Below are positions 1 to 35,751 of a DNA stretch of 35,751 bases, in pieces. The stretch covers positions 1 to 35,751 of the forward strand of contig JBEKXP010000005.1 of NCBI GenBank assembly GCA_049511815.1, read 5' to 3'. Source of the stretch: Dehalococcoidia bacterium (GTDB taxonomy: Bacteria; Chloroflexota; Dehalococcoidia; DSTF01; JALHUB01). The notes below the pieces were generated by a model, which saw only the letters and a program-made list of their open reading frames with translations, was not told the origin of the DNA and searched no databases. The translations under genes were made by a program, and so were the position numbers. Numbering within the stretch: the stretch's first letter is position 1; the number at the start of each line of letters is the position of its first letter.

Positions 1-102
1 CGCCCGCCTGCCGGTAGGCAGGGGTTTCAACCCGCAGTGCTGTTCCCCTCTTCCGGCCGCTCCCCCCTCAAACGGCAACGGCGACGGCCACCGGTAGGGC
101 GG

Positions 103-2622
103 CTACCGCGCTCGCCGCCTCCTCACGTACCACCCGCCCACGCCAAGCGCTACGACGCCCGCGGCCAAAGCAGCGGCGACTTCCGCTGGGATGGGGACGC
201 GGCTCCTGTCCGAGGCAGAGGCCTCCGGGATTGTGCCGGCCACATCCGGCGCTTCGGCTATGCCGCCGACGACAGCCACCGGCTGCGCAACGATGAAAGG
301 AGACAGGCTCGTGGTGTTGCCGCAGATAACGTGATTCACGGTGTCCACAGAAGTCGTGATGGGCGCGAATCCTCCGTTCACGTAGTGCAATAGCTTGAGC
401 TTCGACTCCGGTATGATTAGGTACGTTGGGTCATAGGCTATGCAGACTGTCACCAGGCCAGAGAAGGTCGCGGTGGTAGTGATGTCATAATAGGCTGGCT
501 GACCAGCGACGCCTAGAACGTGGTAGCCCGTTGGCGGGAGCGGACCGCTGCTAAGGAGATCCACTGAGGTATCGCCGCTCTGTGTGACGCTCGAGAACGT
601 AGTCTGCATTCCACCGATGGAACCCAAGCCACCATTCAAGGGCACGATGACGTTGATACCCGCGGGGGTGTACGGGTCTTGGATCACCGACACGGTGCCG
701 TCTCCCTGGTTCGTCACGTAGATGCGGTCGGTGTTGGGGTTGACGGCGACGCCCCGGGGGTTAGTCCCCACCGGTACGGTGGCCACGACGGTGTTCACGG
801 TAGGGCTCCCGAGCGCCCCGTCGATGACGGAGACGCTGCCGTTGGTGAAACCGTTCGTCACGTAGATGCGGTTGGTGCTGGGGTTGACGGCCATGCCGCT
901 GGCCCCGACCAACACGGTGGCGACGACGGTGTTGCTGTCGCCGTCGACCACCCAGACGCTGCCGCTCCCCACGTAGATGCGGTTGGTGCTCGGGTTGACG
1001 GCCAGGTCCCAGAAGTAACCGAAGACTTGTGCGGTGGTGCCGACAACGCTGTTGGTGGCGCCGTCGATGACGTCGACGGCCCCACAGTTCGCCACGTAGA
1101 TGAGGTTCGTGTTGGGGTTGACGGCCACTGGACCGCTGTCAGCACACGGCGACCCCGTCTCTACGGTGGCGACGACCGTGTTGCTGGTGCCGTCGATGAC
1201 GTAGACCTTGTCCATGCTGTCACCTTGCGTCACGTAGATGAGGTTCGTGTAGGGGTTGACAGCCACCCCACCGTCAGCCGAGACGATCATCCCCCCTACG
1301 GTGGCGACGACCTTGTTGCTGGCGCCGTCGATGACGGAGACGTTGCCGGCGGGACCGTTCACGTAGATGAGGTTCGTTTTGGGGTTGACAGCCACTCCAC
1401 CGCCACTCCCGACCCCCGCTACGGCGGCGACGACGGTATTCTTGGCGCCGTCGATGACGGAGACGCTGTTGTCGCCCGAGTTCGCCACGTAGATGAGGTT
1501 CGTGTTGGGGTTGACGGCTACGCCGCGAGGGCCACCGTAACCCCCGGCGCTTACCGTACCGACTACCGTGTTGCTGGCGCCGTCGATGGCGGAGACGTCG
1601 CCAGAATACTTCACGACGTAGATGAGGTTCGTGGTGGGGTTGACGGCCACGCCCTGGGGTGCATACATGCCCCCTACGGTGGCGACCACCGTGTTGCTGG
1701 CGCCGTCGATGACGGAGACGCTGTTGTCCAAGAAGTTCGTCACGTAGATGCGGTTCGTGGTGGGGTTGACGGCCACGCCCTGGGGGCCAATCCCAACCGG
1801 CACGGGGGTGCCGACAACCGGCACGGGGGTGCCGACGGGCATATTGGTGTTGCCGTCGATGACGGAGACGCTGTTGCTGCTGTAGTTCGCCACGTAGATG
1901 CGGTTCGTGGTGGGGTCGACGGCCACGCCCTGGGGGCCAATCCCAACCGGCACGGGGGTGCCGACGGGCATGTTGGTGTTGCCGTCGATGACGGTGACGG
2001 TGTTCATGCCATTGTTCGTCACGTAGATGCGGTTCGTGGTGGGGTTGACGGCCACGCCCTGGGGGCTAATCCCGACCGGCACGACGGCGAGGGGCACGTT
2101 AATGTTGCCGTCGATGACGAAGACGTCGTTGCTCCCAGAGTCTGCCACGTAGATCAGGTTCGTGGTGGGGTTCACGGCCACGCCCCGGGGGCCACTCCCG
2201 ACCGGCACGGGGGCGACGACGGACCAGTTGGTGTTGCCGTCGGCGACGGTGACGGTGTTGTTGCCGTAGTTCGTCACGTAGATGCGGTTCGTGGTGGGGT
2301 TCACGGCCACGCCCTGGGGGTCATTCATGTCCCCTAAGTAGCCGGCAAACGCGGGGCCGGCGCCGTCGATGACGGAGACGGCGGCGCTGTTACCATTCGC
2401 GGCGTAGATGCGGTTCGTGGTGGGGTTGACGGCCAGGCCGCGGGTCTGACTCCCGACCGCCACGGTGGCGATGACGGTTGGGTCGCCGGTGGCGGCGCGG
2501 GCGGCGGGTGCGGACCCCCGCAGGGCAAGAACGCCCGCTACTATCGAGAGAGCCAGCACTCCCGCCAGTCCTACGAGTACCAGTCGAAAAGGGGTTCCAG
2601 AAGGGGTTCCAGTGCGCATCAT
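103..2622 (-). CDS. YVTN-family beta-propeller repeat cell-surface protein (839 aa). It has an N-terminal signal/TM segment and a C-terminal TM anchor with an Arg-rich tail.
   Basis: About 15 repeats of the motif GVAVNPxTNxIYVxNxxxNxVSVIDGxxN. N-terminus is LVLVGLAGVLALSIVAGVLAL; C-terminus is VAAALAAGVVALGVGGWYVRRRRAR. SD GGAGGTG lies upstream of the ATG at 2622. Confidence 0.85.
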   Translation of the reverse strand: MMRTGTPSGTPFRLVLVGLAGVLALSIVAGVLALRGSAPAARAATGDPTVIATVAVGSQTRGLAVNPTTNRIYAANGNSAAVSVIDGAGPAFAGYLGDMNDPQGVAVNPTTNRIYVTNYGNNTVTVADGNTNWSVVAPVPVGSGPRGVAVNPTTNLIYVADSGSNDVFVIDGNINVPLAVVPVGISPQGVAVNPTTNRIYVTNNGMNTVTVIDGNTNMPVGTPVPVGIGPQGVAVDPTTNRIYVANYSSNSVSVIDGNTNMPVGTPVPVVGTPVPVGIGPQGVAVNPTTNRIYVTNFLDNSVSVIDGASNTVVATVGGMYAPQGVAVNPTTNLIYVVKYSGDVSAIDGASNTVVGTVSAGGYGGPRGVAVNPNTNLIYVANSGDNSVSVIDGAKNTVVAAVAGVGSGGGVAVNPKTNLIYVNGPAGNVSVIDGASNKVVATVGGMIVSADGGVAVNPYTNLIYVTQGDSMDKVYVIDGTSNTVVATVETGSPCADSGPVAVNPNTNLIYVANCGAVDVIDGATNSVVGTTAQVFGYFWDLAVNPSTNRIYVGSGSVWVVDGDSNTVVATVLVGASGMAVNPSTNRIYVTNGFTNGSVSVIDGALGSPTVNTVVATVPVGTNPRGVAVNPNTDRIYVTNQGDGTVSVIQDPYTPAGINVIVPLNGGLGSIGGMQTTFSSVTQSGDTSVDLLSSGPLPPTGYHVLGVAGQPAYYDITTTATFSGLVTVCIAYDPTYLIIPESKLKLLHYVNGGFAPITTSVDTVNHVICGNTTSLSPFIVAQPVAVVGGIAEAPDVAGTIPEASASDRSRVPIPAEVAAALAAGVVALGVGGWYVRRRRAR
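1795..1836. repeat. Perfect 21-bp in-frame tandem duplication (aaccggcacgggggtgccgac x2) inside the YVTN gene
   Basis: Direct reading: 1795-1815 is identical to 1816-1836. In the protein this gives PVGTPVPVVGTPVPV. Confidence 0.9.
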
Positions 2623-2669
2623 GCACCTCCGGAAGGTATTACTCCTAGCACGCTAGCGGGGATGGCGGA

Positions 2670-2698
2670 ATAATATAACGTCCCCAAAGGCTTGTCAA
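2670..2698 (-). promoter_or_regulatory. Candidate sigma70-type promoter of the YVTN gene
   Basis: On the minus strand: TTGACA (2698-2693), a 17-nt spacer, then TATTAT (2675-2670). This lies about 45 nt upstream of the ATG at 2622. Confidence 0.5.
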
Positions 2699-3050
2699 GG
2701 GGCAATCAGGAAGCCATGCGTTATCAACCTGAAGGTTACCCCCTTAGGATTCGCCTCTCCGCCTTGGGTGCCACCAGCCGCTTCCAAATCCCCCGCGCCT
2801 CTGCTATCCTCTCCTCGACAACTCCCGAAAGGCATCCAACGCCATGTTTACCCGTCCGGGAACTCCGCCTGCCCGTCTGGGCCAGCTTGTCCGCGCTTGC
2901 CCCTCTGGGCTCGCCGAAAAACGTGCATTCTTGCGTTACTTTCCCAGATTCGAAGCGGCACCACTCAGATTCAAGAAACAACGCAAAAAACAATTGAATT
3001 CAATGGGTCAATCAAGCGCCCCTCGGTCGGCCGCCGCATAGCCCGCCGTT

Positions 3051-3079
3051 TTGTCACGCCGCTGGCCCTGTGCTAAAAT
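3051..3079 (+). promoter_or_regulatory. Candidate promoter of dprA, giving a near-leaderless mRNA
   Basis: TTGTCA (3051-3056), a 17-nt spacer, then TAAAAT (3074-3079). The ATG is at 3089 with no SD in between. Confidence 0.55.
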
Positions 3080-3088
3080 GCGCGGCAA

Positions 3089-4207
3089 ATGGCCGACGAG
3101 ACCGACGACCTCAAGTACTGGATCGCTTTGGGGCGCATCCCGCGCATCGGGCGGGCGCGCTTCACCCTGCTCGAGAAGCACTTCGGGCGGCTGGAGAACG
3201 CCTGGACCGCCTCCGCCGCCGAGCTGCGCGCCGCCGGCCTCGACCAGGCGTCCGTCAACGCCATCGTCGCCGGGCGGCCGGAGGTTGAGCCGGACGCCGA
3301 GCTGGAGCGCCTCCGACGCGCCCACGTCGACGCCCTCACCTGGAACCATCCCTCCTATCCCGCCAAGCTGAAGGAGATCTACGACCTCCCGCCCGTCATC
3401 TACGTTCGCGGCAAGCTGGAAAGCGTCGACGAGTGGGCCGTCGCCATCGTCGGCACGCGGCGGGCCACGCCCTACGGCCGTCAGGTCGTCGAGCAGTTCT
3501 CCACCGACCTCGTGCGCAACAACGTCAGCGTCGTCAGCGGCCTCGCGCGCGGCATCGACGCCGTGGCGCATCGGGCGGCTCTGAGCGCCGGCGGCCGCAC
3601 AATCGCCGTGCTGGCCTGCGGGCTGGACATGGTCTACCCGCCGGAGCACGTGAAGCTGGCGCAGGAGATCACGGAGCACGGCGCGCTTCTCTCCGACTAC
3701 CCGCTCGGCACGCAGCCGCGCAGCGAGTTCTTCCCGCGGCGCAACCGCATCATGAGCGGCGTCAGCCTCGGCGTGCTGATGGTCGAAGGCGACCTCAAGA
3801 GCGGCGCCATGATCACCGCCCACCTGGCGCTGGAGCAGAACCGCGAGGTCTTCGCCGTGCCGGGCAGCATCTACGCCCCGACCTTCCGCGGCCCGAACAA
3901 GCTCATCCAGGACGGCGAAGCGAAGCTGGTATCTAAGGTGGAAGACATCCTCGAGGAGCTGAACCTGACGATGGTCGCGACGCAGGTTGAAATGAAGGAG
4001 CTCGTGCCGGCGGACGAAACGGAGCGCCTCCTCTTGCGACACCTGTCGTCGCAGCCGATACATATCGATGAGGTGCGCCGCGAGTCCGGGCTATCGATTG
4101 CGACGGTGAGCAGCACACTCGCCATGCTGGAGCTGAAGGGGATGGTGCGACAGGTGGGCCGCATGAACTACGTCCGCGTCCGAGAGGTGGGACCGACCTA
4201 CGGATGA
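3089..4207 (+). CDS. dprA: DNA processing/protecting protein DprA (Smf)
   Basis: Rossmann-like DprA core is present (VSGLARGIDAVAHRAAL...GGRTIAVLACGLDMVYPPEH...RNRIMSGVS). A C-terminal winged-helix-like tail follows. Confidence 0.9.
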   Translation: MADETDDLKYWIALGRIPRIGRARFTLLEKHFGRLENAWTASAAELRAAGLDQASVNAIVAGRPEVEPDAELERLRRAHVDALTWNHPSYPAKLKEIYDLPPVIYVRGKLESVDEWAVAIVGTRRATPYGRQVVEQFSTDLVRNNVSVVSGLARGIDAVAHRAALSAGGRTIAVLACGLDMVYPPEHVKLAQEITEHGALLSDYPLGTQPRSEFFPRRNRIMSGVSLGVLMVEGDLKSGAMITAHLALEQNREVFAVPGSIYAPTFRGPNKLIQDGEAKLVSKVEDILEELNLTMVATQVEMKELVPADETERLLLRHLSSQPIHIDEVRRESGLSIATVSSTLAMLELKGMVRQVGRMNYVRVREVGPTYG

Positions 4208-4222
4208 GAGTCCGCAGACCGC

Positions 4223-4246
4223 GTAGGTCGGGCGTCTCGCCCGACC
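4223..4246 (+). terminator. REP-like GC hairpin 15 nt downstream of the dprA stop
   Basis: Sequence is gtaggtcgggcgtctcgcccgacc, with a 10-bp stem (4225-4234 pairing with 4238-4247). No T-run follows. A near-identical copy lies downstream of gltX. Confidence 0.4.
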
Positions 4247-4260
4247 TGTTGCCGGACGAA

Positions 4261-4289
4261 TCGCAAAACGCGCGCAGAGGTGGCATAAT
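4261..4289 (+). promoter_or_regulatory. Candidate extended -10 promoter of topA
   Basis: A weak -35 TCGCAA (4261-4266) is followed by TGgCATAAT (4281-4289). SD AGGTAAGG precedes the ATG at 4322. Confidence 0.4.
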
Positions 4290-4321
4290 AGACTGGAGAT
4301 AGATTCAGCTCAGGTAAGGTA

Positions 4322-6577
4322 ATGACGAAGAAAAAACAGAGAAACCTGGTGATTGTTGAGTCACCGGCGAAGGCGCGGACCTTGGCCGGTCTTTTGGGCC
4401 CGCAATACGACGTCCACGCCTCCATCGGCCACGTGCGCGACCTGCCGAAGACGAAGCTCGGCGTGGACATCGACGACGGCTTTGCGCCGCGTTACGTCGT
4501 CCCGCGCGAGAAGGCGAAGGTGGTGCGACTGCTCAAGGCGGCGGCGGAAGACGCCGACCGCGTCTTCCTGGCGACTGACCCCGATCGCGAAGGCGAGGCG
4601 ATAGCCTGGCATGTCCTCGAGGCCGTGGGGCTGGAGGGCAAGCCGCACCAGCGCGTCGTATTCCACGAAGTGACAAAAGACGCCGTCCTCGACGCCTTCG
4701 CGCATCCGCGCCAGATAAACGAGCGCCTCGTCGACGCCCAGCAGGCGCGCCGCATCCTGGACCGCCTCGTCGGCTACAAGATAAGCCCCGTGCTCTGGCA
4801 GAAGGTCCGGCGCGGGCTCTCAGCGGGACGCGTGCAGTCGGTGGCCGTGCGCATGGTGGTCGAGCGCGAGAAGGAGATAACCGCCTTCGTCCCGCTGGAG
4901 TACTGGACGCTCGACGCGCGCCTGGCGAAAGCGAAGGGCGAGGGGACGCTCACGGCGCGCCTGGCCGGATTGGCCGGCAAGCGCAAGAAACTGGAGATCG
5001 CCAGCGCCGCGGAGTCGGAACGGCTGGTCGCGCTTCTGCAACCGGCGCGCTTCACTGTCATTTCCGTCCGCAAGAAGGACGTCCGCCAGCAGCCGGCGCC
5101 TCCCTTCACGACCAGCAGTATGCAGCAAGAGGCGTCGCGGCGGCTCGGCTTTACGGCGAAGCGCACGATGGCCGTCGCGCAGCAGCTCTACGAGGGCCTT
5201 TCGGTCCGCGGCGGCCAGGTGGGCCTTATCACCTACATGCGCACCGACTCGACGAACGTGGCGGCGACGGCGCTGAGCGAGACGCGCGAGTACATCGCTG
5301 AGCGGTTCGGCGCTTCACTGGTCCCGGCGGCGCCGCGCGTCTTCCGTAAGAAGGCAAAAGGCGCGCAGGAGGCGCACGAGGCGATCCGCCCCACGTCGGT
5401 GCACCGCGAGCCCGCCTCACTGAAAACGGCGCTCAACCGCGACCAGCTACGCCTCTACACGCTCATCTGGCAGCGTATGGTCGCCAGCCAGATGGCAGAC
5501 GCCGTCTACGATCAGACTGCAGTCGAAATCGAGGCGCAGCCGAAGGAAGGAGCGGAGCGCTACCTGTTCCGCGCGGCGCGCAGCTTCCTGCGCTTCCCCG
5601 GCTATCGCCAGGTCTATCAGGAAGCCACGGAGGAGGAGGAAACGGAAGAGAAGCGCCCGCTGCCTGCTCTCAGCGAAGGCGAAGATCTTCACCTGCAGGA
5701 CCTTTTGCCGGAGCAGCACTTCACGGAGCCGCCTCCGCGCTTCACGGAGGCGACGCTAGTGAAAGCGATGGAAGAGAACGGCATTGGGCGGCCGAGCACT
5801 TACGCGCCCATCCTCTCGACGATCCAGGACCGCGGCTACGTCGAGAAGGAAGGCCGGGCGCTGAAGCCCAAAGAGCTCGGCGTCGTCGTCAACGATCTGC
5901 TGGTCAGCTACTTCCCGGAGATAACCGCCGTCAGCTTCACCGCTGGAATGGAAGAAGAGCTGGATGAGATCGCCGGCGGCCAGCGCGAATGGCAGCCGGT
6001 CGTGCGCGACTTCTATAAGCCGCTAGAGGCCGCGCTTTCGGCGGCGGAGGCGGCCCCGCGCGTCGAAGAGAAAACGAGCGAGGTCTGCGACAAGTGCGGC
6101 CGGCCGATGGTGATCCGCTGGGGTCGCTTCGGGCGCTTCCTGGCGTGCAGCGGCTTCCCGGAGTGCAAGAACAGCCGGCCCCTGGAGCGCCAAGAGGAAC
6201 CGGTCCAGGCAACGGACGAGATATGCCCCGTCTGCGGCAAGCCGATGGTCATCCGGCGCGGACGTTTTGGGCCTTTCCTGGCTTGCTCCGACTACCCCAC
6301 CTGTCGCGGCACGCGTCGAATTCTCAACAAGGTCGGCGTCGCCTGCCCGGAGTGCGGCGGCGATGTCGTCGCCAAACGGACCCGCAAGGGTCGCACCTTC
6401 TACGGCTGCGCCAACTACCCGAAGTGCCAGTTCACAAGCTGGTCGCGGCCGCTCGCGGAGCCTTGCCCCGAGTGCGGCGGCGTTGTCGTCGCGCAGGCTG
6501 GCGGCAAGGCGAAATGCTTGAAGTGCAATTGGCGTGGCGCGCTGCCGAAGCGCCAGCCGGCGGAGGCTAGGGCCTAG
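4322..6577 (+). CDS. topA: DNA topoisomerase I with four C-terminal Cys4 zinc ribbons
   Basis: TOPRIM N-terminus (LVIVESPAKARTL, DPDREGEAIAWH), the catalytic Tyr region (GLITYMRTDS) and repeated CxxC...CxxC modules are all present. Confidence 0.95.
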   Translation: MTKKKQRNLVIVESPAKARTLAGLLGPQYDVHASIGHVRDLPKTKLGVDIDDGFAPRYVVPREKAKVVRLLKAAAEDADRVFLATDPDREGEAIAWHVLEAVGLEGKPHQRVVFHEVTKDAVLDAFAHPRQINERLVDAQQARRILDRLVGYKISPVLWQKVRRGLSAGRVQSVAVRMVVEREKEITAFVPLEYWTLDARLAKAKGEGTLTARLAGLAGKRKKLEIASAAESERLVALLQPARFTVISVRKKDVRQQPAPPFTTSSMQQEASRRLGFTAKRTMAVAQQLYEGLSVRGGQVGLITYMRTDSTNVAATALSETREYIAERFGASLVPAAPRVFRKKAKGAQEAHEAIRPTSVHREPASLKTALNRDQLRLYTLIWQRMVASQMADAVYDQTAVEIEAQPKEGAERYLFRAARSFLRFPGYRQVYQEATEEEETEEKRPLPALSEGEDLHLQDLLPEQHFTEPPPRFTEATLVKAMEENGIGRPSTYAPILSTIQDRGYVEKEGRALKPKELGVVVNDLLVSYFPEITAVSFTAGMEEELDEIAGGQREWQPVVRDFYKPLEAALSAAEAAPRVEEKTSEVCDKCGRPMVIRWGRFGRFLACSGFPECKNSRPLERQEEPVQATDEICPVCGKPMVIRRGRFGPFLACSDYPTCRGTRRILNKVGVACPECGGDVVAKRTRKGRTFYGCANYPKCQFTSWSRPLAEPCPECGGVVVAQAGGKAKCLKCNWRGALPKRQPAEARA

Positions 6578-6581
6578 CGCG

Positions 6582-7604
6582 ATGAGCAAGGCAGCCAGCG
6601 ACAGGGAAGTCGAGGCAGGACGGCTCTCCGAAGAGTTGCTCGCGGCCTTCCTGGCGATGCTTGCCGCCGAGCGGAACCGCTCCGCCTACACGCTGCGGAA
6701 CTACGCGACGGACCTGCGCGCCTACTTCGCCTTCCTCGCCGACAAACACATCGACGTCGTCGCCGCGGACCGCCATACCGTTCGCGCCTATCTCGCAAGT
6801 CTGATAGACGCCGGCATCGCCCCCGGCAGCACCGCGCGCAAGCTAAGCACCCTGCGCTCGTTCTATCGCTTTCTCCAGCAGGACGAAAAGATCGCCGTCA
6901 ACCCATGCGAGGGGATGCGCGGCCCGAAGCAAGCGCGGCGGCTGCCTTCGTTCCTGACTGAAGAAGAGGTGTCGGCGCTTGTTCTGGCGCCGGAGCCGGA
7001 TACGCCGCAGGGACTGCGCAATCGGGCGCTGCTGGAGCTCCTGTACGCGGCTGGCGTGCGCGTCGGCGAGGTGTTCAATCTGAACGCAGGCGACCTGGAG
7101 CTTTCGCCGGAGGGCGGCTCTTTGCGAGTGCGCGGCAAGGGCAACAAGCAGCGGGTCGTCCTCATCGGGCGGCCGGCGGCGCGCGCCCTCAAGCGATACT
7201 TGCGGCAGAGCCGGCCCGATCTGGCAAAGGGCCCACAAGAGGCGCTGTTCCTCAATCGCGACGGCGAACGGCTGTCGACGCGCGCGGTTCAGACGATAGT
7301 GCGCAAGGCCGCGCTTGCGTCGGGCCTCGACCGGCGAACGCATCCCCACCTTCTCCGTCACACCTTCGCCACCCACATGCTCGACGGCGGCGCGGACCTG
7401 CGCGTCGTCCAGGAGTTGATGGGGCACGCCAGTGCCAACACGACCCAGATCTACCTGCATGTCACCGAGGCCCGCCAGCGCCAGGTCTACGACGGAGCCT
7501 GGGACGCCATGGCCGAGAGCTATCGCCGCATCGCTGACGAGCGCGCGGGCTCCCGGGAAAGCGACGAGCAAGAGGAGGGAACCGATGCGAATTCTGCTGA
7601 TTGA
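6582..7604 (+). CDS. xerC: Tyrosine recombinase of the XerC/XerD family
   Basis: Motifs seen: NRSAYTLRNYATDLRAYF, GVRVGE, HLLRHTFATHML, LMGHASANTTQIYLHV. The start is moved to the ATG at 6582, just after the topA stop. Confidence 0.85.
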   Translation: MSKAASDREVEAGRLSEELLAAFLAMLAAERNRSAYTLRNYATDLRAYFAFLADKHIDVVAADRHTVRAYLASLIDAGIAPGSTARKLSTLRSFYRFLQQDEKIAVNPCEGMRGPKQARRLPSFLTEEEVSALVLAPEPDTPQGLRNRALLELLYAAGVRVGEVFNLNAGDLELSPEGGSLRVRGKGNKQRVVLIGRPAARALKRYLRQSRPDLAKGPQEALFLNRDGERLSTRAVQTIVRKAALASGLDRRTHPHLLRHTFATHMLDGGADLRVVQELMGHASANTTQIYLHVTEARQRQVYDGAWDAMAESYRRIADERAGSRESDEQEEGTDANSAD

Positions 7605-8043
7605 CGGTCCAAATCTGAACATGCTGGGAACACGCGAGCCGGACGTCTACGGCAAGGTGACTCTCGAGGAGATCCGCTCGCGGGTCAGCGAGAAGGCGAA
7701 AGAGCTGGACGTCGAGCTGCGGCCGTTCCAGTCCAACAGCGAAGGCGCAATCATCGATTTCATCCAGTCGGAGGCACCAGGCGCAGACGGAATCATCATC
7801 AATCCAGGCGCTCTCACCCATTACAGCTTCGCCCTGCGCGACGCCCTGGCCGCGAGCGCGCTGCCCGCCATCGAGGTGCACATCTCGAACATCTACGGGC
7901 GGGAGCACTTCCGGCGACGCTCCGTCACGGCGGCGGTCTGCCGGGGACTTGTCGCCGGTCTGGGCTGGCGAGGGTACGTCGCGGCCCTGGAAGCGTTCGT
8001 GGCAATCAAGAGCGAACTGCCGGCGGACAAGGGTTGGTGCTAA
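7585..8043 (+). CDS. aroQ: Type II 3-dehydroquinate dehydratase
   Basis: N-terminus MRILLIDGPNLNMLGTREPDVYG and the motif INPGALTHYSFALRDAL are present. SD AGGAGGG precedes the ATG at 7585. The gene overlaps the xerC end by 20 nt. Confidence 0.9.
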   Translation: MRILLIDGPNLNMLGTREPDVYGKVTLEEIRSRVSEKAKELDVELRPFQSNSEGAIIDFIQSEAPGADGIIINPGALTHYSFALRDALAASALPAIEVHISNIYGREHFRRRSVTAAVCRGLVAGLGWRGYVAALEAFVAIKSELPADKGWC

Positions 8044-9149
8044 AGCAATCGCCTGGCGAATCGCGAGTCGCGCGTCTCAGGGCAAGTCTCGAAGAGCTCG
8101 GTTTGGAGGCGCTCCTCGTGTCGCAGCCCGCGAACCGGCACTATCTCTCCGGCTTCACCGGCTCCGCGGGATACCTGCTGGTCAGCCACGACGAGACGCG
8201 CATCGCCACGGACTTCCGTTATTTCGAGCAGGCAGCGAAGCAGGCGCGCGACTTCAGTCTCCAGCCTGTCGCCGGAACCGCCTTCGAGACGTGGCTGCCC
8301 GGCCTCCTCAACGGCCTCGGCGGCGGGAAGGTCGGCTTCGAGGCGTCTCACCTGCCTTACGCCACGTTTGAGCAGATGACCGCGGTCGTTCGCGCGCTTC
8401 CGCAGGGCGAACGGCCGCATCTCGTGCCCACCATCGACGTCGTGGAGACGCTGCGCGCCGTCAAGGAGCCTGCCGAGATCGAAGCCATCCAGGCCGCAGT
8501 CGATTTGGGCGACGCGGCGTTCGCGCAGCTGATGGAGCGCCTGGAGCCGGGCTGGACGGAGAAGCAGGCGGCGTGGGAGGTCGAGCGGTACATGCGCGAG
8601 CACGGCGGCGAAGCTGTGTCCTTCGAGACGATCGTCGCCGCCGGGCCGTGGAGCGCGATGCCGCACGCCTATCCCCGCGATGAACCGCTGCGCGAAGGCG
8701 AGCCTATCGTCATCGACATGGGGGTGCGCCTCGACGGCTACTGTTCCGATTTAACGCGGACAATCGTCCTCGGCAAGCCGGACGGCCAATTTCAGCGGAT
8801 CTATGATATTGTGTTGGGAGCGCAGCTTGCGGCCATCGAGCTCATCGCGGCGGGGATGACCGGCGAGCAGGCGCATCTCCTGGCGGAACGCTTCATCGCC
8901 GAGGCCGGCTACGGGCAGAACTTCGGGCACGGCCTGGGGCACGGCGTCGGGCTGGAAGTGCACGAGAAGCCGCGCCTTGGCCGCATGTCAGAGGACGTGC
9001 TGGCCGACGGCATGGTGACGAGCGTCGAGCCGGGGATCTACCTATCGGGATGGGGCGGCGTCCGCATCGAAGACCTGGCGGCGATGGAGAACGGCCGCCT
9101 GCGCGTGCTCTCGCGGGCGCCGAAGTTCGAACTGCAAGGGCGTGACTGA
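8034..9149 (+). CDS. M24-family Xaa-Pro aminopeptidase/dipeptidase
   Basis: Creatinase-like N-domain plus the pita-bread metal-ligand pattern (DMGVRLDGYCSDLTRT, GHGLGHGVGLEVHE, EPGIY...RIED). The start is TTG/GTG at 8034/8037. Confidence 0.8.
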   Translation: MVLKQSPGESRVARLRASLEELGLEALLVSQPANRHYLSGFTGSAGYLLVSHDETRIATDFRYFEQAAKQARDFSLQPVAGTAFETWLPGLLNGLGGGKVGFEASHLPYATFEQMTAVVRALPQGERPHLVPTIDVVETLRAVKEPAEIEAIQAAVDLGDAAFAQLMERLEPGWTEKQAAWEVERYMREHGGEAVSFETIVAAGPWSAMPHAYPRDEPLREGEPIVIDMGVRLDGYCSDLTRTIVLGKPDGQFQRIYDIVLGAQLAAIELIAAGMTGEQAHLLAERFIAEAGYGQNFGHGLGHGVGLEVHEKPRLGRMSEDVLADGMVTSVEPGIYLSGWGGVRIEDLAAMENGRLRVLSRAPKFELQGRD

Positions 9150-9718
9150 TGATTGAGACCGGTGATCTGAAGAAGGGCGTGACGATAGAGCTGGACGGCA
9201 CCCTTTACCAGGTGCTCGACTACCAGCACATCAAGATGGGTCGCGGCTCGGCGCAGGTGCGACTGAAGCTTCGCGACGTCCGCGGCGGCCACACAATCGA
9301 GCGCACGTTCCAGGCCGGGGAGCGCTTCACCCGCGCCCGCGTCGACCGGCAGCCGGCGCAATACCTCTACGCCGACGGCAACATCCATTACTTCATGAAC
9401 ACCGACACCTACGAGCAGCTCGCGATTAACGCCGAGCGCCTCGGCGACGCGCTCAACTACGTGCGCGAGAACGGCACCTGCGACATCCTGACCTACGGCG
9501 ACGAAGCGGTAGGCGTCGAGCTGCCTGCCGCCGTCGAGCTGAAGATCGAGCAGACCGACCCGTGGGTCCGCGGCGATACAGCGCAGGGCGGCACCAAGCC
9601 GGCGCGGCTGGAGACGGGGCTGATGGTCCAGGTGCCTCTTTTCCTCAACACCGGCGACACCGTCAAGGTCGATACGCGGACGGGGCAGTATCTGGAGCGC
9701 GCTTCAGCCAGCCAGTAG
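9149..9718 (+). CDS. efp: Translation elongation factor P
   Basis: Alignable by eye to E. coli EF-P (LDGTLYQVLDYQHIKMGRGSAQVRLKLRDV). The ATG overlaps the preceding TGA by 1 nt. Confidence 0.95.
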   Translation: MIETGDLKKGVTIELDGTLYQVLDYQHIKMGRGSAQVRLKLRDVRGGHTIERTFQAGERFTRARVDRQPAQYLYADGNIHYFMNTDTYEQLAINAERLGDALNYVRENGTCDILTYGDEAVGVELPAAVELKIEQTDPWVRGDTAQGGTKPARLETGLMVQVPLFLNTGDTVKVDTRTGQYLERASASQ

Positions 9719-9764
9719 AGATTTCGCCTACATTTCGCTATCTCCTGGATTTGCGAGATCCGCG

Positions 9765-11027
9765 ATGAGCATGCAGGTCTACTCGGTCAGCAGCATCACG
9801 ACGTACCTCCGCGAGCTCCTGGAGACGGATCCGCATCTCGCGGACATCTGGGTTAGCGGCGAGGTCTCCAACCTCTCGCGCTCAACCGCCGGCCACATCT
9901 ACTTCACGCTCAAGGACGCCGACTCCCAGCTTCGCTGCGTCTTCTTCCGCGCCGCGACGCTCCAGCGCGACCTCGCCTCGCTCGTCGAAAGCGGCGCGCA
10001 GGTGGTGGCCCACGGACGCGTCTCGCTGTACGAGGTGCGCGGCGACCTGCAGTTTTATGTCGACTTCGTCCAGCCCGAGGGCGTCGGCGTGCTGGCAATG
10101 GAGTTCGAGCGGCTGAAGGCCCGCTTGGAGCAGGAAGGGCTGTTCGAGCCGTCGCGCAAGAGGCCGCTGAAGCCGTTTCCGGAGCGAATCGGCGTCGTCA
10201 CCTCGCCCACCGGCGCCGTCTTCCACGACATCTGCGTCATCCTGGCGCGTCGCTGGCCGCTGGCGGAGATCGTCCTTGCGCCGAGCGCCGTTCAGGGCAT
10301 AGAAGCCGTGCGCGGCATAGTCGCCGGCATTGCGGCGCTGAACGACGAGCGTGACATGGACGTCATAATCGTCGCGCGCGGCGGCGGCTCTTTGGAGGAG
10401 CTGTGGGCCTTCAACGAGGAGGCGGTCGCGCGGGCGATCTACGCCAGTCACGCGCCCATCGTCTCCGCCGTCGGCCACGAGACCGACTACACGATAGCGG
10501 ACTACGTCGCCGACGTTCGCGCGCCCACCCCTTCGACCGCCGCAGAGCTCGTCGCGCCCGACAGGCACGCCATGCTCGCCGGGCTCAGCGCCCACCGAGC
10601 GTCGCTTTCGAACGCGATGCGCTTTCGCGTCGACGAGGACGTCGGCTGCCTTCGCGGCGCTCTCGGACGCATGCAGCATTGCGCCCCGCCTGTTGACCGC
10701 GAGCGCCAGAAGGTCGACGATGCGCTGCGGGTGGCCGGCACGCTGGTCGACACCGCGCTGGGCCGGAGCCGTGAGCAGGTGAGCGGCTTTCTGCTGCAAC
10801 TGCGCTCGCTTCACCCGTGGGCGACGCTGGCGCGGGGCTATGCGCTGGTCGAGCGGGAGGGAAGCGTAGTGTGGAGCGTGCGGCAGGTGAAGGCAGGCGA
10901 TACGCTGGACGTGCGCGTTAGCGACGGCGCGTTCCCGGCGGAAGTCGCGTCGAAGGCGAAGCCGCGGCGGAAGTCACGGCCATCGCAGAAGATGCAACCG
11001 GCTCTATTTCCGTCGGAAGATGCGTGA
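9765..11027 (+). CDS. xseA: Exodeoxyribonuclease VII large subunit
   Basis: OB-fold N-terminus (VSGEVSNLSRSTAGHIYFTLKD) and catalytic core (IGVVTSPTGAVFHDI, ARGGGSLEELWAFNEE) are present. Confidence 0.9.
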   Translation: MSMQVYSVSSITTYLRELLETDPHLADIWVSGEVSNLSRSTAGHIYFTLKDADSQLRCVFFRAATLQRDLASLVESGAQVVAHGRVSLYEVRGDLQFYVDFVQPEGVGVLAMEFERLKARLEQEGLFEPSRKRPLKPFPERIGVVTSPTGAVFHDICVILARRWPLAEIVLAPSAVQGIEAVRGIVAGIAALNDERDMDVIIVARGGGSLEELWAFNEEAVARAIYASHAPIVSAVGHETDYTIADYVADVRAPTPSTAAELVAPDRHAMLAGLSAHRASLSNAMRFRVDEDVGCLRGALGRMQHCAPPVDRERQKVDDALRVAGTLVDTALGRSREQVSGFLLQLRSLHPWATLARGYALVEREGSVVWSVRQVKAGDTLDVRVSDGAFPAEVASKAKPRRKSRPSQKMQPALFPSEDA

Positions 11028-11035
11028 GGAAGGCG

Positions 11036-11296
11036 ATGGCAGCAAAGAAGAGCAAGGAGACATTCGAGGAGCTGTACCGCCGCTTAGAGGAGACGGTGGC
11101 GAAGCTGGAAGAGGGCGGCCTGCCGCTCGAGCGTTCGCTGGCGCTCTACGAGGACGGCATGACGCTCGCCCGCCGCTGTCAGGAGATGCTCGACACGGCG
11201 GAGGTGCGCATTCGCCAGTTGCGGGAGACGCTGGCCGCGCCGTCGGAGGCGGAGGCAGCCGAGGAAGAGATACCCTGGGATGATGCTGAAAGCTGA
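11036..11296 (+). CDS. xseB: Exodeoxyribonuclease VII small subunit
   Basis: Sequence FEELYRRLEETVAKLEEGGLPLERSLALYEDGMTLARRC matches the family. SD GAGGAAGG precedes the ATG at 11036; an alternative GTG exists at 11024. Confidence 0.85.
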   Translation: MAAKKSKETFEELYRRLEETVAKLEEGGLPLERSLALYEDGMTLARRCQEMLDTAEVRIRQLRETLAAPSEAEAAEEEIPWDDAES

Positions 11297-11936
11297 CCTC
11301 CACCTTCACACCAACTTCTCGCCGGACAGCCTGATCACGCCGGAAGGACTGCTCACGCGTTGCCTGAAGCTCGGCATCAACTGCATCGCCGTCACAGACC
11401 ACAACGTGCTCGAAGGCGCGCTCATGATGCAGACCATCGCGCCGTTCCGCGTCATCGCCGCCGAAGAGATAAAGACGACGGAAGGGGAGGTGATCGGCTT
11501 CTTCCTGCAGGAACGCATCCCGTCCGGCCTCTCGCCCGAAGAGACGGTGCGACGGATCAAGGCGCAGAACGGCCTCGTCGGCGTGCCGCATCCCTTCGAC
11601 CGCCTGCGTCGCGAGCCGCTGCGCCAGGCGGCCCTCGAGCGCGTCCTGCCGCACATCGACATCATCGAAGCGTTCAACGCCCGCGTCACGATAGGCTCGG
11701 ACAACGCCCGTGCCGCCGCCTTCGCTGCCGAGCACGGCATGGCCTGCAGCGCCGGCAGCGACGCCCACTCGCTCGGGGAAGTCGGCCGCGCCTGCGTGGA
11801 GATGGACGACTTCGAGACGCCGCAGGAGTTCCTCGACTCGCTTAGGAAGGGGAAGATCGACGGCAAGTGCAGCTCACCGTTGGTGCACGCAATAAGCACC
11901 TGGGCCAAGCTGCGTCGCCGCGTCGTCCAACGCTAG
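11280..11936 (+). CDS. PHP-domain metal-dependent phosphoesterase
   Basis: Motifs ADLHLHTNFSPDS, AVTDHN, PHPFD and GSDAHS are present. Confidence 0.8.
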   Translation: MMLKADLHLHTNFSPDSLITPEGLLTRCLKLGINCIAVTDHNVLEGALMMQTIAPFRVIAAEEIKTTEGEVIGFFLQERIPSGLSPEETVRRIKAQNGLVGVPHPFDRLRREPLRQAALERVLPHIDIIEAFNARVTIGSDNARAAAFAAEHGMACSAGSDAHSLGEVGRACVEMDDFETPQEFLDSLRKGKIDGKCSSPLVHAISTWAKLRRRVVQR

Positions 11937-11961
11937 GCGCGCAGGAAACTGCGCAGATGCA

Positions 11962-11990
11962 TTGTGACGGCGCGACGCCGCTGCTATAAT
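11962..11990 (+). promoter_or_regulatory. Candidate promoter giving a near-leaderless mRNA for the Zn-ribbon gene
   Basis: TTGTGA (11962-11967), a 17-nt spacer, then TATAAT (11985-11990). The ATG is at 12000 with no SD. Confidence 0.55.
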
Positions 11991-11999
11991 GCCGACATC

Positions 12000-12395
12000 A
12001 TGGATGAGCCCTCTCGACGCAACGGTGAGCTCCTCGTCTGCCATCGCTGCAGCCGGCCGTACGACCCCGGCGACCGCTTCTGCCGCAAATGCGGCGCCTC
12101 GCTGAGCGCCCTGCCGGTCGCGCGCGACGACATGCAGCCGGTCGTCTGGCGCTCGCCGGTCCCGACGCTGGCCCGCGGCGCCACGGCAATCATCATCGGC
12201 ACGCTGGCGGAGATAATCATTCGGCGGGCGATAAGGATGGTCTTCCGGCCAACGTCGCTGCTGCCATCGCTGCGGCCGGACTCGAAGGCCGTGATCGAGA
12301 AGCCGGGCGAGAACGGCTTCGAACCGGACGCCGTAATCGAAAGCGAAGCGTTCTCGGTGCGACGCGTCCGCGTGCGTCGCAGCCGCGAAAGCTGA
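12000..12395 (+). CDS. Zinc-ribbon domain protein with one hydrophobic segment (hypothetical)
   Basis: CHRCSRPYDPGDRFCRKCG ribbon and the hydrophobic stretch ATAIIIGTLAEIII are present. The start is chosen from promoter geometry. Confidence 0.55.
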   Translation: MDEPSRRNGELLVCHRCSRPYDPGDRFCRKCGASLSALPVARDDMQPVVWRSPVPTLARGATAIIIGTLAEIIIRRAIRMVFRPTSLLPSLRPDSKAVIEKPGENGFEPDAVIESEAFSVRRVRVRRSRES

Positions 12396-12400
12396 CCCTC

Positions 12401-12429
12401 TTAGCAACTCCCTTCGATTGCCCTACAAT
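12401..12429 (+). promoter_or_regulatory. Candidate promoter of the pncA-like/NAPRTase pair
   Basis: TTAGCA (12401-12406), a 17-nt spacer, then TACAAT (12424-12429). Confidence 0.5.
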
Positions 12430-12462
12430 GAGGGGGAGTTCTTTTCCGCGAAGGGACCCGCG

Positions 12463-12987
12463 ATGCCCGACGTTGTCATCGTAGTCGACATGCTTCGCGG
12501 CTTTCTCGAGGAAGGTCGCGCCCTTGACTGCGGACCCAGCGCCCGCGCCATCGTCCCAAACGTCCGCCGGTTGGTCGAAGAAGAGCTCCGGCGCGGCTCC
12601 CACGCCATCTTCCTCGCCGACACGCATGACCCCGACGACAAGGAGTTCGCGATGTTTCCGCCGCATTGCGTCCGCGGCACGGAGGAGACGGAGATCACGC
12701 CGGAGCTGGCTGGCCTGGCGACGGAGATAATCCCCAAACGTCGCTACAGCGGCTTCTTCGGCACGAACCTGGAGGAGCGCCTGCGAGAGCTGGCGCCCGA
12801 AAAAGTAACCGTTTGCGGCATCTGCACCGACATCTGTGTGATGCACACCGTCGCGGACGCCCGCAACCGCGACTACGCCGTAGAGGTACCGGTGGACTGC
12901 GTGGCAACCTTCGACGACGAGGCGCATCGCTGCGCCCTGCAGCACATGGAGAAGGTGCTGGGCGCGAGACTCGTGAATCGGACTTAG
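12463..12987 (+). CDS. pncA: Isochorismatase-family cysteine hydrolase, probable nicotinamidase
   Basis: VVIVVDMLRGF, the catalytic Cys context VCGICTDICV, and adjacency to a NAPRTase-like gene support the call. The start is moved to the ATG at 12463. Confidence 0.75.
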   Translation: MPDVVIVVDMLRGFLEEGRALDCGPSARAIVPNVRRLVEEELRRGSHAIFLADTHDPDDKEFAMFPPHCVRGTEETEITPELAGLATEIIPKRRYSGFFGTNLEERLRELAPEKVTVCGICTDICVMHTVADARNRDYAVEVPVDCVATFDDEAHRCALQHMEKVLGARLVNRT

Positions 12988-13016
12988 CTGACAACGCGAC
13001 AGCGCAAGGAAGCCAG

Positions 13017-14012
13017 TTGGATAACGACGATTTCCCTATCCTGCCGTCCGTCCTCAGCGGCGACACCGCCGACGTTTACTTCATGCGCACCCGCCAGGTT
13101 CTGGAGCAGACCGGCCTCAATCCGCGCGCCGCGATGGAGTTCTTCCCGGCCCGCGACGGGCTGCTCTGCGGCATGCGCGAAGCCGTATCTCTCCTTCGCA
13201 GAGTCCTTCCGCCCGACGCCGAAGTATGGGGCCTCGAAGAAGGCCAGGCGATGTCGCGGAAAGAGACGATCTTACGCGTCACCGCGCCCTACCAGTCGTA
13301 CGGCATCTACGAGACCGCGCTGGCCGGCTTCCTGGCGCAGGAGAGCGCCTGGGCCACTGCCGCTCGCGAATGCGTCGATGCCGCCACCGGCGTTCCCGTC
13401 ATCAGCTTCGGTGCGCGGCACGTGCATCCCAACGTCGCGGCGGTGATGGACTACGCGGCGGTCGTCGGCGGCTGCCTGTCGTGCTCGTCCGTCGAGGGCG
13501 CGCGGTTGGCCGGCGTCGCGCCTTCGGGCACGATGCCCCACGCGCTTATCATCTGCTTCGGCGACACGGTGGTGGCGGCGCTCGCCTTCGACGAGCACAT
13601 GCCGCCCGAAGTGACGCGCACGGTCCTCGTCGACACCTTTCACGACGAGGCGGAGGAATCACTTCGGGTCGCCGCGGCGATGAACGAGCGCCTTCAGAGC
13701 GTCCGGCTGGACACGCCCGGGGAGCGCGGCGGCGTTACCCCGGACCTCGTGAAGGAGGTGCGCGCGCGCCTCGACCTCGCCGGCTTCCCCTGGGTGCAGA
13801 TCTTCGTCAGCGGCGGCATCACGCCGGAGCGCATCGTCGGGATGCGGCAGGAGGGCGCGCGCGTCGATGGCTACGGCGTGGGCAGCTACATCACCAGCGC
13901 GCCGCCAATCGACTTCACGGCCGACATCCACGAGATCGACGGCCGGCCGGTGGCCAAGCGCGGTCGCCTTCCGGGAATCACTCCCAATCCCCGCTTGAAG
14001 CGTTTGCTGTAA
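13017..14012 (+). CDS. Nicotinate phosphoribosyltransferase-like type II PRTase
   Basis: Motifs DVYFMRTRQVL, FGARHVHP, GTMPHALI, VRLDTPGERGG and VSGGI are present. A TTG start at 13017 follows SD AAGGAAG. The upstream part of the track ORF overlaps pncA in another frame. Confidence 0.7.
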   Translation: MDNDDFPILPSVLSGDTADVYFMRTRQVLEQTGLNPRAAMEFFPARDGLLCGMREAVSLLRRVLPPDAEVWGLEEGQAMSRKETILRVTAPYQSYGIYETALAGFLAQESAWATAARECVDAATGVPVISFGARHVHPNVAAVMDYAAVVGGCLSCSSVEGARLAGVAPSGTMPHALIICFGDTVVAALAFDEHMPPEVTRTVLVDTFHDEAEESLRVAAAMNERLQSVRLDTPGERGGVTPDLVKEVRARLDLAGFPWVQIFVSGGITPERIVGMRQEGARVDGYGVGSYITSAPPIDFTADIHEIDGRPVAKRGRLPGITPNPRLKRLL

Positions 14013-14142
14013 ATGGGGTACGATACGTCCCTAACTTCCACCCCGTAGCCTGGAAGCTGCGATAAAAGGCGCAAGGAAGCCGCCTCGGAGTTACTATCCG
14101 CGGATTCGGACCCCTTGCTCGCCGAAACAAGGAGCGTGCGGC

Positions 14143-15660
14143 GTGCGAAGCGGCGCGGCAGCAGCGCTGGCGATCGTGCTGGCTGTCTTACTCTCGCTAT
14201 CCGGCGGGCCGAAGGCGCATGGCTCGCCTGACCCGCTCATCCATGACGGCTTTGAGCCCCCTTCCGGCGTCGGCAGTTGGGTAGCAACCGAGGGAACGCT
14301 CGATACCACCTGCCCCCAAGAAGGCAACTGCTTCGCCGTCCTCTCGTCCAACGTCAACTCCATGATTCAGTACCGTGGACTCATTCCTATCCGGGCTTTG
14401 GCCGATTACGCGTTCTCCGCAGATATTCTCAAGAGTGGCCCAGAGATCCGATCCGTCCGGCTGCGGCTTGTCTGGCGAGATTCGAAAGGGACAATCTCTT
14501 CCTCCGACTCCCCCTCGCCGCGGGACAATGAGACGAGCTGGCAGTCCCTAACCTGGACCGCTTCTTCGCCTGAAGGCGCCGTCTTCGTCTGGCCCAAGCT
14601 GGTCGTGGAGTTCGACGGCAGCGGAACGGTCTACTTCGACGACGTCACACTCGAAGGCCCGCCGCCTTTGCCGCCGACCAACACGCCGGCGGCAACCGAC
14701 ACGCCTGCCGTCGCTCCGCAAGCTTCAACAACGCCGATGGTGACTGTAGCTCCGGCAGCGACAGCCACAAGAACGGGAAGCGCCACGCCGACGACGGCCC
14801 CCAGCGCCACGCCGACGACCGGTCCCAGCGATTCGCTGGTCAACGGTGGCTTCGAGAACGCCGACGGCAATGGACCGATCGGCTGGTCGAAGTACGGCGG
14901 CGATCTTCAGCGGAGCAGCGCGCACGCCCGCAGCGGGCAGTACTCCGGCGCCTTCAGCAGCAATACAACGTCGACCAAGTGGGCCTACCAAACGGTGCTG
15001 GTGAGCAGCGGCAGCGCCTACGACTTCGGCGGCTACGTCCTTCTCGACGATCCGGGAGTCGCCGAAGCCTACCTGCGCATCTCCTGGTACGCCAGCGAGG
15101 ACGGCAGCGGCACAGCTCTCGCCACGTCTGATTCCACGGCACACCTCAGCGGCCTTGACCCTTCGTTCCGCTTCCTGACAACCGACGCCGTCTTCCCGCC
15201 GGCGGACGCCCGCTCCGCCAGGCTCCGCGTCATGCTCGCGCCCCTGTCCGAGGCCCCGGCGACCATCTACATGGACGACGTGTCCTTTGGACCCGCAGTA
15301 CCGCCCGCAGCCGATACGCCCGCTCCGTCCGCCGCTTCCGCGCCCGCCGACGAGCCGCCGCAAAGCGACATCGGCGTTCCCGCTCTCATTCAGCGGGTGA
15401 CGAAGCCGCGGGCGACCGTCGCCGGGCAGAGCGTCATGCGCCAGGCGACGCCGCCCGCGAGCGCACTGACCCCCCATGCAGCCGGCGCGACCCAGCAGCC
15501 GAAAACTGCGGTCGCCGCAGAGGCTTCGACTTCTCCGCGCCCAACCTCCGACGACGCGCGACGCCGCATTCTCATCTCGCTTGCCTCCGGCGCCGTCGCC
15601 CTCGCCATCGGCGGCTCCAGCGGCCTTTTCCTTGCCCGTCTGAACACACGCCGCCTATAA
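14143..15660 (+). CDS. Secreted/anchored protein with two CBM4_9-like jelly-roll modules. A Pro/Thr linker separates them and a C-terminal TM anchor follows.
   Basis: A signal peptide (AAALAIVLAVLLSLSGG) is present. Both modules follow the pattern DGFE/NGGFE ... VYFDDV/IYMDDV. The PT-rich linker lies at about aa 175-225. The C-terminus is LASGAVALAIGGSSGLFLARLNTRRL. Confidence 0.7.
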   Translation: MRSGAAAALAIVLAVLLSLSGGPKAHGSPDPLIHDGFEPPSGVGSWVATEGTLDTTCPQEGNCFAVLSSNVNSMIQYRGLIPIRALADYAFSADILKSGPEIRSVRLRLVWRDSKGTISSSDSPSPRDNETSWQSLTWTASSPEGAVFVWPKLVVEFDGSGTVYFDDVTLEGPPPLPPTNTPAATDTPAVAPQASTTPMVTVAPAATATRTGSATPTTAPSATPTTGPSDSLVNGGFENADGNGPIGWSKYGGDLQRSSAHARSGQYSGAFSSNTTSTKWAYQTVLVSSGSAYDFGGYVLLDDPGVAEAYLRISWYASEDGSGTALATSDSTAHLSGLDPSFRFLTTDAVFPPADARSARLRVMLAPLSEAPATIYMDDVSFGPAVPPAADTPAPSAASAPADEPPQSDIGVPALIQRVTKPRATVAGQSVMRQATPPASALTPHAAGATQQPKTAVAAEASTSPRPTSDDARRRILISLASGAVALAIGGSSGLFLARLNTRRL

Positions 15661-15723
15661 TCAAAGGGAGAACTGCGGCGCATAAGCGCTGGAGGAGATA
15701 TCGTAGAGGAACGTCACGGCCAT

Positions 15724-16383
15724 CTGCGGACGGTCGCCATCGATGGCCCCGTCGCGTCGGGCAAGAGCGCGGTGGGCAGCCTGCTGGCAAGGCGCCTCGG
15801 TTTTCGCTTTCTGGACACCGGTGCCATGTACCGCGCCTTCACCTGGCTGCTCCTGGAAAGGGGCATCGGGCCGCAAGACGAAGAGGCGATCGGCGGCCTG
15901 GCGCAAGGGGTTAGTATGACGGTGAGCACGACCGCTGACGAGCAGAGCCAAGTCCACGTCGACGGCGTCGAGGTAACGGCGTTCCTGGTTCGGCCGGAGG
16001 TCGAGGCGAACGTGTCCGACGTGTCGCGGCTGTCCGTGGTGCGGGAGGCGATGGTGCGCATCCAGCGCGAAGAGGCGCAGCTAGGCGAAATCGTCGTGGC
16101 CGGGCGCGACATCGGCACCGTAGTGCTGCCGGACGCCGATCTCAAGGTCTACCTCGACGCCCCGCGGCTGGAGCGGGCGCGGCGTCGCTGGGAGCAGGCA
16201 CGGTTCCGCGGGGAGACCACCCTGAGTATCGCGAGCGTCATGCAAGAGCTGGAGCGCCGCGACGCCATCGACAGCGGGCGCGAGCTGTCGCCGCTGCGGC
16301 CGGCGGCGGACGCGCTGATACTACAGACAGACGGCCTCAGCCTGGAGCAGGTCGTCGAGAGAATACTGGCGTTGGCGCGGTGA
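15724..16383 (+). CDS. cmk: Cytidylate kinase; the P-loop lies upstream of the first canonical start codon
   Basis: In-frame VAIDGPVASGKSAVGSLLARRLGFRFLDTGAMYRA. The only ATG/GTG/TTG is the GTG at 15772, which follows the Walker A. A CTG at 15724 is the best-placed start. Confidence 0.8.
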   Translation: MRTVAIDGPVASGKSAVGSLLARRLGFRFLDTGAMYRAFTWLLLERGIGPQDEEAIGGLAQGVSMTVSTTADEQSQVHVDGVEVTAFLVRPEVEANVSDVSRLSVVREAMVRIQREEAQLGEIVVAGRDIGTVVLPDADLKVYLDAPRLERARRRWEQARFRGETTLSIASVMQELERRDAIDSGRELSPLRPAADALILQTDGLSLEQVVERILALAR

Positions 16384-17066
16384 AGTACGTCGTTCCCCTG
16401 TTCTACTGGTCGCTCCTGGCGGTCGTCAAAGCCGTCGTCTTCGCCTTCACGACCACGGAGGTCGTCGGCCGCGAGAAGTTGCCGCGGCAGGGCGCCCTCA
16501 TCGTGGCGTCGAACCATTTCAACAACGCCGATCCGCCGCTGCTGGGAGCGGTCATGTCGCGACGGCTGGTGTTCATGGCCAAGCAGGAGATGTTCCAGTG
16601 GCCGATAATTGGGATGATGGCCCGGCTTGCCGGCGCCTTTCCGGTGCGGCGCTTCGAGGCCGACCTGGGAGCTCTACGTAAGGCGGCGGCGATCCTCCGC
16701 GGCGGCGAAGTGCTGGCGATGTTCCCGGAAGGAACCCGCAGCAAAGACGGCAGGCTGCACGCGGCTCATCCCGGGACCGCGCTGCTGGCCCTTCGCAGCG
16801 AGTCGCCGATCCTGCCCGTCGCCGTCAGCGGCACGCAGAAGATATCCATTATTCGTCTGCCCCTGGATAGCCTTCGAGGGCGCCGCCCGCACATTCGCGT
16901 TGTCCTGGGCGATCCCTTCTTTCTGCCTCCGGTCGAACGGGTGACCGCGGAGGAGGCGCAGCGCTGCACCGACATCATCATGGGAAAGATCGCGGCGCTG
17001 CTGCCGAGCGACCAGAGAGGCGCATACGCGGAGGCCACATCGCCGGGAATCGAGAGGACGGGTTGA
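16380..17066 (+). CDS. plsC: 1-acyl-sn-glycerol-3-phosphate acyltransferase
   Basis: HxxxxD block (SNHFNNAD), FPEGTRS and an N-terminal TM segment are present. A GTGA overlap joins it to cmk. Confidence 0.85.
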   Translation: MKYVVPLFYWSLLAVVKAVVFAFTTTEVVGREKLPRQGALIVASNHFNNADPPLLGAVMSRRLVFMAKQEMFQWPIIGMMARLAGAFPVRRFEADLGALRKAAAILRGGEVLAMFPEGTRSKDGRLHAAHPGTALLALRSESPILPVAVSGTQKISIIRLPLDSLRGRRPHIRVVLGDPFFLPPVERVTAEEAQRCTDIIMGKIAALLPSDQRGAYAEATSPGIERTG

Positions 17067-17921
17067 GTGGTGGAGATCATCCTTGCCGGCGACCTGGGCT
17101 TCTGCCTCGGCGTGCGCCGCGCCGTCGAGATGGCGGAGAAGGCCATAGCCGAGTCGGGCGAGCTCGCAAGCCTGGGGTCGATCGTCCACAACCAGCAGGT
17201 CGTCGACCGGCTGGCGGCGCTTGGCATCCGCGTCATTCACAACACCGCCGAAGCCCGCGACCGCGCCGTCATCGTCCCGTCGCACGGGGCGTCGCCGGCG
17301 GTCCTGGAGGAGATAACGCAGCGCGGCTTGTCGGTGATCGATGCCACCTGCCCCATCGTCACGCGCTCGCAGCGCTGGGCGAAGCGACTGGCCGGTGAAG
17401 GCTACTGCATCGTCATCTTCGGTAATCCGGACCACCCGGAGGTGCGGGGCGTCCTCGGCTGGGCTGCCGGCAAAGGCGTGGCTCTTCCCGACGAAGCGGC
17501 TTTGGACGCGCTGAACGAGCCGCTGCCGGGGCGAGTCGCCGTGCTCGCGCAGACGACGCAGACCGCGGACCGCTTCACGTCCTTCGTGGGGCGCCTCGCG
17601 GAGCTGCACCTACCGAACGCGCATGAAATCCGCGTCGTGAACACACTCTGCGACGCGACGAGCAGCAAGCAGGCAGCGGCGCGGGCTCTGGCGCGACGGG
17701 TCGACCTCGTGATCGTCGTCGGCGGCCGGGAGAGCGCGAACACGCGGCACCTCGCCGAAGTCGCGCGGGAGGAAGGCGTCGAGACGCACCAGGTCGAGTC
17801 GGCGGAGCAGATCGAAGGCGGGTGGCTTCGAGGCCGGGCGCGCGTCGGCGTGACGGCAGGTGCATCGACGCCGGACGAAGCGATCGAGGCGGTCGTGGCG
17901 CGACTTCGGGAGCTCGCCTGA
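17067..17921 (+). CDS. ispH: 4-hydroxy-3-methylbut-2-enyl diphosphate reductase
   Basis: Cys ligands sit in the contexts GFCLGVRRAV, DATCPIV and NTLCDAT. HNQQVV and VVGGRESANT are also present. Confidence 0.9.
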   Translation: MVEIILAGDLGFCLGVRRAVEMAEKAIAESGELASLGSIVHNQQVVDRLAALGIRVIHNTAEARDRAVIVPSHGASPAVLEEITQRGLSVIDATCPIVTRSQRWAKRLAGEGYCIVIFGNPDHPEVRGVLGWAAGKGVALPDEAALDALNEPLPGRVAVLAQTTQTADRFTSFVGRLAELHLPNAHEIRVVNTLCDATSSKQAAARALARRVDLVIVVGGRESANTRHLAEVAREEGVETHQVESAEQIEGGWLRGRARVGVTAGASTPDEAIEAVVARLRELA

Positions 17922-19258
17922 TGCCGCTTGCCGCCTCGAAGGCCGGCGGCACAGTGCGAGAGGTCGCCGCCGGTAGCCTCGCGGCGCGAATCGGGCTGCG
18001 GCCGCTCGACAGGCTCCTCGCCGTCGACGGCCATGCGCTGCGTGACGCCATCGATTTCGCTTTCTACGCGGCGGAGGAGCGCTTTCGCCTCACGTTCGAG
18101 CGCGAGGGGCGACGGCAGGAGATCGAGGCGCGGCGGCGGCCTGGCGAGGGCCTCGGCGTCGAGTTCGAGAACTCAATCTTCGATCGAGTCCGCACCTGCA
18201 ACAACGACTGCTTTTTCTGCTTCCTCAAGGGCCTGCCCGCCGATCTTCGCCCTTCCCTCTATCTGAAGGACGACGACATCCGCCTCAGCTTTGCCGACGG
18301 CAACTTCGTCACGCTGGCCAACCTGACCGCCGCCGATTGGCGCCGGCTGGAGGAGCAGCGCCTGAGCCCGCTCAACGTCTCCGTCCATGCGACGGACCCG
18401 GAGCTGCGACGCCGGTTGCTCGGGAACGGACGCGCGCCGGAGATAGTCGGACAGTTGCGGCGCCTGGGCGAGCTTGGCATTCGCGTCAACACGCAGGTCG
18501 TCCTCTGCCCCGGCCTCAACGACAGCGATCAACTGGCGCGCACCGTCCGCGACCTCAGCGAGCTGTACCCCACCGTGCAATCAATCGGCGTCGTGCCCGT
18601 GGCCGCCAGCCGTCACGCCTGGTCGCGCGCCGATGACGCTACGAAGCAGTGGCTCGGGCCGTGCACGCTGCAATACGCGCGACAGGTCATCCTGCAGATG
18701 CGGCCGTGGCAGCGAGAGTTCCGGCAACGTTTTGGCGTCGGCCTCGTCTACCTGGCGGACGAGTTCTATCTGGCGGCCGGCGCTCGCCTGCCCGCCGCGT
18801 CGCGCTACGACGGCTATCCGCAATACGAAAACGGCATCGGCATGACGCGGGCGCTAATCGAGGACTGGCGGCGGCTGCGACGGCGGCTGGCCGGAGAGAA
18901 GAGACATTGGGCCAGCAAGAGGCTGACGTTTGCCTGCGGGACGCTCATCGCGCCGGTGCTGACGCGTCTAGCGGCGGAGATGGGCGCGCTGACGGGAATC
19001 GACGCGTCTGTCGCGCCGGTCGAGAACGCCTTCTTCGGGCCGCGCGTCACCGTCTCCGGCCTGCTGACCGGCCGCGACATCATCGATTCGCTGCGGAGCC
19101 GCGAGCTGGGCGATCTGGTCGTCTTGCCGCGCCATGCCCTCGACCACGCCGGCGCCCGCTTCCTCGACAACGCAACGCCCGCCGACATGAGCGCCTCTCT
19201 GTCGACGCCCGTCGCCTTCGCCTCGACTTTCAGCGAGTTGCTCCGACTGCTTTCCTGA
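17921..19258 (+). CDS. DUF512 family protein (PDZ-like N-terminus plus radical-SAM-like core)
   Basis: A PDZ-like N-terminus (GSLAARIGLRPLDRLLAVDG), the CNNDCFFCF cluster and a DUF512-like C-terminal region are present. The ATG overlaps the ispH TGA. Confidence 0.75.
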   Translation: MPLAASKAGGTVREVAAGSLAARIGLRPLDRLLAVDGHALRDAIDFAFYAAEERFRLTFEREGRRQEIEARRRPGEGLGVEFENSIFDRVRTCNNDCFFCFLKGLPADLRPSLYLKDDDIRLSFADGNFVTLANLTAADWRRLEEQRLSPLNVSVHATDPELRRRLLGNGRAPEIVGQLRRLGELGIRVNTQVVLCPGLNDSDQLARTVRDLSELYPTVQSIGVVPVAASRHAWSRADDATKQWLGPCTLQYARQVILQMRPWQREFRQRFGVGLVYLADEFYLAAGARLPAASRYDGYPQYENGIGMTRALIEDWRRLRRRLAGEKRHWASKRLTFACGTLIAPVLTRLAAEMGALTGIDASVAPVENAFFGPRVTVSGLLTGRDIIDSLRSRELGDLVVLPRHALDHAGARFLDNATPADMSASLSTPVAFASTFSELLRLLS

Positions 19259-19260
19259 CG

Positions 19261-20235
19261 CTAACGCCCCGTCGCCAGCCACTCCGCAGCGGACGGCACG
19301 CCTGCCAGGCCCGTCGCCGCCTTTACGGCGCGAACGATTGCCCGCTCGACGGCGCGGGCGGCAAATGCGCCGATGACCAGCGCGTTCGCCGGCTCCGGAC
19401 GCTCGCCGGTGGCCAGCGCGAAGAGGACGTCGCCGTCGACCGGCGAGTGGGCGGGCCGGACGGCGCGGGCGATGCCGTCGTGGGCCATGTGGGCGACGGC
19501 GGTCGCCTGCGCCTTCGTCAACGTCGCGTTGGTGGCGACGACGCCGATGGTCGTGTTCGTGAGCGGCAGGTTCGGCGAGGGCCCGGCCTGTCGCATTATG
19601 TCGAGTGTGCTCTCGAAGCGGCCGGGAACGCCCCGCGGGCCGGCGATGACGGTCTCGCCATCGCTGATCTCGCCGAAAGCGTTAACGGCGACCAGCGCGG
19701 CGACAACGACGTCGTCGATTCTCTCCGCCGCGGTGCCGACGCCGCCCTTTAGCCCGTGGGCGACCGTCCGCACCTTCGCCACCGTCGCGCCGGTGCCCGC
19801 GCCGACGCTGCCCTCGGCGATGCGCCCGCTTTTCGCCGCCAGGCAGGCGCGATAGCCGCTCTCCGCCGTGGGACGGACGTCCGCGCGGCCGACGTTGAGG
19901 TCGAAGAGGACGGCGCCGCAGACGATGGGAACGGTCGCGCCGCCGTAGGCGAAGCCGACGCCCCGCTCTTCCAGGTAGCGCATGATGCCGGAGCCGACGT
20001 CGAGGCCGAAGGCGCTGCCGCCGGTCAGGAAGACGGCATGAATCTGCTGTACGAGCGTCTCCGGTCGCAGGAGAGACGACTCGCGGGTGCCGGGCGCTCC
20101 GCCGCGGACGTCGATGCCCGCGACGGCGCCCTTCTCGCAGAGGACGACGGTGCAGCCGGTGGCGGCGTGCCGGTCGGTCCAGTGGCCGACGCGTATGCCG
20201 GCAACGTCAGTCAGGGCGTCGTTTTGTCGTGGCAA
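19261..20235 (-). CDS. P1/S58 family peptidase (DmpA-like L-aminopeptidase/D-esterase)
   Basis: Motifs LTDVAGIRVGHWTD, GCTVVL, GGSAFGL and the nucleophile region NTTIGVVATNA are present. Confidence 0.8.
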   Translation of the reverse strand: MPRQNDALTDVAGIRVGHWTDRHAATGCTVVLCEKGAVAGIDVRGGAPGTRESSLLRPETLVQQIHAVFLTGGSAFGLDVGSGIMRYLEERGVGFAYGGATVPIVCGAVLFDLNVGRADVRPTAESGYRACLAAKSGRIAEGSVGAGTGATVAKVRTVAHGLKGGVGTAAERIDDVVVAALVAVNAFGEISDGETVIAGPRGVPGRFESTLDIMRQAGPSPNLPLTNTTIGVVATNATLTKAQATAVAHMAHDGIARAVRPAHSPVDGDVLFALATGERPEPANALVIGAFAARAVERAIVRAVKAATGLAGVPSAAEWLATGR

Positions 20236-21070
20236 CGTCCGTGTCGCCCTCCGGCTGGCAATGGGGGCAGAAGTGCGTGCTCCGGCCGCCCACTTTGATG
20301 CGAGCTATCTCCGCGCCGCAAACATAGCACGCCTGCCCCGTCCGACGAAAGACCTTCACGCGCAATTGGTGCCGCCCCTCGCGGCCGGCGGCGTCGACGT
20401 AATCGCGGAAGGACGAGCCGCGGTTGCCGAGGGCGTCGTTGAGGACGCGTCGAATGGCGCGGTGCAGGCGTCTCACCTCCGCTCCGGATAGGCTGCCGGC
20501 GAGTCGAAGCGGGTGGATGCGGCCGGCGAAGAGCGCCTCGTCGGCGTAGATGTTGCCGATGCCGGCGATGGCCCGCTGGTCGAGAAGGACCGGCTTTATC
20601 GGCGCGCGCCGGCCCGACAACGTCTGCCGCAGCTTTGCGACCGTGAACGCGGCGTCGAGCGGCTCCGGCCCGAGTTTGCCGACCGCCTCTTCCGGCGAAT
20701 CGACAAGCCACATCTGGCCGAGCTTCCTCAAGTCGGCGTAGCGCAGCTCTGAGCCGTCGTCGAGGGCGATGACGGCCCGGACGTAGGCGTCGGGAGCATC
20801 GCAGGAGCGCCGGTAGAGGAGCGAGCCGGTCATCCGCAGGTGGACGGCGAGGAAGAGCGGATTTTCGCTGCCGTCGAGGCGAAACAGCAGGTACTTGCCG
20901 CGGCGCAGGAGGTCGTCGATACGGCGGCCGGCGAGGCGTCGAGCGAAGGCATCGTCGCCGCGGATGACGCGCTCGGCGCCGGGCACGATGCGGACGTCGG
21001 TGATGGTGCGCCCAACGACGTGGCCCAACAAGTCGCGGCGTATGGTTTCTACTTCAGGGAGCTCAGGCAT
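20207..21070 (-). CDS. mutM: Formamidopyrimidine-DNA glycosylase
   Basis: N-terminal MPELPEVE, the H2TH region (GIGNIYADEALF) and a C-terminal zinc finger (CYVCG...CPHCQ) are present. Confidence 0.9.
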   Translation of the reverse strand: MPELPEVETIRRDLLGHVVGRTITDVRIVPGAERVIRGDDAFARRLAGRRIDDLLRRGKYLLFRLDGSENPLFLAVHLRMTGSLLYRRSCDAPDAYVRAVIALDDGSELRYADLRKLGQMWLVDSPEEAVGKLGPEPLDAAFTVAKLRQTLSGRRAPIKPVLLDQRAIAGIGNIYADEALFAGRIHPLRLAGSLSGAEVRRLHRAIRRVLNDALGNRGSSFRDYVDAAGREGRHQLRVKVFRRTGQACYVCGAEIARIKVGGRSTHFCPHCQPEGDTDVATTKRRPD

Positions 21071-21168
21071 GGTTTCGATATTCTCTTTGGTGCAGATTCA
21101 CGCGGGGAGGGGAACAATTCTGAGCGATGAATCGCTCAGCCTCCCAGAAAAGACGCGGTTGGCGAAGG

Positions 21169-21188
21169 CTGCGGGTTTCAACCCGCAG
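21169..21188. repeat. Intergenic hairpin ctgcggg-tttcaa-cccgcag, sharing 16 nt with positions 22-37
   Basis: Direct comparison: gggtttcaacccgcag occurs at 22-37 and at 21173-21188. The stem is 7 bp. Confidence 0.6.
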
Positions 21189-21256
21189 AACCGCAACAAC
21201 AAACGCTCGAACGAAGAACCGGGGCGGGCGAGACGCCAGATCTGCGCCAGAGAGCG

Positions 21257-24037
21257 CTAAATCTCGCCCCAGTTCTTGCCGACTTTGACGTCGATCTTCA
21301 GCGGCACGCTCATCTCCAGCGCCGACGGCATGAGGCGCAGCACGATCTCCCGCAGGGCGTCCATCTCCGACAGCGGCCCTTCGAAGATGAGCTCGTCGTG
21401 AACTTGCAGCAGCATCTTCGAGCGCAGGCCGCGCTCCGTCAGCTCGGCGTCGATGCGGTTCATCGCGACCTTGATGATGTCCGACGCCGTACCCTGAATC
21501 GGCATGTTGATGGCGATGCGTTCGGCGGCGGCGCGCACCATCGGGTTGCTGGCGTGGATCTCGGGCACATAGCGCCGGCGGCCCATGATCGTCTCGGCGT
21601 AGCCCTTGGCGCGGGCGTCGGCAATCGCCTGCTCGCGCCACTCCTTCACTTTCGGATAGCGCTCGAAATACGTGGCTATGAAGTTGGTCGCGTCTTCGCG
21701 GGAGATCCCCTCGCGCTGGGAGAGGCCGAAGCCGGTAAGCCCGTAGAGGACGCCGAAGTTGAAGACCTTCGCGCGACGCCGCATCTCGGCCGTGACCTCC
21801 GCCAGCGACACGCCGAACACCTCCGACGCTGTCGCCGCATGGATGTCTTCGTCCTCGCGGAACGACTTGACGAGAAGCGGGTCGCCGCACAGGTGGGCGA
21901 GAATGCGCAGCTCGACCTGCGAGTAGTCGGCGCCGAGGAGTCGCGGCTCCGGCCCAATGTCGCGGGCGATGAAGGCGGCGCGCACCTGCCCGCCCAGCTC
22001 CGAGCGGATCGGTATGTTCTGCAGATTCGGGTCGTTGGAGGACAGGCGGCCCGTGGCGGCGACCGTCTGGTTGAAGCTGGTGTGCACGCGGTTCGTCTTC
22101 GGGTTGACGAGCCCGGGCAAAGTGTCGATGTAGGTCGACTTCAGCTTGGTGAGCTGGCGGTACTGGAGGATGAGGTCGATGACGGGATGGGCGCCCCGCA
22201 GCGACTCCAGCACCAGCGCGTCGGTGACGTAGCCCTGCTTCGTGCGACGCGCCGGCTTCGGCAGCCCCAGCTCGCGGAAGAGGATATCGGAAAGCTGTTG
22301 CGGCGAGGCGATGGTAAACTCGTGGCCAACGGCGTCGTAGATTTCGCGCTCCAACGTGACGATCTGACCGCTGAGCTGCTGCGACAGCTCGCGCAGAACG
22401 CTGACGTCGAGGGCGATGCCGGCCATCTCCATTCGCGCCAGCACCGGCACGAGCGGCATCTCGACCTCGTCGAAAAGCTTCCACAAGTTCTGCCGCTTCA
22501 GCTCCTCCTCAAGCACTTGCCGTAGCCGGACCGTCATGTCGGCGTCGGCGCAGGCGTAGCGGCTGACCCCTTCGATCGGCGCCGCGCTCATCGGCAACTG
22601 CTTCGCGCCCGCCTTGCCGATGAGGTCCGTTATCGGCGCCATCTCGATGCCCAGCCGCTTGGAGACGAGCCACTTCAGGCTCAGCGAGCCGCCGCCAACG
22701 GGCGAGGCGCCGGCCGCGCTGCCGCCCTCGCCAAGAAGGTACGCGGCGATCATCGTGTCGAAGGCAAAACCGCGGACGCTGCCGCCATGATTCGCCAGCA
22801 CCACCATGTCGAACTTGCCGTTGTGCGCCGTCTTCGCCAGCGACTCGTCTTCCAGCAGCGGGCCCAGGTGGGCAAGCACCGTCGCGAGCGGCAGTTGCTC
22901 TGGCTGGCCGAGCGCCGGCTGATGTCCAACGGGGACGTAGTACGCCTCTCCGGGCGCGGGCGAGAACGACATTCCGACGAGCGGTGCGCGCATCGGCAGG
23001 ATGTCGTCTGTTTCCGTGTCGAACGTGAAGGCACTGGCCGTGCGGAGTCGCCGGGCGAGAGCGCGAAGGTCGTCCTCCGTGAAAACGGTGTGGCACTCGA
23101 TTGGTCCTGCCACTTCCGGCGCCGGCGGTGCTTCCACCGGCGCCTCCGCGCCCGACTCCGGGATGCGCGGAATGAGGCTGCGGAACTCCAGCTCGCGGAA
23201 GATGTCCAGCACCTTCTGGCGGTCGAAGCGCTTCCGGTGCGCCGCCTGGAGGTCGAGCGTTATCGGCACGTCGGTGCGGATGGTCGCCATCTGCTTGCTG
23301 TGGCGGGCCTGCGCCTCGTGCGTGCGCAGCAGCTCGCGCAGCTTATCCGGCTGCACCTCTTCGAGGCGCTCGTAGATGCTTTCCAGGCTGCCGAACTGCT
23401 GGATAAGGCGGACCGCCGTCTTCTCGCCGATGCCCGGGACCCCGGGGATGTTGTCGGAAGTGTCGCCCTTGAGGCCCTTGAAGTCGGGCATCTGCCCCGG
23501 CTCGAAGCCGTAGTGCTCGCGGACGGCCTGCTCGTCGTAGGTCACGGTGTCGCGCTGGTAGGGCCGGAACATGAAGAGCCGCACACGCGGCCCCACAAGC
23601 TGAACCATGTCGCTGTCCAGGCTGACGACGAAGGTGTCCACGTCCTGCTCTTCGGCCTGCCGCGCCAGGGTGCCGAGCACGTCGTCGGCCTCGAAGCCCG
23701 GAACGCGGAAGATGGGGATGTTGAACGCCTCGATAACCTCGATGCAGCGGGCGATCTGCGCCGTCAGGTCCTCCGGCGCCGCGACTCGCTGCGCTTTGTA
23801 CGTTATGTCGAGTTCGTGGCGGAATGTAGGGCCGCGCGGGTCGAGGGCGACTGCGATGTGTGTCGGATTCAGCTGTTCGAGGACGCTGAGCAGGGTGTTA
23901 GCCAGGCCGTAGACCGCAGTCACCACCTCGCCGGTACGGCGGATGATCAGCGGCTCCTTGAAGGCGTGATAGGCGCGGTGAATGATGCCGTGCCCATCGA
24001 GAATCACGAGGAGGGGCTTCTGGTCGGAAGCGGTCAT
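21257..24037 (-). CDS. polA: DNA polymerase I (5'-3' exo, 3'-5' exo-like and polymerase domains)
   Basis: 926 aa. N-terminus LLVILDGHGIIHRAYHA; polymerase motifs DYSQVELRILAH, RRRAKVFNFGVLYG and QVHDELIFE. Confidence 0.95.
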   Translation of the reverse strand: MTASDQKPLLVILDGHGIIHRAYHAFKEPLIIRRTGEVVTAVYGLANTLLSVLEQLNPTHIAVALDPRGPTFRHELDITYKAQRVAAPEDLTAQIARCIEVIEAFNIPIFRVPGFEADDVLGTLARQAEEQDVDTFVVSLDSDMVQLVGPRVRLFMFRPYQRDTVTYDEQAVREHYGFEPGQMPDFKGLKGDTSDNIPGVPGIGEKTAVRLIQQFGSLESIYERLEEVQPDKLRELLRTHEAQARHSKQMATIRTDVPITLDLQAAHRKRFDRQKVLDIFRELEFRSLIPRIPESGAEAPVEAPPAPEVAGPIECHTVFTEDDLRALARRLRTASAFTFDTETDDILPMRAPLVGMSFSPAPGEAYYVPVGHQPALGQPEQLPLATVLAHLGPLLEDESLAKTAHNGKFDMVVLANHGGSVRGFAFDTMIAAYLLGEGGSAAGASPVGGGSLSLKWLVSKRLGIEMAPITDLIGKAGAKQLPMSAAPIEGVSRYACADADMTVRLRQVLEEELKRQNLWKLFDEVEMPLVPVLARMEMAGIALDVSVLRELSQQLSGQIVTLEREIYDAVGHEFTIASPQQLSDILFRELGLPKPARRTKQGYVTDALVLESLRGAHPVIDLILQYRQLTKLKSTYIDTLPGLVNPKTNRVHTSFNQTVAATGRLSSNDPNLQNIPIRSELGGQVRAAFIARDIGPEPRLLGADYSQVELRILAHLCGDPLLVKSFREDEDIHAATASEVFGVSLAEVTAEMRRRAKVFNFGVLYGLTGFGLSQREGISREDATNFIATYFERYPKVKEWREQAIADARAKGYAETIMGRRRYVPEIHASNPMVRAAAERIAINMPIQGTASDIIKVAMNRIDAELTERGLRSKMLLQVHDELIFEGPLSEMDALREIVLRLMPSALEMSVPLKIDVKVGKNWGEI

Positions 24038-24064
24038 CGGTCAGATTATAGCACTGCGGAGGCC

Positions 24065-25111
24065 TTACCCCGCGGCCTGCTCGCCGTTGCCGCGACGGAG
24101 GATGCGTTCGATGCTCGCCAGCGCCAGCTCGACATCCTCGCGCGACACGTCGCAGTGCGTGATCATGCGCACTCGCTCCGGCCCCACCGGCAGGGCAAGA
24201 ACGCCCTCTTCGGCAATCGCCGCCAGGAACGGGGGCGCCCCGCCTTCGACGGAGAAGATGACGATGTTGGTCTCGACCGTAGCCAGGTCGAGCGTGACGC
24301 CGGGCAATCCGGCCAGCCCTTCGGCGAGAAGCCTCACGTTGGCGTGGTCTTCGGCGAGCCGGTCGATCATCGACTCCAGCGCGACGATTCCCGCCGCCGC
24401 CAGCACGCCGGCCTGCCGCATCCCGCCGCCGACCAGCTTCCGCGACTGCCGCGCCAGGGAGATGAACTCGGCGCTGCCGCAGAGAATCGACCCGACGGGG
24501 CAGGCCAGTCCCTTCGACAGGCAGAACATCACAGAGTCTACGTCTTCCGCCAACGAGGCCGCCGGAACGCCCAGAGCGACCGCGGCGTTGAAGATGCGGG
24601 CGCCGTCGAGGTGCAGCGGCACGCCGCGCCCGTGCGCTATGGAGGCGACCTTCGACGTGTAGGCCGCGCTGAGCGTCACGCCGCCGCAGCGCATGTGCGT
24701 GTTCTCCAGGCAGACGAGGTCGATCGACTTTGCCTCGCTCGCCCAGAGCGCCTCCTCCAGCGCGGACGGTTCCATGTGGCCGTGGGCGTCGTTGGGGAGC
24801 GTGCGGATATCGACGCCGGCGAGTCGGCGCATGCCTTCGCTCTCGTAGTAGTGGATGTGCGCCTCGCTGCCGGCGAGCAGGTGGTCATCCGCCTCGCAAT
24901 GCGTGAGGACGGCGACCAGATTCGCCATCGTGCCGCTCGCGACGAAGAGGGCGTCCTCCTTGCCGACCAGGTCGGCGGCCATGCGTTGCAGGCGGTTGAC
25001 CGTCGGGTCTTCGTGGTAGACGTCGTCGCCGAGCTCAGCGCGGCCCATAGCGTCGCGCATCGCGGGCGTTGGCAGAGTGACGGTGTCGCTGCGGAAGTCG
25101 ATTGTCTTCAT
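24065..25111 (-). CDS. ltaE: Low-specificity L-threonine aldolase (PLP-dependent)
   Basis: N-terminus IDFRSDTVTLPTPAMRDAM, GDDVYHEDPTVNRL and the lysine region CLSKGL are present. Confidence 0.85.
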   Translation of the reverse strand: MKTIDFRSDTVTLPTPAMRDAMGRAELGDDVYHEDPTVNRLQRMAADLVGKEDALFVASGTMANLVAVLTHCEADDHLLAGSEAHIHYYESEGMRRLAGVDIRTLPNDAHGHMEPSALEEALWASEAKSIDLVCLENTHMRCGGVTLSAAYTSKVASIAHGRGVPLHLDGARIFNAAVALGVPAASLAEDVDSVMFCLSKGLACPVGSILCGSAEFISLARQSRKLVGGGMRQAGVLAAAGIVALESMIDRLAEDHANVRLLAEGLAGLPGVTLDLATVETNIVIFSVEGGAPPFLAAIAEEGVLALPVGPERVRMITHCDVSREDVELALASIERILRRGNGEQAAG

Positions 25112-25145
25112 CTTCGTTCACCTCATGTATCGGAGGCCGCTTGCC

Positions 25146-25526
25146 CTACTCTCGTTGGTGGCGTCGGAACAACCGGCTGAGGAGACCTGGCGCACTCGAT
25201 CGAATCGTCTTCTCGCCCGGATCTGGCGGTGCCGTGTCGATGTCAATCAAGACACCGCGAGTAGGCTTGTCGCGTGTTCCTCCAGTAATGCGCGCTATTT
25301 TGGCCTCCAACCGCCTCCCCTTGTCCATCAACTCCGCAACCCACGCAGCATTGTCCCGGGACAGATACGCGATCTGGTCTCCGTTTTGCCTCAGCACCGC
25401 GATCGCATTTTTGTCGTAGGGATTGTTCGGCTCCCTTTTGAGGATTACGTGCTCTCCCTCACGGCAGCGCCTTATTGTGTCCTGCCTGTAAGACTCGCCA
25501 CCCAGGTTGCATGTATAAGTGCCCAT
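25146..25526 (-). CDS. Stand-alone HIRAN-domain protein (126 aa)
   Basis: HIRAN-like pattern: GESYRQDTI...GEHVILKREPNNPYDKNAIAVLRQNGDQIAYLSRDNAAWVAELMDKG. Confidence 0.65.
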   Translation of the reverse strand: MGTYTCNLGGESYRQDTIRRCREGEHVILKREPNNPYDKNAIAVLRQNGDQIAYLSRDNAAWVAELMDKGRRLEAKIARITGGTRDKPTRGVLIDIDTAPPDPGEKTIRSSAPGLLSRLFRRHQRE

Positions 25527-25662
25527 GGTGATCTCTATGTCGGAAGGCGTGAACTGCGTGACATGTCATTCCGGCGTTTTGCGGACGCTGAATCGGAATC
25601 GACGACAATAGGCCCCCTCTGAGGATTCATATGCTCAAAGGAGGCCATTCGCATTCGATTCC

Positions 25663-25739
25663 TGGTAGCGCATGCGGGATTCGAACCCGCGATCTCCGCC
25701 TTGAGAGGGCGGTGTCCTGGGCCGCTAGACGAATGCGCC
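25663..25739 (-). tRNA. tRNA-Glu (anticodon CUC), CCA encoded
   Basis: Hand-folded cloverleaf: acceptor GGCGCAT/ATGCGCT (G1-U72), D arm GTCT/GGAC, anticodon stem CCGCC/GGCGG with loop CTCTCAA, T arm GCGGG-TTCGAAT-CCCGC. Confidence 0.9.
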
Positions 25740-25794
25740 GCATCTCATTATGCCCGAAACGAGTTCGGCCGACAACAACAGCGCGCTGTTTGAA

Positions 25795-25840
25795 GCTGGC
25801 TGGGGAGGGAGGATTCGAACCCCCGCATACGGATCCAGAG
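25795..25840. repeat. att core, left copy: an orphan 3' fragment of tRNA-Gln
   Basis: 46/46 identity to 35123-35168 by direct alignment. No 5' tRNA half is adjacent. Confidence 0.9.
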
Positions 25841-25959
25841 ACCGCCCCTGCCCATTATAACCAGCGGCAACTACTTGCCGCCAATACTTCATCGTATCTG
25901 TTTTTCGACTCTTCGGGTCGCCGTAACGGTACCTAACGGCAACTAGTTGCGGCCTTTGC

Positions 25960-25978
25960 GTTAGCATTTCCGTTAGCA
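25960..25978 (+). repeat. Paired GTTAGCA motifs (candidate arm-type recombinase sites), left end
   Basis: The left copy reads gttagcatttccgttagca. A similar pair, gttagcattctgttagca, lies at 35048-35065 in the same orientation. Confidence 0.5.
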
Positions 25979-26321
25979 GAAAGTCGTCGGCCGGGGTGTC
26001 GTGCGCTGGTGGCCTCTGGCAGTGATTCTCATCCGCCCGCATCCTTGCGGGCGTGCTATCAGTATCGTTCAGATGACCCCCCATCAACAACTTGACAAAT
26101 TATCCACTATTCGCCGGTTACGACTGTTCCGGCACTCCCCACGAAACCCCCGACCGACACGAGACTAAGACCAGGGAGGCGGGGCCAGTCTGTTAAACCT
26201 GTGGTGGCAGGAGAGAGAGGAAACGGCCCCAAACCTCCCGGCTGCAACGGCAACCTCACGGCGCCACCGGAAGGCCGGGGCCATCAAGACAAACGCCGTG
26301 AGTTACCGTTGCGAGGCGACT

Positions 26322-26576
26322 CTACAACTTGCCCTTGCGTCTGTCAAGCCTCTGAGAGCCCGATCTGGCCGTTTCCTCGAGCTGGGCAGTATCAGCACTA
26401 TCGGCCGCTGTCGCGCGTATGCTCACGATCGGCGCCGGCGGGCTCTGCATGACATCGTTGAGCGTCATCGAACCGTTTCCTGCTGCGACCTTGCGCCCGC
26501 AGATCAGGCAATGCGCGTCGAGGTCTTCATCAAGATACCAGCCGTGGCCATGACAATGCCCGCACCTGCTCGGCAA
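26322..26576 (-). CDS. Small Cys/His zinc-ribbon protein (84 aa, hypothetical)
   Basis: CGHCHGHGWYLDEDLDAHCLICG is present. A TTG start at 26576 follows SD AGGAGAGAG. The longer track ORF has no SD. Confidence 0.4.
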   Translation of the reverse strand: MPSRCGHCHGHGWYLDEDLDAHCLICGRKVAAGNGSMTLNDVMQSPPAPIVSIRATAADSADTAQLEETARSGSQRLDRRKGKL

Positions 26577-26608
26577 GGTCTCTCTCCTGCCTTGTGAACG
26601 CCTGGGCG

Positions 26609-26635
26609 TTTCGCTCCTAGTAACTAGGAGCGAAA
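26609..26635. promoter_or_regulatory. Strong 12-bp-stem hairpin between the tape-measure-like gene and the Zn-ribbon gene
   Basis: tttcgctcctag-taa-ctaggagcgaaa is a perfect inverted repeat. Confidence 0.5.
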
Positions 26636-26755
26636 AACGGGGCGGGAGGCTAGACGGCAAAATAGCGCCCTGCCGGGGGAGCGGTAGGAGTGACCGCTCA
26701 TTATGGCAGCGCGGCCGTGGAACTCGACTGCGCCAGCACACCCCGGCAGGACCCT

Positions 26756-28309
26756 CTATCCTCGCGCCTCCAACTCGGCCCAGATGTCCCTTGTCGAAAG
26801 CGTCTGCGGCCGAATGTTGATCGTCCCGCCGTAGATCGTCAGATGGTGGCCGCCCATGTCCTTTGACTCGGCATTGCTGTAGACACGACTTCCACCGGGT
26901 AGGGCTACGGTCTCAGGGCCAGCTTCGCCGACTTCGAAGAGCCCGCTGTAGGGCGTCATACCGCCGCTGGCATACTTCAGTTTCGGGCCACCAGGCACCG
27001 TCTCCTTTTCGCCACCACCGCCGCCGCCGAACAGATCCTCCAGCTTTGAGACGCCGGGAATCTTGCCGAGCGCGTCCCCAAGGTCGCCCACGTGACCGAG
27101 AAGATCCTCAATCTTGCCACCCAGGTCCGGTATTGACCACTCAAGCCCGGCTACGATGTCCGCCCAGCCCCCCATCGGAATGTTCAGCAGATCGAGAGCA
27201 TCGGTGAGCAGCGGGAGTGTGCTAACGGCGAGATGATCAACCGAAATCCCGAGGTTGTGGGTCGCTATGTCGTAGGAAGTCGCCTTCTGGTTCGCGTTGT
27301 CGAACTCAGCGGCGGTATCGGCCGTCTGCTGGTTCACCGTGGGCAGCAAGTCGCTATAGTTCTGAACTACCGGCATCAGCGAGGTCCTGAGCCCGCGCGA
27401 GAATATCGTGGATATGTAGTCCGCCGCGAGCGTGTTGTCGTGCAGGCCGACGAGCTTGGTCATGATCTGATCGAAGATGTCGATGGTGGGGAGCGCGTTC
27501 CCGTTGGTGTCGAGCATCGTAACGCCGAGATGGGCCATTGTTGTCGCAAACGCCGAAGAGTCGGTCTTCCCCGACTGAGCCGCCAACGCGTAGGTCTGCA
27601 CCTTGTTCGTCAGCATCGTCACACCCAGCTGGGCAGCCCCCAGGGAAGAGTGAACGTCAGCCAACATATTGCTCCAGAAAGCCGTCTCTTCGGCGGAGGC
27701 CTGCGTAGCGTCCTCGAACTGCATGGCGGTGTTCTCGAAGTTGCCTCCGAGTACACCGAGAGCACCGACGGCTGTAATCCCCGCCGCCGCGATGCCCAGA
27801 ATGCCGCCAGCAGCATCATCAAGACTGCCGGAGTTAACCAAGTCATCAAGGGCACCTCCCATGCCCGAAATGCCGCCCACGACCGGCCCGAGGTCGCTGT
27901 CTAGGCCACCAAGGGCGCTGCCAAGTTCGCCAGCGCCGGACGCCGCGCCCCCAAAGCCGCCGCTGGCATCGTCAGCCGAACTTGCAGCACCAGCGAGCCC
28001 CGAATCAGCCGCGCTACCAGCGCCGGAAAGCGCCTCCAGTTGACTGGCGGTCTCATCACTGACGACGCCAAGATTGCCAACTGAAGCGTAGGCTTCTTCC
28101 GCGCCCGCTTGCGCTGCCAGTCCGCCAGCTCCGGCGTCCTGCGCGGAAGCGCCGAAGTCGTCGAGTTGGCCTTGGGCGTCTGCTAGAGACGATTGGTCAA
28201 CCGCCTCCATTGCGCTCTGAGTGTCGCCCAGCTTGCCGTTCAACTCCTCAAGCGCCGCTTGAGCATCACCGGAGTCGGCCGTGATGTTGAGGGATAGGTC
28301 CATAGTCAT
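26756..28309 (-). CDS. Tape-measure-like protein (517 aa)
   Basis: The N-terminal half is Ala/Gly/Ser/Asp-rich and helical. A hydrophobic Gly-rich segment (GGILGIAAAGITAVGALGVLGG) is present. The C-terminal motif GLFEVGEAGPETVALPGGSRVYSN resembles one that, from memory, recurs in tail tape-measure proteins. SD AGGAGG lies 5 nt upstream. Confidence 0.55.
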   Translation of the reverse strand: MTMDLSLNITADSGDAQAALEELNGKLGDTQSAMEAVDQSSLADAQGQLDDFGASAQDAGAGGLAAQAGAEEAYASVGNLGVVSDETASQLEALSGAGSAADSGLAGAASSADDASGGFGGAASGAGELGSALGGLDSDLGPVVGGISGMGGALDDLVNSGSLDDAAGGILGIAAAGITAVGALGVLGGNFENTAMQFEDATQASAEETAFWSNMLADVHSSLGAAQLGVTMLTNKVQTYALAAQSGKTDSSAFATTMAHLGVTMLDTNGNALPTIDIFDQIMTKLVGLHDNTLAADYISTIFSRGLRTSLMPVVQNYSDLLPTVNQQTADTAAEFDNANQKATSYDIATHNLGISVDHLAVSTLPLLTDALDLLNIPMGGWADIVAGLEWSIPDLGGKIEDLLGHVGDLGDALGKIPGVSKLEDLFGGGGGGEKETVPGGPKLKYASGGMTPYSGLFEVGEAGPETVALPGGSRVYSNAESKDMGGHHLTIYGGTINIRPQTLSTRDIWAELEARG

Positions 28310-28318
28310 GTCAGCCTC

Positions 28319-28657
28319 CTAGTTAAGCACCTTACCCGGCGGCGGCGGCGCGCCGGTGATGACGCCGCCGGTGCTCCCGTAGTCGCCCGCATGGGGAAGC
28401 GCGTTCGTCGCATTGCCGATGACCTGCTGTCGCTCGCGTTCCGGCAGGCCGTGTCTTGCCTCAAAGGAACGCCCATCGACCAGGAGGTGCTGGTGTTCCT
28501 CAATCTCGAACTTTGTCTTGGCGTCGAGTTGGCGGTAATCGACGCGCACGGCGCCCACGCGCGGCACAGCGCCGATAGTCTTGATGTCGTCAATGACGTT
28601 GGCCAAGCAGCCCGGCGCCATCGTGATCAAGTGCATGTTCTGCTGTCCCTTAGCCAT
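28319..28657 (-). CDS. Hypothetical protein (112 aa)
   Basis: SD GAGGAGG lies 9 nt upstream of the ATG. The gene overlaps the upstream gene by 8 nt. Its stop lies inside the SD of the next gene. Confidence 0.55.
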   Translation of the reverse strand: MAKGQQNMHLITMAPGCLANVIDDIKTIGAVPRVGAVRVDYRQLDAKTKFEIEEHQHLLVDGRSFEARHGLPERERQQVIGNATNALPHAGDYGSTGGVITGAPPPPGKVLN

Positions 28658-29210
28658 GAGCGACTACCTCCTCTGTGATTCGGCGGCGAATCTGTCCGCC
28701 GGGAAAGCCCTCACGCTCTGCGAGCCCGAGCGCCTCTAGTTCGGTAAGTCTTTCGACCTGCGCCGTCGCTGCGGTAGCGACTCTGTTCTGGCGACGATTG
28801 AGAAGCGTAACACGCTCCGCAAACAGCGATTGGAACTTGGCCTCTGCCGGGCCGATCTCTTCGTCAATCTCGTCTAGTCTTTCACTGTCTACTTCATCCT
28901 GGGCAGCATCGAGGGCGACGTTGAGGTCATCTACCCGGAGTTTCACCACGTCGCGTTGGGCCAGAATCCCCCGCCGCTGGCCGGCGAGTTTGCCGAGCGC
29001 CGCCTCGATCCTTTCCACTGTGCTCTCGGCCTCCAGATCGTCGCAGCCCCACCTCAGGCGCTCCGCCTCTAACCGCTGGCCAAGCAGGACTCGCTCTTCG
29101 GCGTCCACTGACGCGAGCCGGTCCTCAAGCTTGCGGCTCTCCTTCTCTGCCTGCCCGAGTTCTCCCTGAATTGTGCCGACTTCCTTCTCTGCTTTGGACA
29201 TATCCTTCAC
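28650..29210 (-). CDS. Coiled-coil protein (186 aa; scaffold- or Sid-like role is speculative)
   Basis: Heptad-rich, highly charged sequence (AEKEVGTIQGELGQAEKESRKLEDRLASVDAEERVLLGQRLEAERL...). The start is GTG at 29210 or ATG at 29201. Confidence 0.6.
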   Translation of the reverse strand: MKDMSKAEKEVGTIQGELGQAEKESRKLEDRLASVDAEERVLLGQRLEAERLRWGCDDLEAESTVERIEAALGKLAGQRRGILAQRDVVKLRVDDLNVALDAAQDEVDSERLDEIDEEIGPAEAKFQSLFAERVTLLNRRQNRVATAATAQVERLTELEALGLAEREGFPGGQIRRRITEEVVAHG

Positions 29211-29213
29211 CCC

Positions 29214-29636
29214 CTATGGCGTTCCGCCGGACTGAATGTTTGCCCACGAGTGAGTAGCATCGACCCAGAAGAAGACTCTTCCCACCTTCAGATCGTTGGT
29301 TGTGGTCGAAATGAGAGCGACCGTGCCGGAGTCCAACAGATAGACGGCACTCCCGCAAGATTGCTGGCTCAGTGGCTCCGTGTTCATCAAGAAAGGCCCC
29401 CCCGACTGTACCTTGCACTTCTTCACACCAGCGGTTGTACTGGTGATGTTTTCGTCAGCAACGCCACAGTAGATGCAGGACGCCGTGTCCGCGCCGACAA
29501 CGAGATAGCCGGTTGACGGGTCAATCATGACGTGTGAGCCTTTGTAGATTCGCTGGTTCGCGGCGACAAGGTAGCTCGTGTAGACCGGCGAGCACTTGAC
29601 AACGACATCGCGGTCTGCAACCAGTGCTGGGGTCAT
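29214..29636 (-). CDS. Beta-rich 140-aa protein, tentatively DUF2190-like (head decoration/cement family)
   Basis: The pattern IYKGSHVMID..G......GVADENI....G...CKVQSGGPF.......G.AVYLLDSGTV.....LKVGRV recalls DUF2190. SD GGGGAG is present. An ATGA overlap joins it to the upstream gene. Confidence 0.5.
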   Translation of the reverse strand: MTPALVADRDVVVKCSPVYTSYLVAANQRIYKGSHVMIDPSTGYLVVGADTASCIYCGVADENITSTTAGVKKCKVQSGGPFLMNTEPLSQQSCGSAVYLLDSGTVALISTTTNDLKVGRVFFWVDATHSWANIQSGGTP

Positions 29637-29818
29637 CGCTCACTCCCCTTCGCCCGCTCATCATCCTCTCGGGTCTCAAGGTAGCGCTTCGCTTCGGCCA
29701 GCCTTTCAGCGCCGACGGCGATCTCTGTCTCAGAGGCACCGGCCGCCTCAAGATTGGCGAGTTCGTCTTCGGCTGAACGGACACGATATGCCGCGTCTTC
29801 AAGTACGGTCCGCGTCAT
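29633..29818 (-). CDS. Small acidic helical protein (61 aa, hypothetical)
   Basis: SD GGAGGG lies 6 nt upstream. ATGA start/stop overlaps occur on both sides. The longer track ORF (to 30016) overlaps the 78-aa gene out of frame. Confidence 0.5.
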   Translation of the reverse strand: MTRTVLEDAAYRVRSAEDELANLEAAGASETEIAVGAERLAEAKRYLETREDDERAKGSER

Positions 29819-30051
29819 CGTCTGCCCTCCAGTAGGTGCGCTTCCATTTTCTCCGCCCAAGCGTCGTTTTCGGACACGACGACCCCAATCCACGGTTGAT
29901 TGCAGGTGTGCACGATGCTCTTCTCCTGTTCGGTAAGTTCGACCGTCCTCACCGGCGCATCGTCGGCAAGATATCTGTCCGTCGCCCGCCGCAACCCCTC
30001 TGTCAACAGACGCCATGCCTCGTTGGTGATGATCATTGTGTTTCTACTCAT
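29815..30051 (-). CDS. Hypothetical protein (78 aa)
   Basis: SD AAGGAGG lies 6 nt upstream. An ATGA overlap joins it to the 211-aa gene. Confidence 0.55.
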   Translation of the reverse strand: MSRNTMIITNEAWRLLTEGLRRATDRYLADDAPVRTVELTEQEKSIVHTCNQPWIGVVVSENDAWAEKMEAHLLEGRR

Positions 30052-30683
30052 GATTGACCTCCTTCGCTTATGATGCTTTCTGCTTCCTGAATCAGTTGTT
30101 GCTCGGGTGTCGGCTGGCGCCCCTCTGTAGACGGCGCCACCTGCTGGTCATCGGCCAGCACGGTGTCTATTAACCACAGCCAGCACTTCGGAGGCATCGC
30201 GAAGTTCGGATCATCAAGGTTGCAGGCGCCGCCGCCACGAACGTCAGGGCGCGCTGGTAGCGCCCGCTCGATGGTGATGAGCATTGAGTCAATCTTGTCG
30301 ATGGCCTTCGACCGCCGGCTCTCGTTGCCAGAAGTGCCGAGAATGCCTTTGCGGTCGCACTCGATGAGCAAGTTCTCTTTCATGATCCGCCGCTCCGCGA
30401 GCATCCGCAGCAGGTTGTCCGTATCGTCGCCTAGCCACGGCCGGCGCTGGCGCTCCAGGCGAACCAAACGGCGCACTCTCTTGCCCAATTTGGCCCTTAT
30501 ACTGGCGGCATTTGCGGGACTGGCATTCAGGCCATGTTTCAAGGCGGCCGTCTGCCGCTGGGCGAGCTGGACCGGACTTAGTGACGGCGGATTATCAGTC
30601 CGTTTGCTGGCCTCTTTTAGGTTCGTTTTCGCCCGCCTGCTAACGCGTTGCTCACGGGATGTTTGCGAAGTAGTTACAGTCAT
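30048..30683 (-). CDS. Hypothetical basic protein (211 aa); a small-terminase-like or DNA-binding role is speculative
   Basis: The N-terminal third is Arg/Lys-rich. It is the first long gene of the coupled chain. No diagnostic motif was recognised. Confidence 0.55.
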   Translation of the reverse strand: MTVTTSQTSREQRVSRRAKTNLKEASKRTDNPPSLSPVQLAQRQTAALKHGLNASPANAASIRAKLGKRVRRLVRLERQRRPWLGDDTDNLLRMLAERRIMKENLLIECDRKGILGTSGNESRRSKAIDKIDSMLITIERALPARPDVRGGGACNLDDPNFAMPPKCWLWLIDTVLADDQQVAPSTEGRQPTPEQQLIQEAESIISEGGQS

Positions 30684-30707
30684 AGGTTCGCCTTTCGTTC
30701 TGCGCGT

Positions 30708-30941
30708 TCACGTCTGTATGAACAGCACGCGCCCCTTTGGAGCCAGTAAAGCCGCTAATTTGGCATAGACTTCAGGCGCGATGTGCCGGGTGTAAAATGC
30801 CACGTCACGCTTACTCGGCGGGAAGCGTTCCCACTCACAGCGCGGCTCATAGTGAGGCAAATCGCCGGGAGACACTTCCAGCACGGCGTCAACGGAGTTG
30901 CCCGAAGGTAGAGTCCAACTTCCCAGCAGTAGGCGTCTCAT
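30708..30941 (-). CDS. Hypothetical protein (77 aa)
   Basis: An ORF with a GGAG motif 7 nt upstream. No family was recognised. Confidence 0.4.
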   Translation of the reverse strand: MRRLLLGSWTLPSGNSVDAVLEVSPGDLPHYEPRCEWERFPPSKRDVAFYTRHIAPEVYAKLAALLAPKGRVLFIQT

Positions 30942-30955
30942 CTCAGCACTCCGAC

Positions 30956-31002
30956 GGTTTCTGTTGGTGATCCAGTACTATGATGTAGTACTGGCAGAAA
31001 CC
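30956..31002. promoter_or_regulatory. Compound palindrome in an AT-rich gap (candidate ori, operator or terminator)
   Basis: ggtttctg...ccagtacta-tgatg-tagtactgg-cagaaacc, followed by tttttc. Hand count for 30961-31020 gives about 40% G+C. Confidence 0.5.
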
Positions 31003-31092
31003 TTTTTCTCTATTCTCAGATTCAGGGGGTGCCGCTTCCCCGTTTCTTTCTGCCGGAACTACTTTCCTAGTAATAGAGAGCAACAGCATTTC

Positions 31093-32886
31093 TTACAGAC
31101 TCCCCCAGTAGCGGAACGGCTTGCCGCGTTTCCCCTCGCCGCACCTTTGCACCTTGCCTTCCGTCATCAAGTCTTTCAGCGCCCCTTGCAGAGTGCTGGG
31201 CAGAATGTCAGCGACAGCGAACTTGGCGTCGGCGAGTGCCACGTCAGTCTTAGAGCCGAGCGCCCGATACTCGATGTCGAGCTCGATAACCAGCGTGTCG
31301 GGCGTCTCATCGAAGCGTGAGAGGGCATGCAGCACGCGGACGTTAGGCTTGGCGTTTCCCTCAGAGCGCTTGAGTGACAACACGATATCGGCGGCGGCGG
31401 CAAATGCCGTGCTACCACGTCCTGACTCGCCGACTTCCCCGCCGCCCTTGCGCTCGTGGCGCACCTGGAGGACGGCCAGGCCCAAGGCAGCGGCGAACAG
31501 TAGCGGCTCCATAGCCTCAAGGCCGGAGCCTGATTGATTCTCCTCTTCTCCCTTCAGTCCGGCGAATTGCGAGAGCGTGTCCACAACCAGCAGGCGGGCG
31601 CCGACACGCTGGCACTCGGCAACGGCGGCGTCAACGATATCCGGCCATTTCATGCCCTTCGTATCGTGGTAGTAGAGGACGTGTAGCGACTCACATTCCA
31701 ACAGCCCGGCACGGCGGAGGTGTTCGCGGAATGTTCGGGGGCGTTCCTCTGTGAGATAGACAACGGGTGTTCCTGCCGCCTGCTCGCCTAGAAACTCCCC
31801 GCCGTTAAGACAGGCGGCTATCATGCGCATGATCAGGGTGGTTTTCCCGCTGGCCTTCAACTTGCCGGTTAGTTCTGTCACACTCCCGGCGGCAAGCCAC
31901 GGCTTCGCGATCCACTCGACTTGAGGCGAGACTTGGGCGGCGATCTCAGCGCCGGTCCAGAACCGGAGCGGGGGCGCCTCTTTGTTGTCCGCGTTCCCCC
32001 GCTTTGCCGCTTCCTTTTTCCAGAAGTCGGAAACCATGCGGGCGACTTCAGCGGCGGGCAGCGGCGGTGGGCCACAGCGGGCCACGTTCCAATTCAAACT
32101 GGCGTCTAGGGCCGCCTGCTGGCCGTCCTGCCAGAAGCGTGCCACCGAGAGCCCGACAACCCGCTTAGCCTTCTCATGGCGCGTTCCTACGGGCGCGTCC
32201 TCTGCCAGGAGACGGGCAGCGCTGTCGCCGCCGACGATAAGCCCGTCCTCTTCGGACTTGCCGTCACGTGGTAGCCGAACATCATTCGGGTCCGTCAGCG
32301 TCAGCGCGTCTAGGAATTCATCAACTGTCCAGGGCGTGCCGGTGGTAGGGTCAAGCATGACGCGGCGCCCGTTGCCGTTCGGCCCGAAGTAGGGCAGGTT
32401 AACGTAGTTGCCGAAGCCGCCCGCGTCTACGCTGTCCTGTTTCGGGAAAACCTCGGTATCGGCTGGCAGTCCGGCGTCGGCTATCGCCCTTGCCGCCACT
32501 CGCCGCGCCCAAGCCGCCTCTACGGGCTCCCGGTAGAACACCCAGACGTGATGGCCCTTAGACTTGCTTCTCTCAATGAACGGGCAGCAGCCGAGGCGAC
32601 GTAGGGAATCATACAGCTTCAGCGCCTTCCCCCATTGCACGAGGTCGGGCTCCCCCTCAAGGTCAAGGTCGATGCATTCCCAGAAGCAAAGGTTGCCGTC
32701 AGTCACGGGGTAGACGCCAATCGCGTTTTCGCCCGCCAGGTGGCGCGCCATAACTTCGAGCGTCAGGGGTTCCTTATTGCAATAGCCCTCGCCCTCGCCG
32801 TAGCAGTCGCGTCGCCCGTCGAAAAGCGTCAATAAGGCCCCGGCGACCTCGATTTGCGATTCGTCAAGGAAGGTTGATACGGGCAT
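31093..32886 (-). CDS. Replication protein: AEP primase-polymerase, PriCT-like linker and RecA-like (AAA_25/DnaB-like) ATPase
   Basis: AEP motifs CIDLDLEG, SKSKGHHVWVFY and EVFPKQ...GNYVNLPYFG are present. Walker A is GKLKASGKTT and Walker B is LLVVDTLSQF. Confidence 0.8.
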   Translation of the reverse strand: MPVSTFLDESQIEVAGALLTLFDGRRDCYGEGEGYCNKEPLTLEVMARHLAGENAIGVYPVTDGNLCFWECIDLDLEGEPDLVQWGKALKLYDSLRRLGCCPFIERSKSKGHHVWVFYREPVEAAWARRVAARAIADAGLPADTEVFPKQDSVDAGGFGNYVNLPYFGPNGNGRRVMLDPTTGTPWTVDEFLDALTLTDPNDVRLPRDGKSEEDGLIVGGDSAARLLAEDAPVGTRHEKAKRVVGLSVARFWQDGQQAALDASLNWNVARCGPPPLPAAEVARMVSDFWKKEAAKRGNADNKEAPPLRFWTGAEIAAQVSPQVEWIAKPWLAAGSVTELTGKLKASGKTTLIMRMIAACLNGGEFLGEQAAGTPVVYLTEERPRTFREHLRRAGLLECESLHVLYYHDTKGMKWPDIVDAAVAECQRVGARLLVVDTLSQFAGLKGEEENQSGSGLEAMEPLLFAAALGLAVLQVRHERKGGGEVGESGRGSTAFAAAADIVLSLKRSEGNAKPNVRVLHALSRFDETPDTLVIELDIEYRALGSKTDVALADAKFAVADILPSTLQGALKDLMTEGKVQRCGEGKRGKPFRYWGSL

Positions 32887-32893
32887 CGCGCGT

Positions 32894-33094
32894 TTAGGCG
32901 CCCTCCGCTTGCGGCGTGCTTCCGTTCAGCAGGGCCTCTAGTCGCGCGCGGGGGATCAGAATCCTTCGGCCGATACGGAGTGAAGGTATGTCGCCGCGAT
33001 AGACGCCCTCATATGCGCTCCGAACCGACAGTCCGAGGAGGTGAGCTGTCTCCTCAACAGTAAACACTGGCTTCGCTTCAACTGCCGCTACCAT
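32894..33094 (-). CDS. Excisionase-family (MerR-like) helix-turn-helix DNA-binding protein
   Basis: FTVEETAHLLGLSVRSAYEGVYRGDIPSLRIGRRILIPRARLEALL. Confidence 0.8.
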   Translation of the reverse strand: MVAAVEAKPVFTVEETAHLLGLSVRSAYEGVYRGDIPSLRIGRRILIPRARLEALLNGSTPQAEGA

Positions 33095-33121
33095 TTGCTA
33101 CCCCTTCCCCTGTTGCACCCC

Positions 33122-33150
33122 TTGACAAAGAGGCGCGCCTTCTGTATCCT
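33122..33150 (+). promoter_or_regulatory. Candidate promoter of the 206-aa gene/integrase operon
   Basis: TTGACA (33122-33127), a 17-nt spacer containing the palindrome aggcgcgcct, then TATCCT (33145-33150). Confidence 0.55.
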
Positions 33151-33277
33151 GATGCCATGGTTGGTTGTAATGACGCGCAAACACTTCATGGTGACATCGT
33201 AGCAGGTGCTCCCAATCCGTCAAGGGCGGTGCGCGCCACTTGCAGCGGCCATAACGCCAAAACGATAGGGGGCGATT

Positions 33278-33898
33278 ATGGGGCGACCGAGGACTGAAGA
33301 ATATTGGATACGGCCCATCAATTACCTAGCGGAGAACGATAAGAAACTCGGGCCAAAGGCCATCCACGCGATACTTGAGAAGAGTGCAACTGACGCGGGT
33401 CAGTCCCATCGTCTCAAGAGCATGCCGAGCCTCAGAACAATCGCGCGCAGAAAGCAGGAATATCTCGACCGCGCGAGCGAAGAGGAGCGCCAGCGCAACC
33501 GCCATGTCCACTGGCCAGACGACATGGGCCTCGTGCTGCCATGGGAGGCAGGCCCCGCCGTGCTAGAACTCCTTAAGTGGCGCCGGGATCACTGGCTGGC
33601 TCGCCCCGCTGTTACTGAAGCCTATTGGTTTTGGCGGGTTACGGCAGTCGTGCCAGCGGCGAACTTCGATTATCGCTTGAAGGCGGCAAGGATTCTTGGC
33701 AGAGACGATGGGCAGATGAAACGGGCCGTCGAGCTATGGCTGGTTTACGGGGGTCCGTTCGCGGGGCCGGATCGGGTGGTCTACGAGGATCGCCTGAGGG
33801 GTACGCCCGAGTTCCCCGGCGACGTGGAAATCGACATAGAGGGGAAAGACATCATAGACGCCATTTACGAGGGCATGGCGAAAGGAGGCCAGTGGTGA
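33278..33898 (+). CDS. Hypothetical protein (206 aa) translationally coupled to the integrase
   Basis: SD-like GGGGG lies 5 nt upstream. Its TGA stop overlaps the integrase GTG (GTGA). A possible HTH occurs near PSLRTIARRKQEY. No family was recognised. Confidence 0.6.
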   Translation: MGRPRTEEYWIRPINYLAENDKKLGPKAIHAILEKSATDAGQSHRLKSMPSLRTIARRKQEYLDRASEEERQRNRHVHWPDDMGLVLPWEAGPAVLELLKWRRDHWLARPAVTEAYWFWRVTAVVPAANFDYRLKAARILGRDDGQMKRAVELWLVYGGPFAGPDRVVYEDRLRGTPEFPGDVEIDIEGKDIIDAIYEGMAKGGQW

Positions 33899-35037
33899 AA
33901 GGCAGCGTAAAGAAGCGCGGCAAGACGTGGCGGATCATCGTTGACATCGGGCGCGACGAGAACGGCAAGCGCCAGCAGAAATGGTATAGCGGCTTCGCCA
34001 CGCGAAGGGCAGCCGAAGCGAAGCTAACCGAGATAAAGGCGTCCCTCCAAAGCGGCGAGTACGTAGAGCCGAGCAAGCGGACGCTTGGGGCCTTCCTTGT
34101 GAAAGAATGGCTGCCCTCTATCGCGGCGTCAGTCCGGCCGTCAACCTCCACGGCTTACAAGATGATATGCGACAAGCGTATCGTGCCCACGCTGGGGAGC
34201 GTGCCCTTGCAGCAACTCAGCGCCGACCAGCTAAACAAGTTGTACGCGCAACTGTTGGCAAACGGGCGCACCAAAAGCAAAGGTGCCCTCAGCCCGCGCA
34301 GCGTGCGCTACGTCCATGCCACCATCCACAAGGCTTTGTCCGACGCCGTAAAGTGGCAGAAGATTCCGCGCAACGTCGCCGACAGCGCTACGCCGCCGAG
34401 ACGCCAGTCGAAAAAGCCGAAGACATGGACGGCAAGCGAGCTCCGGACCTTCCTCGAACACGTCGAGGGCGGCCGTCTCTATGCCGCCTACCTACTCGCT
34501 GCCAGCACGGGCTTACGCCGTGGCGAACTGCTAGGCTTGCGCTGGCGTGACGTAGACATGGAAGCGGGCAGCCTGGCCGTTGTGCAAACACTCTTACAGG
34601 TCAATAACAAACTCGACTTCGGTACGCCGAAGACGGAGAAGGGAAGCCGAAACGTCTGGTTAGACACTCACACAGTTGCCGCCCTACGGTCCCACAGACG
34701 GACACAGGTGGCCGAAAGGCTGGCGTGGGGGCCGGAATACCAGGACAACGACTTGGTTTTCGCCCGTGAGGACGGTACGCCCATACACCCGGACGGCTTC
34801 GGCCGTACCTTCGCCCGTCACGCTAAAGCGGCGGCGCTGCCCACTATCCGCCTTCACGATCTCAGGCACACCCATGCGACGCTGGCGCTTCAGGCGGGCA
34901 TTCCCGCCAAAGTGGTCAGCGAACGGCTCGGCCATGCGAGCATCAGCATTACGTTGGATATCTACAGCCACGTGCTACCGGGGATGCAGGAAGAGGCCGC
35001 GCAGACGGTTGCCGACTTGGTGTTTGCCAACGGCTAG
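33895..35037 (+). CDS. int: Tyrosine-type phage integrase
   Basis: N-terminal SAM-like arm (KKRGKTWRIIVDIGRDENGKRQQKWYSGF) is present. Catalytic motifs are GLRRGELLGLRW, HDLRHTHATLAL and LGHASISITLDIYSHV. SD AAAGGAGG lies 6 nt before the GTG at 33895. Confidence 0.9.
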   Translation: MKGSVKKRGKTWRIIVDIGRDENGKRQQKWYSGFATRRAAEAKLTEIKASLQSGEYVEPSKRTLGAFLVKEWLPSIAASVRPSTSTAYKMICDKRIVPTLGSVPLQQLSADQLNKLYAQLLANGRTKSKGALSPRSVRYVHATIHKALSDAVKWQKIPRNVADSATPPRRQSKKPKTWTASELRTFLEHVEGGRLYAAYLLAASTGLRRGELLGLRWRDVDMEAGSLAVVQTLLQVNNKLDFGTPKTEKGSRNVWLDTHTVAALRSHRRTQVAERLAWGPEYQDNDLVFAREDGTPIHPDGFGRTFARHAKAAALPTIRLHDLRHTHATLALQAGIPAKVVSERLGHASISITLDIYSHVLPGMQEEAAQTVADLVFANG

Positions 35038-35047
35038 GAAGACCCAT

Positions 35048-35065
35048 GTTAGCATTCTGTTAGCA
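35048..35065 (+). repeat. Paired GTTAGCA motifs (candidate arm-type sites), right end
   Basis: gttagcattctgttagca; see the left-end copy at 25960-25978. Confidence 0.5.
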
Positions 35066-35084
35066 AAAGCCTCGCAAGCAAGCA

Positions 35085-35110
35085 GAAAGGCCCGCTTTCA
35101 CGGGCCTTTC
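35085..35110 (+). terminator. Hairpin downstream of the integrase gene
   Basis: gaaaggcccg-ctttca-cgggcctttc has a 10-bp perfect stem and lies 48 nt after the int stop. The T-tract is weak. Confidence 0.5.
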
Positions 35111-35122
35111 TAGATTCGATTT

Positions 35123-35168
35123 GCTGGCTGGGGAGGGAGGATTCGAACCCCCGCATACGGATCCAGAG
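35123..35168. repeat. att core, right copy (inside intact tRNA-Gln)
   Basis: 46/46 identity to 25795-25840. Confidence 0.9.
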
Positions 35169-35198
35169 TCCGCTGTCCTACCACTAGACGACTCCCCA
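35125..35198 (-). tRNA. tRNA-Gln (anticodon CUG), CCA encoded
   Basis: Hand-folded cloverleaf: acceptor TGGGGAG/CTCCCCA (U1-A72), D arm GTCT/GGAC, anticodon stem GCGGA/TCCGT with loop CTCTGGA, T arm GGGGG-TTCGAAT-CCTCC, discriminator G. Confidence 0.9.
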
Positions 35199-35298
35199 GC
35201 GGCCATGCCAGTTTAGCATGGAGATGGATCGCCGTAAACCGAACGACTCACACGTAGTGCGGGCATCTTGCCCGCCTCGCCAGGGAAAGGGGAGAAGC

Positions 35299-35322
35299 GG
35301 TCGAGCGAGACGCTCGACCTAC
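35299..35322 (-). terminator. REP-like GC hairpin 5 nt downstream of the gltX stop
   Basis: The minus strand reads gtaggtcgagcgtctcgctcgacc. It differs from the dprA-downstream copy at two positions, and those two positions pair in the stem. Confidence 0.4.
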
Positions 35323-35327
35323 GCGAG

Positions 35328-35751
35328 TCATTCCAAGCGGGCCAGTGCGTCGCGGAGGCGGGCGAGCGACCGCTCGCGGCCGAGGACTTCCATTGTCTCA
35401 AACAGTGGCGGCGTGGCCGTCTGGCCCGTGACCGCTACGCGGATGAGCATGAACAGATCGCCCGCCTTCAGCCCAAGCTCCTCAGCGAGAGGTCGCAGCA
35501 CACCTTCCAGCGCATCGTGCCGCCAGTCGTCGACGCCTTCGACGCGCTTTATCGCCGTCGCCAGCGCCTGCGCCGCCTCCTCCGGCTTGCCCGCGAAACG
35601 CCCATACGGGCGCCCGTCTGGGCGCTTTCCCAGCAGAAGCTCCCCCGGGTACTCCAGCGGCCCCTCGACGAAGAAGAACGCCGTTAGCGCCACCGCTTCG
35701 TCCAGGCGCTTGATTCGCTCCTGCACGAGCGGGACGATCCTTGCCACGTAG
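35328..35751 (-). CDS. gltX: Glutamate--tRNA ligase, C-terminal anticodon-binding part (the gene continues beyond the window)
   Basis: The C-terminal region LFMLIRVAVTGQTATPPLFETMEVLGRERSLARL is typical of bacterial GluRS. The ORF is open to the window edge. Confidence 0.8.
   Translation of the reverse strand, partial: YVARIVPLVQERIKRLDEAVALTAFFFVEGPLEYPGELLLGKRPDGRPYGRFAGKPEEAAQALATAIKRVEGVDDWRHDALEGVLRPLAEELGLKAGDLFMLIRVAVTGQTATPPLFETMEVLGRERSLARLRDALARLE

Follow-up and report, generated by a model that had tools for sequence, protein, structure and literature searches.

A site-specific integrative element has, with near certainty, entered the tRNA-Gln(CUG) gene of a Dehalococcoidia bacterium, and its gene content suggests that it is a phage satellite functionally of the type of PICIs (phage-inducible chromosomal islands) or P4, a reading to which we give a probability of about 0.65. 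The element lies in the window, by which we mean the whole 35,751-nt stretch of contig JBEKXP010000005.1 that was analysed, and, unusually for a satellite, it appears to carry capsid-decoration and shortened tail-ruler genes of its own. As a tentative extension, which we hold to be rather doubtful, it might belong to an undescribed group of Chloroflexota satellites with a backbone of integrase (int), Xis and AEP primase-helicase and interchangeable virion cassettes, whose member in the window, in place of a capsid of its own, would supply a gpD-like protein and a short tape-measure protein (TMP) and so re-specify head stability or size and tail length in particles made from helper parts.

The insertion and its empty sites

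Direct alignment confirmed the perfect 46-bp repeat described in an earlier note on this DNA (25795-25840 is identical to 35123-35168), and a 46-nt exact repeat within 36 kb cannot be a product of chance. Beyond this core the match runs to 51 nt with a single mismatch (A at 25841 versus T at 35169), and the base preceding the repeat is A at the left copy and T at the right. ARAGORN and Rfam detect only two tRNAs in the window, tRNA-Glu(CUC) and tRNA-Gln(CUG), with the anatomy and spacings that the note had given: the right repeat starts 2 nt on the 5' side of the anticodon and reaches 2 nt past the encoded CCA, and the left one is an orphan 3' fragment situated 55 nt away from tRNA-Glu. The insert between the cores measures 9,282 nt (25841-35122), and the integrase ORF stops at 35037, 85 nt short of the right repeat, again as previously described. 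The integrase recombined an attP site that carried 46 nt copied from the tRNA 3' part with the chromosomal gene, leaving an intact tRNA at attR and the orphan at attL.

The search for empty sites that the earlier note had proposed for its attL/attR interpretation bears that interpretation out. A metagenome scan recovered 12 contigs in which tRNA-Glu adjoins an uninterrupted tRNA-Gln, and the genes flanking the insert in the window are shared by three of them: L007, with flanks 93-98% identical to the window, and L013 and L014, which are ~80% identical with conserved synteny (GluRS, tRNA-Gln, tRNA-Glu, a threonine-aldolase-like gene and PolA). In the empty-site contigs the core sequence is present once, within the intact tRNA-Gln, with the left and right flanks running on directly from either side of it. 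Because such sites exist, three with the flanking genes of the window and one of these with 93-98% identical flanks, we are dealing with a true insertion, and the locus combines the hallmarks of genomic islands: a repeat of the tRNA 3' part with an intact tRNA on one side and an orphan fragment on the other, a tRNA-proximal tyrosine integrase, and empty sites in relatives. That there might be no mobile element at all, the repeat being a local duplication of tRNA-Gln and the intervening genes ancestral, has nothing in its favor except the repeat itself; a simple duplication of the tRNA fragment is ruled out because relatives have empty sites, three of the 12 with conserved flanking synteny, and the deviating composition and the integrase adjoining the tRNA likewise contradict this vanishingly improbable alternative.

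As regards composition, the insert differs from its flanks both in windowed G+C and in tetranucleotide usage, the two measures that the earlier note had recommended computing. Its G+C content is 60.7% versus 66.6% in the left flank (0.609 +/- 0.019 versus 0.668 +/- 0.020 in 1-kb windows), and windows wholly inside the insert lie 0.29-0.36 from the flank profile in tetranucleotide distance, as against 0.12-0.22 for the flank, excepting a repeat-protein gene at 1-3000. The three spot counts of G+C reported earlier were exact (0.567, 0.40 and 0.70) but unrepresentative, the true gap being 6 points rather than the implied 13-30. The 40% spot coincides with the AT-rich gap downstream of the primase gene.

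It is plausible that the element is recent and possibly still mobile. The attP junction was absent from IMG/VR and no circular contig occurred among those fetched; the failure to find an excised circle or a virome copy in these sets counts against the satellite reading. The insertion itself is a textbook case; its confirmation mainly provides a clean example of attB/attL/attR polymorphism within an uncultured lineage of Dehalococcoidia.

Organization of the element

The genes form two divergent units (Table 1): the integrase gene with a co-oriented 206-aa gene, and a long operon that runs from a Xis/AlpA-like HTH gene through the AEP primase-AAA_25 gene and the AT-rich gap to small or uncharacterized ORFs interspersed with the decoration and TMP homologues. 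No pseudogene debris is seen: every ORF is intact, and neighbouring ORFs lie close together or overlap.

Table 1. Features of the integrative element and its attachment sites in the window
Feature	Position	Strand	Evidence or remark
tRNA-Glu(CUC)	25663-25739	-	ARAGORN, Rfam
attL core	25795..25840	.	orphan 3' fragment of tRNA-Gln, from anticodon loop through CCA and 2 nt beyond
Tandem GTTAGCA pair	25960..25978	+	120 nt inward from attL; candidate integrase arm-type binding site
84-aa ORF	26322..26576	-	last gene of long operon; called in identical JGI contig; 45% identical to 75-aa terminal ORF of L006
Shortened TMP homologue, 517 aa	26756..28309	-	alignment to protein of phage contig L024
112-aa ORF	28319..28657	-	8-nt overlap with upstream ORF
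Predicted coiled-coil protein, 186 aa	28650..29210	-	sub-threshold coiled-coil family matches only
Capsid decoration/cement homologue, 140 aa	29214..29636	-	lambda gpD / phage 21 SHP-like; PHROG 1731 'virion structural protein' E 2e-17
61-aa ORF	29633..29818	-	called in identical JGI contig; 4-nt overlaps with both neighbours
73-78-aa ORF	29815..30051	-	gene call; no Pfam match
All-helical protein, 211 aa	30048..30683	-	no family match
77-aa ORF	30708..30941	-	46% identical to ORF of tRNA-Pro element L020 (tblastn)
AT-rich gap	30942..31092	.	directly downstream of primase-helicase gene; 40% G+C at 30961-31020
AEP primase fused to AAA_25 (RepA/DnaB-like) helicase, 597 aa	31093..32886	-	PF22548 E 7e-25, PF13481 E 4e-19; primase PHROGs
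HTH_17 protein, 66 aa, excisionase / AlpA-like	32894..33094	-	PF12728 E 5e-12; excisionase PHROGs
Divergent regulatory region	33095..33277	.	sigma-70-like sites 33122-33150 (+) and 33223-33196 (-), consensus matches only
206-aa ORF	33278..33898	+	upstream of int, overlapping it; 37% identical to same-position ORF in L006
Tyrosine integrase, 381 aa	33892..35037	+	Arm-DNA-bind_4, Phage_int_SAM_3 and Phage_integrase domains
Tandem GTTAGCA pair	35048..35065	+	58 nt inward from attR; candidate integrase arm-type binding site
Perfect 10-bp-stem hairpin	35085..35110	.	GAAAGGCCCG-CTTTCA-CGGGCCTTTC, between int and attR; read from sequence
attR core	35123..35168	.	forms 3' part of intact tRNA-Gln
tRNA-Gln(CUG), integration target	35125-35198	-	ARAGORN; Rfam tRNA 63 bits; 3' 44 nt inside core

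The domains of the integrase, an arm-binding one among them, mark it as a genuine tyrosine recombinase. The heptamer GTTAGCA occurs six times in the window, always within the insert, and two tandem pairs sharing the same orientation lie near opposite ends, with none expected in 100 shuffles; given the Arm-DNA-bind_4 domain of the integrase, these pairs are candidate arm-type sites. The hairpin between int and attR is likely a terminator for int and/or the rebuilt tRNA-Gln. The 206-aa protein has no recognizable domain and no family match in Pfam, PHROGs and further profile searches, and its location, corresponding to that of Stl, makes it a candidate master repressor. On the opposite strand, the HTH_17 gene heads the long operon.

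The replicase of the element is, by its domain matches, the fusion of an AEP primase with an AAA_25 helicase. It lacks 22 conserved C-terminal residues that are retained in contig L001 and in all relatives; comparison with a nearly identical copy found in another sample shows an in-frame deletion, and because of this deletion the present copy of the element may be crippled. The AT-rich gap, which holds a palindrome with 8-nt arms (CAGTACTA-N5-TAGTACTG), is a candidate replication origin by analogy with the pri-rep-ori arrangement of SaPIs.

Seven ORFs and the presumed repressor have no homologues of known function detectable by profile and homology searches, including Pfam and PHROGs. Among them, the 112-aa ORF has no match in Pfam, PHROGs, NCBIfam or PADLOC, and the 186-aa coiled-coil protein, which has no match in the phage collection, might speculatively play a scaffold-like role. 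A single-sequence model of the 211-aa protein (pLDDT 52) gave Foldseek matches that are insignificant, several of them to small terminase subunits, a weak hint that it may be one. No family match to terS, cpm, ppi or rpp was obtained in the element, the similarity of the 211-aa protein to small terminases being insignificant, and no packaging gene or pac/cos site was recognized. Pfam, PHROGs, NCBIfam and other profile searches detected no capsid, portal, terminase, tail-tube or lysis family; Pfam, NCBIfam and PADLOC detected no conjugation, mobilization (relaxase, FtsK-like Tra) or known defence family. A complete or recently inactivated tailed prophage was also considered and rejected, since the profile searches showed no terminase, portal, major capsid, tail tube or lysis cassette.

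Two homologues of virion proteins

Phage synteny and a fold model together point to the 140-aa protein being a gpD-like capsid decoration homologue. Its homologues in IMG/VR-listed phage contigs are 55-70% identical, and their genes always lie between a Mu-like protease/scaffold gene and a Mu-like gpT major capsid gene, a synteny found in five independent phage loci (L002, L023/L024, L025, L026-L028); Alteromonadaceae phage B23 has a homologue in the same gene position. The top fold matches of its AlphaFold2 model (pLDDT 68) in the PDB and BFVD are all to capsid decoration proteins (gpD, SHP and other cement proteins), with weak E-values (0.01-0.1 versus the PDB) from a model of medium confidence. 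Both the scaffold/protease-capsid gene position and, on this model, the fold are those of gpD/SHP-like decoration proteins.

The 517-aa protein itself has no match in Pfam, NCBIfam or the TMP PHROGs, its only direct match being a weak tail-fibre/lysozyme PHROG (E 2e-4). Its kinship to tape-measure proteins is nevertheless suggested, indirectly yet consistently, by homologues that are encoded where tape-measure genes lie or that match TMP profiles. A 738-aa protein of phage contig L024 is encoded at the tape-measure gene position and matches the TMP PHROGs (E 6e-10); its residues 1-320 share 33% identity with residues 1-372 of the 517-aa protein, and its residues 680-722 align with residues 449-503. 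Furthermore, the 517-aa protein has 152 remote relatives of 84-3772 aa, and nine of the ten tested (535-1157 aa) match TMP PHROGs. Relative to the phage protein, both conserved termini are kept and the middle alone, ~280 central residues, is missing, so that a functional short ruler fits better than random truncation.

The decoration and TMP genes both have homologues in one Mu-head-like phage lineage and stand in the same relative order there (decoration upstream of TMP), which is what would be expected had a Mu-head-like temperate phage at tRNA-Gln lost most of its structural and lysis genes and decayed to a cryptic prophage that retains int, xis, the replicase, the decoration gene and a truncated TMP gene. 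The shortness of the TMP and the deletion in the replicase would fit such decay, and since TMP-carrying satellites are barely documented the TMP gene could equally point to a phage remnant. However, the tight packing of intact ORFs, the absence of pseudogene debris, the perfect att repeats and a TMP with both termini in the pattern of a functional short ruler argue against it, as does the fact that neither the genes separating the two phage homologues nor those upstream of them show similarity to the phage genes in those positions. In view also of the related elements described below, we consider decay from a prophage improbable.

Related elements with different virion genes

Six relatives of 8.4-13.9 kb are integrated in tRNA-Lys, tRNA-Leu, tRNA-Phe or tRNA-Pro, with repeats of 41-53 nt. 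Identities of the backbone proteins reach 53-57% for the integrase (against those of L006 and L030), 44-46% for Xis, 49-61% for the primase and 37% for the 206-aa ORF. The tRNA-Pro element L020 has a primase of a different kind and shares with the element in the window the 77-aa ORF (46%) and the TMP homologue (49%). The cargo of the relatives consists of other morphogenesis genes, namely 1) a Terminase_4 small terminase (TerS) with an HK97 capsid, 2) an HK97 capsid alone, 3) a TerL-like gene or 4) TerL with a TMP homologue; an HK97-fold major capsid gene is found in the backbone relatives L005, L006 and L030/L031, the latter two also encoding the Terminase_4 small terminase. Because six relatives span this size range with varied morphogenesis cargo, small size is the native state of the family; six independent elements of the same 8-14-kb size, with similar layouts and different morphogenesis genes, speak against the element in the window being a decayed prophage.

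The same comparison bears on a third possibility, that of an integrative-plasmid or IME-like island that is never packaged, whose decoration and TMP genes are decoys sabotaging the assembly of infecting phages as defence cargo. The element does have its own replicase and integrase and no recognizable packaging gene, its decoration and TMP homologues could poison helper assembly, and one account (PMC11364771) describes island-encoded proteins that interfere with tail assembly. Against this stand the lack of detected conjugation, mobilization or known defence families and the TerS and major capsid or TerL genes of the backbone relatives, which make sense for packaging and not for defence alone; we therefore regard an unpackaged island as unlikely.

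Under the favored satellite reading, the 206-aa gene next to int would hold the long divergent operon silent until a helper phage with a Mu-like head module, by infection or induction, derepresses it. The element would then be excised by Xis/AlpA and Int, replicated by the AEP primase-helicase from the AT-rich region just downstream of its own gene, and packaged in virions made by the helper. The decoration protein, the coiled-coil and small proteins and the short TMP may modify these virions (capsid stabilization or size, tail length) or divert helper assembly. Besides the missing excised form, points that weigh against the reading are the lack of a recognized packaging gene or pac/cos site and of an identified helper, the seven ORFs and presumed repressor with no homologue of known function, the weak E-values of the decoration fold matches and the deletion in the replicase.

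Comparison with known satellites

Proteobacteria, Firmicutes and, more recently, Actinobacteria have well-described phage satellites; our literature searches returned no paper on phage satellites in Chloroflexota or Dehalococcoidia. PICIs (SaPIs and Gram-negative PICIs) have int at one end, a master repressor (Stl) that a helper-phage protein relieves, a divergent Xis/AlpA-type regulator, pri-rep and an origin, and SaPIs have capsid-remodelling and packaging genes downstream. The element shares with them 1) the ~10 kb size class, with int at the end beside att and a gene in the Stl position co-oriented with it; 2) the divergent operon with a Xis/AlpA-type HTH, a primase-helicase and an AT-rich region at the place of the SaPI origin; 3) the absence of lysis genes and of almost all structural genes, save the decoration and TMP homologues; and 4) small genes grouped downstream, at the place of the capsid-remodelling and packaging genes of SaPIs. 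It differs in having no recognized Stl, Cpm, Ppi or TerS homologue, in the AEP-AAA_25 fusion as replicase, in its Chloroflexota host and in carrying decoration and TMP homologues.

The relatives L005, L006 and L030/L031, with their HK97 capsid with or without Terminase_4, resemble a partial head module of the capsid-forming PICIs (cfPICIs), which encode their own major capsid, portal, protease, head-tail connectors and a terminase subunit. The element in the window differs: no capsid, portal, protease, connector or terminase gene was detected in it, and it carries a tail gene, while the tails of cfPICIs are described as helper-derived. With P4-like satellites it shares an integrase, an AlpA-type HTH and a primase-helicase. 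P4 encodes the capsid decoration protein Psu and the size-determining scaffold Sid, possible functional analogues of the 140-aa and 186-aa proteins respectively; however, Pfam and PHROGs gave no match to the families of Psu, Sid, Delta or the P4 alpha primase, and structurally the decoration protein belongs to the gpD/SHP/DUF2190 type.

Like the EPIP satellites of Mycolicibacterium and PLE11, for which a TMP-like gene has been proposed, the element is small and appears to encode its own tape-measure protein. In EPIPs the integrase is of the serine type, TerS, head-tail adaptors, a scaffold and a major capsid gene are encoded, and the tails are longer; TMPs are stated to be otherwise not present in satellites (preprint PMC12822802). 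The element in contrast uses a tyrosine integrase and lacks a capsid gene, and its TMP is the shorter one when compared with the phage homologue. The IME1 elements of Dehalococcoides, from the same bacterial class, likewise show tRNA-adjacent integration, a tyrosine recombinase and an archaeo-eukaryotic-type primase-helicase. They are 21-28 kb long (~23 kb by definition) and without tailed-phage genes, start with a XerCD-type recombinase, carry a Cro/C1 repressor in terminal position and encode a large metallophosphoesterase-like CDS, a primase-helicase and a pI-like ATPase; the proposal is that they represent viruses of filamentous or budding type (preprint 10.64898/2026.09.15.751708). The present element, at 9.3 kb, has none of the IME1 domains save the primase-helicase and tyrosine recombinase.

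If the satellite reading is true, the family would represent a modular backbone that swaps virion cassettes (TerS and capsid, TerL, decoration and TMP), and the element would provide the second or third satellite-encoded tape measure, a feature that the 2025 preprint (PMC12822802) calls essentially absent. No helper phage was identified for this Dehalococcoidia host; the same reading would suggest that Mu-head-like phages act as helpers in this class, which has been little studied, and the backbone relative L032/L033 was found in the same two samples as the phage lineage with the decoration and TMP homologues.

Insertion at tRNA-Gln

With near certainty, the 9,282 nt between the two 46-nt cores represent an element acquired by site-specific integration at tRNA-Gln, because uninterrupted versions of this site exist in relatives. 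The earlier note had read an attL/attR pair from a perfect 46-nt direct repeat; direct comparison bore out this identity, and the match reaches 51 nt if one mismatch is allowed, the base before each copy being different. Its anatomy of the locus also held: the right copy begins 2 nt before the anticodon of tRNA-Gln and extends 2 nt past the encoded CCA, the left copy is an orphan 3' fragment of tRNA-Gln separated from tRNA-Glu by 55 nt, and 85 nt lie between the integrase stop and the right copy. ARAGORN and Rfam located the two tRNAs of the window, and the Rfam search of the window recovered nothing else. Crossing over took place inside the 46-nt block, which is the usual expectation for tRNA integration of the anticodon-loop type.

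The scan of JGI metagenome contigs required that, 55-85 nt after a tRNA-Glu, the core be continuous with the 5' part of tRNA-Gln; an occupied site cannot match this pattern, and 12 contigs did. In the empty-site relative L007 the flanks, which are 93% (right, end of GluRS) and 98% (left, threonine-aldolase-like gene) identical to those of the window, are joined directly via one intact tRNA-Gln. Two further empty-site relatives, L013 and L014, are ~80% identical to the window and share this synteny, with PolA beyond. These sites support the insertion reading and refute a duplication of a tRNA fragment. The window spans a complete contig (35,751 nt) from an NCBI MAG that bears the label Dehalococcoidia bacterium, and the same occupied locus recurs at 99.99% identity in L001, a JGI contig from a different sample.

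The G+C content of the insert is 60.7%, as against 66.6% in the left flank, and the distributions in 1-kb windows scarcely overlap. The three spot values of the earlier note are numerically exact, but the 13-30-point gap that they imply is not representative, the real gap being ~6 points. The tetranucleotide profile is likewise shifted (0.29-0.36 in windows wholly within the insert versus 0.12-0.22 in the flank). The strongly deviant profile of the first 3 kb coincides with a gene for an NHL-repeat β-propeller protein, whose repeat composition probably explains it; there is no sign of another mobile element in that region.

Between the threonine-aldolase-like gene and tRNA-Glu, beside the tRNA hotspot, lie ~520 nt of 56% G+C that encode a HIRAN-domain protein (PF08797; it also matches the PADLOC candidate PDC-M03B). 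A hairpin-bearing spacer of 60-80 nt stands in their place in L007, L013 and L014, and the stretch is, on this comparison, a second lineage-specific insertion.

Coordinates and layout of the features discussed (positions in the window unless a contig is named; genes of the element are listed in the order integrase to attL)
Feature	Coordinates	Strand	Remarks
Deviant tetranucleotide region	1-3000
NHL-repeat gene	103-2622	-	839 aa
HIRAN stretch	25140-25661
HIRAN-domain gene	25146-25526	-	126 aa
tRNA-Glu(CUC)	25663-25739	-
attL core	25795-25840
TAACGG hexamers	25924-25939		two direct copies, 10 nt apart
Insert	25841-35122
Hairpin	35085-35110		perfect, 10 bp, between int and attR
attR core	35123-35168
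tRNA-Gln(CUG)	35125-35198	-
Tyrosine integrase	ends 35037	+	381 aa; Arm-DNA-bind_4, SAM_3 and catalytic domains
206-aa ORF		+	overlaps integrase start; no detectable family
Divergent region			183 nt, between the + pair and the - gene string; two promoter-like sites
HTH_17, excisionase/AlpA-like		-	66 aa; heads gene string
Replicase (AEP-primase/AAA_25-helicase fusion)	31093-32886	-	597 aa; 66 nt missing at 31191/31192, present at L001 3855-3920
AT-rich gap			151 nt; follows replicase gene; contains palindrome
ORFs of 77, 211, 73-78 and 61 aa		-	after AT-rich gap
ORFs of 140, 186 (coiled-coil), 112, 517 and 84 aa		-	end of gene string
Predicted attP junction			…CTAGATTCGATTT + 46-nt core + ACCGCCCCTGCC…
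Predicted attB junction			…GCGCTGTTTGAA + core + TCCGCTGTCC…
Attachment repeats of L005 element	L005 2107-2147 / 11367-11407		5' half of tRNA-Lys(CUU) + 3-4 nt upstream
Attachment repeats of L020 element	L020 1797-1840 / 15715-15758		5' half of tRNA-Pro(GGG) + 3-4 nt upstream
Tandem-repeat arrays	L003 10257-12546		174-177-nt units
Decoration paralogues	L025 9548-9973, 10001-10423		tandem

Gene content of the element

The genes of the minus-strand string form two blocks parted by the AT-rich gap, within which they are separated by tiny gaps or overlap by 4-8 nt. All six copies of the heptamer GTTAGCA in the window fall within the insert, with tandem pairs in the same orientation lying 120 nt inward of attL and 58 nt inward of attR, where none is expected by chance; these pairs may well be arm-type integrase sites. 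In the attL arm a further protein may bind at the TAACGG hexamers, the reverse complement of CCGTTA within the nearby GTTAGCA repeats.

No capsid, portal, protease, terminase, tail-tube, lysis, conjugation or known defence families were detected in the insert, and the sole PADLOC match there, to the PrimPol domain of the replicase, does not amount to a defence system. With their defining genes absent, an intact prophage, a cfPICI, a P4-like satellite, an IME1-like element and an AICE-type conjugative element were rejected. An exact-protein look-up returned no record for the integrase, the 206-aa and 211-aa proteins had no match among PDB sequences, and the 517-aa, 211-aa and 186-aa proteins had none among ~50,700 sequenced phages. 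A single-sequence AlphaFold2 model of the 211-aa protein (pLDDT 52) gave insignificant Foldseek matches and offers just a hint of a small terminase. For seven ORFs the searches yielded no functional clue.

The primase-helicase has no relative in IMG/VR, and its alignment retrieved one distant match, in a Proteobacteria MAG, from 185,579 GTDB species genomes; the family is essentially absent from reference genomes. The 22 residues missing in frame from the window copy belong to a C-terminal winged-helix-like region and are conserved in all family members; the full protein has 619 aa. Either the window copy is a true deletion variant, which may replicate poorly, or the gap is an artefact of MAG assembly. 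A contig with a primase relative 59% identical (L003) carries, downstream of its element-like region, long tandem-repeat arrays inside ORFs of 545-700 aa, which bear no relation to the insertion.

Homologues of virion proteins

The 140-aa protein matches PHROG 1731 ('virion structural protein', E 2e-17) and has nine database homologues, some of them 55-70% identical and on plainly tailed-phage contigs, two of which are in IMG/VR. In the phage contigs the homologue always stands between a Mu-like protease/scaffold gene and a Mu-like gpT major capsid gene, as it does in Alteromonadaceae phage B23. The best fold matches of its AlphaFold2 model (10-sequence alignment, pLDDT 68) are capsid decoration or cement proteins, namely those of YSD1, HFTV1, FCWL1, phage 21 (SHP), lambda (gpD), Pam3, T1 and TW1; their E-values are modest, yet the matches are uniform, and BFVD returned 'capsid fiber', DUF2190 and 'head decoration protein'. 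On the phage contig L025 two decoration paralogues stand in tandem and share 51% and 70% identity with the 140-aa protein.

The 517-aa protein has a single direct family match, a weak one to a tail-fibre/lysozyme PHROG (E 2e-4). Its residues 1-372 align at 33% identity (tblastn E 6e-32; BLASTP E 2e-33) with residues 1-320 of a 738-aa protein of phage L023/L024, and residues 449-503 with 680-722; the phage protein is in tape-measure position and matches several tape-measure PHROGs. An exhaustive HMMER search recovered 152 relatives of 84-3772 aa; ten of these (535-1157 aa) were tested, and all but one matched tape-measure PHROGs. Because of this alignment and these matches, we identify the protein, on sequence grounds, as a tape-measure homologue that has kept both ends and lacks ~280 central residues. 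The closest homologues of the 140-aa and 517-aa genes belong to one and the same phage lineage.

A family of small elements borne by tRNA genes

Related elements are bounded by repeats at other tRNA genes. Their small size, clean att sites and partial, variable sets of virion genes indicate that these are properties of the group, rather than products of decay in the window copy.

Related elements (percentages are identities to the window element)
Contig	Repeat spacing	tRNA	Repeat	Shared proteins	Morphogenesis genes
L006	8.4 kb	tRNA-Lys 3' half	41 nt, 90% identical	int 53%, 206-aa ORF 37%, Xis 44%, primase 61%, 84-aa ORF 45%	Terminase_4 TerS, HK97 capsid
L030/L031	9.7 kb	tRNA-Leu	53 nt, perfect	int 57%, Xis 46%, primase 59%	TerS, HK97 capsid
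L005	9.3 kb	tRNA-Lys 5' half	41 nt, perfect	primase 56%	HK97 capsid
L032/L033	11.0 kb	tRNA-Phe	49 nt, perfect	primase 54%	TerL-like gene
L020	13.9 kb	tRNA-Pro 5' half	44 nt, perfect	77-aa ORF 46%, tape-measure homologue 49%; primase different	TerL, tape-measure homologue

The L005 and L020 elements have XerC-like integrases and, their repeats being on the 5' half, lie 5' of the tRNA and cut it from its native upstream region, an unusual sublocation.

The phage genes of the window element would also be accounted for by a decayed prophage; however, the operon is intact and compact, the neighbouring genes lack similarity to phage genes, the tape-measure termini are retained and the other elements of the family are similarly small, all of which make this quite unlikely. 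An integrative replicon that is not packaged and carries anti-phage decoys as cargo is unlikely too, as the TerS and capsid or TerL genes of the relatives point to packaging.

The element as a probable phage satellite

The element has an autonomous replicase gene and two virion-protein homologues, and judging from its genes it cannot build a virion by itself. By analogy with PICI and P4, we consider it a phage satellite, with a probability of roughly 0.65. Its layout resembles that of PICIs, whose accessory families were not detected in it; unlike cfPICIs it has no capsid set of its own, and Psu, Sid and Delta of P4-like satellites are all absent. IME1 of Dehalococcoides differs in its size (~23 kb), its pI-like ATPase and its lack of tailed-phage genes. 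Apart from the mycobacterial EPIPs and, tentatively, PLE11 (PMC12822802), no satellites are reported to bear tape-measure genes; EPIPs, in contrast to the element, have another integrase type and capsid genes. No description of a phage satellite from Dehalococcoidia or Chloroflexota turned up in our literature searches. The insertion event itself is ordinary, and the interest of the locus comes from what the element is likely to be: a phage satellite of Chloroflexota that carries a decoration gene and a short tape-measure gene and belongs to a modular family.

The life cycle of such a satellite might comprise: 1) repression, lifted when a helper phage triggers derepression. 2) Excision by Xis and Int. 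3) Replication that starts in the AT-rich gap following the replicase gene, as it does in SaPIs. 4) Packaging of the element DNA into helper-derived particles, where the decoration protein would act as Psu does in P4, the 186-aa coiled-coil protein might serve as a scaffold, and the short tape-measure protein would either disturb the tails of the helper or, as a working ruler, shorten the tail by ~40 nm (~280 residues at 1.5 Å each). Neither the attP junction (35122/core/25841) nor the 44-nt tRNA-Gln core had a match in IMG/VR, and none of 13 related contigs has the terminal overlaps of a circular contig. Two samples (JGI 3300037339 and SRR12667318) yielded both the L032/L033 element and the Mu-head-like phage L024/L023, which has the decoration and tape-measure homologues; element and phage are a possible satellite-helper pair.

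Follow-up and report, generated by a model that had tools for sequence, protein, structure and literature searches.

A probable PICI-like phage satellite with a shortened tape measure protein gene in a Dehalococcoidia bacterium

The 35,751-nucleotide stretch analysed here (the window) contains an element of 9,328 bp that is inserted at a tRNA-Gln gene of an uncultured Dehalococcoidia bacterium. We regard this element as probably a PICI-like phage satellite, with the minus-strand operon at 26322–30941 as its ‘hijacking’ operon. Its phage-type packaging and virion genes are only three: a likely small terminase gene (TerS), a capsid cement gene and the gene of a shortened tail tape measure protein (TMP). 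Apparently, this is the first satellite proposed for the phylum.

Boundaries, integration and replication genes

The element is flanked by 51-nt direct repeats that are identical at 50 of 51 positions, and their spacing of 9,328 bp shows the earlier estimate of 9.3 kb to be exact. The contig outside the element carries housekeeping genes, and a search of this remaining part for a prophage found none. The features outside the operon are the following.

25795–25845, no strand: attL, 51-nt repeat copying the 3′ part of tRNA-Gln
30972–31060, minus: non-coding stretch upstream of g77 (90 nt with 75.6% identity to the L016 region upstream of b77)
31093–32886, minus: AEP primase fused to an AAA_25 helicase (Pfam AEP-TOTE, 6.7e-25; AAA_25, 3.5e-19; PHROG primase families)
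32894–33094, minus: HTH_17 (MerR/excisionase-type) regulator or Xis (Pfam PF12728, E 4.9e-12)
33278–33898, plus: g206, translationally coupled to the integrase gene (GTG start of the integrase overlapping the g206 stop, GTGA)
33895–35037, plus: tyrosine integrase (Pfam Arm-DNA-bind_4, Phage_int_SAM_3, Phage_integrase)
35123–35173, no strand: attR, 51-nt repeat, the 3′ part of tRNA-Gln(CTG) (tRNA at 35125–35198, minus strand)

The integrase and the HTH_17 protein share 43% and 45% identity, respectively, with their counterparts in the related element L035. The GTG codon at 33895 is probably the true start of the integrase gene, giving a product of about 380 aa; an AAGGAGG motif precedes the overlap with g206. 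Family matches to the g206 product were sought and none was found. In L035, a 279-aa gene occupies the equivalent position. The primase had been predicted to be of the AEP type, and this is correct. The intact att repeats, the tyrosine integrase, the HTH_17 Xis or regulator and the element's own primase-helicase make its excision and replication plausible. The region 30972–31060 is the sole conserved non-coding stretch found in the comparison with L016 and includes the inverted repeat GTACTA-N5-TAGTAC (30975–30991). It is the putative promoter/operator of the module.

The minus-strand operon and its products

The nine minus-strand open reading frames that had been predicted are present exactly where they had been placed, and are listed here in operon order.

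30708–30941, minus: g77, first operon gene, small conserved protein (86% identity to L016, 46% to L013)
30048–30683, minus: g211, probable divergent small terminase subunit, P27/Terminase_4-like (transitive homology and fold matches)
29815–30051, minus: g78, small protein (AAGGAGG Shine-Dalgarno motif, ATGA overlap; positional counterpart in L016)
29633–29818, minus: g61, small conserved protein (48% identical to b73, same position in L016)
29214–29636, minus: g140, gpD-like capsid cement/decoration protein (PHROG 1731 ‘virion structural protein’, E 2e-17)
28650–29210, minus: g186, helical coiled-coil-like protein (weak coiled-coil family matches)
28319–28657, minus: g112, conserved, directly upstream of the TMP gene (same-position homologues in L016, 38%, and L038, 38–42%)
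26756–28309, minus: g517, shortened tail TMP (homology to the L001 TMP-position protein)
26612–26632, no strand: perfect palindrome CGCTCCTAG-TTA-CTAGGAGCG with 9-bp arms, between the TMP gene and g84
26322–26576, minus: g84, small CxxC...CxxC zinc-ribbon protein with a TTG start (open reading frame with an AGGAGAG Shine-Dalgarno motif)

Eight of these genes are tightly coupled and the ninth is looser, the successive intergenic gaps being 24, -4, -4, -4, +3, -8, +9 and +179 nt. The predicted ATGA overlaps (30048–30051, 29815–29818 and 29633–29636), the 8-nt overlap (28650–28657) and the Shine-Dalgarno motifs AAGGAGG (g78), GGAGGG (g61), GGGGAG (g140), GAGGAGG (g112) and AGGAGG (g517) were all confirmed. 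The genes are real and not chance reading frames, as six homologues occur in the same order on the independent contig L016 (g77, TerS, x, g61, coiled-coil, g112, TMP) with amino acid identities of 38–86% and dN/dS of 0.22–0.52. A 1.6-kb contig from another sample shows 99.94% DNA identity.

Homologues of g77 were found at 12 metagenome loci, each adjoining an AAA_25 helicase gene, an integrase gene or both. The product of g78 is weakly related to that of an L037 gene (34% identity, E 2e-4). The gene g61 has an ATGA overlap at each end; a 127-aa reading frame was considered in its place, and the L016 homologue favours the 61-aa start. The g186 product, a possible scaffold, conceivably Sid-like, or size-determination factor, has homologues in L016 (40%), L017–19 (HMM E 3.6e-6), L037 and L038. 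The g112 product, possibly a tail assembly chaperone, had no match in Pfam, PHROG or PDB, nor by hhalign among the proteins of phage L001. The gene g84, for which no homologues were detected, is the least certain of the module and lies 179 nt downstream of g517, past the palindrome; a comparable small zinc-ribbon gene (a59) ends the module in L013. The palindrome itself may be a site for protein binding or packaging, or a hairpin that resembles a terminator but has no T-run.

The original prediction held that the module lacks a terminase. This is true of the large subunit, whereas the small one is probably encoded by g211. A phmmer search of 1.84 billion representatives returned eight relatives of g211, and three of the nine family members match Pfam Terminase_6/Terminase_4 at about 1e-5. 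The top BFVD matches of its AF2 model (pLDDT 72) are mostly small terminases (best E 1.5e-3), and the model had no match in the PDB. Transitive homology and weak fold matches thus lend moderate support to a P27-type small terminase.

The product of g140 is a full-length cement protein of 140 aa, so that its earlier description as decoration-like was correct. In the phage contigs L001–L011 its homologues (55–70% identity) are always encoded between a Mu-like protease gene and a Mu gpT-like major capsid gene. Its AF2 model (pLDDT 77) matches, by Foldseek, the cement proteins of T1, FCWL1, Pam3, HFTV1, phi29 (gp8.5), lambda (gpD) and P21 (SHP).

The large protein encoded by g517 had been called structural-like; its homology to L001 identifies it as a shortened TMP and not as a Sid-like capsid protein. 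Residues 1–372 align with the N-terminal 320 aa of the 738-aa TMP-position protein of L001 (33% identity, E 2e-33), and residues 449–503 with its residues 680–722. The L001 protein matches several PHROG TMP families (best 5.6e-10). The g517 product therefore keeps both termini of the phage-lineage TMP and is without about 360 central residues. The two share the motifs M-x-MDLSL-x-I-x-GDS (N-terminal) and GG-x-x-x-Y-x-GL (C-terminal). The g517 product has one hydrophobic segment at about 169–188, and it is 49% identical over the full length to the 578-aa protein P0012 of a second Dehalococcoidia element.

As had been predicted, Pfam, PHROGs, NCBIfam and PADLOC revealed no gene for a large terminase, portal, major capsid, lysis or conjugation, and neither a hidden set of large terminase, portal and capsid genes nor a transfer ATPase came to light. 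Nor does the element contain a tail tube gene, a holin-like membrane protein or known defence genes. Without large terminase, portal, major capsid, tail tube and lysis genes or a transfer ATPase, it should be unable to make particles or to conjugate alone. An integrative mobilisable (IME- or AICE-like) element, spread by conjugation or another non-phage route with the phage-like genes as cargo, is very unlikely. A backbone of integrase, Xis and primase-helicase is indeed frequent in IMEs, and in heterogeneous small elements the homologues of g77 occur together with AAA_25 helicases. However, the searches revealed neither a relaxase or FtsK/TraB-type ATPase nor a coupling protein or oriT-associated family, and it is exactly the operon of packaging- and virion-related genes that the family conserves.

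Related elements and proposed lifestyle

The relatives of the element are metagenomic fragments throughout. A search for syntenic elements had been suggested in the original prediction, and at least five others carry the module (dN/dS about 0.2–0.5); the cement gene is missing from one relative and stands at other module positions in L037 and L038. The TerS-like gene is conserved across all relatives. L017–19 contain helicase, TerS, x and coiled-coil genes, and L035 contains int, x, HTH_17, primase-helicase and TerS. L013 measures 13.9 kb and has perfect 44-nt att repeats. It encodes homologues of g77, TerS and TMP together with a large terminase, and neither portal nor capsid was found in it. 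A large terminase is also present in L025.

Both g140 and g517 are homologous to genes of one uncultured siphovirus-like lineage with Mu-type heads. This would suit a decayed prophage whose cement and TMP genes were left over from a complete structural operon. Such a remnant is nevertheless highly improbable and is largely refuted. The integrase is intact and the att repeats are near-identical; the phage-related genes have their full length and are conserved and translationally coupled rather than fragmentary, with no capsid, portal, protease or tail fragments between cement and TMP genes. The same reduced module, with dN/dS < 1, is present in at least five independent elements. The cement gene is found at three different positions and is missing from one element, which implies gain or shuffling and not decay. 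Finally, no relationship links the replication, TerS and int genes with the phage lineage. The early notion of a small integrated satellite is thus upheld: both prophage debris and an AICE can be set aside, and satellite status is probable.

If the element is a satellite, its g211 product would pair, upon helper infection or induction, with the large terminase of the helper and direct packaging of satellite DNA. The operon would likely be switched on at the inverted-repeat region upstream of g77. The g140 product would bind and stabilise the capsids used for satellite DNA, which the g186 product might help to re-size. The short TMP, perhaps with the g112 product as chaperone, would substitute for the helper TMP and yield chimeric tails. 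At about 1.5 Å per TMP residue, such tails would measure about 78 nm instead of about 111 nm, a shortening of roughly 30%. Several observations speak against this reading: the contig carries no prophage that could serve as helper, the phages sharing the cement and TMP genes have an unrelated TerS/TerL region, no cos/pac-like DNA common to the element and these phages was found, and IMG/VR contained no related contig and so no sign of encapsidation.

A host-protective island that is not packaged, with the phage-derived cement protein and truncated TMP acting as dominant-negative decoys against Mu-head phages, is a rather unlikely alternative. A TMP without its centre that keeps both interaction ends is what a competitive inhibitor would look like, and tail-assembly interference is known for PICIs and PLE11 (PMC11364771, PMC12987554). 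The lack of any sign of encapsidation in IMG/VR would fit this alternative too. However, decoys leave unexplained the TerS-like gene in all relatives, the large terminase in L013 and L025 and the dedicated replication module, and no PADLOC family was matched. The two readings also overlap, as interference, an own TMP and transduction coexist in PLEs.

Comparison with known satellites

The satellite reading had been modelled on P4 (Psu decoration, Sid external scaffold, alpha primase-helicase), with which the element indeed shares an integrase, a primase-helicase, a capsid-decorating protein and small size. However, it has no homology to Psu, Sid, Delta or alpha, P4 lacks TerS and TMP, and g140 encodes a direct homologue of a phage cement protein whereas Psu is a satellite-specific invention. 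As g211 likely encodes TerS, the logic is nearer to PICI/SaPI (TerS redirection) and PLE/EPIP (own TMP, chimeric tails).

PICIs, including SaPIs and Gram-negative PICIs, have a core of int, regulator, pri-rep, a capsid-morphogenesis gene and TerS and a median size of 9.5 kb (PMC10085698). The element resembles them in size (9.3 kb), tRNA-adjacent integration, the series of int, HTH_17 regulator and primase-replicase followed by a late operon with TerS-like and capsid-related genes, and the lack of capsid, portal and lysis genes. It differs in its Chloroflexota host, in a cement protein in place of Cpm, Ppi or Rpp, and in its TMP, a ‘forbidden’ component of the SatelliteFinder PICI model; beyond generic domains, none of its proteins is homologous to known PICI proteins. 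Some cf-PICIs have putative tmp genes (PMC12987554, Extended Data Fig. 10), and L013 has a large terminase, but cf-PICIs have capsid, portal, protease and connector genes of their own, and neither the element nor L013 has any of these.

The PLEs of Vibrio cholerae, including PLE11 (Mathur, Boyd et al., Nature 2026, PMC12987554), have a TMP, a chaperone and a hub of their own and form chimeric, shorter tails. Here too a shorter TMP gene adjoins a small possible chaperone gene, and the TMP is distantly similar to the helper type (33% identity, 20% in PLEs); a chimeric tail is predicted. The TMP is shortened by about 220 aa, compared with 95 aa in PLEs. No baseplate hub or Rta homologue was recognised, the genes show no sequence relationship to those of PLEs, and the PLE helper is a lytic myovirus whereas the related phages in this case resemble siphoviruses with Mu-type heads.

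The EPIPs of Mycolicibacterium (preprint PMC12822802), proposed to change capsid and tail alike, measure about 11 kb and encode TerS, a scaffold-like protein and TMP; they too are without tail tube and lysis genes. They were isolated as particles, have a serine integrase and encode head-tail adaptor, stopper and capsid-like proteins, unlike the present element with its tyrosine integrase, AEP primase-helicase and cement protein. The word ‘undescribed’ in the original prediction thus applies to the sequence family and the phylum; the architecture is the known PICI layout, and satellites with TMP were described in 2025–2026. If the satellite reading is true, the Dehalococcoidia element would be a TMP-bearing satellite producing chimeric virions, a strategy recently shown for PLEs and proposed for EPIPs.

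Boundaries and layout of the element

The window is a complete 35,751-bp contig of a Dehalococcoidia MAG, two proteins of which are tagged ABSG55_00810 and ABSG55_00840 in NCBI. The G+C content amounts to 64–72% in the host part at 1–25,600, where housekeeping functions are represented among the ten large ORFs scanned by TopA, XseA, PolA, an M24 peptidase, a beta-eliminating lyase, and a XerC/D-type recombinase, and it falls to 58–63% from ~25.8 kb. The gene of the XerC/D-type tyrosine recombinase (6534–7604) adjoins topA and looks like a chromosomal dimer-resolution gene, outside any mobile element. The nine-gene module lies between two direct repeats, of which the copy at 35123–35173 is the 3′ part of tRNA-Gln(CTG). 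Since the repeats are 9,328 bp apart, the module sits within a precisely delimited integrated element with the following features:

25795–25845 and 35123–35173: direct repeats of 51 nt, 50/51 identical (attL and attR)
26322–30941, minus strand: module of nine genes, in the order g77, g211, g78, g61, g140, g186, g112, g517, g84
26612–26632: perfect palindrome CGCTCCTAG-TTA-CTAGGAGCG in the 179-nt spacer between the genes of the tape measure and zinc-ribbon proteins
31093–32886, minus strand: replication protein, AEP-TOTE primase fused to an AAA_25 helicase
32894–33094, minus strand: HTH_17 protein of 66 aa, MerR/excisionase-type, in the regulator position of the PICI layout
33278–33898, plus strand: g206
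33895–35037, plus strand: tyrosine integrase with a probable GTG start at 33895 and the domains Arm-DNA-bind_4, SAM_3, and Phage_integrase

The AEP type that the original prediction had assigned to the primase is borne out by the AEP-TOTE domain of the replication protein. The GTG of the integrase follows an AAGGAGG motif and overlaps the stop codon of the upstream 206-aa gene (GTGA). A gene in translational coupling with that of the integrase is found both here (206 aa, 33278–33898) and in the related metagenome locus L035 (279 aa, 1247–2086). No similarity between the two proteins is detectable; either may be an element-specific regulator or a recombination directionality factor. Searches of Pfam, PHROGs, and NCBIfam gave no match to a large terminase, portal, capsid, tail tube, or holin/endolysin in the element, no holin-like protein was found in it, and PADLOC identified no known defence protein. 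Conjugative or mobilisable transfer (AICE/IME) has no support: family searches of the element's ORFs revealed neither a relaxase nor a translocase of the FtsK/TraB type, the transfer ATPase considered in the original prediction.

All of the sequence features claimed for the module were found: its nine ORFs, ATGA overlaps at three junctions, one overlap of 8 nt, and the Shine-Dalgarno motifs. The successive intergenic gaps are 24, -4, -4, -4, +3, -8, +9, and +179 nt. Eight of the nine genes are tightly coupled, as had been claimed for all of them. The ninth, g84 (84 aa, TTG start, CxxC...CxxC), is less certain because it is separated from g517 by a 179-nt spacer with a palindrome and because no homologue was found. 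That the module genes are real is shown by a contig from another sample (L036), which is 99.94% identical over 1.6 kb, and by six homologues in the same order on the divergent locus L016, with 38–86% amino acid identity. The dN/dS estimates between the window and L016 range from 0.22 to 0.52 and are rough, with synonymous sites near saturation. The junction of g186 and g112 was considered as a G/GT-type frameshift and rejected, given a downstream frame of +1 and an overlap that L016 does not keep.

The spacer between g517 and g84 also contains a second inverted repeat of 15 nt (26664–26678 / 26741–26755). Neither this repeat nor the palindrome is followed by a T-run, so they are not canonical terminators; both could be candidate protein-binding or packaging sites. 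From the last module gene to attL, ~475 bp (25846–26321) are apparently non-coding, with no Rfam match and no similarity to any of the related loci compared. A sigma-70-like match is located at 26347–26319 on the minus strand. The sole conserved non-coding DNA is the AT-richer stretch upstream of g77 (30972–31060), which is common to the window and L016 and carries the inverted repeat GTACTA-N5-TAGTAC (30975–30991) as well as a conserved GAATCTGA-AGAGAAAAAG-TTTC stretch. Judging by sequence, it is a plausible and likely candidate for the promoter/operator of the module operon.

Products of the module genes

The product of g140 is a capsid cement/decoration protein, and the original description of one small protein as decoration-like thus holds. 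Among PHROG families, it has a match to number 1731 ("virion structural protein") with an E value of 2e-17. Its relatives on long contigs, which share 55–70% identity, are all encoded between the Mu-like protease/scaffold and Mu gpT-like major capsid genes, and the contigs bearing them are complete-looking phage genomes with terminase, Mu-type portal, connectors, and tail genes. The AlphaFold2 model (pLDDT 77) matches the folds of the cement/decoration proteins of T1, FCWL1, Pam3, HFTV1, and phiCD508, and also those of the phi29 gp8.5 base, lambda gpD, and P21 SHP. Among GenBank phages, the cement match is limited to Alteromonadaceae phage B23 at 33%, and the PDB sequence search with the cement family profile gave no match. 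Two or three cement paralogues per phage, some of them in tandem, are encoded by some members of the uncultured phage lineage with Mu-type heads (contigs L001–L011; L003 7687–8557 and 10408–10911, L005 9548–10423). Simple neighbour joining, with no bootstrap support, places the three satellite cement copies with copy 2 of L005. The cement gene occupies three different operon slots and is missing from one relative (L016).

The large protein g517, earlier regarded as structural-like, aligns with a phage tape measure protein (TMP) and is a shortened TMP rather than a Sid-like capsid protein. Residues 1–372 align with the first 320 residues of a 738-aa protein in TMP position on L001/L002 (33% identity, E 2e-33), and residues 449–503 align with its C-terminus. 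This phage protein matches several PHROG TMP families, the best at 5.6e-10. As is typical of TMPs, g517 has a single hydrophobic segment. Compared with the phage protein, ~360 residues in the centre are missing, and ~77 stand in their place. Tail length is proportional to TMP length at about 1.5 Å per residue, and the shortened g517 therefore predicts a tail of ~78 nm versus ~111 nm for the phage protein. No TMP homologue was found among GenBank phages, by the PDB sequence search with the TMP profile, or by the profile search of genome contigs with the TMP alignment.

The absence of a terminase stated in the original prediction applies to the large subunit only, since g211 is probably a small terminase (TerS). 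This assignment is moderately supported. On its own g211 stays below the Pfam thresholds and has no relative by the word-indexed search; an exhaustive phmmer search recovered eight relatives, and 3/9 family members match Pfam Terminase_4/Terminase_6 at about 1e-5. The best BFVD matches of its AlphaFold2 model (pLDDT 72) are mostly small terminases (P27/COG3747) and are weak, the best having an E value of 1.5e-3. Neither Foldseek of the model nor the sequence search with the TerS profile gave a match in the PDB.

The product of g186 is helical and coiled-coil-like. For g77, g78, g61, g186, g112, g84, and g206, nothing usable was obtained from Pfam, PHROGs, NCBIfam, or PADLOC, and PDB sequence searches with g112 and with the g77 family profile gave no match. 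The comparison by hhalign of each unassigned element protein with the profiles of every gene of the L001-lineage phages yielded probabilities of at most 10%. This comparison therefore gave no support for homology of g186 to a scaffold protein or of g112 to a chaperone.

Relatives, candidate helper and interpretation

The original prediction had suggested a search for syntenic elements, and the module indeed recurs in several other small metagenomic elements.

Metagenome loci related to the element (gene content; x, unlabelled gene)
L016: g77, TerS, x, g61, coiled-coil, g112, TMP; cement gene absent
L017–L019, three samples: AAA_25 helicase, TerS, x, coiled-coil
L035: integrase (43% to that of the window), x, HTH_17 (45%), PrimPol/D5_N primase-helicase, zinc ribbon, TerS
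L037: g78-like, cement (64%), coiled-coil
L038: coiled-coil, cement (60%), g112-like, TMP
L012–L015/L032: second Dehalococcoidia MAG, SPRUCE 355

The PrimPol/D5_N primase-helicase of L035 differs from that of the window. Perfect repeats of 44 nt at tRNA-Pro delimit the SPRUCE 355 element, which is 13.9 kb in size. It encodes homologues of g77 (46%), TerS (31%), and TMP (49% over the full length), together with several CxxC proteins, a large terminase, and a Toprim primase; as in the element of the window, neither a portal nor a capsid gene is present. Three consecutive CxxC proteins (203, 178, and 232 aa; L013 7627–9488) take the g78-to-g112 position there, and the 178- and 232-aa proteins are paralogous, with a common 77-nt DNA repeat and ~42% amino acid identity. 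Homologues of g77 were detected in 12 further metagenome loci, always adjoining AAA_25 helicases and/or integrases, which suggests that g77 is part of the replication/regulation backbone. In the profile search of genome contigs with g77, the SPRUCE 355 MAG was the only match. The g77-family genes mark a wider and heterogeneous group of small elements with integrase and AAA_25 helicase in soil/peat metagenomes (L025 1467–6724, L026, L027, L029). In L025, a large terminase (TerL_ATPase/TerL_nuclease) directly follows the g77-like and zinc-ribbon genes, and loci of this type suggest further satellite-like families.

The best explanation for the element is a PICI-like phage satellite. Integrase, regulator, primase-replicase, TerS, and a capsid-related gene within 9.3 kb match the PICI layout (PMC10085698), and the element's own TMP parallels those of PLEs (PMC12987554) and EPIPs (PMC12822802). 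Anatomy, homologies, absences, and the existence of a family are shown by these analyses. The element would depend on a helper phage, g211 would direct the packaging of the element DNA, and g140 and g517 would be built into the particles; g186 may act in size determination and g112 as a chaperone. Through the homology of cement protein and TMP, the specific uncultured lineage L001–L011 becomes the candidate helper. Two of its contigs, L001/L002, encode a 1,113-aa portal (4803–8144) with ART-PolyVal (ADP-ribosyltransferase), Mu-type portal, and P23-45 barrel domains, and other members have portals of 745–761 aa without the ART-PolyVal domain.

Several negative results weigh against the satellite reading. 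No helper phage was found on the contig. A cos/pac-like sequence common to the element and a candidate helper, as envisaged in the original prediction, did not emerge from blastn against the L001-lineage phages, which gave cement coding similarity only. The TerS/TerL region of these phages is unrelated to g211. IMG/VR contained no relative by element-specific queries (TMP, g77, TerS), and the cement alignment retrieved just two phage contigs, both already in the phage set.

As an alternative, decay of a prophage from the Mu-head lineage was considered. With L001–L011 the element shares the cement and TMP genes only (tblastn, hhalign), and neither synteny with nor pieces of their terminase, portal, protease, capsid, connector, and tail tube genes were found. 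Both att sites and integrase are intact, genes of phage origin have their full length, and no fragments of the intervening capsid, connector, and tail genes are present. Moreover, purifying selection maintains this reduced set of genes in several elements, and the cement gene pattern reflects gain or rearrangement rather than loss. These five points make a decayed prophage very unlikely.

Within the satellite reading, it is conceivable, if rather doubtful, that the element represents an unrecognised Chloroflexota satellite family with doubly chimeric virions (own cement protein and drastically shortened TMP, with g112 as chaperone) and a movable cement cassette. The helper-built capsid would then be combined with the cement protein and TMP of the satellite, giving particles unlike those of the helper in both head and tail. 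In a partly overlapping alternative, the cement protein and truncated TMP would mainly interfere with helper assembly.

Comparison with known systems

Most known phage satellites come from Proteobacteria and Firmicutes and a few from Actinobacteria, and to our knowledge almost no phages of Chloroflexota have been cultured. Our literature search found no published proposal of phage satellites in this phylum. Satellite TMPs giving chimeric tails were demonstrated in 2026 for Vibrio PLEs (PMC12987554) and proposed in 2025 for mycobacterial EPIPs (PMC12822802). If the reading is true, the presence of a TMP, a helper-type cement protein, and TerS in an unrelated element of a distant phylum would point to TMP substitution as a general and convergently evolved form of tail piracy among satellites. 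Tools of the SatelliteFinder kind would systematically miss this class of satellites, because tail genes are treated as disqualifying. The element also offers a handle on phage–host links in peat/soil Dehalococcoidia.

In comparison with the PICI core set defined by de Sousa et al. 2023 (PMC10085698), the element likewise has an integrase at one end and chromosomal integration, here by a tyrosine integrase with 51-nt att repeats at tRNA-Gln, and a primase-replicase module, here the AEP-TOTE and AAA_25 fusion. The PICI regulation module is an alpA, merR, or stl homologue; its candidate counterpart is the 66-aa HTH_17 protein, which has no AlpA family match. The candidate for the small terminase is g211, with family matches at ~1e-5 in 3/9 relatives and viral fold matches at E ≥ 1.5e-3. 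Unlike in PICIs, family searches matched no capsid morphogenesis gene of the cpm, ppi, or rpp type in the element; the cement and coiled-coil proteins could be functional analogues. Tail and holin genes are "forbidden" in PICIs (PMC10085698), yet g517 is a TMP homologue; no holin-like protein was found. Helper-driven induction and packaging also belong to the PICI set and are putative for the element. The major capsid, portal, protease, connectors, and large terminase that cf-PICIs provide for themselves were not detected in the element.

The parallel with P4 drawn in the original prediction extends to the presence of an integrase, a primase-helicase, and a capsid-decorating protein and not to homology: Pfam, PHROG, and NCBIfam revealed no match to Psu, Sid, Delta, Epsilon, or the alpha primase, and the primase is of AEP/AAA_25 type. 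IME1 of Dehalococcoides is 21–28 kb in size and has a XerCD-type recombinase first, a pI-like ATPase, a large metallophosphoesterase-like CDS, and a terminal Cro/CI repressor (bioRxiv 10.64898/2026.09.15.751708). It was ruled out by size and gene content, only the primase-helicase being common to both. PLEs supply a TMP, a chaperone, and a hub of their own and assemble tails that are chimeric and shorter (PMC12987554), and a satellite-encoded TMP has been proposed for EPIPs (PMC12822802). The element would resemble PLEs in mechanism and not in family: a TMP is present and g112 stands in the chaperone position without detected similarity, whereas no hub protein and no homology to PLE proteins were found. 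The family is undescribed in the sense that no satellite family described so far has homologues of its proteins. The kind of element, a PICI-type satellite with TMP-mediated tail piracy, is known. What is new, as seen by computation, is that a helper-type cement protein and a strongly shortened TMP are combined with TerS, with no capsid gene and in a new phylum.

Follow-up and report, generated by a model that had tools for sequence, protein, structure and literature searches.

An internally shortened tape measure protein homolog in a putative phage satellite of Dehalococcoidia

A 9.28-kb island in the genome of a Dehalococcoidia bacterium encodes a 517-aa protein that, to judge from its sequence, is a genuine homolog of phage tape measure proteins (TMPs), and that corresponds to the TMPs of one phage lineage with an internal stretch missing. 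Apart from a homolog of capsid decoration proteins, the island carries no other recognizable structural gene. We give somewhat better than an even chance to the reading that the island, an integrative element, is a phage satellite or something close to one and that it equips the tails of a helper phage with a shorter ruler of its own.

The window, by which we mean the whole 35,751-nt stretch of DNA analyzed, contains the island as a small, discrete integrative element (Table 1). Its edges are marked by 51-nt direct repeats of 98% identity (repeat family D2) at a tRNA-Gln target, it encodes a tyrosine integrase, and its GC content is 60.7% as compared to 66.7% in the flanks. A related 2.28-Mb genome (L033) holds the empty site, in which both window flanks overlap by exactly the 51 nt; the repeats, the tRNA-Gln target and this clean empty site bear out the 9-kb element of the original prediction. 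A fragment from another sample (L020) carries the same element at 99.94% identity. The island also brings its own replication module, an AEP primase with an AAA_25 helicase-type protein. The integrase reading frame as listed is probably too long, its domains starting near residue 96 (~33910). Promoter-like consensus sites number six versus 1.7 expected in shuffles, while the terminator-like hairpin is weak evidence because such sites in the region are no commoner than in shuffles.

Table 1. Features of the island, in window coordinates
Feature	Position	Strand	Description
attL	25795..25845	.	51-nt direct repeat, copies 3′ part of tRNA-Gln
Small ORF, ~84 aa	26322..26576	-	CxxC...CxxC, zinc-ribbon-like; 3′ of TMP gene; coding status uncertain
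Terminator-like hairpin	26666..26683	-	~70 nt past TMP stop codon; consensus scan
TMP homolog, 517 aa	26756..28309	-	Last gene of leftward operon; ATG start
C-terminal motif, TMP residues 445–485	26855..26977	-	ASGG...VGEAGPExVxLPxGSRVYSNxES
Core, TMP residues ~161–375	27185..27829	-	Homologous to PhageMin_Tail (PF10145) part of relatives
Gly-rich hydrophobic segment, TMP residues 166–190	27740..27814	-	Conserved in phage relatives
TMP residues 1–160	27830..28309	-	Conserved N-terminus MxMDLSLxIxxDSxxAQAAL, then acidic Ala/Gly/Ser/Asp-rich, predicted helical region, length variable among relatives
112-aa ORFan	28319..28657	-	Occupies phage tail assembly chaperone slot; own GAGGAGG ribosome-binding site
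186-aa protein	28650..29210	-	Highly charged, apparently coiled-coil; occupies major capsid gene slot of related phages
Capsid decoration/cement protein homolog, 140 aa	29214..29636	-	phrog_1731 E 2e-17
61-aa gene	29633-29818	-	Gene call on 99.9%-identical fragment L020; no matches
78-aa gene	29815-30051	-	Gene call on 99.9%-identical fragment L020; no matches
211-aa protein	30048..30683	-	Common to sibling element; phmmer E 9e-9 to L002 ORF 6703-7317
77-aa protein	30708..30941	-	Common to sibling element, 46% identity
Primase-helicase	31093..32886	-	AEP primase domain and AAA_25 domain; PF22548 E 7e-25, PF13481 E 4e-19; primase PHROGs
Divergent promoter-like sites	33122..33223	.	Between leftward operon and rightward 206-aa and integrase genes; consensus scan
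206-aa protein	33278..33898	+	Upstream of integrase; no matches
Tyrosine integrase	33625..35037	+	PF00589, PF14657, PF14659; phrog_1 E 3e-79
attR	35123..35173	.	51-nt repeat within intact tRNA-Gln(CTG) gene (35125-35198, - strand)

The TMP gene has AGGAGG 6 nt upstream of its start. A public call of the gene (P0001, 495 aa) begins 22 codons further downstream, and the longer version is favored because residues 5–20 are conserved in relatives. What the original prediction had read in the letters holds up well: the strings that it quoted are all exact (GGILGIAAAGITAVGALGVLGG at residues 168–189, a central TMLTNKVQ...NGNALP, and FEVGEAGPETVALPGGSRVYSN at residues 458–479), and composition and hydropathy agree with its low-complexity Ala/Gly/Ser/Asp-rich N-terminal part followed by a Gly-rich hydrophobic segment. 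These four residues make up 62.5% of positions 1–160, where a single K/R stands against 25 D/E; tandem DNA repeats were sought in the low-complexity part and none were found. The hydrophobic segment holds the highest 19-residue Kyte–Doolittle mean in the protein (2.08), a value reached by 165 of 2000 shuffles, and it matters because it is conserved in all aligned relatives, not because of the height of its peak, which is ordinary for the composition. An AF2 model, built from a two-sequence alignment, is helical to about residue 414; its pLDDT of 34 kept it out of the fold search.

The evidence for homology comes from relatives rather than from family scans. Scanned directly against Pfam, NCBIfam and PDB sequences, the 517-aa protein gave nothing useful, and its direct match to phrog_12278 (residues 162–376, E 2e-4) is weak. 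This blank is no evidence against a TMP because Geobacillus phage GBSV1 and C. difficile phage phiCDHM11 have TMPs, identified by gene position, that likewise lack a Pfam TMP match. The original prediction, which had called the protein tape-measure-like, proposed profile searches as a check and the lack of any tape-measure match as a refutation. The refutation is misleading, since bona fide TMPs also come up blank in direct scans, and the check itself failed by direct Pfam and NCBIfam scanning while succeeding through the relatives that profile searching recovers, which are dominated by TMP families. An exhaustive HMMER search with residues 160–517 returned 1193 relatives at E ≤ 1e-3; PF10145 is found in 31 of the best 67 of these, TMP_3 in 4 and TMP_2 in 3, and among the 25 PHROGs hit most often, almost every family with a name is annotated as “tail length tape measure protein”. 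Library-wide E-values to TMPs defined by gene position are 3e-35 (P0003), 2e-31 (P0004) and 3e-29 (P0005). The genes of these three and of P0029 lie downstream of a tube-size gene and a 120–141-aa gene in the chaperone slot, and upstream of large distal tail genes; on phage contig L013 Dit (7958-8788) comes after the TMP, and on L015 the major tail protein comes before it.

Individual parts of the protein can be placed within this family. The profile match spans the core in P0003–P0011, and the PF10145 coordinates overlap it in P0005, P0029, P0044 and P0059. The C-terminal motif VGExGPE..LPxGS, which in the window protein occupies residues 460–475, 57 residues from the end, had been likened in the original prediction to one that recurs in tape measures; this proved correct, as 115 of the 150 listed proteins contain the motif (the window protein and its homolog P0002 included), always ~55–90 residues from the C-terminus, and also at the C-terminal end of the positionally defined TMPs of GBSV1 and phiCDHM11. 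The C-terminal module of TMPs docks at the tail tip. With TP901-type TMPs (PF10145, TIGR01760) the window protein shares a predicted helical N-terminal part, the Gly-rich hydrophobic segment, the PF10145-aligned core and a VGExGPE...LPxGS ~55–90 residues from the end, whereas it falls below the Pfam and NCBIfam thresholds and has neither flanking chaperone and distal tail genes nor the long middle segment of its nearest relatives. Its gene does not sit between a chaperone gene with frameshift extension and distal tail or baseplate genes as in phages: an ORFan lies before it, and a small ORF and then attL after it. Such placement is a feature of phage genomes and not of the protein.

The same relatives bear on the suggestion in the original prediction that the protein might have nothing to do with tails and instead serve a tailless particle as a membrane-active or fusogenic structural component. 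The single hydrophobic segment and the absence of tail genes from the island are in keeping with it, but over its whole length the protein has homologs that occupy the TMP position of ordinary tail modules, where every relative with readable context is found, and the island has no recognizable capsid gene. We consider this explanation extremely improbable.

Comparison with phage TMPs in length and sequence, as proposed in the original prediction, was carried out against related phage contigs and shows internal shortening. Residues 1–407 of the window protein align to residues 1–406 of P0005 at 33% identity, and residues 447–485 align to residues 684–722 at 56% identity, such that the N-terminus, hydrophobic segment, core and C-terminal motif are kept while ~240 residues (220–260) of the ruler part are absent. 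At the DNA level, the first ~38 codons are 74% identical to the start of the TMP gene of phage contig L013. Short length by itself proves nothing, as TMPs of ~500–600 aa (e.g., P0029) also occur in ordinary phages.

A second gene of the island points to the same phages. The 140-aa protein is 54–70% identical to proteins whose genes have a Mu-like protease gene on one side and a Mu-like gpT capsid gene on the other, and on the contigs that carry P0004 and P0005 the gene intervening between protease and Mu-like capsid encodes a protein 54–56% identical to it. Its AF2 model (pLDDT 76) matches the decoration proteins seen in the capsid structures of T1, HFTV1, Pam3, XM1 and TW1, and the protein has a decoration fold. 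By these alignments, the decoration and TMP genes of the late-type operon both derive from a single tailed-phage lineage whose heads are Mu-like, and their order in the island matches the head-to-tail order of the related phages. Phages of the L010/L013/L016 type combine a Mu-like portal, protease and gpT with a TMP of 738–775 aa. The phage contig of P0005 belongs to assembly ERZ25039512, which it shares with a genome whose PolA falls in the window's cluster at at least 90%; the co-occurrence of L013 with a closely related host genome in one assembly is a circumstantial link to a helper. The 35.7-kb contig itself carries no helper phage, and the island and candidate helpers have no DNA in common outside the TMP and decoration genes, which would have hinted at a packaging site.

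The shared gene order, an internal shortening that could be a deletion scar, and the absence of terminase, portal, capsid and tube would also be expected of a heavily deleted prophage or of picked-up phage debris, in which the TMP and decoration genes are functionless leftovers. This seems unlikely considering that the reading frames are intact with good ribosome-binding sites, that the TMP and decoration genes parted from the phage copies long ago (33% and 54–56% identity) rather than decaying recently, and that the att sites are intact, with an integrase and a replication gene present and a clean empty site in a related genome. Moreover, a second element with a different backbone retains a full-length, 49%-identical homolog (P0002) in which the termini and the motif are conserved. 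Only these two elements with a TMP of this type were present in the databases searched, and the conservation of the window-type TMP hence rests on one comparison.

No capsid, portal, protease, large terminase or baseplate gene is recognizable in the island by profiles or by comparison with related phage contigs, and tail tube, baseplate and chaperone have no match in Pfam, PHROG or NCBIfam, although the same profiles also miss the tube and chaperone genes of related phages. When the island was compared with all ORFs of the related phage contigs, similarity was limited to the TMP and one head protein; the original prediction's element with no recognizable tail tube, baseplate or chaperone thus survives both the profile and the related-phage comparisons. 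The leftover proteins (206, 211, 186 and 112 aa, and four of 61–84 aa) are too few and too small to fill the missing virion roles. The element therefore lacks autonomous virion genes, and its candidate helper-redirecting genes are those for the decoration protein and the TMP. Neither a terminase small subunit nor a capsid-size factor was confirmed by family profiles or PDB; the 211-aa protein, whose KHGL-type motif might hint at a small terminase, had no family or PDB match. The small ORF beyond the TMP gene has a TTG start with GGAGAG upstream, as read from the sequence, and no family match.

The 112-aa ORFan has no homolog among 5.8 billion proteins and no family, PDB or phage match, and the 186-aa protein gave weak coiled-coil-type matches only in family profile scans and no phage or PDB match; that it is scaffold-like is a guess. 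Neither is similar to the chaperone-slot proteins of related phages (for the 112-aa protein, those of L010, L012, L013 and L015), and a chaperone identity was rejected for both on these grounds. Their reading frames overlap by 8 nt at a +1 offset, and the downstream gene has its own ribosome-binding site, so the arrangement looks like coupling and not like a G/GT-type −1 frameshift. An overlapping 95-aa ORF (28306-28593) looks like an off-frame artifact of GC-rich DNA. Counting against a satellite is this TMP without an accompanying chaperone or baseplate hub gene, next to a chaperone-slot ORFan without a frameshift signature.

If the island is a satellite, infection or induction of a helper would set the satellite TMP in competition with the helper TMP, and the former would rely on the helper's chaperone, tube and tip proteins. 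At 1.5 Å per residue, the resulting chimeric tails would be ~30–40 nm shorter (~78 nm vs. 111–116 nm). The TMP may then act in DNA delivery by the satellite particle, while the decoration protein would act on the helper-built capsid. We favor the idea in the original prediction that the element re-specifies helper tail length: the protein is internally shortened relative to the TMPs of one phage lineage, and the effect on tails is what we infer from it.

It is conceivable that the protein enters helper tails chiefly to serve in DNA ejection and membrane passage, thereby suiting delivery to the satellite, with tail length a by-product. Outside the core, conservation is highest in the hydrophobic Gly-rich segment and the C-terminal motif, and TMPs take part in genome injection, for example in HK97 (Cumby et al., 2015, as cited in PMC11364771). 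Yet the hydrophobic peak is ordinary for the composition, and the data do not separate this proposal from the exchange of rulers, of which it is a refinement and not a true alternative. As the main role of the protein we regard it as very unlikely.

Alternatively, the shortened TMP could be a poison subunit that engages the helper's chaperone, tube or tip complex and blocks or derails tail assembly, protecting the host population or favoring the island without a transmissible particle. A protein that keeps its ends and core, likely its partner-binding parts, and has lost its middle is the expected look of a dominant negative; the cognate chaperone or hub gene is absent; and tail assembly is a known target of the mobile-element defenses Tab (PMC10884400), Tai (PMC11364771) and Rta (PMC12987554). 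On the other hand, the known blockers of tail assembly are small unrelated proteins and not TMP copies, full TMP architecture with hydrophobic segment and motif is kept in both elements (at 49% identity), beyond what binding would need, and the co-carried decoration protein points to particle building. A PADLOC search for defense cargo in the island gave no match, using a library older than Tab/Tai/Rta-type systems. To such interference we assign a minor but real chance, and retain the satellite with a shorter ruler as the best explanation.

To our knowledge, before 2025 satellites were thought to use helper tails unchanged. The statement in the original prediction that no satellite was known to supply its own tape measure has since been overtaken: the PLE satellites of Vibrio cholerae encode their own TMP, which is built into chimeric tails, shortens them and is needed for transduction (Mathur, Boyd et al., Nature 2026, PMC12987554), the EPIP satellites of Mycolicibacterium aichiense encode a TMP (Qian et al., bioRxiv 2025, PMC12822802), and some cf-PICIs carry putative tmp genes (PMC12987554, Extended Data Fig. 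10). The PLE study also suggested that more satellites behave in this way. Like PLE, the island is a small integrative element without tail tube, sheath or fibers, and its TMP is distant from that of the helper (20% in PLE vs. 33% here to the nearest phage lineage) and shorter than the phage version, in PLE by 95 aa. Compared by description, PLE encodes a tail assembly chaperone and, in many cases, a baseplate hub, neither recognizable in the island, which has neither the PLE tmp-tac gene pair nor the PLE core genes; the backbones are unrelated. The PLE helper is the lytic myovirus ICP1, whereas the phages related to the island have a siphovirus-like layout and Mu-like heads, and the PLE host is Vibrio, whereas that of the island is a member of the Chloroflexota. 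EPIP resembles the island in being ~11 kb long, lacking tail proteins and encoding a TMP, but is set apart, again by description, by a serine integrase, small terminase, head–tail adaptor and stopper, scaffold and capsid protein, none of which were recognized in the island. In EPIP particles, capsids are reduced in size and tails are longer and variable (PMC12822802), as opposed to the shorter tail predicted here.

Two further systems help to place the element. The IME1 elements of Dehalococcoides, also from Dehalococcoidia, likewise sit at tRNA genes and encode a tyrosine recombinase together with a primase-helicase of archaeal type; at one time they were suspected of being satellites, and the present proposal is that they are viruses of a filamentous or budding kind (Nesbo et al., bioRxiv 2026, 10.64898/2026.09.15.751708). 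The island was rejected as an IME1, as these span 21–28 kb and lack all tailed-phage proteins, whereas it is 9.3 kb long and encodes two structural proteins of tailed phages. Satellite P4, which has no TMP, encodes its own capsid decoration protein, Psu, for the helper-built capsid. The island would share with P4 a satellite-supplied decoration protein, and its helical 186-aa protein could, as a guess, parallel the external scaffold Sid; Psu, however, is not a homolog of the helper's decoration protein, whereas the 140-aa protein is a homolog of the helper-type phage protein (54–70%).

Further members of the family were sought in three ways. A word-indexed search with the TMP found P0002 alone, TMP scans of genome, metagenome and viral contigs led back to the same MAG only, and primase scans returned distant relatives only, with no TMP nearby. 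As profile libraries miss many tape measures, satellites that carry a TMP are probably under-counted. Tentatively, and at clearly less than even chance, we propose that the island represents a new Chloroflexota satellite family that re-tools both ends of the virion with diverged copies of helper genes, namely a decoration protein and a TMP ~240 residues shorter, and does so with the ruler alone, having no chaperone or hub of its own. Satellite TMPs as such are already known from PLE and EPIP and, putatively, from some cf-PICIs; new relative to the PLE and EPIP precedent are the phylum and a TMP without a chaperone or hub gene.

The residue-by-residue alignment to a phage TMP indicates which parts are kept (the N-terminus, hydrophobic segment, core and C-terminal motif) and which middle segment of the ruler appears expendable. 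If the satellite reading is true, a TMP with both ends and the core would suffice to capture a foreign chaperone–tube–tip pathway and set a new tail length. The island would then extend the swapping of tape measures to an unrelated element, to a distant and hard-to-culture phylum, and to a minimal form consisting of the ruler only.

That the 517-aa protein is a homolog of phage tape measure proteins (TMPs) can be stated with high confidence from sequence comparison. Scans against Pfam and NCBIfam gave no match and PHROGs a single weak one in the tail category, and tblastn against phages gave only weak matches, covering residues 399–508, beneath which the annotated features are without exception tape measure genes. 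Two of these, gp29 of Geobacillus phage GBSV1 (L005, 442–3309) and gp13 of C. difficile phage phiCDHM11 (L006, 1525–3279), are TMPs by position and are matched at their C-terminal ends; they too have no Pfam tape-measure match at E ≤ 0.1, and thus the Pfam miss says little. A word-indexed search found one relative, P0002, from a Dehalococcoidia MAG (49% identity). An exhaustive HMMER search, using residues 160–517 aligned with P0002, returned 1193 proteins at E ≤ 1e-3 (39 at E ≤ 1e-10). Among the 67 best of the 1193, PF10145 (PhageMin_Tail) occurs in 31, TMP_3 in four and TMP_2 in three, and the named families among the relatives' 25 most-hit PHROGs are nearly all "tail length tape measure protein". 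In close relatives, PF10145 covers the stretch aligned to window residues ~160–330. The motif VGExGPExVxLPxGSxVxSN is present in 115 of the 150 proteins listed, and its distance to the C-terminal end is consistently ~55–90 residues (57 in the window protein).

The genomic context of the relatives points the same way. On the 42-kb phage contig that carries P0004 (738 aa), the order runs from a Mu-like portal and a Mu-like protease through a 141-aa gene, the gpT capsid gene (also Mu-like) and connector-size genes to a 335-aa and a 127-aa gene; a gap of ~180 nt separates these from the TMP, behind which lie genes of 807 and 571 aa. The contigs of P0003, P0005 and P0029 share this kind of layout. 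PHROGs further reveals Dit after the TMP on phage contig L013, and a major tail protein and a tail protein before it on phage contig L015. The relatives are thus ordinary tape measures, and with the HMMER relatives and the C-terminal motif they bear out the original prediction of a tape-measure-like protein. Separately, comparison of the phiCDHM11 TMP with solved structures (PDB 8v3w_B and 9j1k_J) gave a match to the diffocin TMP CD1366 (E 9e-22), in whose chain VGExGPE is not conserved; a sequence-based look for a solved structure with this motif found none.

The gene itself has an AGGAGG 6 nt before its ATG, and the three peptide strings quoted in the original prediction are all found in its product. 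Residues 1–160 are 62.5% Ala/Gly/Ser/Asp and strongly acidic (25 D/E vs. one K/R). The top hydrophobic window, GILGIAAAGITAVGALGVL (residues 169–187), is by itself unremarkable for this composition, as 165 of 2000 shuffles equal or exceed the peak; the segment is kept in all aligned relatives. The public gene call P0001 (495 aa) begins 22 codons downstream, and conserved residues 5–20 support the longer form. The first ~38 codons and 3 nt upstream (28195–28312) share 74% DNA identity with the L013 TMP start (5628–5745), far higher than across the remaining gene, which may reflect special constraint on the N-terminus or more recent exchange.

A five-way alignment shows the shared architecture: an N-terminal MxMDLSLxIxxDSxxAQAAL, an acidic region of low complexity that differs in length, the hydrophobic segment with the core, and GG...VGEAGxE...LP in the C-terminal part. 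In BLASTP, residues 1–407 of the window protein match P0005 1–406 (33% identity) and 447–485 match 684–722 (56%), so that ~277 residues separate the two blocks in P0005 vs. 39 in the window protein. At the tape measure rule of 1.5 Å per residue, 517 aa would specify ~78 nm, vs. 111–116 nm predicted for the 738- and 775-aa phage versions.

This shortened homolog is carried on a well-delimited element, whose features are collected in the table. In L033, a related 2.28-Mb genome with the gene order GltX, tRNA-Gln, tRNA-Glu, lyase, PolA, the window's two flanks overlap by exactly the 51 nt of the repeat, which makes the 9.28-kb stretch enclosed by the repeat copies a discrete insertion. It has 60.7% GC vs. 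66.7% in the flanks, where the host proteins fall into the same 90%-identity clusters as proteins labelled Dehalococcoidia bacterium. Another sample contains a fragment that matches the element at 99.94% identity. In a second related genome (L032, 6892–8597; compared with window 25663–25845 and 35123–35223), the tRNA-Gln/tRNA-Glu gap is occupied not by the island but by ~1.5 kb that encode short-chain dehydrogenase and SnoaL-like proteins; what lies at this tRNA pair seems to vary.

Features of the element and its boundaries
Feature	Coordinates	Length	Direction
Direct repeat, first copy	25795–25845	51 nt	
Terminator-like hairpin and possible small zinc-ribbon ORF			leftward side
TMP homolog	26756–28309	517 aa	leftward (−)
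ORFan		112 aa	leftward
Charged helical protein		186 aa	leftward
Head protein		140 aa	leftward
Four proteins		77, 211, 78, 61 aa	leftward
AEP primase + AAA_25 helicase-type protein	31093–32886		leftward (−)
206-aa protein	33278–33898	206 aa	rightward (+)
Tyrosine integrase (ORF as listed)	33625–35037	470 aa	rightward (+)
Direct repeat, second copy (3′ part of tRNA-Gln(CTG))	35123–35173	51 nt	

Several gene calls deserve comment. The 206-aa and integrase ORFs overlap by ~270 nt in different frames; as the integrase domains begin only near ORF residue 96, translation of the integrase probably starts at about 33.9 kb. In Pfam, the primase domain best matches the "TOTE conflict system AEP domain" (PF22548), and PADLOC labels it PrimPol (CRISPR adaptation-associated), both of which probably reflect shared AEP ancestry only. 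Between the TMP gene and attL lies a possible gene of ~84 aa (26322–26576, minus strand) with a zinc-ribbon-like CGHC...CLIC, its TTG start preceded by an SD-like GGAGAG; the ORF of 139 aa given for this position probably overstates its length.

The 140-aa protein provides a second link to the same phage lineage. It is 54–56% identical to the small product encoded between protease and capsid on the P0004 and P0005 contigs, and 63–70% to P0154, from another such slot. Among solved capsids, its AF2 model (pLDDT 76) matches the decoration or cement proteins of T1, HFTV1, FCWL1, Pam3, XM1 and TW1 and the phi29 head-fibre base, and lambda gpD only partially. On phage contig L016 (9548–10423) the decoration gene is tandemly duplicated (141 and 140 aa, each matching the window protein), and a 309-aa protein on L013 (906–1835; E 6e-21) is possibly a fused or extended version. 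Since the P0005 contig shares its assembly with a 2.3-Mb genome of a close relative of the window's host, its phage lineage is, circumstantially, a candidate helper type.

Profile scans and comparison with the related phage contigs recognised no capsid, portal, protease, large terminase, tube, chaperone or baseplate gene in the element, in agreement with the original prediction as to tube, baseplate and chaperone. The chaperone-slot proteins of phage contigs L010, L012 and L013 resemble one another and neither the 112- nor the 186-aa island protein; a homolog search with the former found none among 5.8 billion proteins. Such an island could be a heavily deleted prophage or phage debris, its TMP and decoration genes functionless leftovers, which we regard as quite unlikely. 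The only other element with this TMP in the databases searched, the P0002-bearing sibling on L002 (region 10001–13479; Dehalococcoidia MAG SPRUCE 355), has in common with the island only the TMP, the 77-aa and the 211-aa genes. There a 100-aa gene and then a large terminase (Terminase_6N/6C) come after the TMP, and a reverse-strand lipoprotein-like gene comes before it. The sibling spans ~14 kb with integrases on its flanks, the TMP beside a terminase being an odd arrangement, and encodes upstream a pair of zinc-ribbon-type paralogs of 178 and 232 aa (mutual E 3e-15).

Most likely, the island is a satellite, and helper-built particles would receive both its shortened TMP and its decoration protein. 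The premise that no satellite is known to supply its own tape measure is outdated, and the idea is no longer new. PLE satellites encode a TMP and chaperone, often with a baseplate hub; their virions contain the PLE TMP and not that of ICP1, their tails are ~10 nm shorter, and tmp deletion lowers transduction by 96–99.9% (PMC12987554). The same study noted putative tmp genes in PLE-like elements as well as in some of the cf-PICIs (PMC12987554), and the 11-kb EPIP satellites encode a TMP and alter tail lengths (PMC12822802). The defence systems Tab, Tai and Rta target tail assembly as well (PMC10884400, PMC11364771, PMC12987554), and there is some, if low, probability that the shortened TMP blocks or derails helper tail assembly rather than joining a transmissible particle.

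Under the satellite reading, the island, which differs in kind from the IME1 elements of Dehalococcoides, would extend the known cases to a phylum not previously covered and to a backbone unrelated to theirs. Unlike PLE, it carries its ruler without a recognisable chaperone or hub, and the homology of its TMP to the phage version is traceable end to end. As Pfam coverage of TMPs is patchy, profile-based surveys will under-count such rulers in satellites.
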